64,000 nt of DNA from Bugula neritina. Its lineage: Eukaryota; Animalia; Bryozoa. Under the pieces are notes generated by a model that did not search any database, was not told the origin of the DNA, and saw only the letters and a program-made list of their open reading frames with translations. Below, in pieces: positions 1-64,000 of the stretch. How positions within the stretch are numbered: the first letter of the stretch is position 1; each line of letters starts with the position of its first letter. Made by a program: the position numbers and the translations under genes. The DNA is taken from the NCBI GenBank assembly GCA_964035545.1, contig OZ037773.1:5361751-5425750 (forward strand), given 5' to 3'.

Positions 1-45
1 CTAAGTATACCAACTCACAACCACCTACTAAGTACACCAACTTAC

Positions 46-2213
46 CAGAGATGTTTCCCAACTGTTCTGAGAGACAATCTTTTTCTATCGTCTGGAAAGA
101 AATCCCCACTACATGGCATACAACTAAAAATAAATGAAGAGTGAAATAATAGAAATAACAGAAAAAATATCTCTAATGGCAAACTCATATAGTTTATCTA
201 GTTTTTATACTTTTTGAAAAAAACTGCACCAATTTAATTCTACAAGCTTGGGACGTAGCGTAATCAATTTTCAGATAATCTGGTGAATTTAAAAGAGCAT
301 CTCTTAAATGGCGTGCAGTAAGCATAGGGTTAGTAGCCTAAAAATCCCATCTTTGCCAATACGATCAGGCTTTTAGATTTGCCCCTTCTTCTTTAGCGTT
401 TTGCTTAAAGCTTTGTGCAAGATGTGTACACTACTTCTACAGCTAGACATTAAACTAGCTGGTCTAAGAAGGTTAAAATATCTCAAACTGCTCAACCCAT
501 TGTACTTTGGACTCAGCATAAAAGCATGGCTATTATACTGCTGAGCTAATCGCATGTTAAACAATGTTTTTATAAATTAACTCAGCTAAATGTCTTTATG
601 GTTCAAATAACTACCTATAAGAATTTCTTTTCAACTACATAACCATAGCACAAAATAAATTTCCATTCCACAAAACTAAATTTAATATCATATTGAAATG
701 ATTTAACAATTAGATGAAAAGCTATTGTTGTTTTAGTTGGTTTTATATTGTTTGGTTAGAAAGGAAATCAACATAGTTCAAGTCAAGTCAGGAGCATATA
801 TTTTATACTTGACGCACTGCTAAAACAGTCTCTAAATAACATTTTTAGCAAGATAGCTGTTGAGTGTTAACTTCTACTGTCTTCCAAATCAATTTGGAGT
901 TTTAACATGATAGATAATTGTGAATTGTTTGCCATAAACTTTAATTACATACAGTTAATTTACCCTCAATGTTTGACAGTATTGATTTTAACACATCAAT
1001 ACTCTTTATTTCAGCCTATAGAGTATTAGTATATAGTATATATTAATCATCATTGATCTTATGCAGCAAGTATTGAATTTCAGTATGGAATACAGGTCAA
1101 CAACAAAACATATACCTGTACTTGTCTACTTGAGCAGGCTGAAGTGTTGAGACGCCCCAACAAATTACCCAAGAGAAGTCAAATGACTATACTGCGCTTT
1201 GATTAGCCACTAAAACAATTCTGAATTAACTCTGTGTCTGATAGAATAGTCCTATAAATGAACATTTCTTAACCTCTGGTTACCGACTCAAACTAACTAT
1301 AAGGCAGCAGTGATAAACCATTGTAACAGCACGACTAGAACTAAACTACTAAAACTAAACTACTAAAACTAAACTACTAGAACTGGACTACTGAACTAAA
1401 CTATTAGAAGTAAACTATTAGGAGTAAACTATTAGAAGTAAACTATTAGAAGTAAACTATTAGAAGTGAACTATTAGAACTTGACTATTAGAACTTGACT
1501 ATTAGAACTTGACTATTAGAACTTGACTATTAGAAGGAAACATCATAAAATCAGGTTCTAGCACGAAACCTGTCCCAGCAACTGAATTATTTTACACATT
1601 TCAGAAAACTTGAACACGAATGAATTTATGCAAACAGAATTACAAAAACTCAACATTGATATAATATTTTCTCCTATGTATATACATATACATACACATA
1701 CATATATACATATATACACACACACGCATATATATATATATATATCTCAGGGTTGTGGTAATTGTAATTGGTTGTAATTAATTACATTTTTTTAAGTAAT
1801 TGACTGTAATTTGTAATTGATGTATAAAAATGTAATTGTAATTAATTACATTGCTAATGTAATTGAATTTTGCTATCACTTTATAATTACATAACAATTA
1901 CTTCAGATTTTTAAGTCTTATATAATTTATATTTTTCCTGCCTTGCCTACTGTTTAATAGTAAGTTTCAGATTAATTTAATGTCGTATTTATCACCCTAT
2001 CCGTTACTATTGAGAACAAGGTAGGTTTTTTATTGTCAAAATTGCCCCTGGTAGTTGGACCCCAGAAGTGAGATTATACAACTTTTATTTGTCTCCTCTG
2101 ACAACAAAAGTAATTGTAATTAATTACATTTATTTCAACTGTAATTATAATTGTAATTGACAAATTCTCATGTAATTGTAATTAATTACATTCATATGTA
2201 ATTGACCCCAACC

Positions 2214-2296
<83 letters not shown>

Positions 2297-5200
2297 CATG
2301 TGATGGTAATTACTTGTCCCTTATAGTCAACTACTGACACTGCGAGTGAAAGTGTTATTTACTTGAACAATTATTATATTTCTAGATAGGGCTGTTAGAA
2401 ACTTTCAAAAATTTCGGGTATTTTTAAACTTTGTCTGATAATTAGTATTTATTATTATTTAAGTATAAGATGATATGCTGACTTCGAGTCAGCCATACTG
2501 CACCATTAAGTGTTGAAAGCTCAAAAGTCAGAGTCAGTTATACCTTATCAGTGAAAAACTTGGGTAATAAAATGCTACCACTTACATTATTTCATTAAAA
2601 CTTATCAGCACCATTATCTAAAAAGTTTTATAACTAATAATGCAAACCAAATACACTTAGCTATATAACATGATAACTTATCAAGTGTCCATGGTGAGGT
2701 TTGTTCATAAACACAGGTGCTGTAGGCTTTACACATTCAACCATTTAAAATCTAAATGCATATGCCTGTTTGCTATAAAAAAATAAAATTCTAAAACACA
2801 ATATTTAGTACTGACAGCTATTGGTGATACATAGGATTTGCACCTCATAAAATTAACTCAAAAAACATATTTCTAGAAAGTTGATTTTATGACTTTTCAG
2901 ATGCAGTTATTGAAGACAAATTTTTAATAGCCATTTCAAATGCGAGTACCCGAAGGTACACTTCTCAATGGAAAGAGAGCACGCTACCTGCTATGTGCCC
3001 TTTGAGTTCTGTTGTCTGATTAAATGTGATTACAAAACAGGTTTATCATGTGATTTTATTTAGATAAAAAGATATTACATCGGCTTAATATAGCTTTAGT
3101 GCACAAAGTAACAAAATTTATGTACACTATTTCTAATGCTTCAGGCTTTCTCTAACTTAGCAGCCCCAAAAGGAACGCAATAAATACATTTGCTGAAAAC
3201 TATTAGGCAAGCGTTGACTTAAATAAATTCTAATCCATCACGGGTCGGCCTCTATTGGTGTGAACTGAAAATCTTGAATACTGAATGTAGAATATATGTT
3301 ACATATGATTTATATAATATAGCTAATTATAGGACTCAAGCAAATTCCACCTCAACCTCAAAATTACCACTTCTACTAGAAGAAAAATTAACTGGTGTGA
3401 ACTGTAAAGCTGCAGCACCACCCCAATACAGTAGTTTAAAGTGAATGTGGAAATAACATTAATACTTTTATACAACATAGAGTAGCTTACATTTTCTAAT
3501 AGAGTCTTGAAATCCAGCAATGTCCGCTACTAAATCTGCTTCTTCTTCAAGATTTGCCTGGAATCACATATAAATGTAAGATGTGAACACTAGTGATTCA
3601 ACAATGAGAGATAAAAAGAATACATTTGTGATTTATCTTCCCTACACGAGTAAAGACAACTCTAAGGGTTATACTGGAAAAGGAGGGAAATTTTAGTTGA
3701 TAGGAAAGGCAACACATTGAATAAATAAATTTTATATGTAAAAGTTTACATATAACTTGATTTTAAACAGTTAGTTTTTACCTCCTAAATATCAAATTAT
3801 AGAGACTTGAGGCAGAGAAATCCATCCAAAAAGAAATAAATATGTATGCATTAAACAACCCATAATTAGAATAAGGGTTTCAACCAATTTTAAAATAATT
3901 ACTATTAATCTAATACTTTTCAGAAAGTGGTAATAAAATATTTTTCATATACAAGATTAGAAATCTTTACAGTTTACGGCATAGTTACACCTATTCTCTA
4001 ATACTTTCAGAATAAAAAAGCTCTCCCAAAGATGTCCAAGCAAGTTTTGACAATTGAAATTTCAGCTGAACATCAAACTCTGACACAGCCAAACAAGATT
4101 GACCACAAATATCAGATATAAGTAAGTTACATACTATACTTACAGGTATAGCTATGCACATGTACGTTATTAGCTATCTGTAGTATAAGAATGAAAAGGG
4201 AGAAACTAGCTCAACACTAATGCCTACCTGTATAACTAAATATAACACAACTAAATACATCAGAATGTGCAGATATTGAATAGAATACAATAAATAAAGA
4301 GTAGATAAAATGCTAGGCATTGCACACATCAATATTGTTTACACCTGAAATCTACACACATACATTGTACACCTGCACCCAGCCCTGTGTACACATATAT
4401 ATAAATATAGCATTTTAGTATATTAGTGCAAATAACTTTTTGGGTTACAGCATAATTTATTTCTATCATATATATATGCAATTACCAAGCACAAGCAATA
4501 ACTGCCCTACATCAATTATGTATCACATGAGTAGTTATATATCATGTGTGTGGTTATATTATATGACTAGTTACTTATCATATGTTTAGTTATATATCAT
4601 CTGCTCTACCTTACAGAAAATATTTCAACGTCAATTTCAGTAGACTGCATAATTACTTGATTAAATTGAAATATTTTCTAGTCACTCTAGCTGGTGATGG
4701 CTGCCAGAAATGAGCAGCACTGGTAGTTTATACATCCAATAAATCAATTATGCAACAATATGCATTACTTCGTGTATATTGTGCCAGAAAACGTGAAAAG
4801 AAACATTTTAATGCATCCTTTCACACAGAAGAACAAAACCACAAATTCATCTTACTGCACCAGAAAAGTAAATCATACCCAGAATGCAGTGAATTGGCAG
4901 CACTCCAACAGATTAGCCAAATGTATCACTTTCTGTACACTCTCATCATCAATCTGATAAATACAAATAACAGATCACTATGAAGGCGTGCAGTCCAAGG
5001 CACAGACCTATGTATATAGGACTTTCAGACATTAGCAATACAAAATGTGAGATCATTAGATATTTTACATCTGTTGTATAGATTAAGCTTAGCAGAGTAG
5101 TCTGATTCCACAGGCTTAAAAGTAGTTTAATAGTTAAATGAACTGAGTGTGCACTCAAAAATGAGCTTGAAAAAATGTGTTAAACTCTAAATTAGCTTGG

Positions 5201-6547
5201 TAACAGACAATGGTTTAACTTTGGCCAAATCACAGAAAAGTTTTCAATAAAAATAGAATTTTATTGTGAGTAGTTGAGAGAAATAATGGTGAACCATAAA
5301 TAAGAATTTTATTTTAAAATCAGACCAACCACCATATCATAAGACTTTGACTGGGCATATCTGCCCATTTCATTGGTTGCACTTTTTTTGAGAAAATTTA
5401 GGTCAACCATAAAAGAACTTAAAGTCATCACAAGACAGTAAAATTGATGATTTGCTTCAATAATGCAAAACAAAGTGATAAATTTTCTACTCCAACAAAT
5501 TATTTTTGAGTGCAATAAGCAAACCCTAACAGATATAACAGCTGGTCATGTGATGGGGAGTTGATAATACTAAACACAGGGAAACAAGTCAAATGCTGCT
5601 GAAAAAAGACATCCTATGAACAGGAGAAATCAATAACTGATTAATATCATTTTTGAAAATTCCAAAGTTGAGATAAGCTATATAAGCTATATCCAACTAC
5701 ATGGCATACAACTACATATAAATAGAAAGTTAATGAATGGAAATAAGACAAATAACACTAATGGCATACCCTAGCACCGTCCAGTAAACTTTTGCAGAGG
5801 ATAAAATCTGTGTGGGGGAGATTTGTTAGAGCTTTGAGAAGAATTCGCATGGTGACTGGGGTTTGGTAGTAGCTGGGGTTAAACTGATATCTGAAAATAA
5901 AATCTATACTATACTTATACTAACTATACTTGCCTACTTGGTTAGGTGACTAGTGACTATGAGACTAGTGAATGTAGGACTAGTAACTATGTGGGACTAG
6001 TGACTATGTGTGACTAGCGACTATGTGTGACTAGCGACTATGTGGGACTAGTAACTATATGGGACTAGTAACTATGTGATAAAACTTGTGACTGTAGATA
6101 TAAAAGCATCACACCGCATTTACTAAAATATTAGGATAACACATAGAAAATCAAGCAAAATTAGAAAAAAACTGTAAGCTGTAAAAAATAGCTAAAGACT
6201 AGAGATATATAGTGTGTACTGAATTAAGTAAAATGACTCCACTAGTGACTATGGAACTAGTGAATATAAGATAAAAAAACTAAATTCACTCACAACTTCA
6301 GCACAGCGAGATTGGCTTCTAAATCATAGGTGTTTTCTTCACATTGTATAGCTACATATCTTTCTAGTGTAACAAGATTTTCAGGGTTGTATCTGTTGAA
6401 TAAAAGTAATTTGACATTTATATGCAATAATTTCAACAATTACATAGAAACAAATTTTTTAATTTAAATAACGAAGAAATGTTTATCCACTTACCTATCT
6501 ATTCCCTTCAATAAGGAAGCAACTGTGGCTCTCATCATGTCTGCCAT
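46..6547 (-). CDS. EIF3K: Eukaryotic translation initiation factor 3 subunit K, partial (3' exons lie left of the window). Coding exons: 6495-6547, 6294-6392, 5770-5890, 4879-4953, 3491-3557, 46-123
   Basis: Spliced translation [164 protein letters not shown] matches the remembered eIF3k sequence ([64 protein letters not shown]). All junctions are GT-AG with consistent phases. Confidence 0.96.
1335..1535. repeat. 13-bp minisatellite (AACTATTAGAAGT / GACTATTAGAACTT variants)
   Basis: Visible tandem units in eIF3k intron 5. Confidence 0.9.
1748..2216. mobile_element. hAT-like MITE inserted in a (TA)n tract
   Basis: Terminal inverted repeats CAGGGTTGTGGTAATT ... AATTGACCCCAACCCTA, internal GTAATT/AATTAC subterminal repeats; (TA)n on both sides. 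Confidence 0.7.
2217..2295. repeat. (TA)n microsatellite; others at ~45267-45364, 49250-49307, 58917-58972
   Basis: Direct reading. Confidence 0.95.
5945..6085. repeat. ~17-bp minisatellite (GACTAGTGACTATGTGG-like)
   Basis: Tandem degenerate units in eIF3k intron. Confidence 0.85.
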
Positions 6548-7779
6548 GACTATGATAATGTTTAACCTAAAAGTTTCAATATTCGGGATTTATATGGTTT
6601 CATAGTTTGAATATACCTAAAGTTTCCAACGTTGCTAAAAACATTAGTTTTAAAATTAAAAAACAATTATGTGTGTATGTGCATATATGGGAAATTTACT
6701 AATAAGTGATGGTTGATAAGATGTTGTTTCTACTAAATACTAGACTACTACTATACAACAGAGTCATCATAAAGTAGGCTATAGGCCTACTATAAGTATA
6801 AATACAATGACAAAAATGCAATGCATAAATTCAAAACACACATTCAATATATAATTACTATTAGCGATTAGGCAATACAAACATAATTAAACCCGTTATT
6901 GAAATACTATTAATTTAATAAGATTATGAATTAAAAAGCAAATATTGTATACCACTTGGCTTCTAGTGGCTTCTGGCTTGCTAAAATTTGTACCACTCTA
7001 ACTATTAATAAGTATAACCCTAGTACTAGTATTACTATTAGTGAATCTTCTAGCATTACATATTGTAACCATATTGTGTTATCCTATCCCAACTTGCTTT
7101 GAATTTTTATTTTATGGCTGATTTAAAACTACTGAATACACCAAATGCTGCCTGTTTAAACCAAACGCTATTTTCATCAAATAACATAAACTATAAAGTC
7201 ATAGTCATAGTGATACGTCATGCACGTTACACTTACAACAATCACCATCACTCACTTAGTCTTATACATCAAACGCACAAGCTGCATGAGCATAAGTCTA
7301 TTACTATTATTAGATCAGTATTACTATTAGCCTACTAATAGCAATACTATTAGATTTTAGTCACCGTTTATTAATAATAATATTATTATTATCATTTTCA
7401 TTATGATTATGATAAAGTAGTACCAGTAGACGCAGCGGTAGTGCAAGTGAGCGTCAGCGTGATGGTAACAGTAACACTACGACTAGTACTACTAGACCTA
7501 ACTTGACGTTGAACTTCAACTTAAAAGTAAATTGAAAATACAAACTAAAAAATATTAATTAGTTTAATTATTATTATTAAACTTTGAACAGTTGTTGAAG
7601 GAAAAATTAAAATAAAAAGTGCCAAAAGTGAAATTTCAACTTAAATTAATACAATATGCCAAAACAGATAAAACTCTCTAAACGGTGTAAATAAAACACA
7701 TACACTATAGCGGTTGTTCAGTCTTAAGACTACAAGTTGAAGTACAATTGAATAATTCAATGACTCAGAATGACTATGA

Positions 7780-8060
7780 GCTTACACGATTTTAATTCAA
7801 CAGCGCAGTCACCGGAAATAGTTTGGTAGTTGTAGCATCCGCAAACCTAATGTGAAAAATTTTACGAGACTGTCATTTCAATCATAGTACAAGCACTTCC
7901 ATCAAGCTCGGCGTACTATGCGCAACTATTTTCTATCATGTTGACAATCCGCCGTCTAATCAAGCGCAATGATGCGTCACCAAAACCAGCAAGATTAGGA
8001 AAGGCAACTCCATAATACGCAAAATTTTGCGCTATTTTGCAATGGCGGATAAGATATGGC
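7780..8060 (-). promoter_or_regulatory. Probable eIF3k non-coding first exon and promoter
   Basis: Minus-strand GTAAG donor at ~7781-7785, local CpG enrichment, ETS-like ACCGGAAAT at 7811. TSS not determinable. Confidence 0.5.
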
Positions 8061-8840
8061 ATTTTGTTAGACAATTTCAAAATGAAATAGGTTCAGAGGT
8101 TTAGGCTTCTACAGTATATATAACACCAACTGTCTTCATCTCTTTAAAAATTAAAATAACAAAATGACTATGCATGTAGCTCGATTTGTAAACGTGCTTA
8201 TATTTATTTAACCTGTGAATACTACACAAAGATAGTAAAAAACATATTATGCTTTGTTTTGCAGCATAAGCAATTTAAAATGATCAAATCATGTTAGCAG
8301 AAAAAAAGTGCTAGGTTTATTGATGATTATGTCCAGATTATACTTTTCGTTTGTGACTTTTCTAAAATCAAGCTGCAGTACATATAAGATAGCCCAAATA
8401 GTGCACATATTGATCTGCTAAGATAACATTCAATATTTTGTCATTTTATTTAGTTTTATTTAGCTTTTTTGTTCATCTTTAATGATGTTTTATTTTACTA
8501 GAGGAATGATTCCATCACTTGTAAGGCCTTTTCTTATTAACTTATAATTTAATAGAGTACGATCACTTTATAGAGAGTTGCAGTCATGTATAAACTACGA
8601 TAATTAAAATATTATTGTTTGAAAAGACATATAACTGCGTGTATGGACCTTCTATTATATGCACATGTATATATAATCATTATTTAGTTTAGAGAGAAGA
8701 AGCACTTGTAATATTATAACATTATTATGTAGACCAGCTGAATGGGTTTCAAATATGATATGTAAAACTGGCATATAATGTAACTTAGCATTATTACTGC
8801 TAGCTAGTTTTAAATCTATAAATAATAACTTATTCTACAC

Positions 8841-9074
8841 CAGGGGTGGGCAAGTGGGGCCCCCAGGGCCACCTGTAGCTCTTGTCCATTTTTCAGTAGC
8901 CCTTGTGATGCTTAAGAGAATTAAAAGTTGTCATTGTTTTTCTGATTAGCACAGCATAGGTTGGGTGTCAAATTACTTTATTATAATAAAATCATTATGT
9001 ATACAATCATGTGACCCTTTGTTTTGGCTGACTTCTGAACTTGGCTCTCATGCAAAAGAAGTTGCCCACCCTTG
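8841..9074. mobile_element. hAT (Charlie-type) MITE with perfect 8-bp target-site duplication
   Basis: TIRs CAGGGGTGGGCAA ... TTGCCCACCCTTG; TTCTACAC at both 8833-8840 and 9075-9082. Confidence 0.92.
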
Positions 9075-10705
9075 TTCTACACAATGAATATAACTTTTAT
9101 AACAATTAGAATTTCACATATTGCCATATATACTTGGGCAGATATGGAACTGCATAAAGTTGCGATTTATATGTTGATAGAAATATATTTCTTTTTGGCT
9201 ATCGTATTATGTTACATTAAGCAGATAATGCAAGTAAACTTCATGTATAGTATGCTATCATATTTTAGCATTGTTCTACATGCTTCAACTCATGCTGCTT
9301 TGTCATGAGATGTGACTTTATTGTGGAGTTGACCTATTTTACATGAACACACTATATTGTAAGCACACGCTATACATAGTGTCTTGTTATCTATTGTTCA
9401 AGGTATTTATAGGCTTTCAAGCTGTATAGCTTCATGCAGAAATCATTTAAGAAATCTGATCCACAAAGCCAATTACCAATACAGAGTCAATAGATAGTTA
9501 AAGCTGAGCTACATATTAAACCTATATGTAGTCTAGCTATATCTACACTCAGTGATAGAATTGAAGGTGAATATATGGAACAAGATGGCCTGGAGTGGGA
9601 GGGGTGTCCACACCCTTTTCTATACCCACTAGCTTAACAGAGATGGAACTAAACTAAACTGAACTAAACAGGAACTAAAAGGCATTCACATATAGAATAT
9701 GGATAATATGCATGTCCTATACTGCATCATGTCTATACCAGTATTCTGCGACGAGGTAATACATGTCAGCTCATACATATCTTGGCAATGCTGTTGCTAC
9801 AGGTTGATTAAGTAAGAAAGCACAACTCCAAATTAACTACATTACAATTGCATATTATTATTAAAGAGCTATGATTATATTATATTATATTGCAATTCCA
9901 ATGTTGCATAAAAAATTGGAAAGCTTATAATATTTTGTTTATTAACGAATGTATATTATTTTCAGTATAATTACAGGATGTCAATAAATCAATGCAAGTC
10001 TTTGTCATACATTTTGTTTAAAGGCATAAAAAATTGCAATAATTTATTCTTTTATAGTGTTATTTGTGGCTGCTGCAAATTAGAAATAACTTTTATGTTA
10101 CACGTAGCTTTCATGTCATTACGATATTTATAAGGGCTATTTAAATTGTTACCTTCATTAGCTGACGAATAATTAAAGAGATCAAATAAGTCATAATATG
10201 TTTTATTTTCTTGTTTTTATTGTTTTTGAAAGGGAGACATATTAGACTGCAAATGCTCATGGTACAGGCTGCAGCTAAAGATTGACCTGTCTTGCTGGCG
10301 ATATATAATCCGGGGACCTTAACCAAGAACATTTCTCGGCAGCCCAAAGACTGCTTATGATGATAATGCTTACATAGCTGATTACGATGCATCCGACTAT
10401 TTTTCTGCTTATGCATATAATGAGTTTTACTGTTTTAGAAAAGCTAGAAAACTATTTGAAAAAAAGTATTCAAGCCCCCACAGCAAGTATAGTTGGCGTA
10501 GAAGTGGCACTGCCAATAGAGTTTATTTTGGTAAGATAAAGTTTATTATGATTACCAAAAAAAAATTTTTTTATTAGTTAATCGTTTGTTCATTTTATTT
10601 GTAAAAACTCAGAGCAACAATTTTGAAACGATTCACTCCGAATTGTTACAACAGAGACTTATTCTTGTTTTTTTTATGGAAATACGCATTGAGTAATGGG
10701 GCTGC

Positions 10706-11472
10706 CACACTACAGTCAAAACGGCCATCTTGAACGCGTTTTCGAGGCTAAGCGTTGACCTCTGTGACGTCACAACTGAACGCAACTGTCAGTTTTTCGC
10801 GATGCGATGAAAGTTCAACATGTTCAACTGTCATCGCTGAAGTTGAGCGATCAGCCAATCACTGACTGGCCAGGTAAACCCTGATTGGTTAAGTGCTTTT
10901 ACTTTTTCCACGTGCTACTAGCGAGCATTATTATTTGATTTGGTTCTTCGAAAATTATATTAATTTACTTTTAAAATAATTATGCTGAAGTTATGTATGA
11001 AAGTTTCAATAAATCATGAAAATAAGTATTCATTAGATAAATTTTGCTAAATTTTATCTGCATATTTAGTTTTTCTAATTTGGTTGAATTTTATTAGCGT
11101 ACTATAACTATTTAGTTCTTTAGGCTAGTGAATGAGCTTGAATAAAGCTAAGTAATATCATTAAATAAAGCTAGTAATTTTGAATAATTGAAGCTAGTAA
11201 ATTAGAATAAAAATAACTAGAAAATCTTATTAAATTATGCTAGTAAATCTCAAAAAATTGCGCTAAGATTAATTGTTGGTTACTGTGGATACTGCAGAAA
11301 CTGGTTTATGGCATTCCTATTGGTTTAAAATTTTACTGCGAGACTAGAGACAGTTAGCTTTCATCGTTCGTAGTGAACTGTAGTGTGACCAGCAAAAAGT
11401 AGGACGTGACGTTGAAGGCATGCGCAAGCAGCTCCAAAATGGCCGCCACAGTCGCGTTTCGACTGTAGTGTG
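10706..11472. mobile_element. Non-autonomous DNA-transposon-like element rich in promoter motifs, directly upstream of TRAF-A
   Basis: 18-bp TIR CACACTACAGTCAAAACG / CGTTTCGACTGTAGTGTG (1 mismatch); mirrored subterminal motifs; no clean TSD. Confidence 0.6.
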
Positions 11473-12116
11473 TTATGGGCATTATAGTTTCAGTTCAGAG
11501 GAATTACGTTACGAAGTTCTCTGGAAATTTTACAAAATTCAATTTTTTACGCCACATCCTGTATAAGTAATTTTGGGAATGTTACTGAACTCAAAGTGAA
11601 TGTTACTCTACTTCTAGCTCAAGATTTCTTTCGTAACTCTGCCAGCCTATTTGTTTCTGGTTCGTTTACTGCTAAATTGATGCCTTAAATAAAAGTAGTT
11701 ATTAAATTAGCAGATTAGTAACAACAGAACATTCTCATTCTGTCTCACTCTAAGTCTAACTCTTGCTCCTCATGATCATCATCATGATTTGTGATCATGA
11801 TTGATCATCATTCGTTGATGATTTTGTCGATCATGATCCAGACCATCATCATACTTAGTATGAGTACTAGTACTTTAGAACTAGACGTAGTCAGAATTGG
11901 TTATAATTTTAATTTATGAGAGTAAGAATAGCTGTAAGTATTGTTGTTTGATATTGCTTATAGTTATAGTTATAGTTGTAACTTGTAGTTGAATTTATAA
12001 ATATAAGTTATAGTAATTCTATTTTCCTCGCCTGGCTAATGCCTAATAGTTATAGTAATACTAGTACAAATGGTTTCACTTATCTTGTAATAATTTTATT
12101 ATTATATTGTATTATA

Positions 12117-12780
12117 GGGGTAAGGGGGGGGGGGGGGGGTTAAAAGGGAGCACAACGGCCCGAATTTTGAATTCTTTGCTTTCATTCGTCTGTTTTTCAA
12201 GTTAATGTTATTAGTTCAATATTCTCTAGTCTAAATACTGCACCAGATGTCTATTATAGGTATCAGTTGGTTGTTTCTATCTCTTTCACAACTTTCAGAA
12301 TAATGAAAATTTCATGACGAAAAGTTGCCTATTGTGCCCGGTACAATATTCAGGCCATTGTGCCACTGGATGGGACACAGCAAAAATATTGGAAATTTGC
12401 TGATTTGGTTGCATCTGATCTTTAATTACTTAATATACACAAATAAATAAAAAATTCTATTTTAGATCTACAGCAAAAATTATGTTTTAGTTGTACAGTT
12501 TGTGCCACCACAAATAGCAGGGGGAAGCAAAATCAAACGCACATCACTCATTTCTACGGTGCCGTTATTATTAATTTTTAGAACTAAAAATGTTTTTTCT
12601 ATTTCCACTTCACAGGAACTTTCATCAGAAAAAACTTTAAGAACATGTACTATAAAATTCCGAGTGGACTTTTTTCTATAAACTGTAGCTATAAGGTGCA
12701 TGCATGGCTGAGGTTTGTGACTGGAGGGCGGAAGGGGCAGGGAGGGGGGAGGAAATGAGCAAATTACAATTTATTTTAGT
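12117..12780. mobile_element. TA-flanked MITE copy (same family as 54966-55559); right end not resolved
   Basis: Starts TA|GGGGTA; alignable by eye with 54966-55550 over ~550 bp. Confidence 0.8.
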
Positions 12781-13254
12781 CAAATACATGTATATTCCCT
12801 CAATATATAAAATATAATGAATATTATGACTATCCATCAGTAGCAACAGCATAGTGTTTTGTATGATGTATAAAATGGCAAAGCTATAACTGTGAATTAG
12901 AACTACTGAATTTATTGTCAAAACGAACTGAACACAAAAACTAACAATGTTTTCCTTCTCACACAGTACACAAGCAAATCCAAAATCACACTTTCTATGA
13001 GACTGAATAAAACACACGAGACTGAATATAACATAAAAGGCAACTCCCAAAAGGGGTAACTAATACATATGTTCTGAAAAGCTTCAAACTTGGTATGAAT
13101 TTTAGCAACTTTCCTCAAGCAAAATGTTATTGTGTTGACAAATTTGAGCCTATTTTATATTGTTTCTTGCAATAGAATTTATCTTTTGATACAGGAAAAA
13201 AATCTTGCCCTGTACTTGAGGTAGTAATTGTACTTTCAGCTTACATTGACAGTA

Positions 13255-16200
13255 ATGGCAAGTGCTTTAGCAGGCCCGTCATCCATGGACATTGACCATG
13301 CACAATATCAAAGGTACTTAAGATTTCAAGACATTTCTAGCAACTACCGGTCTTGGGTTTTATACACTTTTTAGTTTCTATATACAGATGTTAACTATGC
13401 CCTTATGTAATATCTTAACATGTATGTTTTCTGACCTTGGTAATACTATATTTTGCAGTAGATGCTGAATAATAACATTATTTTTTAAACTTTGATCATC
13501 TATAAAATAAGATTTTTAATCTTATTTTAACCTGACACATTAACTTGCTAACATCTAATTTTAGTATCTCATCCACTTCCTTTATGACTGATGATTTCAA
13601 TGAGAGACCCAAGTTTATTAATGCAGCTAGACTAAAGAAGCTCTACGGCTGTGCCATTTGTAATGATGTCGTTGTTCAGCCCCACCAAACCCCTTGTGGT
13701 AACAGGTAAATACTTTTTTTGGCTTTTCTTGCTACATATAATTTTATTGCTTCATACAGGTTTTTAAGTACATTTTGACAGTGCACAGGTAAGCTGTTGG
13801 GTTTTATCATTTCAAAACACAAGAAGTTTGGAATTACCCCATAAATATACTCTCTGAATCATAGCTAACTCTGTATTATGTTGTTAGATGTAACAATTAC
13901 TGTCAAAAAAAGAAAGCTTCTCTGTTCAACATCAGGAGGTCAAAGTTCACCATTGGTGTGTAGCTGGAGTGTATTTTGGTATTCGGTTAATTTCTACAGA
14001 GTATGTAAGAAATGCATTGAGGAAAAGTTTGGCAGCCTGTCTGTTATCAAATGCCCCCTCCCTCACGATGACATGGATGAGGAAGAGTTGAAAGAAGAAC
14101 AGTGTCAGCAAGAAGGCCTTGTCAGAGATGCTGTCGTACCAGATCCAGGAAGTCAGCGATTCCTTCTTAAAGAGAAATGTTTTTGTGAGAATCAAGAGTA
14201 CGGCTGTTGTGAGAATCCGCCATGGAAAAAGCTTAAAGTATGTTGAAATATTTTTCTTTAGAAACTCAAAGTACATTTTCTAGTTTGTTTTTCAGCGTTC
14301 TATTCTGAATAAGACCTTTAGCTAGCTTCTACTAGAAATGGTAGATATGTACATGAGATTAGTTTGTATGTTAATTTCAATATATATTTGTTGAGCTCAC
14401 AAATATATTGTAAACTACTTTGTTGAAGCATTTTCCAGTTACGCTTTTAGCTAGTCATGTTCCTAAGGCTTATATCGATATTAGTTATAAAAGGTTTTCT
14501 TATGTCCTTTATGCAGAGTAAAATGTACTTCATTCTAAAGAAGGAATTAAGCTCTCTTCTCTCCTATAGAAATGAGAAATCAATGTACACTTTCAGTCAT
14601 CTAATTATTAGTAAGCATCGTGTGATTACAGACTAGTTGTATGTCTATTATGTATACAATTATGTCTTTCAGCTAAGTGTTTCAAACCTTAATTCCAATA
14701 CAACGTATAATAAACATGCTTTTCATATGCTAGAAAATGATTGTAAAATGTATTCTGTGTTAGGAACATCAGGCCATTTGTGTCTTTGTACCTGACCGAT
14801 GTCCAAATCAAGGCTGTTACAAACTATTTGCCAAGAAAGACCTTCAACGTCACACAGCAGAGTGTGAATTTGGCATCGTGAAATGTAACTTCTGTCAACA
14901 ATCCTTCAAGCGGAAAGACATGGAGGTATGCATGATGAGTGCTGGGTGGAAACTAATCAAAATTTAATAATTAAAATATTTGTTGCTTATAGGAGAGTCT
15001 GTAATAGCAAGTTGTGTATACACGAATCATCTGTTGCTTTGTGACTTTCCAGCTGATTGGTTACATGGAACTGCCGTTGTAGTTGATTGATTACTTTTAT
15101 CTTTGTATAACAATACAAATATACCTACGTACTGCCTGGTCACATGATCAAAGAAACTGATTTGTAGGAACACCTGGGAGAGTGTGACTATGCTGACTCT
15201 GAGTGTACCATATGTGGCACCAAGTTTGAGAAAAGAAAACAGGTAACTTTACTAAATATTCAAATTAATAATCTTGTCTAACATTAATTTTGAAAGTTGC
15301 TCTGTAACTCACTATTTAGTATGTGTTAAGTTATGTGTGTTTAGTCATTAAGAATGTAAGTGTGGTGTGTGCATGCTTGTATGTGTATAACATATATAAT
15401 TTGTTGTTGTTTCAGAGTTTGACCCCGAATGATTTTTACATATAATAGTGTCTGTTACTTTCCTTATTGCAATCTTTTTGTCTTACAGCTTATAGTCCAC
15501 CAGAAGACTAACCCAGAATGTCTACGAACTCCTGGAAAGTGCTACTTCTTTGAATACTGTCACTTTGAATCTGACAAGCTGAATGAGCTGAAGGCTCATC
15601 TTAAAAGCACAACTAGCAAACATTTGGAGGCCCTCGCTGTCCGAGTTCATGAGCTGGAGAATGTCTCCACCAAGTCTAAAGATATGGTGAGTAGATGTGT
15701 TAATGACCTTGACATCAGTAAGAGTCTTGGTGAATAACCTTATGAGCTGTCATGAATGTTGCTATTTGTGAGCGGCTGGAATGTCAATACTGTAACTATT
15801 TATCTGGGAAATACTGTAAACATACTTTCCACAAAATGTGGCTGAAATACCTCGGCTATCAGCTCTTATACCAGCTAGGTGCATGACATCGAGGTGTGCT
15901 AGCATTTCTGTAGGTATGCATTATATTTTGCGGAGTAATTATTATATATTAATTTTTCTCCACCCTCTATAATGACTCGTACTTACAGGCTCACTGACAC
16001 CTTATTGCAGGTGGGCTTATAGGTGAGTGTATTTTGCTGAGGCTAGTGATATTATCATGTTATAGTGTCTAACTTTTCTACAATGATTCATAAACTCATA
16101 CATCTCTCGTTGCAAGTATGCCTACTCACTGAACACTCATTACTATCACATTGTATCATCTCATCATTGCAGGCAGGTTTTGGTGTGATATCTCTCAAAG

Positions 16201-19200
16201 TATCATTGCATCCTGGTTAAGAATGTATAATAGTATATATAATACATAATAGGTATATAATTGACCTGTTTCTAGTACACCAATGACGTGAAGAAAGCCG
16301 TAAACTCAAAAGTAAAGCCGCTAGAGGTCAGTTTCTACGTTCTTATTGTAGCCATGTCTGTGGTACCAGCTGGTCTTTATTTGTCACTCTGGTAGTATCA
16401 GTCTGTTATATAAATGCTGTTATTGCACAGGATGCTTAGTAAAAGCCCTCATGCTTGTACACACTTGCTGGCTAGTGTCGTTCTTGTCTATAGTTGAAGT
16501 GTCGTGAATTACAACAGCAAACTTTTTAAACACGAGAAATTTTAATTTTTTATTGAAAACTAATCATGTGTCTTTTCATTTTAGTTCACAGGCCTGTTGA
16601 AAATTGTTTTGTTTCTTTTTTTGCAACTTTTGTAATATGCCCACTGATTTAACCATGTAATGTAATATAGTGTATTGTATTGAACTGTCTGTAGAAAGTG
16701 ACAGCTGAAATAGCCATGTATTGCATTGTATTGTACTGCCTGTAGAAAGTGACAGCTGAAATAGTCATGCATTGTATTGTGCTGTCTGTAGAAAGTGACA
16801 GCTGAAATAGCCATGAAGGTAAAAAGACTGACAGACAAAGTCACTCAATCAGAGACAAGTGGTGAACACCTGGTGAATGCCATGAGAACTGTCTCTCACA
16901 GCTCTCAGCAAATTGAAACTGTTCAAAGTAAAGTTGCTGTAATTGAAAGACAAATCAAGGACTCTGGACTCGGTAAGTGTACTATTAAGACTCTGCTCAT
17001 CTCAAGTTACTGGAGATTCACATGCTCTCGGGCTGGGAGTTATGCTGACCTCAACAATGAAACTCTCACGTTACTGTCTCTAGTTTTTGTTGAAACTGCT
17101 ATTGATGCTTATTGAGATTGTAACACAACACACACGTTGCATGTTGTTATATGACACTGTTTAGTAGAACCTGGTTAAAAGTACATAGTCAACTTTCAAG
17201 ATGGATCCGACTGGATTATTTCAAAATATTTATTTGATTGTGAAATTTTGAAGAAGTTGTGTCAAGTTTTAAGGATCCTGATGTAGCCATTGTATTATTC
17301 TGGAATAAGCAGAAAATGATGACTTCTGGATTGTTTCTGAGCAGTTTATAGTTTTAAGAGAGGTTAAAAGATAGCAAGACCATAATGGACATAGCATATA
17401 CTATAAAAGAATTTATCCACCTGGCTTGATGTAGACCATATTTTTTCTGGTATAAATGAAGAGTTATGGTTCTTGATTTGCTTCTGGACTGTGGCATCTC
17501 TGTGTATAGTTTGAAACTGGTGAAAGATACCCTGACCGATGCAGCTATAGTGATGGTAGGTCTGTTGTCTTCAATTAGCCACCATATACTGCGTATGTTT
17601 CAGATCGAGTGACGGTCATCGACTCTCATTCACAGAACATCAGGCGACACACAGATTCAATTGGCGAACTGGACAAGCGTGTGAAGGTTTGTCTTCTCTT
17701 TATGAACCTTTCTATCATATACGTGGAAAATACGTTAAACGGTCGATGAACTGAAATCGAAACTCGTCTGGATTGCAATAGGAGAAACGCAGATTCACCA
17801 AACATATACGTCCAGCCAATATAGTTTGCTAATTGGTAAATGCTGCTTAATTTTTTATTCATTGTTTAGTGATCTTTCAAAAGACAGAGCATGTGGCGTA
17901 GCTCCAATATACAACCATTGTTTACTTGAAGGCAATTTCCGGCATTTTCTCTGCTCGGTGGAACATGGCGGTACAGGTACAGGTTCGGTCTCGAGTTACT
18001 CAAGTGGCAAAATTACACTCAATTTTTTTGTCTAAATTAAGTTTTTAGTCTCTTTCTAGAATCCAAGATAACAATTGTGCGCATTCATACAGCTACAGTT
18101 AAATTAAAACTCAACCGTGGGAACTTCTGGTTTGACTCTAATTGGTGTTTTCGGAAGAACTTTTTCAATTAAAAATGGAATGCATGTAACCTCTGTGTTG
18201 TTGAAGTAGGAAATATCCAGCTTTAACTTATAATGGCTGGCTATACTAAACATGTAACATAAATAACAGATATTACATCAGTTGCCAATCAGGAAGCAAA
18301 GCATCACTAATGTAGTATGAAGCTAAATGAAACTTCATGCTGGTTCATAGCCAGCTTCAGATCCTAAAACCTTGAAAAGTTCCAAAATTGCAGTTTTGTT
18401 TTATGTTTGTGCATTGCAACAGTTGATATGCTCTCAGATGTTAAATTTAGTTCACAAAGCATTACATAGAGTTATCAGTATAACATAACACAGGATTATG
18501 GGGCACTGATATCTCATCCCCAGCCACTCCCCCCAGTCACTCCCCATTGACATATTTATACTAATTTCCTGTGCCAACTCAAACTGATAATTTTACTATG
18601 TGTACAGAAAGCAAACGTTCCAGATGGCTGCTTACATTGATATAGCTGTCTACAACTCGACATTTTTGGAGAGCATAGTGTAGAATTCAGTGCAATGTAA
18701 ACATAAAATGAATAGCATAGTGTACTTGATAAGGATTTCAAATTGCATTTGCTCAATAGAGGGGTTTCAGACATCCCTCCAGAGGAATTTGTATTTTAAA
18801 GTTTTCTCCCCCTACAGGTATTGGGGGCAGTCTCCATGATATATAGAAGGCCCATAAAATAAGTAGAGATGTAAGGTTTGAGTGAAGACTACTACTAGTA
18901 TATGTTTCATTTTTTCTGAGATTAATATTTTGGCATAGGTACACATATGAGCAGTTTCAGAAATTTTTTAAAAAATTTTGTTAATGATAAATGGCACAAA
19001 AAGAAAACTTCAAAGCATATTTGTGGTTTTGGTTATTGAGCAAATCTGAAGCTGGCAGCTGTCATTATTATTTGCTTTGCTGACTGTAACCAGTCTGGTT
19101 AGAGCTGCTAACCTTTCAACTCTTAGAACAATAATAACATGCTCGTACACTATATAGCTGCACTAGTGGGCTCTGTCTTACTGAACTCCAAATGCTCCAA

Positions 19201-22200
19201 ATTATGGGTTGGAACACATGCCTGTACGTTTATGAAGGCACTGGCTCATTTGTATTAACATGTTCACGTACTTACACACCTATAGTATGAAAATAACTAA
19301 GCCACCCTACTATCTAATATTTCTATATATCAAAAAAATTATTATAAATATAAAGATATATATTAAAATAGATAGATTAAGTTTGTAATTTCAAACAACA
19401 TCTTATCTAAAAATGCCAAACACTGTATAACTATATATATTTTTTAAAAGCATTTGTTTACATGGCATGCCTGCAAGTCAATGAAAATATTTAGAGAACA
19501 GTAAAAAGAAGCATATAAATTTCAGAATAGTTTCTTCTTTTCTGAGATGAATAATTTGGAAATGTCCCACAATTCAACATTTAAATTAAGTCTGTAAAAG
19601 AATTTTTCACAGTGTATTTTCAATGAGTAATTATTCTTGCAAGCTGGTTTGTGTTTGTTCTAGCATGCCATTTTACAGTGGTCTAGTTAACTAGGTCAAA
19701 GTTCATTGAGGTGGAATTGTTTTATTAACCTCCTTGTGTTGATAAAATACTATCATTGGATTTAGAGCTTCTCTAAGCAACTTCACAGTCTGATTAAATA
19801 TCTGCGATACCTGCCTATTAGACAATCCAAACCTAAAAAATAATATACTAAATCTTTGTATTACATGTATGGATGAAAAATAATGCAACAAATTGGCTAA
19901 AGCATGTTCAAGTAATGTGAAAAACTCAAAATATAAATGAGTCAAACTAGAGCTAGTCAAGTGTGTGGTGTTTTTGGCCGATTTATATGTGTTGTTTAAT
20001 CAGCTTATTATGTAGTGATGTAATCCTATATAATGTAATTTAAGTTAGACAGCTAAAGTTGGACAGTTCTCATCGTGCACTTTCTTGAATAAGCAGTTAT
20101 GTATTATAGAGAGACAGCTACTCAACAGAGCCTTCAAGCAAACAAAATTCTTGCAACGAGGTTGATTGAATACAAAACAGCTGCTATTATTCTTATAGCA
20201 GCATGCATTGTATAAGAGATAGCCTGATGGTTCACATAGTTTACATACAGTGACATACCACTGAAAATTATTAGAAACCACAGAAAAGATATAAAGGAGA
20301 GAATGCTGGCACAAAGGAAGTATAGCAATGCCGTCAAATATATGGCTGAAAACTGACCTAGAGATAAATAAGTACAAAATGTACATAATATAGCTAAATC
20401 AGTAAAGCCAAATGATTTGATATAAAAAGTATTATCTGGGAATTTAGTGAAACTTTGTAGCATTATTTAGAACTCCACCTTTGAGCAAGATCCGTATGGA
20501 GTAAAGCCAATCTTAATTTTATTAGTGTCATAAGAATGCAGTCATTATGACATAGTTCGTTCTTTCTATACTTTACAGCTGGTACTAAATGTACATTTCA
20601 ACTTTTTTTTTTGCAAACAAAATAAGTTGCTTTGGCTGAAAAGTGCTTTTTTTTGATGATTTTTTTTCTGCAATGCAGCAGTATACAATTTACAATGCTC
20701 CAAAAACATTTCTTTATTAGGAATGTTGGTATACAAGCAGCTTGCAAGAATAGTTATTTATTGAAAATACACTGTGAATATTTTTTACAGACCTAATTTA
20801 AATGTTGAATGGTGGGACATTTCCAAAATATTCATCTCAGAAAAGAAGAAACTATTCTGAAATTTATATGCTTCTTTTTACTGTTCTCTAAATATTTTCA
20901 TTGACTTGCAGGCATGCCATGTAAACAAATGCTTTTAAAAAATATATATAGTTATACAGTGTTTGGCATTTTTAGATAAGGTGTTGTTTGAAATTACAAA
21001 CTTATAATCTATCTATTTTAATACACATCTTTATATTTATAATAATTTTTTTGATATATAGAAATATTAGATAGTAGGGTGGCTTAGTTATTTTCATACT
21101 ATAGGTGTGTAAGTACGTGAACATGTTAATACAAATGAGCCAGTGCCTTCATAAACGTACAGGCATGTGTTTCAACCCATAATTTGGAGCATTTGGAGTT
21201 CAGTAAGACAGAGCCCACTAGTGCAGCTATATAGTGTACGAGCATGTTATTATTGTTCTAAGAGTTGAAAGGTTAGCAGCTCTAACCAGACTGGTTACAG
21301 TCAGCAAAGCAAATAATAATGACAGCTGCCAGCTTCAGATTTGCTCAATAACCAAAACCACAAATATGCTTTGAAGTTTTCTTTTTGTGCCATTTATCAT
21401 TAACAAAATTTTTTAAAAAATTTCTGAAACTGCTCATATGTGTATCTATGCCAAAATATTAATCTCAGAAAAAATGAAACATATACTAGTAGTAGTCTTC
21501 ACTCAAACCTTACATCTCTACTTATTTTATGGGCCTTCTATATATCATGGAGACTGCCCCCAATACCTTTAGGGGGAGAAAACTTTAAAATACAAATTCC
21601 TCTGGAGGGATGTCTGAAACCCCTCTATTAATCATACAAACAGAGGTGTATCCCCTTGAGGACTTGAGTGTATGGTGGTCATTGGCATAAGTTTGCATCA
21701 CCATTGCTATGGATTTAACAAGTCAATTTTTGTTTTACCCCCTTATTGATTCTTTTTTTAAATATACCCTGTTAAGGTTGCAAGGTACAAAATCACAATG
21801 AGTTTTAGCAAGCAGATGCAGATAAATTGTTTCATCGTATCAATTATGAATATATAGAGATTCTCGTTTCCATAAATATGATTTAACTTGTATAGAATAA
21901 AAAACTTTATAATTTCAGCCAGCAAAATAATTTTTAATGCTGGATTCCATTATTCACCTAACAACTTATATAATCATCTGCTACACCTTTATTTATGTTA
22001 GAAGTTTAAGTAGATTTGCCATGCATGTGTTCAAATAACTCAGAAATGCTTTATATTGTTGCTATAAATGCAGGTTTGCTCTCAACTCTCAGCAGTTAGA
22101 ACAGCTGTTGACTGATTTTTACAAGACTCTAAGTAGATTCATTCAAAGTCTATAATAGATTATATATGCACAATACAGTCAATATTCAATATTGTTGCTT

Positions 22201-25200
22201 TTTAGGTTATTTTTCACATTTCTGGATTAAACCGTGGTTGAGTGAATATAGACCGGAATTTCAAATAATTTATAAGTAATTTACTTACAATGCGGTCCTA
22301 CTTATTGAGTTATATAAGTATCATAAGTATACTTATTAATTCATTGGTTAAAAAGTATTTGGCCTCCAGTGTATCTTGTGGAACTCTACAACTCCCTCCG
22401 CTTGGCTATACTTTGCACCAATGTTTAGTATTTTATATTACTGAGTAGCATTCTTTTGGTACCTAGTACTCAGCAATTGGTAATTTTATTGGTTCCAATA
22501 CACTATCTATTTTATACATTAACTTATTCGATCATCACACGATCTGAGTAGCATTTGCACATGGCCTATTTCCGATCTGAGTAGCATTTGCACATGGCCT
22601 ATTTCCGATCTTTTGTGGTACATAGTACAATAAGTCTTTAATGAGTTTAAAATAGCTGGTAAGTTAATTTATATTGAATAATTCTATACTCTGTAACTAC
22701 ACTTGGTAACTCTATACTCAGTTACTCTGTAACTCTATACTCAGTTACGCTGTAACTCTATACTCAGTTACTCTGTAACTCTATACTCAGTTACTCTGTA
22801 ACTCTATACTCAGTTACTCTGTAACTCTATACTCAGTTACGCTGTAACTCTATACTCAGTTACTCTGTAACTCTATACTCAGTTACTCTGTAACTCTATA
22901 CTCAGTTACTCTGTAACTCTATACTCAGTTACTCTGTAACTGCGCTTAGTAACTCTATACTCAATAACTCTATATTCAGTTACTCTTTAATTACACTTAG
23001 TAACTCTATACTCAGTAACTCTATATTCAGTTACTCTTTAATTACACTTAGTAACTTTATGCTCAGTAACTCTATATTCAGTTACTCTTTAATTACACTT
23101 AATAACTCTATACTCAGTAACTCTATATTCAGTTACTCTGCAATTACACTTAGTAACTCTAAACTTAGTAACTCTATGCTCAGTAACTCTATATCCAGTT
23201 ACTCTGCAACTGCACTTAGTAACTCTATATTCAGTAACTCTATATTCAGTTACTCTTTAATTACACTTAATAACTCTATACTCTATTACTACTAATAATA
23301 TCTTCATAATTCCAGTAATAGGTAGTGACTATAATGATGATGGTAAGAAGATAGGAATATCATATATAGCATCACTGGTAGGCCATGGAAAAGAAAGGTA
23401 TTGTTATTATAATGATTTTTATTTATTATAGTTTTTTATAAAATACGTTATTTAAAATTAATAACAATTTGTGTTGTTTATAATTGTTTTTATTGAGATA
23501 AAAATATTAGTTGATAACGACAATGTATTTTTTAAAAGAAAATTAAAAGTAACTTAGTAGCTGGTACTAATGATGATAAAACTATAATACTAATGCTGAA
23601 AATAATGATGACTTCTAGTTATGTTTGCATTATTCACCATTGGTAATAGAATAAAAAGTATATGTATATTAAAAATAAGAAAGGTAACAATGAGATGGTA
23701 ATACAGAGATAAGTATGATCAAGCTATACTACTATTCATATATAAATATGATTTATATAAGTCAAGGTGATATCTTGATACAATAAATATTCATAAGTAA
23801 CTTACCTTTATTGCAAGTTTGTATAATCATAGATGTTGTGTGTCACATAATTTAAAGTTTTCAATTTGATTGTTGAAATGTTAAATAACCATCCTTTAGT
23901 CAGTTATTTAATATAGAAAGTAATTGTCAAATACCAAATATTAAAATGATAATGTTTAGTTAGCTGCATGCTACAAATATGGTATGAAGGAAATCATAAA
24001 ACAATACTTTTGGAGAGTTGCTTTTATAAGGCAAGAAGACTCGGTAAAACTGAAAAGAATAAAAATGTAAATCCACTTCGAACTTAGGATAATTAATGAT
24101 TATCAGATCAAGAATCAATTATATATAATTCATGTCAATAGTATACTAATATATTATTTTTTATATTGTTTTATAGTCTTTTAGTGCTTGTATATGTGGT
24201 ATACTTGATTTTAAATCATGTATCTATTGTTCATAGCATCCAGTTCTGTGCTGGCAGCTCTAATGACATGACATTGTAACAATGACACACGTGTTTTTAA
24301 AATGGCCAAAGCGGGCCCACAATTTTTGTGACAATCTGTGCTAAAAGTATACTTCTTAATGCTGATTCTTTTTTTGTAAAACCCCGCATATTTTTATATA
24401 GAAAATCAATATATGTAATTGTGTGAATTCATTTTCCGAATATGACATTCAATTAAAATACTTGATAATGAATATGGTATCTACTTATACTACTATTTGC
24501 TGTACTTCAGTATCCTATTGATATTTACATTGCATGTAAAAGTAGGCTATACTTTTAGCAGTAACATTTGTTTTTTAGAACCCATTCGAAGAAAGATGAA
24601 CTGAAAGAAATTTAGTAGGTGAACTTCCAATCCTGCTTGTTTTTCTGTTTTAAATAATGACATTGTAAGCAGCTGATCAACTTTTTATAAAGCAAATTTG
24701 GTATATTTGTTACTTCAGCTTGATTTGAACAGTAGTTGAATAAGTAGAAATTTTTTAAGCATGTTTATTTAGACTCTAACGCCTAATTTTATTCAGAGCT
24801 GAAAAACAACTTAAGGCACTTTATAGGGTTGGGGGTGGCTGGAAAAGTTAGTTGGATAAAGTTTTTATTGCTTGATAGGCTCAGTTCACCTTGCAATGTC
24901 AGCCTTTCATGCTAACAAAAAAATTAATTTATATATTTAATTTGTATTACCCATTTACTTTTTGTGTATGCAGCACTAAGCCCATTGCTTTCTATAATTA
25001 TAATGGGTGTTATCTCCGATTACAAGATTACAATGGCCAAGACACACCGTGGAGCATGATGTTTGCAGATGATCTGGTGTTATGTGATGAGAGTAGTGAC
25101 AACATAGAAGAAAGATTGGAAGACCGGCCTAAAAGTCAGCAGATCTAAAACTGAGTACCTGCCACCAAAAGAACGCAGTGATGGCATCAAATTAAAGGAA

Positions 25201-28200
25201 TACGATAGCTCTGAACATGCCACTTTGCCTCAGAGAGTCACATTCAAATACCTGGAGACTGCAATCCTCCAGGAGGATGGATGCAGGATAGAGGTACAAG
25301 TTCACATTTGCAGAGCCTGGCATATATGGAGGGAGCTAACCGGGGGTTTTATGTGACAAGAAAGTCTCAAAGAAACTAAAGGTGCTTATTTACAAGACAA
25401 TAATATGACCAGTGCAACTGTATGCAGGTGAAACATGGCAACTGATGAAAATGTTGTGTTACTGCCTAAAAATTAGTCTTGAAAAGTACAAATCCAACGA
25501 AAGCATGAGGCAAGAAGCGAGTATCACAAATTTGTTAGAACTGATGAAAAGAAGGTTGCAGTGGTTTGGATATGTATGCAGAAGAGAAAATGAAGATGGC
25601 ATCAGCAATCAGGAAAGATCTCCAATCCTGTTCCATCAATGAAAAAGACGTTCAGGACAGAGTTAAGTGGAGAAGCCTAATTGACCTAGGTCTTCGGCAG
25701 GCAGCCACCCACTACCCGAACAGGACAAAGCGGAGATAGATGATAATTTTTTGTTTATATTTTATATGAAATGTCATATTTGTCTAAGTAAGGATGTTCA
25801 ATGCCTGTTGTAACTAGAACATTAAGTTGTTGCAAACTTCAGTTTTATAGTCCAATACAGAAAATAATCTAGATCCTAATATGTAATATTAAGGAACGAT
25901 GAATGTGGGTTAGTCATAAATAATAGATATCTGAAATATTTTACCTGAATGTTCCATGTATTCAAAATTGTTTCTGCTCAAATTTAATGCTATATCTACT
26001 AAATCTATTGGGAGATGAGCTCAGAAAGGTGAAAAGTAGTGTAACTAAACTTAGAAAAGCAAACTTACCTTTTAAAATGTCTTTCATTCTGCTATACTGA
26101 TCACATTTACTGGAAATCAGCTAGAAATAAGAAAGGATATATCTCAGCAGAGAAGATGTGGCTCTGAAGTTGTCTCCAAAAAGATGTGCTTGATTAGCCA
26201 TATAACTTTTGTAGTTGCCATTTATTATTAATATTGTTTAATTAAAATTATTCATATCTAATTTTGGTCTCAGTAAGAAGCTTATGATTAATTGTTCAAC
26301 CAATTGTTTCATTTTTAACATCTAATTGTACTGCAAGATGAAAAGTATAAAGTGACCTACTAATTAAGCTATATTTCTATTTACATTCACCCAGCATAGC
26401 CTATGGCCCAAACAATAAATTTTATATCAATCTGATTTTAAGGGTACATGGGATCTGTTGGTAGCTTTTTCACTTGACTAATATTTTGTTATTTTTATGC
26501 TGTAAAAAACTGTTAATGGGTTTTGCAATTGTACCATCATGTTTATGCTTTGCGAAACAATTTCTATAGTGCACTAATGTGTGAATTCTATATTTAAATG
26601 CTTATTTCATTTACTAAAGACATTTCAATAATAATCGAAATCACTGCTTATTGTCAATGTTTAAAAACAAAACAATATTTTAACAATGCAAACAGGTAGC
26701 ACCACAAACCATTAGGAAAAAAGCACAGCTACACTTTAAAATATCTTAATAACTGTATGTATGTAAACCAAAAAACATAAGAAGTGCAAGTTTCGATCGG
26801 GTAGAACACACCATTTCAAAAATTCCAAAATAATTAATGGATAACTTCTCGCACACATTATGCAGCAAGAGTAACATTGAAATCATTTACAGCTGTGTGC
26901 AAAACATATGGAGTGTAAATAAAGGCTGCAATAAGTATTTCAAACCAACAATAGACCATGTAAATTTGGTATATTTACTACCTTGTATTCATTCTAGAAT
27001 ACTCACCATTATAACTTATATAAACTTCTGCAAGCTCAAATGCAAAATGTGTATTTTTAAAAAATAGCTGTGCAACTTTTATTACATGCATTATTTTATT
27101 TCATATCTTAAATTTATAAATCATGAGTTCTTTTTTCAAAATCTTTATTTGCACTTTTTAAGCACTTGAATTAAACATTTTGAAAAAGGAACTCATGATT
27201 TATAAATTTAAGATATGAAATAAAATAATGCATGTAATAAAAGTTGCACAGCTATTTTCTAGAAGTACGTATTTTGCATTTGAATTTGCAGAAGTTTATA
27301 TAAGTTATAATGGTGAGTATTTTAGAATTAGTACAAGGCAATAAATGTACCAAATTTACATGGTCTATTAAGTTGCACTATTATGCAAATTTATTAAACA
27401 TTAAAAAGTTGCAATAGCTTTTTTGCCAGTAAAATAAAGATGAGTTAAGCAAAAAGGATGAGCCCTACGAGAATTCGTATGTACATGCATAACGAGCCAT
27501 TTTCAGTTATCAGCATTTGAATATACTAAAAATACTAATGTTAATTATACAATGTAATAAAAGTATACTTTCCTAAAGAATAACATGTTTGCTTTGTAGT
27601 TTTATCTATATATGTAAAAGTTCAGCTGGTAAATAATTGCGTGTATCCCGAAAGAAAATTATATTATGCATTGGTCGTATTTTTATATTGGGCAACTTTT
27701 AAAGATTCAGAAACTGCTTTATGTTAAAAGATGCGGAGTCAGTCATCATCGAGTTTTTTGTACATGTAATAAAACCGGTGGAGCTTGTTGAACACTACCA
27801 AACCGCGTCACATGGATTTTTTTGCTGTATCTTCTTATAAAAATTCCTACATAAATCATGATTGAAACCATTGAATTTGGGCTTGAAAACATAAGCCATA
27901 TTTTAAGATTGTAGTTTCAGTTTTCATGTAGTATTGCGATGCGTCTCTATTCTCTAAAGTATGTCGTCAGGTGAAACTGAATTTGAGAAGAAAAATACTC
28001 TTTGTTTTCTTTTGTTACTGCCTGTTTTGTCGTTGATATTCTGAATGAATCCATTTTTGTAATAATTAAAGGGTTTCATATAAATGCGCTAGCCAGTAAT
28101 TCATGCAACTTTCAACTATATTTATTGTATGGTAAGTATATCAACCTTTAGACCGATTTGTGTTTTGATTAATTTATCGTCATCGAAAAACATAACCTTG

Positions 28201-29659
28201 AAACTGCATTTATGGTATCATAAGTATATCATCATTTATCAACTTTAACTTGTATTTATCCCATCGTAATTATATTATCTCAAAACTCAGCTTATTAATT
28301 GGTCTGTAGAATGTAGAGTTGGGCTCATATGATGGAATTCTAGTTTGGAAAATTAATGATTATAAACGGAGAAAGAGTGATGCAGTCAGGGGAAGACAGA
28401 TGTCCATTTACAGCCACCCCTTCTATACGTCTCGCCATGGCTACAAGATGTGCTGTCGTGTGAGTATATTGTTTATTTGAAAGCAATTCCAATCAGTGGT
28501 TAGGTGTGCTCGATTTTCGCGAAGAATTTTATCGCAAATAACTTCATCGCAAAGAGCTTTATCGCAAGGAACTTCAACGCGGGCTATAATGGTTGTAAAT
28601 GTATTGGCTAATTTGGTTAATGTGTTACCATATGTAAAACACTCTCGCGTATGAATTGGGCTGCAAATGTTACTATTATTATAATAATAGAATACTCAGG
28701 TCATATTGTAATGAATGCACATTTAGTATCCTTAAAGAGTTCGATAGAAAGTTTAACTTATAATCAAAACCAAAAGACAAAGTGTGCCAGAAATAAAATG
28801 TGTCACTCAAATTTAGTTTCTTACCTACTGTGCATACAGTGGATTTGGTTACCAGTTTGTGGGGTGAAAATAAACTGAATGACCATTTCTGGAGTAGAAT
28901 ATGATTCTGGTCTTCATGTGCAAAATGGGCTGCTATTGACTTCATTTGAAAAAGTTTTACAACAATTTTTAAATTTTATAAGTAAGCAACTTCAAAGAGT
29001 TAATTCTTGCGTGTAATAACTATATTAATATAATGCTCAGCTCTATATATGAAAGACAGAGATTCTTGAGCCCTTGCATTCTGCTCTCATGTTATTATTC
29101 TCAGTTGAAATGTACTATTTGTGAAGAGAATTCTTATACATCTTTTTCCATACATTACCAAGGTACCATGTTGAGCTGTTTAAAATTGTGCACTTGTGAG
29201 GTATGCTGTATATCAACGTTTTGTTTTTAATTAGGCGTATCTAAATGGAGATGGATTGGGCAGAGCAAAGTGCCTGAGTCTGTTCTTTGTTTTGATGAGG
29301 GGAGAATATGATGAGCTGCTCCATTTCCCTTTCAAACAGCGAGTCACTTTCAGTCTATTGTGTCCGTCGAACCCCTCTCTGAGCAAGCACGAGACCTTTC
29401 TGGTGAGTTTAGTCATTTCTCAGTTAGATCTCTACAAAGTATGTCATGAATCCTCACAGTTTATATATTGTTATATACAATGTACTTTCAGCCTGATCCA
29501 GACAGCTCATCCTTCAGACGGCCTCAGACTGAAATGAATATTGCCAGTGGTTGTCCCCAGTTTGCTCTTCATGCTGATGTTGAGTCAAGTAATTTTCTTA
29601 TCAATGATTGTATATATGTTCGGGTTCGGGTTGAACCTGGTGGTGATGTCATCGCCTAA
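13255..29659 (+). CDS. TRAF3-like: TNF receptor-associated factor, TRAF2/3/5 type (TRAF-A), ~557 aa. Exons: 13255-13313, 13565-13705, 14000-14237, 14764-14925, 15168-15242, 15489-15686, 16276-16326, 16792-16972, 17604-17686, 28310-28459, 29235-29402, 29492-29659
   Basis: 12 GT-AG exons total 1674 nt in one frame. RING-like CAIC..PHQTPCGNRVCKKC..CP, five TRAF-type zinc fingers, heptad coiled coil, MATH domain SYDGILVWKI..YSHPFYTSRHGYKMCCRAYLNGDG..LSLFFVLMRGEYD..FPFKQRVTF..PDPDSSSFRRPQTEMNIASGCPQF, which is close to TRAF3/TRAF2 as remembered. Exact orthology needs a tree. Confidence 0.95.
16670..16815 (+). repeat. Triplicated 3' splice site plus start of TRAF-A exon 8
   Basis: CTGTAG|AAAGTGACAGCTGAAATAG(C/T)CATG begins at 16695, 16746 and 16792. 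Confidence 0.92.
17740..17990 (+). promoter_or_regulatory. Intronic CpG-rich promoter-like island: ISRE, CCAAT, ETS, YY1-like ATG
   Basis: GAAATCGAAACT 17753-17764; AGCCAAT ~17814; ATTTCCGGC ~17935; AACATGGCGG 17962-17971. Confidence 0.5.
18758..21626. mobile_element. ISL2EU/Harbinger-related foldback element, ~890-bp inverted arms (18758-~19646 and ~20738-21626), decayed transposase fragment inside
   Basis: AT|AGAGGGGTTTCAGACATCCC ... GGGATGTCTGAAACCCCTCT|AT; the ORF track shows the same 63-aa ORF on opposite strands; spacer ORF 19703-19960(-) RFGLSNRQVSQIFNQTVKLLREALNPMIVF..IPPQ resembles the HTH region of Harbinger/ISL2EU transposases. Confidence 0.85.
22540..22610. repeat. 33-bp direct duplication
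   Basis: GATCTGAGTAGCATTTGCACATGGCCTATTTCC twice in tandem. Confidence 0.9.
22700..23285. repeat. 23-bp minisatellite (AACTCTATACTCAGTTACTCTGT) grading into a longer composite unit
   Basis: Direct reading; explains ORF 23059-23295. Confidence 0.95.
25030..25745 (+). mobile_element. 5'-truncated, frameshifted RTE-clade LINE (reverse transcriptase C-terminal part)
   Basis: PWSMMFADDLVL, GLKVSRSKTEY, FKYL, AW..WRELTGVLCDKKV..KLK..IYKT, LY..ETW, RRLQWFG.V.RR across frames. Confidence 0.9.
26780..26940 (+). mobile_element. Possible decayed Penelope-like retroelement fragment
   Basis: NTPFQK...SKSNIEIIYSCVQNIWSVNKGCNK resembles the NPPFSK...NRNTVKVSYSCMPN....I..HNK segment I recall from Penelope-like elements; short and degenerate. 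Confidence 0.3.
26953..27366. mobile_element. Palindromic MITE (~190-bp arms, ~35-bp loop), AT TSD, ISL2EU-like ends
   Basis: AT|AGACCATGTAAATTTGGT ... ACCAAATTTACATGGTCT|AT; arms align by eye through to ~27142 / ~27177. Confidence 0.9.
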
Positions 29660-32246
29660 GGAGGCGGGGTGGGGGAGCCTGACCGGGTGCAAAATAAGTC
29701 CCCCAAATGACGTGATGCTGGGTAAACTGATTGAGTATGACTTTTATAATAAACTGATTAGCATTGAAAATATCATTTCTCATGTCATTTTCATAACAAT
29801 AGCTCTCCAATATTTATATTCAGTTAATGCCGAAATTTATATTTTAATGAGTAAATATGTTGTTTGTTATAAAGCTTCTAAAGTTCTCTTTATAAAAAAT
29901 ATATTATATATACTATTATATTGAGAATTTCAGGGGTTTTTTAAATAAAAATCAACATGTTTACTGATTAAAATTTGAGGATAAGTTAGGATTTAGCATA
30001 TTAAACATTTTAAACTATATACAAATTCTACTGTCAATAAGTGTAATATGCATAACCTCAGTATTTGAAAGAAAATTATTGTCTATCGAAAATTATTTTC
30101 CTGAATCTGAAACATACACTTGATAATACTCAATCTGTTTACCTGCGTTTACTGATGGCAGTGCAGTCCGGTTTACCTGCTCCTCTCCACCCCGCTGACA
30201 TAGTCCGATACGTCAGCAGCAACTGTTTTGTTGCCATGCTATCAGGACTTTCCTTAGGCTGTAGTGTGCAGTGGTACAAAGAGAGAAATTGCTGTGAATA
30301 TTTACTTTGTTCATCACTAGCTGTATGTTAGACTGCTTCTGTATTATTACTCATTTATGGTTACTTTTGATTTTGAAATTTATAAAATTACTAATATATT
30401 CAAATAATGCTGCAATGTCTGACAATATTCTGACGTATCATTATATCATAATAAGGTAGACTATAAGCTGGTAATCTGCCATATTTAGTGTTTATGTTTT
30501 GTTGTGCTCATTGTTTTAATCTTACTGTCAGGAAAAAATTATATAAAAACAACAGAACTTTTTTCTAGTTGGCAGAGTTATTCATCATATTCAGATTACT
30601 AACAAGTTCATGTGGGATTGGTATTATTATGTAACATTTTCATGTAGGATTGGTGTTAGATAACTCCCATACTATGATATTTTTATTAATTTAAATTATT
30701 TACTTTTTGTTTTACACTTTAGTACTGAGTGCTTGCAGACAAGCTTATAATTAGTGCTTACCGTAATTCATATTTGTATAATGTTGTCAAATCAAGTCTG
30801 GTGTTCTCAGAGATATGTTTGCTTCAATATTACTGATTTGTATTTGTATTTGATTTGTTTGGAATATATAGCCTCAAACCGTGCTGTGTATTTATAAGGC
30901 TTATTACAATATTCTGTATATTATAACGTATTGTTTTTTTTTTTCATGTTTAGTTTATATTTGTTTATGCTGTTTTCCTAATTTCTCTCTTTTTCATCGT
31001 TGGGCTATCATAACTTCTATTAAAAAAGCAGTCTTTGAGTAAGACCTCCCTTTTTATTCTCACTAAAAGCTAACAATTTTGTTACTGCCGTGCTGGGGTT
31101 TATTCATTGGTTTAGTCAACCCTAGCCACTAACTACTCGGTGTCTTTGTAAGTGAGTGTCACCACAGACCTAGCTGGTGGCACTCTCTTGATGTTGACCA
31201 GAGCTACTGTGGAACCTCTTATGATTATTTCCTGAAGTATAATGGCGCCATCTTATTTCTTGTTAGAAAAAATTAAGATTGAGTTTCAAGTTGAATTGGG
31301 ACGAAAGAATTGTTTTTTAGTTTGAGAATATGAAGATTGGTTTCAGAAAACAATAAACAATTTTGTCTCTTTTTTAGTTATGATAGCCCATTGAATGAAG
31401 CTACTGCACACTTTATTGACAATGTGAAATTTTTCATCTTAGGTGTTGGTAACCGGTCTTCAATTTTAAATTAATAATTGAGGCTGGTTGAGGAGTTTAT
31501 GGTGACCAGTACAGCCTGCTAACCCTTTTGTGTTTTTTATTTCACTAACTTCTTTAGTTGTTTTGATACATGCTTTTGAATTTTATCTTTAAATTGCTTT
31601 ATCCAAAATAAATACTTATATAATGCTACAATACTCAAATATTTCAAAATCTGTAATGGTCTCTCTTTACTAAGGATAACTGCTTTTACCAATTGTCCTC
31701 TTCATAACCTACATTAAGAAGCGTTCTGGTGGTTAGTCTGCATGTTGTCTGGAGAAAGCTCTCTTCTGTTACTTTCTGTCCAGACTCTGCAAATGAGAGC
31801 CAAAATGGGGCTGGTAGTAGGCATAGCGTAGAATGATCTCTACTTGTCCAGCATTGTTAACAGAAAAGTGGAAGGGCTGTAATAGCTGTTGCTATTTTAC
31901 TTTTCCTAGAGAAATAAATGAACTGAATCAAATAAAACATTGCTTTGCATATGCATCTCTCTCTAAATGAAGCTAAAGAACAGCAAAAACCAACAATAGT
32001 GAGGAGACCTAATTTGATACACAATAATAAAGCACAGCAAGCTGTTGCATTGCTCCAACATTTTCAAAGCAAATATTTCTTTATGTTGGACCCAAATTCA
32101 CACTTGAATAACGGGGAAAACTGTATGCTGATTGCTGCATATAACTTATAGCAAGCTAGCTTAGTTATATTTAGTGCGACACTCTCACATGATTTAGGTC
32201 TGTTGTTTAAGGTTTGACCTGCTTGTTCGTAATAGTATGCTTTGCA

Positions 32247-32330
32247 TTATTTGAATGGACTTTTCATTCAATATTTGGACACAATTGCATCAAATGAAAT
32301 TGCAACCATAAGTTGATGCAAACTGCAACC
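32247..32330. repeat. Short dispersed repeat; related copies at ~34042-34127 (inverted), ~57510-57570, ~60408-60478
   Basis: Shared TTTG.AACA.TTGCATC.AATGAA...CAACCATAAGTT.ATG.AAA.TGCAACC motif. Confidence 0.6.
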
Positions 32331-35114
32331 TCAAATCCATCTTTACAGATCCATTCGAAGCAATGGGAACACAGTGGAGGATAAAATGTTGCTACTATAA
32401 TCATCATTGTGGTGTCTATCAGAAATGCTATCTAATTTCTTTAGTAACACAGGACTGGATTGGATCATTACAGGTCTTCTGTAGCCTACTCTAAAATGAA
32501 GCCATTTTAAGTATTTATTTACAGCATAATAATTAAACAACAACGGTAGAAGAAAATCAAACCGTGCAGTAGTTTATATTTAAAAATTTATATGTATTAG
32601 CATGAAAATATCGGGAAAATCTTGTCCATGCAATCATTGCTCACAAATATGTATGTACAGAATTTTGTCATCGGCAAAGCTAACAAACATACAGCTAGTT
32701 CTATCATTATTTGCCTACACTGTAAAATAATCTATTTATAGCCAGCAAGCTAAGAAATCTAACATTAGAGACGTAAATGTTTGAAAAACCAGGGTTATCT
32801 TTTTGACACCATTTGCTCCTTCTGTAAAACAATTGTATAATGTTGGTCATATAACTTGCGGTATAAAAAATTCGAAATCCAAATTTGCCAAATTGCTAGG
32901 ATATTTTATATAATGTAATTAAGCTATAACAATTCTTTGTATCTGGTTTCATGCTAAAACTAGCTATAGTGGTTGAATATATGCTGAACAGAGTAAGTAT
33001 AATCACTATTCTGTGTTAGTGTGTTTTTGTAGCTGGCTGCATTCCAAATAAAAAGCCTTAATTTTCTTTTTCACAACCTATTGTACAGGTTCAATTTTTA
33101 TGCAAACGAGCAAGTGTTACGGTTTACAAGCCAACAGCTTTTTAATTATATTCATTTTGCAGTTTTCGTTTGGTCTACGCGTTACATGTGAATCGTGAAC
33201 ATGCAATTTAGCTTTTCTCTATGAAAAATATAATTATATTATGAACATCTTATGAACATAGAATACAAATTTATTGTTATTTTCCATAGCTTCATATAAT
33301 ACACATAACCTTGAAGTACCATTAACTTTACATGCACATATCCTACTCATTTATTATCAAAGTTTGTTAAAATGGTCAGGGGGTTAGTCTATTTATAAAT
33401 TAGTTGACAAGACTATTAGAATTTTGAAAGCTTGGCTTATACATATTTACTCAACTTTTTCTTCAAATTATAATCATTATATTTCAAAAACAAAAATACA
33501 ATTTGCCATTGACCCTTTTACATCTATAATGGCAGTCAAAAGCGTTTAAAATTGCAATTTAATATTCTTATAGATTTCAAATGTGTGGGTGGGAGACAAA
33601 ACATAATTATGACATTTCAAAATGTCTCTGAAATCTATATCCAATTTGATGCACCTGATAAAGTTGAAGATATGTAGGTATGATCAAATTCCAGATGCCT
33701 CCCTAATTTAGTATAAGGACAGATATTAATGCACTGTACTACTATGATGCAATACCTTCTATTATATAGAATGTATTGCATTTCGGTGGCAGGTGCTGTA
33801 TGAGGGTATCCTAGAATGTGTCTTCATTTTCCCGTCGCTTGTCATAATATAGATAAACAGTATTTGGTTGCAGGGTAATGGAGAGTAAGTAGTACTTGTA
33901 ATATAGTGTGAAGGAAGGTCACTATACATCATAATAATCTATCTTGATAACAGTTATGGCAACAGTTAAATACTGTTGAAATTCATTGCATTTCCATGGC
34001 TTCACATTATCTCAATGTATGCTCTTATAACTAATTTGTGCTGGTTGCAATTTACATGAACTAATGACTGCAATGGTTTGAATCGATGCAGTTTCCAAAC
34101 ATCAAATAAAAAAATCCATCCACATAAACTATTGAAGCTTTGAAAATAGTAATCTTCATATTCCTTTTAACAGCTACATTAGTATAAGCAGTAATGTTAT
34201 CTGTTAAAACAACATGAGTATTTACATTTTATTGGATGTGTTTCATTAACATTTTTGTAACGTTGCTCATGGGAAATTATACGTTGTAAACATGTTTCCT
34301 CATTACTCAAGAGTGATCACGTATGCATTGAACAGCGCTTTAAATTAAGTTAATATAGCCACGCACCTTTCAACAAGGAAACATATTTCAACTTGTTGGA
34401 GCAAAATTTGGTTCACTTCTATTACCGATATCAAATTAAGTTGCAAAATAACTTTAAGGAAAATATGTTATATGTGTAAAGCTAAAAAGATTCTTGACAT
34501 ATTTTGCATGTTTATTCAAATTCACAACTAAATTAAATCACAAAGTTGATGAAATAGAAAATACACAAGGTTTCTGCTGGTCAGATTTCTTACATTTGAA
34601 TATAAAAACCGAAAAAACAGGTTTGTGTTTGGTTTTTGTTGACACAACACTGTGATCTATATATGCAGGTCTAATATGATAATATTATATTATATGTACC
34701 CACTATATATACACTATCTTCAGGTTATAATAATATATATAATTATATTATATATATCCACTGATATTATATTATTATATATATATTATATACTATATAT
34801 CCACTTTATATAATATTTTCAGCTTACAATAATATATAATTATTCTATACAGCTAGTTAGTTAGTTAGGTGGTATATCATATTTATAATTTTCCTGCAGC
34901 GTACACTTAATGAATGGTAGTGATGATGCTATTATACATATCTTCCAAAGGCAGAATGGGCGTGATGTTTAGAACTTTGCATTTCTATTTTTCTTCATGT
35001 TTTCACTTTTCACTTTATTTTGGTTGTTGACCCACAAAAATCAGCATATTCTGTGTGTAGACTACGATATATAAATAAATATTTATATTTTTATTAGCTG
35101 AATATTTTATTTGT

Positions 35115-35400
35115 CTACATTGTTGGTAGGTGAATGGTTTAATTGACAGTTTATTAACCTACATTGTTGGTAGGTGAATGGTTTATTTGCCAGTTTATTA
35201 ACCTACATTGTTGGTAGGTGAATGGTTTAATTGCCAGTTCATTAACCTACATTGTTGGTAGGTGAATGGTTTAATTGTCAGTTTATTTACCTACATATTT
35301 AGTAGGATAATATTCTGTAATTGCTAGTTCATCTACCTACATTTTTACTAAGGGACTATTTTAGTTGTTGGTTTATTTACCTACATCTTCAGTAGGTGAA
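35115..35400. repeat. 44-bp minisatellite ending at the TRAF-B start exon
   Basis: CCTACATTGTTGGTAGGTGAATGGTTTAATTGCCAGTTTATTAA x4 plus ~3 degenerate units. Confidence 0.9.
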
Positions 35401-35414
35401 GCTCCTTTAGTGGG

Positions 35415-36362
35415 ATGGCTGCTAGATCCGGGCTCACATTAAAGCCAGAAGAGCAGAAAGAAGGAGGTGGATCCAACAGCTACTGCACTTTGAATATCAT
35501 CAAAACCAAGTATGATATTCCTAATTTCAACCTTTTATAAAAACATTTTATTATGTTTGTATAGTTATATTTATAATAAATAGCGTGCATACTTGATAAG
35601 ACGCTTACGTAAACACACACACACACACGCATATTTGTGTGCGTGTGTGTGTGTGTGTGTGTGTATATGTATAGATTATATACATATATATGCATATATA
35701 TGCAGTTGAAGCACACTGGCCATATAATAAACTGAAAAGTGGAGTAACTCCAATACACCACATCTAATCTATCATATATAGAACTTTTTATATTCATCAT
35801 TATTACTATTTGTAATTTCCAGGCACATTTTAGAGCCTGCAAGTCGGCCGACCTTTATAAACGCTGGTAAACTGAAGAGAAATTTTGCCTGTGGGATATG
35901 CAATGATGTAGTTTATAAACCACAGACTACAGTTTGCGGCTCCAAGTAATTTTTCCCTCGCTTTTATCATGCTTAGCAACTTTATTGCATTTCTACTTTA
36001 TAATATATAAGTTATATTTACTTTCATATCCCTAGCCTAAACTTATCATATGATGTATTGGCTTGTATATAACCCTAAATCATTATAATTTACAAAGAAT
36101 TTAAGTACTAATTACAAAGTTGTGGTTTAGAAACACATAATTCATCTCAATGCTCTTATAGGATGCACCATGCTAGGGTAATTAAAGCATAAATTTACTT
36201 TTTTTCAACAATGCGATATTGCACTTTTTACAGTATTTACCATAGCTAGTAGGTTCAATGTCTTTTATTATTAAACTGCATTAAAAAATTTGTTCCTTCA
36301 ATATTTGTTAAATTTGTACAGTTGAAGATTTTATTCTTATTGATTGATTAATTGATTGATTA

Positions 36363-36437
<75 letters not shown>

Positions 36438-36442
36438 ATTTG

Positions 36443-36479
<37 letters not shown>

Positions 36480-38898
36480 TCACATATCACAGGCATGAAA
36501 ACATGCTACGGAATTCAGTGTAAATTCTATCCTTAAGAAGTAGACATGAATAAAGGTGGGAAAAAAATCACAACTCTGTAAGATTCTTTAAAATGAAAGA
36601 TCATTTAAATTATTCATATGGTGTCGTAAATTCCAGGGTGTGTGCTCCTTGCATTGAAAAGGAGTTCGGAGAAAAGGAAACAATCCCATGTCCTTTGAAT
36701 CGTGATGGGAGATGCACCAATCAGCCTTGCCAGAAGTCCGGTTTGAAAAAAAGTCACGTGGTCACAGATGTGCTGATAAATAAAAGTTTTACGGATGAGA
36801 TTTGTCAGTGCGAGAATCACAAGTATGGGTGCATTGCCAACCCTACTTGGGCTAACTTAAATGTAGGTTTTCATTTATAAAATTTACTTGTTTGTAGAAT
36901 GTGATGTCATATTGCTAGTACATATAGAAGTTGTTTTAATTATATAAAATATTATATTTATAGAAGCATCATGCATTTTTATATTAGGGAAATTGTTTTT
37001 GACATGTTATACCTAATATACACATGTACAACATGATATCTAATACTAAACATATAAGATATTATCTAACAATTAAAAAAAACTTACGCAAGCTCATAGT
37101 CACTATCCCTGCGAGAACCCTTGATGAAAAGGGTTTTCTATTAAATTAGGCTAAGGACTTATTTGAATGAGGCACAGAAGCAATTATGACTGAATGTTCA
37201 TCCTAACATCACCAATGGCCTTTGCCAGGGCTCAAACCCAAAATCTTTTGTTTACTAGGCAAACGCTCAAACCCATAGACCACTTATTTTATATAACATA
37301 TTATCTAATAATTATAATATATTGTATAAAATATAATATTTAACAATATACTATATGTACAATATAAAATACATTTGTGTTATGTATATATAGAGATCAT
37401 CCAAGTGTATATAACTGCCACTCTGTTCGTTGTATATATTGTTAAGTTCTACTTTAATTAAAGACAATAACATTAGAGCTGCAATGATTATTAGCAATTA
37501 TCTTCTCTTATACTTGTTCTTATCAACAAGGCAGTTCCCCATTAACCTGTCATGAAAATTTTAATTGGTTACCATAATATTTTTATAAGATTATAAGAAA
37601 GGTTGTAACTTATCAGGTAAATGTAGAAACACCTATAATACCAAAATCAGGGAAGGGTGGTGAATAGAATGCCCCCAGTTTCTCAGCTAGCTATAAACTT
37701 GAGCTATTGTACAAAAAGGTTTTTATAAGCCCTTTATGTGAAAACTCATCTATAATATTATATATTATAATTTAAGCAACAGTTTGAGTTTTTTGTGTGT
37801 TTTAGGCAAAGCATTGAACTTTTTTGTATACTTAACACAATGTGATTCATTGCTCAACACTTTGCTGTAGACACATCAAGCCGTCTGCAAGTATGTTCCC
37901 CAGAAATGCACCAACCAAGGGTGCTCGATGTTAATCTCTCGGCACATCCTGAGGTCACATGTAATGGACCACTGTGAGCATGCTCTAGACGATTGTAAAA
38001 AATGCGGCACTAAAATAAAAAAGAAAGATATCAAAGTAAGGGAACGTGTTCAATTCTCAAAGAAATATTTATAACTTTGAAAATTTGGTAGCAGTTCAAA
38101 AGCAAATTAGTCGTTCTCCGAGGCTAATGTTTTAAGGTTCTACACTAGATATGTATGCTTCATTTTACAAGCAGTTAATTTGATTAGTATCTCTATTCCA
38201 GGAACACTCCCAAAAATGTAAAGCAAAAGATTGCTGCGTAAGCTGCAAGGAAACATTCCCTGATAAAGAACACGTGAGTAGCTATATTAGTTGGTTACAG
38301 TAAAACACTTTCCACTAGTACAGGTTAACGTATATTTTCATATCAATTACATGTTCATTACTAAGTTACCACGCTTTAAATAGACCAGTTATGGCATGAT
38401 CTAATACCAATAGGCTACAGCAGAAATTACAGTACAATATGGTTTAACAGAAATATTGTATATAATTGTATGATTTTATTCTCTTTAGCTTGAGTACCAT
38501 CAAAAAATATTCCCATCTTGCATAAAAGAGGCTGGGAAATGCTATTTTTACAACAAGTGTGGATTTGAGACTACAAATGTGAATTCCATGAAAACTCATA
38601 TGAAAGAAGCTAGTGATGCTCATTATTCAGTGGCCACAACTCCAGGGAAACTCCTTAGTGGATTATCCATTCAAGTTCCACTGAAGGTAGATCTCTGCAG
38701 GAAATATGTTTATTTATTAAAATCAACTATAGTGTATGAGTTTACATTAGAGTAAAGCAAAAGTTGTAATATATTTTTGAACATTGCGGTTTCATTATAA
38801 CAATGTGTTTCACAATGGGAAGTTGTCAGTCCATGGACCAACGCAGGTGATATAAACCATGTGTGCGTGTATGTGTACGTGTGTTTGCGTGCGTGTGT

Positions 38899-38931
<33 letters not shown>

Positions 38932-41538
38932 TGTGTGTGTGTGCGTGTGCGTGTGCGTGTGCGTGTGTGTGTGCGTGCGTGCGTGCGTGTGTGTGTGTGT
39001 GTGTGTGCGTGTGCGCGTGTGTGTGTGTGCGTGTGCGGGTGCGTGTGCGTGTGTGTGTGCGTGCGTGCGTGCGTGTGTGTGTGTATGTGTGTGTGCGTGT
39101 GCGTGTGGTGCGTGCGTGCGTGGGTGCGTGTGTGTGTGTGTGTGGGAGTGTTTTTGTGTGATACATTATGCTCTTAGTGTAATCATATACAAGTGGTTAT
39201 CTTAATACTTTTTCAGTCTAACACAAGCTTGAAAGGAACAGAACTGTTTCAAACTGCCTCACCAGGTGATGTATAAAATCACATTATTAGATATTGTCAA
39301 GATACTCTAATTATAGCAAACTGACATATGCATGTGTTTATTTCTTTAAATTATAAAGTTTTTATTAATTTTAGTTCCTAAGCATTCTAAATTTTTGTAA
39401 AGTTAAAGTGTTTAAAAAATAAATTCAAAATTAATTTTGAACTGCAGATAGTCCTTTAACTTTATAATGTGGCAGAAAAAATAGCAGTACCTTAAAATTT
39501 TAGTGTTGTACTATAATTATGCATTTTTCAAGCTACTGGTAAATGTTTATTTTCCTTATTGAATAACATTTGTAAATGGTGAATGTTGCTTTCTTACAGG
39601 AAATATTCACGTGGCACCAAACAGTCAAAATTCCTCAGCAAAGTCTGTAAATGATGTTGGTAAAAAGGTGAGTAGACAGTCTCCATCAGTCTTGTTGCTT
39701 CTTTCATGTAAGCGGTGTGGAGTCCTTGTGTGGGCTGCAGTAACGATCTGTTTAGGGAAGACAACTTCTCCTTTGTGTAGCACTCTGATATGCATACACA
39801 TATGGTCCCTGGAGTTATCTTTTCGCTTCCCAGTAGCTACGCAGTATACGAACTATAACAATATTAGAGTATAAAAATACACCATATTCCTAAAACTTGC
39901 AGTGATCATAATATTATGTTAGAATTTTTTTGTTCTGAAACAGAAAACCAGTTCAATAAATTATGAAGGAAGATTGCTATGGCATATAAGTGATTACCGA
40001 GAGAAGAAGAAAATGGCGGAGTTGGGCAAAGGTCAATTGTACATCTCTAGCAGCTCCTTCTACAGCTCTCCGAAAGGCTACAAGATGCGCTGCAGAGTAA
40101 GCTGTTCCTTGTTTGAGTATTTTCGGTTTTCTTCAATTGCTTCAAATTTCCTTTCTTCAAAATGTGCTAAAAATAGTTTCATTCAGCAATTTCTTATTTT
40201 ACATAAACTGTAAAACATAATAAGCTAAGTTTATTTGGTACTTTAGTTGTTTTTGTAAGATGCTAGTATGTGATTTCTTTAGCTCCAACTTATTTACATA
40301 ATTAAGTAATCCTGGAAATAGTGATATAGTAGTTTATTTATATGGGGTTACAAATATTAGTTTCATGTTACAAAAGTTATTATCCTAACATAACATTTTA
40401 TGTTATAAACTGCTTGTATTTTTCTTTGCTACAATAGTAATTTGATTCTGTGAGCATTCGAGCTTCATTGTTATTGGAAACTGTTTTCACTACGCTACCA
40501 TAGTTTACTATATTGTATATAACATCATTTGCATGGAATGAATATAATATTCAGAACACCTGCACTAACAATAACTTTTATGTAATCTTGTTATAATTCA
40601 ATAGCATTATTCAAGACAGTCAGTTCACTTCAAGTATGTACTGCAGTATTACAAAAACTGCCTAGCGTAATGCTAACAAAGTAGAAATAATACTTCATAT
40701 ATATTTTCAGGTATATTTGAACGGTGACGGTTGTGCAAAAGATCAGTACCTTAGTGTTTATTTTATTCTCATGAAAGGAGAATTCGATGATTATTTGTCT
40801 TTCCCGTTTCAACAAAGAATTTCATTTAAACTCATTTGCCCATATGATGAGTCTAAAAACAAAACCGAATACCTATCAGTAAGTAGTGATTTTTATCTCT
40901 TTGATCTTTCTAATGCTGGTTATTTTTTATTATTACTGTTTGTTGGGTTAACTGATTAAATCAAATACAAAGCTTATTTAGCCAAAATAAATAGTGACTT
41001 TCAATTACTATAACAATTAACACGGTAGATAAAAAGTAACATTGAAAATTCAAAAATAGATAAAATCCTTTGAAAATTCAGGTTATGAGCTGCAACAGTA
41101 TATAATCGTACAAAATCTTAATAAGTAACATGATTACTTGAAGTTAAGTTGGTCTTGCAACATATACTGAATTTTTATGCCTTGAATAAAATCTACCCAT
41201 CCAAGGTGTAGAAGCAAAATTTTGCTTAGGCTATTAAGTAATATTTTATTGTTATATTGTTTATATAATGCTCTTTTATCATTTATTTCATTTAATTTTT
41301 TGTGGGACACTAATCTGATAACAAGCCAATGGCAACTCTCTCTATTGTAATAAACAAGACTAGGTTCCAATCACTGATTCAATGTTTTGCACAGATTGCA
41401 GGCAATGAGGCAGCTAGTCGTAGACCCCTAGGCTATGAGAATATTGCCTCTGGAATACCATTGTTTGCATCTCACAAGGAAATAGATGCATGGTACGTGA
41501 AGGAGAACAGCATCCAGATAGAGGTCAAAGTGATCTGA
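35415..41538 (+). CDS. TRAF: Divergent TRAF (TRAF-B), ~486 aa, no recognisable coiled coil. Exons: 35415-35509, 35823-35945, 36637-36862, 37871-38035, 38202-38273, 38489-38686, 39217-39265, 39600-39667, 39944-40096, 40711-40878, 41395-41538
   Basis: 11 GT-AG exons total 1461 nt in frame; [28 protein letters not shown]-like region, zinc fingers, MATH ([57 protein letters not shown]). Exon sizes 198 and 168 match TRAF-A. First exon and the two linker exons are less certain. Confidence 0.9.
36338..36480. repeat. (GATT)n followed by (TATT)n microsatellite
   Basis: Direct reading. Confidence 0.95.
37090..37285 (-). mobile_element. tRNA-derived SINE (same family as 53205-53402)
   Basis: Aligns with the 53205 copy (CAATTATGACTG.ATG..C.TCCTA.CATCACCAATGGCCTTTG); degenerate A/B boxes on minus strand. 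Confidence 0.75.
38860..39143. repeat. Compound (TG)n/(TGCG)n microsatellite
   Basis: Direct reading; explains four spurious ORFs. Confidence 0.95.
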
Positions 41539-43648
41539 AGAGTTCATTAAAGGACCCTGATTTGTAGAATTATTTTTACTACAACAGCTATAGAAGCTAC
41601 TCTGAGAAGCTTCTACAAAAATTATATAGGCATAAGGAGATGCTTCAATTACACTATTGGTTTACAGGTAATTGCACGTATCATAGTTTGCCATCACCAT
41701 TAAATACAACCATTAAGAATAAGAGTAGACAACTCTTTCAAGGAATTATCTAGCCCTCATAACTAGATGGCATGTAGGAAATAGTCTCTTCATCAAGGCT
41801 AAATCTAAAGAGCAAAGTCTAGCTACTATAAACGTGCTTTTAATCAAATGAATATGAAGTTATAATTTTTGTAATAAAAACATTAGTTTATTCAGATTTG
41901 AAAACTGCTTTTAAAAATCTAGCTGACAGTTAACATTTTATTCGTAGGCTGTCAAACTAATAATAAGCAAACTATGTAGTGTATACATTTAGAACAATTA
42001 ATTTCTTTTTAAAGCTTGATAGCACTAAATTAGTTGAAATATATTTTTGATACGTTTACATAAATATTTGTTCATTTTTTGTAGTTTCAAAGAAACTGAA
42101 GATTCAACAATCAAAACAATATTTATATCAAATTGAATAGCTGTTACCAACAAAACTACAGCAAGTTTGCTATAATCTATTAGTTACCAATTCTATTGCT
42201 GGCAAAATATATAAAAACAACTCCTAATTGATATTTTAATAAATTTTCAATGCAATATTTTTGGTCATACTTTGTTATTTGATTTTCAAAGATTTCTTCC
42301 TACTATAATTGTTGCTATGCCAGTGTTAGCTAATCCGCTCTATATAGTAACATGAAACACCACATGCACATCATTAAATTGCAGCACAGTAGACATCTTT
42401 TAGTTGAGAAAATTGCATAATAAACTTATATATTTAAATTATTAGCAAGCATATACTTCCCACCTAATCTACAGAAAAGATATGTTTTAAAGTTATTTAA
42501 GCCTGCATAATGTGCAGATTAATACCTTTAATATCATCTTTGAAACTATAAAAGTATATTAATTTAATTAGAGGCTTTGAGAGAAATTTTTAATTGAGAA
42601 CTTGGCATGTAAAAACTATTTTGCAGTGTGAAAATTTAAGAAGCTTCTTAGAAGCTTAGATTTTCAGTCAAATGGTGAAGTGAACAATCAACAATAGTGC
42701 ATACTAATCTTTAGACTATAAAATGTTGAACACGTAGGAGTTGAGTGACCTTGTATACTGGATAGCACTTTATTTTTACTATCTTGTAGTTATCTGCACT
42801 ATGCTAGGGAAATAGAGAAAACTTGATTTGTTTAGCAGTTATGCAAGCATACAAACTGGCACAAGCTCAAATTTCAAATTATACCTGTACAAAGAAAATC
42901 ATTTGAAACAGCCCCAGTTGGTGGTCATTGGGTTGAAGCACACTGGATGTATATAAAACTACTGTATGTACTCAGTCACCCCAAATTAGTGCTGCTTATA
43001 TATAGTTATATTCAATACAAAATAATAAGTAGCATAATAACAAAAGGCTGGTAGAGGTATAGTAGTAGTCAAAGCAGAATTATAATGATTGCTATAGAGC
43101 AAATAATCAAGGCACCACGGTGCTTTATAATTATAATGAGGCTTTGAGACTGTGAATATGGTGGAAAAGATTAGGACAATGCCAAGAATAGTAACAGTGT
43201 AAGACCAAATAATAGAACTAACCGATAGTAGAATGTATAACAACAAGTTATAGGCAAGTAAAAGTTTTTATGAGCATAATTAGGAAATCGTGATGGGGAA
43301 ATATTTTATTGTAAGCATAATAACTGAAAGTCAAATATGGTCCCTTGCTATTCTATAATCGAAGCAATGTTATGAATTGTGCTGTTTAAAAGATAGCCCT
43401 CCTTCACTCTCTAGCTATTTATATTTATTTTCATTTTTCGTTTTGCTGCATTTGTTTATTTTTTTTATTTGCTAAATAAGTTAGCATTCACAACCTACAC
43501 CTAAAAATGTTTTGCTTAGGTCTACACTCTACATAAACTACAATACTGCAGTATATTTCTAGTCTGATAGATAGAGACTAAAGTGGCGTATATATTTTGG
43601 GTTTTACAGTCGTAGATACGGACACTATTGTTGTTTAAGCATAGTAAT

Positions 43649-43660
43649 GGGGATTTCCCC
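43649..43660. promoter_or_regulatory. NF-kB (kB) site upstream of TRAF-C
   Basis: GGGGATTTCCCC fits GGGRNNYYCC; ~280 bp upstream of the ATG. Confidence 0.6.
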
Positions 43661-43936
43661 TGCTATTAGCAGAAATTCCTCCTAGAGTGTAAAAGTAAAC
43701 TTGTAATTACAAGCATACTGCTCACTATGAGAACATCACAATATAGTGAAACTTCCAAAACAACCCGAGTGAAGTAATCTGCTTGCTCACCACTCATTTC
43801 AGACACTTACTTGTGGCTTTCTGACCGATGTACAAGTAAGTTTCTTATACAGTAATAAATACAATATACGATTTAATAGATCACATATTTTTACATCATT
43901 AAAAAGAAAATTTTTTTTCAATAATTCTAACTTTTC

Positions 43937-51414
<7,478 letters not shown>

Positions 51415-51489
51415 AAACTCATGATTGACTAAAGTCACAATAATCACATGAAGAAACTTGATGGAAAGGAGTTTCAGTCAGCTGAGAGT

Positions 51490-51640
51490 ATTAGTGAGGT
51501 TTTCGGGCACAAGAATGATGTCATGACTGGATACGAAATTTTTGACATCCCAAAAAACTTCTGCTGGGATTTGAACCTATAACGAACAAGCACAGGTGTG
51601 CTGTGCTGAACCAGTGCCCTTGACACCAGATCATAGCTGT
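51490..51640 (-). mobile_element. Diverged SINE-like fragment in the TRAF-C 3' UTR
   Basis: Minus-strand B-box GGTTCAAATCC and ATCCAGTCAT core shared with the other SINE copies. Confidence 0.5.
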
Positions 51641-53204
51641 TTTGCGTGACATTCACTATAAACTTGATATAGTTTTAAGATTTGACACCTGCACACTTTG
51701 ATGTAAATTGAAACCATCAATTTGAAACCTCCGCTCAATAGCATACTTTTGTTGTTTCAAGATTACTTCCGAAATTCAAGGTCTTTTAAGGGTCAGTGAT
51801 AAGAGCACAATGTTACATGCTGTATATCTGTGACCATACGATGTGCTTCAAATGCTAAGTGTACCTGCAGCACACAGAAATGAAGCAGAATAAACTGAAA
51901 TATATTAGCTACTTTATATCAATTTAAATTACATATTAATCATACAACCAATGCTTTATATGTAACCCCACATTAGTATATGTAGTTTTATGGTTAAGCA
52001 TTTCATATAACAATTTATATGGTATCATATACATTATGAGATAACATGCTTATATACACTTACATATATTTATATCACACAGTTATGTAGTCAACCTCTT
52101 TATATAATATATTTATACTATACATAGGTACATAAACAAACACTGTATCATATTATGTGATTATATACCAAGTAATTTATATTTGGTAACCTATCATATT
52201 TCTATTGTATACACTTATATGCGCTTATACTTTACATATGATTGCATGTTTTTATTATATGATATATCGCTTACACATTTTACATAATTCATGTTCATCA
52301 TTAAAATTAAATTTATTGCTTCTACATTATTAATGTTTTTTTTTACTTTTGTTCACATATGTTATTTATATATCATCTATAGAATATATTATATTATTAG
52401 TATATACTATTGTAAACTAAACAAAATAAGTTGCAGTAGTATATGCGCTATAAATTTATTTTTTTATATTTCTGTATTTTGAATACATTTCAAATATTGT
52501 AATTCTTCTACATAATATTATGTTTTTTTTAAATAAAAACTTTGATCCAATGAGATGAATAAAATTCCAATTTTATGTTTGCAAAGTAGCTTTGTTTTTT
52601 GGAGGTCGTTTTTTATTAAGTTAAAATTGTAGCTATATATGCAATCAGAACTTGTTTACTGCAAAAACATTCTTAAGGTATTAAGGTGAAGTAAGTGGTA
52701 AATGGTTAAGTGTTTTGACTTATATTTCAACTATCTCTATCGTAACTATTTGCAGGAAGCAATATCTTTCAGTGAACATGCTTTATTAGTTTTAATACAT
52801 GTATTTTATTGGCTTTGATATTTTTTAATATATAAGTAGCATGATTACATAACTCTTTTCTACCAGAAAGGCAACGCTTTGCTACATAACCTAATTCTTG
52901 CTATGTTAACTAAGTTATTAGGCTGTGCTTTGCAGCAGCTAAGAATAACATGCAAAGATAGTTAACAATAATTACTATCAGTTTTATAATACTGCAGATG
53001 TCAGAGCTAATCTTGGTAACGGCATCAGCAATCGATCAGAAATCTCAAATCAAGGCATGTTTGAACAAACCTAGTTGTACAAGAAAAAGTTGTTTGAACA
53101 TACACAGCTCTGAAACCAGTGAACTAAACCTTCCTATATATGGTTATAGTTCAATGTCTGAAACAGTAAGCCGGAGCTAATGCGTAATATTGCTTATAAA
53201 AACT

Positions 53205-53402
53205 CACTCACTCACCATCCCTATGAGAAACCCCTGGTAAAAAGGCCTTTCAGAACGGGCTTAGAACTCATTTAGATGTGGCACAGGAACAATTATGACT
53301 GGATGCTCTTCCTAGCATCACCAATGGCCTTTGACGGGGTTTGAACCCATGTCTTCGTGTTCACAAAGCAAACGCTTTAACCCGTAGACCACGGCTGCTC
53401 CC
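53205..53402 (-). mobile_element. tRNA-derived SINE, near full length
   Basis: Minus strand: GGAGCAGCCGTGGTCTACGGGTTAAAG (A box) .. GGTTCAAACCCC (B box) .. GCTAGGAAGAGCATCCAGTC core .. (TGAG)n tail. Confidence 0.85.
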
Positions 53403-53469
53403 GATGCATAATATCGCCTATAGATGTTGTAAAACTCTAATCAGTCCCATCATAAACGCAATTATTTGT

Positions 53470-53632
53470 GGGATTTCCCTAAAATTTCTGCGCGCACTGG
53501 TTTACTAGGGTAATTTAATTGGAAACCCCAACAACTGCGCCCTGTCATTTGCGTGATGTTTCCTTAAACATCACGCCATTGCGCACCAAAATTCTTCCTT
53601 GAGTGCTCGGTCATCGTCGGTATCAGCCTCAG
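53470..53632 (+). promoter_or_regulatory. Probable TRAF-D promoter and non-coding first exon with two kB-like sites
   Basis: GGGATTTCCC 53470-53479, TGGAAACCCC 53520-53529, CpG-rich, CAG|GTAATC donor at 53632/53633. Confidence 0.6.
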
Positions 53633-54965
53633 GTAATCTCTCGAACATTTACATAACTCACAGTCTCACGCTTAATGAATAATACCTGCCTGTCAATTTT
53701 ACTTGTATATTACTAATTATAATAATATATAATTTTAAATATATGCTTTTTGCTGTCTCTATTACTATTATTTAGAGTTAAGCTTATCAGTTATCGCGCT
53801 CTTGCAGTTGGCGTCGCCGTCTGGTCAATGAATCATATTGATATTCATTGAATTTGATTTTGAATGGCAATTTCAATTTGAATTTCAATTTGCAATAACA
53901 ATCACAATGACAATGATGATCGAGGAATGAGTAAAGACTCATCGATTATCATCATGATTGTGTATACTCATTTTACAATTTCAGTCATATTTTCAGTTAG
54001 GTGCAGTAATGGAGATTTTAAAGAAAATTCGTTTAGCAGATTTCTAAATGGCATTTTGTTGTAAGCTCTTAGTCTTACGCTTGTGTTAGAGGAGCCATAC
54101 CAACAGTTTCGAAAGTGTAGAGAACCATGGATGCAACTAAATAGGCTAAACAATTGTAGTTTTGTCCAACTTGAACTAGTGCTACAACTAGTACTACAAG
54201 ACCAAATAATGCAATGGCTAATTGTGAATTGCTGGTACTACTAGTTGTGGTTTAGTAGTAATACTAGTACTAGTAATTACCAATTAACACTCGTATTACT
54301 CTTACTGTTAGTAATAGTATGAGTATCAGTGTAATAAATAATAATTGAGATTGTAATAAATTTTAGTAATACTAAATTAATGGTAGTTGTAGTAGTTTAA
54401 CTTCAATAATAGTAATACTTATAAGTTTTAGGTTTTTTCGTACTCATATTGGTGTTATTCGTATTACTAAAACTGCTGCTGCCAAATCAATGTTTTTAAT
54501 GTACACACAGGCTACTAACTTTGCTTAATAACTAATTATTTAAATAGTCTAATCAATTAAATACGCAAGGCTAACCATTTATTTTTAACTTTAAAGACGT
54601 CGTCATATTCATAGTGACAGTACAGAAAATGAACTGAAGTTTTTGAGTCAAGTCCAAAATTTCAATTTGGCCATTTGACTATTAAAATCGTTGTGTAACT
54701 ATGTTTGCAGCTATTGAATTCTATCAAAAAGGAATAAATAGTTATTACAATGCATAACAGCTAAAATTAAAATATTGTCAAACTACAGATGGTTTGTGAA
54801 TTTCTTCAAAAAAAGCTAATAATTTAGTTTTTTACTGAAATAACTTATTTTAAACATGTCTTATTGAAACATTTTACGACTTTTGTTAAAAATATTAAAT
54901 TCTGGTTATACATACTTGTACAATTATATATCATGTATATGTATAATGTCTATATTCTTGGTGTA

Positions 54966-55559
54966 GGGGTATCGAGGCAATTTTGAATTTTTTGCTCTCA
55001 TTCGTCTGTTTTTCAAGTTACCAGTTCAATAATCTCTAGTATAGATGCTACACCAGTTGTTTATTACAAGTATCAGTTTGTGTTTCTATCTCTTTCACAA
55101 CCTTCAGAATAATGAAATTTTCGGTGAAAAAAACGGTCCACTGTACCCCGGTATCGAGGTACAATGGGCCACTGGGTGGGACACAACAAATATATTGAAA
55201 CTTTGCTGATTTGGTTGCCTCTAATCTTTATTTATTATACACAAGTAAATAAAAATACTCTTTTAGATTTACAGCAAAAATTATGTTTTAGCTGTACAGT
55301 TTGTGCCACCACAGGTAACAGGAAGAGACAAACTCAAACGCACATCACTCATTTCTAAGGTGCCTTAGAACTAAAAATGTTTTTTTTTCTATTTCCACTT
55401 CACAGGAACCTTCATCAGAAAAAGCTTTAGTAACATGTGCTATAAAATTCTGAGTGGACTTTTTTCTTTGAACTGTAGCTAAGGTGGCTGAAGTTTTCGG
55501 TTGCAGTGCGGAAAGTGGGGAGGAAATGAGCAAATCACAAGTTATTTTAGTTTTACCCC
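54966..55559. mobile_element. TA-flanked MITE (Tc1/mariner-like ends)
   Basis: TA|GGGGTA ... TACCCC|TA; second copy from 12117. Confidence 0.8.
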
Positions 55560-56678
55560 TAAAGGGTTAAATAAACAAGCATTTAACTTTTCAATTTGAA
55601 ATACAGTTTTAACTTCAATTGCTTAGATAACAAATAATTTCTTGTGTAACGGGTTATTGATTCTTTAAGCTTCATTAAAAATTTAAGTATTCTAAAACAT
55701 GTTTTATATAATTTATTTTGTGCTTTTTCTCTCACGAAAACATAAAAGTATTTTTGTTCACGTGGGGTCTCTTTTAATTCCCTTCCTATCAGTTTACCAG
55801 TACGATTATGTGCTTCATTAAGTGGTTAACTATAGTTACTTTCTTTTAACTAAACAATCCCGTATGCCTCAATAACTTTCCACAATTACCCTGCATAGTA
55901 TGCTTTTGTTATGTGGAAAGCTCCAATAATTTGCAAAATTTCCAGTTTCTATTTGGGAAGTCCGGATCTTTTGGCGACTCAGTTCTACTGTAATAGTCCA
56001 ACTATGCGCTATCTATTAATGCGGGATTCAATGTAGTATAATATACACTATATATCATATGCACTCCAAATTTATATATATAATGAATATACTCCCTTAC
56101 GTTTAGTTCTTCACATAAAAATGCTCTGCACTACATAGTATTCACGGTGTGGCATGCTATTAGACATATTTTGCATTCTTAATGCTATCTAAAGCCAATG
56201 TAAAAGTAAGTCTTTATTTTCTATAATTGGCCACATAGTGTATATATATTTCACTGATGATTTGTAAAGAATAGCATTCAAAGTTAAAAAGTTAAAGTTT
56301 AGATTTGCATATTGTTTTATTGCACTGCATGTATGATAACTATACTAAAGCTCTTATTAAAACATTATGTCAAAGGAGTAAGGAAAACTAGTAACAAAGT
56401 GTGTTTATTGATACCAAATGTGAACTTCTTCGAATCAGATCTTCTTCTAACATCACAAAAGAATACTAATAGCATTTAGTGTTTTATGTTAGAATTAATT
56501 TTTTAACAATGCAAACTTCAAAAATGGCAGAAGAAAAGTGTTAGTAAATAACATGTTTTTAATGTTATATAGCTTGTATTAATACAGATCATGAAATTCA
56601 AATATGCTTCTAGTATGCCTGCTTCCATATATGTTACAGAATTAGTGACACCATGACACATTCTGCATATACGGTATC

Positions 56679-58913
56679 ATGAAGCTCGATAAAAGACCAG
56701 ATTTTGTTCAGAGGAGGCGACTCCTGCTATCTTACAGCTGTGGGATATGTAGAGATATAGTCGTTCTAGCTTATCAGACTGCTTGTAATAAACAGTAAGC
56801 ACATATCATTCTCTAAACAACTTGTATTATATATAGTATGCATTCCAAGAATGTGCAGAAGTTGTCTTCCCACTGCAAAATGTTCCGAATGGGGAATCAC
56901 AATTTTTTATGGTTTTCATAGTTTTGCCAAAGTTTACTGCTGTGTCCGAATATTTTGACTTTGTTGTACTTTATATAAAATTTCAGATATTCAAGTTGAA
57001 GCATGTTTATAGATGTGCATCCCAGGCAAGCAGCTGAGTTGTAAATATGTAGTCTTGCATTGGTGTTATTATTTGACTATATTGCTAAGTACTACAAGAG
57101 TGTAGCTGTAGGACTATATCAACTTTGCCCGTAGTCTTAACAGTGCAATTTTTTTACCACCCAATGTTTAAATCCATGGAGAATTTTAGATTATTTGCCC
57201 ATATGAATAAGTATAGTATTTTGTACAATGTAAAATTATTAGATTGAAAAATATGGGAAGACGAAAAATTCTACAAAAATATCTTTCAGTTGTACACAAT
57301 TTGCAGTTATAGAGCACTTAGACCACCTGTCTACGCTATGAAATATGTCTTTCAGAATATAATCTATATATCATTTCAATGATGAGTGTACATGAGCTTG
57401 CTACTGATATAACAAGGTGACATATATATTCATTTCGAGCTCACTTTTCTCTCATTGTCTATTGCTACATGTTAAGCACTACGTTTCCAAACTTCAAATT
57501 ATGCAATGGTTGAAAACAGTTGCATGACATAAAACCACAACCATTATTTCATGTAAACTGCAACCACCAGTTCATCTGTAGGAGCTTCTTTTCCCTGAAG
57601 TCGTGGAAACACAGCTAGTGTAACTTACAGCTAGCCTAGTGGACTGCAGGTAAAGTATTATGTATATGGGTTGCTTTTAACTTATTGTAGAGTATGCGAA
57701 GTATGTATAACAGAAAAGTTTGGAAATAACTCCGTCATACCATGTCCGTTCCTCCATGGAGATGGAGAAGAGTGTGAGACAGAAGGTCTGGAGTGGGCCA
57801 CGGTGTATCCTGATTCTATTACACGGAACAAACTCTCTAAGGAGATGTGCTTCTGTGTAAACAGGCAGTTTGGGTGCTGCAAGGAGGTTCGTTGGAAGGA
57901 CTTGCAGGTGAGTGACAATAACATCTCCAATACTTCTTCTGATATACACAATTGAGTTGCAATGACATCTTCAATGCTACTTCTGTTATACACAATTGAG
58001 TTACAATGATATCTTCAATGCTATTTCTGATATTATACACAGTTGAGTTACAATGATATCTTCGATGCTATTTCTGCTATACATAGATGACTTACAATGA
58101 TATCTTTAATGCTACTTCTGCTTTGTATAATTGAGTTTCAATGACTTCTTCAATAATGATTCTATTACATGTAATTGGGTTGCAATGAGATCTTTAATGC
58201 ATGCAAATGTTATACCTTTTATATTGTTTTAATTGTTATTATATCTTTGCTGTTACTTTTATTCTTACATAAAATGCATCTTTTAAACATAAAAACACAG
58301 CTGTTGATTTTCGCTATACAGTTTTCACAATCTAATTAATGACTGAAGAGTAAAATTGTGTATTTGTGTTTGATCTGTTCCATAGAAACACATTGAGGAA
58401 TGCCCCTATGAACCAACTGTTTGCCCCAACGAGGGATGTGATAAGAAGTACGACTACATGCATATGTTAGAGCATCAGAATAGCTGCGTGTACGGACAAG
58501 TGCAGTGTCACTACTGTAACACTGTGACTTTGAGAAAGGATCTTCTAGTACGTACAATGTGCTTGCTTTTAATCTCTTTTTACTTTATCTTTTTTGCTTA
58601 TGTTGATTAGCTGATAACAAAAGAGACTTTGAATAAATTAACTAAAGGTCCTGTAGTAAAGTTTGATAGTGTTCAAAAACTCTTTTGATGAGACAACTCT
58701 TAAGGTAGCTCAGCATTTGGGGAATACTATAATTCTTCTTTTGAATATGTCACTGAATGTTCTCTGTTTATAGTATATTTATATCCAGTTACACAAAACA
58801 TTGAAGAGAATTTGACAATTCTCATATACCCTTAGGAAGTTTAAAATGTACTTATTATTACTGACATGGATGTATTATATAGTCCTTGATGTAAAGTGCT
58901 GCAGCTTTGATGA

Positions 58914-58978
<65 letters not shown>

Positions 58979-61900
58979 ACACGTGGCCTATGACGCTCTT
59001 ACATCTTTCTGGAAGGCTACATCGCGTGAAAATCTTGTTCATTATGAGCAATGTTTTAGGTTTCAAAGTCAGTCATGTTTGAATATCATTAATACAACAA
59101 GATTTTCAGAATGAATGGAGACACAATGATTGTTATAGTATAGATCTTTCTAGAAAGTTTTTTTATATCTGGATAACAATAGTGAGTAGAAATTTCTACA
59201 TTAGATGTTTCATATCTCACTTGTGTCTTACTCAAGCAGTAACTTGTCTGTTTGTCTGTACAATACTGAATACTTTAGGAGCATGTTGAAGAATGTGAGA
59301 AAGAGGATACGGTGTGCGGAGGTTGTAGCAAATTATTCTCCTCTCGTGGAAGTGTGAGTTGTATTCCGTTGTTATTGAAAGCAGTTTGTGATATTTATAT
59401 TGTGTATGAAATGCCAGTTGGTAAAAATCTACTTTAATAATATCAATGTCATCGCCGCTTTGTATTATGAATATTCGAGTAAGTTACAACATATAAATGG
59501 TAATTCACGGATGGAAAGCTAGATAGTCAAATATTAGTACTTATAATTTCAGTTTTTAAAATTTTTCGCTAGTTACTTCATTTAAAATCAAAGCTAAAAA
59601 ATATTCTTTATTCTTGCCTAACTTTATAGTTAATAAAACCACAATACTAGATTTTGTAATACTTACTGCACAGTCTTTAAATTTTCAAGAGAAATATTAT
59701 TGACTTTTATTAGATCAAACTTGTAAATTTACCTGTTGAATTAACTTGTTGAGTTTACATGTAAAATTTACCTGTTGAACTTGCTAAGATGGCAGCACTT
59801 TTATTGACTCCTTGCAGTTGTCAGTTCACCAGCAGACTGACCCCGGCTGCCTGCTCTCTGCTGGAAAGTGTTACTTCTACTCGGCCTGTCACTTCGAGAC
59901 GGACAGTCTAGAGGCACTGCGGGCTCACCTCCAGGACCCCCAAACAGAGGCCCAACACCTGGAGCACCTGGCTATCAGACTTCAGGAGCTGGAAGACAAC
60001 GTAGAGGTGTGACTCAGTCACCCCTGTAATGGTTTTTATATTTATTTTAGAAACTATATCTATATGCCGCATTCTCTGGCTTTTACATTCTTATTTTAAC
60101 GCTTTTTGTCTGGCATTTCTGCTGAAGACAGTTTGGCCATCAGTAAGCTGAGAGGTAATTACTTACTTCTTGTTGTGTTTCCCCTTGTTTCCCTCTGTTG
60201 AAGTTTTTTATTATTTCATTTTCCGAGAATAAATTTTGTAAGCTTTGACGAGTAAAATCTACTCATTGAGTAGGTTCTGGCGAATAGCCAACCTTTGTAG
60301 TAAAACCTTTGATTTGTCTAACAGGAAGTGCATCATCAGCTCCTTGTCCTTGACCCTGAGTATTGTTACTATCACTACATTTCCAAGCTTTATATTATGC
60401 GAATTAATTTTTCATTTGATGTTTTGAAACAGTTGCATCGAATGAAGCCACAACCATAAGTTCATGCAAGTTGCATGGTATGTGAAGTAAGGGAAACGCA
60501 GTGTATGAGGTTAGAGTGTTTGACCCATGCTGTGTTATGTAGCTGTAGCAGTTTACTCTCTGAGTGTTACGCTGTCCTGTAGTTTCTGTCACCTCCCCCC
60601 CCCCCCCCCCCAACTACTCTCTTTACAATCTACTATTGTTTAATTCAGTTTTCAGTCTCACTTCAATGATTTTGTGTCTTATTTTAGAATAGACCGCATA
60701 TTCTTCTGCGAGCTGTTGCCCCTCGGGTTGTCCCACTCACGGTAGGCCAACTATATTCTAATTTAAATTAAAGTACAATATATTATTTTGGAGTTGTGTT
60801 CTCTCTTTGATCACTCTACTAGGTCCGATTAGCTAAAAGCCATTGAGTGATGTCACACCAAACAAAGTTAGAGTGTCATGGAAATTTAATTAGGACTTCT
60901 TGTAGAAATTTTGAAACATTTAACTGTAATAGTTGAGTGATCTTATTACTAGGTCACATTAGTAGGTCACATTATTAAATGACATTATTAGGTCAGAATG
61001 CTGGGTCACATTATTACCATAATCAACAACTGAAAAACTAGTAATTGGTCTATAATTTTTATGATCGACTTTTATTGACAACTTCAGTATTTTATGACCC
61101 ATTAAGTTTTGTTTGTCCCTAGAAAGCAGTATTTGGCATCTCGGTGAAGGTGGCAGATCTGGAGGAACGAGCAAATCTGTCTAGGGAAGACAGGTCCAGA
61201 TTCAAACCAGCGATAAGGTCAGCTGACAACGTATCACGAACAGTCGGTAATCTGCAAAGTACACTTGCCGGGCTAGAGAGAGAAGTCAAGGATACTGGCC
61301 TCAGTGAGTACAGTTGGTTATTGTCTGCTCTTGGATTAGTAATGAGTTTATTTGTAGTCCGAATTTTTATCATGTGATGTTTTCATTGATGTGTTGGTCA
61401 CCCAAATAAGTTTAAGTTTTGTATCAATTGTAGCAGTTGCCAAGTTAAACTTCTGGCAGCGCATTGCATCAAGTAACGTGCTGCCGACAGCTAGTGCTGC
61501 TTTAGATTGTGTAATGCCTCTCCTCCGCCCTTTACTGTTAGTAACATTTCCGTCAACTTGAAAAGGCCATGAAGAGGCTATGTAGACCTTAGAAACAGCT
61601 ACACTGCAAAGCAGTGCAGCTGTTTCTAAATTCTAATGCACTTGGTTCCCTCGTCATAATTATTTGTGCATTACGTCATACAGGCCAAAGTTGGAACATT
61701 TTCTATTTGAAGATGTTTGTTCTTGCAGCAACTTGGATTATAAGTTTTTACCTATTGCAAAAACATTAAAAAGAAAAACATATAATATTTTCCTCTGCTT
61801 TTGACTTAAATGGCGTGTCACCGTTGGAAATTCCTGGCCAGGAAACATTGCAATATTTTTTTATTTCTGAAATGCTTTAAGTTTTTTAAACTTTCTGTTG

Positions 61901-63449
61901 CTTTTTTAATATTAGGTGAAGTGCCTAGCCTACAAACTCGCACCCAAGATCTTCAGGCAAACTCTAAGGCTTTGAAAGCTCTCACTAGAAGAACGATGGT
62001 AAGAACTTGTTGATACATTACTCTCAACATATTGCTGAATGACAAAGTGATTGCAAATGGCAAAGTGTTGTTTATTTACTTGTTGTGCCCGTCTCTCTCA
62101 TGGAGTTGCTAGAAGTAAGTCTCGCATTGCAGTCACCTTTTACTTGTTGTTATTTTGTAGAACTTGGAGTCGGCCTGGGATAATGGCATGTACGTGTGGA
62201 AAATAGACAAATACAGGCAAAAGAAACTGCAAGCCGTTCGCTATGAGGGGCGGTTTGAGATGAGCCCCTCCTTCTTCTCTAAGAAATATGGCTACAAGAT
62301 GTGCTGTAAAGTTAGTTAACCAGTTGTTTGGGAATTATTTATTTAACAGCTTTATGAATGTTTTGAGAGTTATGACTACGAGTGAAATTATACTAGTACT
62401 GAAGCAAGTCTTTCTTAGTCAGTTCTAAATCCCAAATCAGTATACAGAATGTTGATGTATATCTATTTTATAACATTTTATAAAGATAATAGTCTATTTA
62501 CTGACTTGGGATTTTCAATCAGAACTCGTTTTGCTATAAAATTTGGTGCTTGAAATTTTTTGACTTGAGTTGCTTAAATCATTCACTGAAGCAGTGACTT
62601 GACTTAATTGACGTGCTGCAAAATTTTTGAGGCTTTTGCAAATCAAAGTAACAAGTTATCTAATTTAATTTTGAGCACCTACAGCAAGAATTTTTGTCTG
62701 GTACATCACTTAGCCTAAAACTTATATAGCTACTGACTTGACTTGACTTTTACTCATGTCGGCTTTCAAGTTGAAGTATTGAGTTTTAACAATTAAAATC
62801 AGATTTAAAAAGTAACAACTTTCACCCCAACACTTTAGAGTGTAGAAGGGTTTAAAACTTCTGAAACTTTTGAAACTAACCATGAAGTCACACACAAAAT
62901 ATAGAGGCACGCTTAACTGTTTAAACAATTTCGTACCTACATTTTACACCCCAATAATAAGGCAAGATTTACACCTCACACTTAACAGCTACGATGACTT
63001 CTTATGTAAAACATTTTTGTTTTCTTTCAATAATCCGTAGAGAGGTGAGGTAGAGGAATGATTGTAACTTCAAGTTGTTTCATTTGATTAACAAATTTTA
63101 TTCAAATTGATTGAATTCTACTGCAAAATTCAAAGTTAATAGTTTGTGTCAAATACTAAGGATTAAGCACTTTATGTGATATAAAGGTCATAAGTTATTT
63201 ACGTTGTGCTCCTCTAATGCTGCTGGCATACAGCTTAGCCTCAGTGCCTACCATCACCCTTGTTATTTCTTCATCAAACAGGCTTATCTTAATGGACATG
63301 AAGGTGGCAGAGGCCAGTATCTCAGTCTTTACTTCGTCTTGATGAGAAGCGAATTTGATGACATTCTCGAGTTTCCATTCAATCAGAGGATCACTTTCAA
63401 GTTGTTGGCTCCACAAAGGTGGTGGTTAAACAAAGAAGAGACGATTTTG
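56679..63449 (+). CDS. TRAF: TRAF (TRAF-D), partial, last MATH exon outside the window. Exons: 56679-56794, 57691-57907, 58386-58547, 59279-59353, 59818-60006, 60688-60741, 61123-61303, 61916-61998, 62161-62310, 63282-63449
   Basis: In-frame spliced ORF: MKLDKRPDFV..CGICRDIVVLAYQTACNKQVCEVC..CPFLH, zinc fingers, 181- and 83-nt coiled-coil exons, MATH (DNGMYVWKIDKY..YGYKMCCKAYLNGHEG..LSLYFVLMRSEFDDILEFPFNQRITF). Start codon inferred (in-frame TGA at 56646). Confidence 0.9.
57909..58200. repeat. 44-bp minisatellite starting at a TRAF-D donor site
   Basis: TGAGTT(G/A)CAATGA(C/T)ATCTTCAATGCTACTTCTG.TATACACAAT units at 57909, 57953, 57997 and onward, ~7 copies. Confidence 0.9.
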
Positions 63450-64000
63450 GTAAGTGATTTGCTCAGATGAGCATTGACTTTCATGTATTTCCCAGCATTT
63501 GCCTTGTGAATCTGTAGTAGGTGCAGTAATAGAGAAATTGAGTAAAGCCTGTGTTCTAGATTAGAAATGTAGCATAAGAAGTTATGTTCTCGCTATAAAT
63601 TCAGCCTGCGCCCCAAACAAACATTTGATAATAAAATTAGAGAACTTGGGGTATCTCAATTTCTCCACTACTGCTCCTAAATGGTAAGTCTGTATCTGCA
63701 AATAATGTATTGTTTAGTGGAATTTGGTATACAGTCACAGTCAATGGCTGCTTAATATAAGGACAATAATAAAGTGAGAAAAACAAAGGTAGTAGAAACA
63801 AACGATTCAAACCTATGTAATCAATATCAGTCAACTTCAGTCAACTTTTGTCCTTGTCTGCTCACTATTTACTTGTACTAGATGGTTGGATGTAACCTTT
63901 TGATGTAACTTGTAACAATTATATACTGTGTCAGCATGAAAGGAAAGGAATTTATTTTTAAAAAATTGCTTAAAGTTTTGCTGTAAAACAAAAATTATTT

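Follow-up and report, generated by a model that had tools for sequence, protein, structure and literature searches.

Background

Concerted evolution of the primate gamma-globin genes proceeds through conversion tracts of hundreds of bp, which leave mosaics of incompatible sites, end where homology is lost and carry introns along. Exchange of the gamma-globin type takes place between young duplicates, whereas the bryozoan TRAF genes described here are ancient paralogues with saturated synonymous sites, and their tracts include one one-sided illegitimate junction.

Closer to the present case are the paired immune receptors. Siglec-11 and Siglec-16 (and also the pair Siglec-5/Siglec-14) have been kept alike through repeated gene conversion (PMC5701461; PMC4042635). 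In these pairs, as in the bryozoan TRAFs, conversion is confined to the ligand-binding exons while the signalling part stays different, the process recurs across several lineages, and a copy that is non-functional may join. The Siglecs, however, are two-member pairs at the cell surface, for which equal ligand preference and opposite signalling have been shown experimentally, whereas the TRAFs are five intracellular adaptors known from their sequence. In the CEACAM paired receptors the ligand-binding domains co-evolve (PMC5112662); as in the bryozoan TRAFs, homogenisation within a tandemly arranged immune family is limited to one domain, but it concerns extracellular Ig domains and is driven by pathogen binding, while in the bryozoan it is the cytoplasmic MATH domain that is homogenised.

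A full-text literature search found no report of gene conversion or concerted evolution of TRAFs, vertebrate ones included. The bryozoan exons share with vertebrate TRAF3, TRAF5 and TRAF2 the motifs YLNGDG, PDPxSSSF (the 'serine tongs' segment of TRAF domains; PMC6204373) and NIASGCP, as well as an upstream zf-TRAF domain. Unlike these vertebrate genes, the bryozoan family is a lineage-specific tandem expansion in cheilostome bryozoans.

A family of six genes and its shared tract

The window, i.e. the whole stretch of Bugula neritina DNA that was analysed, is 64,000 nucleotides long, and coordinates below refer to it. Six TRAF3/5-like genes (TRAF-A to TRAF-F) lie on the same contig, with TRAF-A, TRAF-B, TRAF-C and TRAF-D in tandem on the + strand and TRAF-E and TRAF-F on the - strand, 283-318 kb from the tandem genes. 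Homology searches were run exon by exon. The MATH domain (PF21355) matches exons 10, 11 and 12 of both TRAF-A and TRAF-C, and zf-TRAF (PF02176) matches 14764-14964 in TRAF-A and 47128-47337 in TRAF-C, while the RING-like exon (13869-14243 or 46093-46377) has no Pfam match. Exons 11 and 12 match the TRAF-C domains of TRAF3, TRAF5 and TRAF2 (PDB 1kzz, 1flk, 4gjh, 1ca9) with E values from 1e-10 to 7e-14. The N-terminal exons (RING-like, zf-TRAF, coiled coil) of TRAF-A, TRAF-C and TRAF-D are 34-57% identical, and the divergence of these exons among the six genes is ancient. The features of TRAF-A and TRAF-C that matter here are the following, with exon and intron borders taken from the sequence.

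28310-28459, + strand: TRAF-A exon 10, where the MATH domain begins (50 codons; PF21355 positions 2-21), outside the tract
29226-29647, + strand: TRAF-A tract, comprising exon 11, intron 11 (89 bp) and exon 12, and stopping 10 nt short of the stop codon
29235-29402, + strand: TRAF-A exon 11, 56 codons, phase 0, PF21355 positions 22-74 (E = 1.2e-14), matching TRAF3 chain 1kzz_A (E = 7e-14)
29304-29544, + strand: core of the probable latest TRAF-A/TRAF-C exchange, 241 bp with 2 mismatches, both intronic
29403-29491, + strand: TRAF-A intron 11, 89 bp, GT..AG
29492-29659, + strand: TRAF-A exon 12, 55 codons and TAA, with PDPDSSSF and NIASGCP, PF21355 positions 81-125, aligned with TRAF5 4gjh_A and TRAF3 1kzz_A
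50401-50550, + strand: TRAF-C exon 10, unconverted
50942-51402, + strand: TRAF-C tract, including the last 48 bp of intron 10
50990-51157, + strand: TRAF-C exon 11
51158-51246, + strand: TRAF-C intron 11, 89 bp, with 0/89 differences from the TRAF-E intron
51247-51414, + strand: TRAF-C exon 12, in which the tract stops at 51402

When 29100-29800 is compared with 50850-51550, the best local alignment pairs 29230-29647 with 50985-51402 without a gap, at 399 identical positions out of 418 (19 mismatches, 95.5%), and in a self-blastn of the whole window the tract is the second strongest match (29226-29647 against 50981-51402; 422 bp, 95.3%, E = 0). Exon 10, at 74.5%, is the only further nucleotide match between TRAF-A and TRAF-C in that search, and diverged sequence flanks the tract on both sides: upstream this is exon 10 with intron 10, downstream the final codons with the 3' UTR. 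An earlier, sequence-only reading of this DNA had described an intron with two differences between identical stretches of ~96 nt at the end of exon 11 and ~50 nt at the start of exon 12, with mismatches rising toward both edges. The alignment bears out each of these points: the 89-bp introns differ at 29414 and 29416 only, the identical stretches measure 99 and 53 nt, and the fully identical runs cover 29304-29413 (110 bp) and 29417-29544 (128 bp). Also as described there, exon 10 differs at 13 of 50 residues (42/150 nt; pS = 0.81, saturated), and no intron other than intron 11 can be aligned between TRAF-A and TRAF-C. The same reading had placed in the tract the pocket residues that bind receptors, and the PDPxSSSF...NIASGCP segment of TRAF2/3/5-type TRAF-C domains indeed aligns there; given the conservation of SSSF, NIASGCP and YLNGD, binding of receptor peptides of the PxQx(T/S) type is a putative function. 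Its description of the tract as a 'half' of the MATH domain was too narrow, as Pfam positions 22-125 of 125, most of the domain, are encoded by it.

Transfer at the level of DNA

Calculated per exon, synonymous divergence between TRAF-A and TRAF-C is saturated in exons 1-10 (pS ~0.8) and falls to a dS of 0.14 in exon 11, where dN is 0, and of 0.38 in exon 12. TRAF-D makes the same jump, with a dS of >2 in exon 11 and of 0.07-0.25 in exon 12. In our own GENECONV-style permutation test, which scores how long a run of polymorphic sites stays concordant, none of 10,000 permutations attained the run seen in TRAF-A/TRAF-C, by which chance is excluded, and the same was found for A-D, C-D, C-F and D-F (p<=1e-4), while pairs with TRAF-B were not significant (p=0.09-0.46). 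Trees of the six paralogues conflict from exon to exon: the N-terminal exons group A, F and E together with long branches for C, D and B, exon 11 gives a tight clade of A, C, E and F, and exon 12 places A, C, D, E and F in a star, support within the tract clade being low. The sequence-only reading had attributed the identity to recurrent conversion, and it is supported in this by dS, the intron and the trees: the transfer is non-reciprocal and takes place at the level of DNA, and selection at the protein level does not account for the identity. A GC-biased signature is absent, with a GC3 of 0.39-0.45 in the tract and 0.37-0.49 elsewhere.

The exchange, placed earlier between TRAF-A and TRAF-C, is not limited to these two, since the tract is common to five paralogues (TRAF-A, TRAF-C, TRAF-D, TRAF-E and TRAF-F), with a different 5' breakpoint in each. 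It measures 888 bp, from exon 10 on, between TRAF-E and TRAF-F, 460 bp between TRAF-C and either of these, 422 bp between TRAF-A and TRAF-C (with the 241-bp near-identical core) and 251 bp in TRAF-D. The TRAF-A tract is 95.3% identical to that of TRAF-C (422 bp), 94% to TRAF-E, 93% to TRAF-F and 95% to TRAF-D (251 bp); the TRAF-C tract is 94.1% identical to TRAF-E and 92.2% to TRAF-F (460 bp), and 96% to TRAF-D (250 bp). The 89-bp intron shows 0-6 differences in 89 positions among the five copies. At the 3' side all copies share one tract end, ~10-35 nt before the stop codon, which is the point where ancient homology stops; the 3' UTRs beyond it are gene-specific, except in the true duplicates TRAF-A and TRAF-F. 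Because TRAF-E and TRAF-F are inverted relative to TRAF-A to TRAF-D, exchange between the two groups is not a matter of simple unequal crossover.

The remaining two tandem genes show a partial conversion and none at all, respectively.

63282-63449, + strand: TRAF-D own exon 11, unconverted, 59% (aa) and 65% (nt) identical to TRAF-A exon 11
64116-64366 (extended; contig 5425866-5426116), + strand: TRAF-D converted segment, just past the window end
40714-41532, + strand: TRAF-B exons 11-12, located by tblastn (HSPs at 40714-40869 and 41404-41532), outside the converting group

In TRAF-D the tract starts 15 nt before the end of the donor exon 11, within the 770-bp intron of TRAF-D, so that the 5' junction is non-homologous: a 15-nt relic of the donor exon 11 and the donor intron lie inside TRAF-D's own intron. 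Being non-coding, the relic and intron would not be preserved by selection. The sister-taxon orthologue has this junction too (L035:14130-14380), and no remnant of an older exon 12 was found in the 770-bp intron or in the downstream DNA. TRAF-B is 52% and 34% identical (aa) to TRAF-A in exons 11 and 12, has no nucleotide match to TRAF-A, TRAF-C or TRAF-D in self-blastn, has lost the serine triplet (NEAASRRP) and carries ASGIP as its second motif; it is too diverged to participate in conversion.

Following these results, the tract very probably arose through recurrent interlocus (ectopic) gene conversion in the TRAF3/5-like family. The 3' end of the gene (exon 11, the minimal 89-bp intron and exon 12) would have been overwritten repeatedly by paralogue copies in five of the six genes, most likely through repair of double-strand breaks on a paralogue template without crossover. 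In the latest event TRAF-C was the probable donor and TRAF-A the recipient, the donor being presumed here as in each of the events. We infer that the conversion is neutral. As such it is well documented and mechanistically ordinary, and it does not by itself constitute a new mechanism.

Sister taxon and other bryozoans

The public Bugula neritina assembly GCA_010799875.2 differs from the window's genome by 9-10% substitution divergence and is used here as the sister taxon. Its orthologues of TRAF-C, TRAF-D, TRAF-E and TRAF-F have the 89/90-bp intron, whereas its TRAF-A orthologue has an unrelated intron of 332 bp, which means that the tract entered TRAF-A after the split. TRAF-A thus gained the tract and the 89-bp intron from a paralogue after the two lineages had separated, the polarity being given by one outgroup taxon; on the opposite, less probable polarity, the 89-bp intron would have been lost from the sister's TRAF-A. 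A search of the window's own genome gave no match to the 332-bp intron, and patches of similarity between it and the 89-bp intron in a MAFFT alignment were rejected after a shuffle test (z=-0.5).

Single sites within the tract also depart from orthology. A derived G at 29369 occurs in TRAF-A and TRAF-C alone, against A in the nine other copies (both orthologues included); 29324 is T in TRAF-A, TRAF-C, TRAF-E and TRAF-F of the window's genome and C in four of the five sister copies; and A at 29461 in the sister copies of TRAF-F, TRAF-C and TRAF-D runs against orthology, as does the sharing at 29468. From 29626 on, the variable sites follow orthology. Within the tract, paralogues in one genome differ by 3-5% and orthologues across the taxa by 4-5%, and because these distances are alike, much of the homogenisation must be older than the split. 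Post-split exchange rests on the TRAF-A intron and a handful of sites.

Equal conservation of the intron in distant species had been named beforehand as the result that would point to selection instead of conversion. In Watersipora subatra and other bryozoan contigs an intron is present at the same position, yet it is 152-878 bp long (878 bp in W. subatra) and unrelated, by which selection on the intron is rejected. JGI metagenome contigs, found through protein look-ups, contain the tract in orthologues of TRAF-C, TRAF-D, TRAF-E and TRAF-F, while an exact-pattern scan of metagenome contigs for 19 invariant nt of the intron was negative.

Alternative explanations

An adaptive reading leaves the mechanism the same and adds a cause: selection would favour conversion because it keeps the docking surface identical across adaptors with different RING/zinc-finger effectors, so that a single receptor would act through several outputs, in the manner of paired immune receptors. 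The sequence-only reading had leaned this way, and several observations agree with it, i.e. every residue that aligns with the peptide-binding segment of TRAF2/3/5 (YLNGD, SSSF, NIASGCP) lies in the tract, TRAF-B as the sole member outside the converting group lacks the serine triplet, the N-terminal exons are as diverged as given above, tract-bearing transcripts are abundant in bulk RNA contigs (with the 89-bp intron spliced out in those of runs X10 and X9), and Siglec-11/16 provide a precedent (PMC5701461). On the other hand, the motif PDPDSSSFRRPQTEMNIASGCPQF is equally conserved in the Watersipora paralogues, which are only 68-72% identical in DNA, and the docking motif is likewise kept in human TRAF3/5; ordinary purifying selection, which maintains it in these unconverted relatives, therefore suffices. 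Conversion has, moreover, moved an intron and the non-coding relic together with the exons, the sister TRAF-E orthologue retains the tract although its reading frame is cut by a premature stop and shifted by a 16-bp insertion, and the pocket of TRAF-D is chimeric, unlike the others, with its own diverged exon 11 (YLNGHEG) and a converted exon 12. The adaptive reading is judged unlikely. Somewhat more doubtful is an arrangement of one docking module with several effector modules, in which selection would favour repeated conversion because the peptide-binding MATH surface has to co-evolve as a single unit with a shared and changing partner (which may be the tail of a receptor or a factor from a pathogen or symbiont), with diversification confined to the RING-like and zinc-finger parts.

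That the pattern goes back to a small number of single events that made chimeric genes, by unequal crossover or by segmental duplication in which exons were replaced, and not to recurrent conversion, is improbable. The non-homologous 5' junction of TRAF-D, common to both taxa, does look like a single old event, and the share of homogenisation that predates the split would agree with such a history. The tract ends are, however, all internal to the genes, with gene-specific 3' UTRs outside the one duplicate pair, TRAF-E and TRAF-F are inverted, TRAF-A changed after the split, and the informative sites fall into several mutually incompatible partitions within 340 bp in both taxa.

An artefact of assembly or polishing, in which reads of one paralogue corrected another copy or a collapsed tract was copied, is very improbable. 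The evidence from reads consists of short Logan contigs of public runs, in which unitigs end at 29227 and 29578, the edges of the tract, and the T that is private to TRAF-A at 29416 was not seen in run X1. None of these short contigs bridges the unique 5' flank of TRAF-A and the tract, and the assembly of this copy is therefore without independent end-to-end confirmation; the 3' boundary is spanned by an X1 contig (29578-30303). As to the earlier concern about a chimera, the short contigs give no sign of one. Against an artefact, the five copies all differ in their breakpoints and carry substitutions of their own, in TRAF-A for example 29416 T, 29545 C and 29614 A, the independent GCA_010799875.2 and JGI contigs repeat the tract in the C, D, E and F orthologues (odd D junction included), two unrelated read sets show the TRAF-D junction as loose ends, the summed contig depth across the tract in X1 is ~5x that of the flanks, and the length of the window's contig, 10.9 Mb, indicates a long-read assembly.

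Selection that conserves the sequence for a function of its own in intron or exon (a splicing enhancer, say, or a structured RNA), with no transfer between genes, is just as improbable: the intron does differ at just 16/356 sites (4.5%) over four orthologue pairs, about half the 9-10% background, but such a halved rate would be expected in a minimal intron of which splice signals make up a large share, its fold is ordinary (z=-1.25), selection alone cannot hold 95-100% identity over 250-460 bp where other introns are unalignable and synonymous sites saturated, and the TRAF-A orthologue, Watersipora and further bryozoan contigs all have unrelated sequence in the intron's place. A functional RNA was considered for 29100-29800 and dropped, as Rfam gave only 18.5 bits against a gathering score of 58.

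Implications

Recurrent gene conversion in this family means that ancient paralogues of an innate-immune adaptor can go on exchanging one domain after the remainder has diverged past nucleotide recognition. Trees of bryozoan TRAF MATH domains will mislead orthology calls, because the paralogues look young in them, and dN/dS scans of these TRAF genes need to be partitioned by tract. The replacement of the TRAF-A intron since the split of the two Bugula lineages is a dated and polarised conversion event, which, together with the rare one-sided illegitimate junction in TRAF-D, is useful for the study of the mechanics of ectopic repair. If the arrangement of one docking module with several effector modules were true, it would be an intracellular counterpart of the paired immune receptors, undescribed for TRAFs.

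TRAF paralogues and the tract common to TRAF-A and TRAF-C

Six-frame self-comparison revealed four tandem TRAF3/5-like paralogues within the window (TRAF-A to -D, + strand), and a Pfam scan found ~13 TRAF-MATH genes in the window's genome, six of them on the same contig (C9), TRAF-E and TRAF-F on its - strand included. In exon-by-exon searches the Pfam TRAF-mep_MATH profile is covered at positions 22-74 by exon 11 and 81-125 by exon 12 (A and C), and at 2-21 by exon 10; an exon farther upstream matches zf-TRAF. The best solved-structure matches are the TRAF-C domains (not the gene so named here) of TRAF3, TRAF5 and TRAF2 (E=1e-10 to 7e-14), with which YLNGDG, PDPxSSSF and NIASGCP are conserved, the SSS segment being the 'serine tongs' of TRAF2/3 (PMC6204373).

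Features of TRAF-A to -D in window coordinates (genes from the self-comparison; exons and introns from reading frame and splice sites)
13.5-29.7 kb, +, TRAF-A
28310-28459, +, TRAF-A exon 10
29235-29402, +, TRAF-A exon 11
29403-29491, +, TRAF-A intron 11 (89 bp, GT..AG)
29492-29659, +, TRAF-A exon 12
35.8-41.5 kb, +, TRAF-B
45.6-51.4 kb, +, TRAF-C
50401-50550, +, TRAF-C exon 10
50990-51157, +, TRAF-C exon 11
51158-51246, +, TRAF-C intron 11 (89 bp)
51247-51414, +, TRAF-C exon 12
56.6 kb to past the window end, +, TRAF-D

Amino-acid identity between A and C climbs along the gene (40, 44, 45, 38, 34, 57, 56, 72, 100 and 93% per exon). Pairwise alignment gives a gapless 418-bp block with 19 mismatches (29230-29647 versus 50985-51402), the second strongest match of the window with itself, in which 29304-29413 and 29417-29544 are identical and the intron differs solely at 29414 and 29416. 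Exon 10 differs at 13 of 50 residues and 42 of 150 nt, and at the DNA level the two genes align in exon 10 (74.5%) and the tract (95.3%) only. The direct alignment bears out every number given in the sequence-only reading, which had proposed conversion between A and C.

Five copies with different breakpoints

A DNA search of the window's genome (216 Mb, 321 contigs; the window being C9:5361751-5425750) found five copies of the tract, all on C9. The proposed exchange therefore stands in so far as A and C share the tract, but it is not confined to these two, as D, E and F carry it too.

Further tract copies found by DNA search
64116-64366 (window numbering continued past 64,000), +, TRAF-D copy, just past the window end
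C9:5107284-5107704, -, TRAF-E copy, 283 kb away
C9:5073061-5073475, -, TRAF-F copy, 318 kb away

F and A are duplicates over the whole gene, with a substitution divergence of 10.7% across 5.2 kb, introns counted; E belongs to their subfamily (dS of 0.5-1.2 for the N-terminal exons). C, D and B are old paralogues in which dS is saturated, and DNA comparison detected no nucleotide similarity of TRAF-B to other family genes. The 5' breakpoints differ by gene: E and F have 888 bp in common, from exon 10 through exon 12, F being A-like elsewhere; the stretch that C has in common with E and F is 460 bp long and takes in the final 48 bp of intron 10; and A shares 422 bp with C. In D the similarity extends over 251 bp only, starting abruptly 15 nt before the end of the donor's exon 11. 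Since D's own exon 11 is retained in diverged form (63282-63449; 59% identity to A), the 15-nt exon 11 relic and the 89-bp intron form the last 104 bp of its 770-bp intron. On the 3' side every tract fades 10-35 nt before the stop codon, and variable sites past 29626 track orthology.

TRAF-E itself (L006, reverse strand, 3917-6338) has no detectable counterparts of three middle A exons (one zinc-finger, and coiled-coil exons), and its C-terminus is extended by 10 residues (GGEKFPKEKRNTELF); the gene may be in decay even as its 3' end goes on exchanging.

Conversion versus selection

Between A and C the proportion of synonymous differences is ~0.8 (saturated) in every exon through exon 10, against a dS of 0.14 for exon 11 and 0.38 for exon 12; in pairs with D, dS jumps between exon 11 (>2) and exon 12 (0.07-0.25). 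The longest observed run of concordant polymorphic sites was matched in none of 10,000 permutations for A-C, A-D, C-D, C-F and D-F, and no pair including B was significant. Trees of the N-terminal exons, exon 11 and exon 12 conflict in the pattern expected under conversion. The 89-bp intron matches no Rfam family and folds in no unusual way, and as the relic in D is non-coding, only copying can account for its 14/15 identity. E and F lie in the opposite orientation to A-D, so a crossover between them would invert the ~290 kb in between; the exchanges must therefore have taken place without crossover. What is seen is interlocus gene conversion of the classical kind.

Equal conservation of the intron in distant species, by which the sequence-only reading would have recognised selection, is not what is found: in Watersipora subatra the homologous intron has the same phase-0 position, is 878 bp long and unrelated in sequence, the exons being 79-84% identical as protein but only 68-72% as DNA, and introns in contigs of another bryozoan (152-707 bp) are likewise unrelated. 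W. subatra has at least eight TRAF3/5-like paralogues on one chromosome (OY755162.1; P0010, P0155, P0157-P0163) with identical coiled-coil peptide patches, e.g. GDHLVNAMRTVAHSSQQIEQVS, and conversion may occur in its coiled coil too.

History of the tract in the sister taxon

Orthologous DNA was found by profile-free protein search with exon 11 and subsequent contig look-ups, in the public Bugula neritina assembly GCA_010799875.2 and in JGI metagenomes of the same lineage. These contigs are colinear with the window loci and show a substitution divergence of 9-10% across 22 and 16 kb, so the window derives from a bugulid lineage close to, yet distinct from, that assembly; the coded read sets likewise mark it as bryozoan. 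The sister orthologues of C, D, E (two versions) and F have the 89- or 90-bp intron, and D's odd 5' junction lies at the identical base. In the A orthologue (annotated TRAF3, 568 aa), however, intron 11 is 332 bp, with no similarity to the 89-bp intron detected (z=-0.5 against shuffles). The simplest reading of these sequences is that A in the window lineage acquired the 89-bp intron from a paralogue after the split; the derived G at 29369, common to A and C alone, points to C as donor between 29304 and 29544.

Sites shared against orthology occur in both taxa: at 29324 the window lineage has T in A, C, E and F, against C in four of the five sister copies; at 29461 the sister orthologues of F, C and D have A, and at 29468 those of C and D have C. 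Several partitions are mutually incompatible inside 340 bp, and exchange has therefore been recurrent. Tract distances between paralogues within a genome (3-5%) resemble those between orthologues (4-5%), which implies that much homogenisation predates the split.

For the F orthologue, 107 bp are missing in frame from one JGI contig (L032:2330-2331 versus L033:10121-10226): the intron in full, together with the final 3 nt of exon 11 and 15 nt of exon 12. The NCBI assembly, which represents the same lineage and is otherwise 99.7% identical, contains the segment, and the gap reflects a deletion polymorphism or else an artefact of assembly.

Read support

Read evidence came from Logan contigs of public runs, X1 being the best DNA read set. 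Its summed contig depth rises from ~98 in the flanks to 480-627 within the tract, a ratio consistent with some five copies. Unitigs are interrupted at 29227 and 29578, the points at which paralogues start and stop sharing 31-mers; one contig (29578-30303) spans A's 3' boundary. Both X1 and a 2016 run unrelated to it show the D junction, as a loose end at 29388. Read sets X4, X10 and X9 carry 29324 C, 29369 A, 29461 A and 29468 C, in each case the very state of the sister taxon, and RNA contigs show the 89-bp intron spliced out. No Logan contig joins A's 5' flank to the tract, and A's private 29416 T was not seen in X1, which leaves a small residual doubt over copy A.

Other features of the locus

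The TRAF-A intron between the coiled-coil exon and exon 10 (18757-28277) is ~9.5 kb long, against 139 bp in F. It holds a 2.9-kb element (18755-21629) ending in 895-bp inverted repeats (18755-19649 and 20735-21629, 97.9% identical), probably a foldback or TIR transposon; the sister A locus stops aligning at 18757 and resumes at 21627, which makes the element a lineage-specific insertion. A tandem array in the same intron (22679-23290; units of roughly 85-100 bp, 72-79% alike) recurs in the sister taxon in expanded form. Upstream of TRAF-A lies a 620-bp sequence (12163-12780) that is 79% identical to one upstream of TRAF-D (54979-55551) and has a counterpart upstream of the D orthologue (L035:3600-4588); it may be a common promoter region or a repeat. 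Dinucleotide microsatellites at 2216-2302, 45263-45367 and 58912-58985 match one another at 93-100%.

Functional reading

The SSS segment of TRAF2/3 has a textbook role in binding PxQx(T/S) peptides. That conversion would preserve a common docking surface, as the sequence-only reading held, fits the canonical YLNGD...SSSF...NIASGCP kept in the converting group and altered in TRAF-B (NEAAS, ASGIP) and in D's own exon 11 (YLNGHEG), but is not required by it. We consider this adaptive role unlikely, since the same peptide is preserved in Watersipora paralogues without DNA identity, the sister E orthologue bears the tract despite a stop codon and a 16-bp insertion, and no GC-biased signature is seen in the tract.

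That E orthologue (L009:1074-1245, JGI 3300002729; L010 identical) has CGA>TGA in 'SSSFR*PQ' and the tandem insertion in exon 12, and so is probably a pseudogene that still carries the tract; a second E-type contig (L031) is without the stop codon. In TRAF-B exon 12 (41404-41532) the serine triplet is gone (NEAASRRP) and NIASGIP replaces NIASGCP, changes that point to peptide binding being altered or lost.

In function, the nearest known parallel is with the paired receptors Siglec-11/16, whose ligand-binding exons are kept alike by repeated conversion (PMC5701461), and the CEACAMs are a further example (PMC5112662). The literature search turned up no account of TRAF genes evolving in concert. 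Given the Watersipora peptide, the broken E orthologue and the lack of GC bias, we favour the reading that homogenisation of the TRAF tract would be a by-product of homology-dependent repair inside the gene cluster, the outcome of which would then be filtered by purifying selection.
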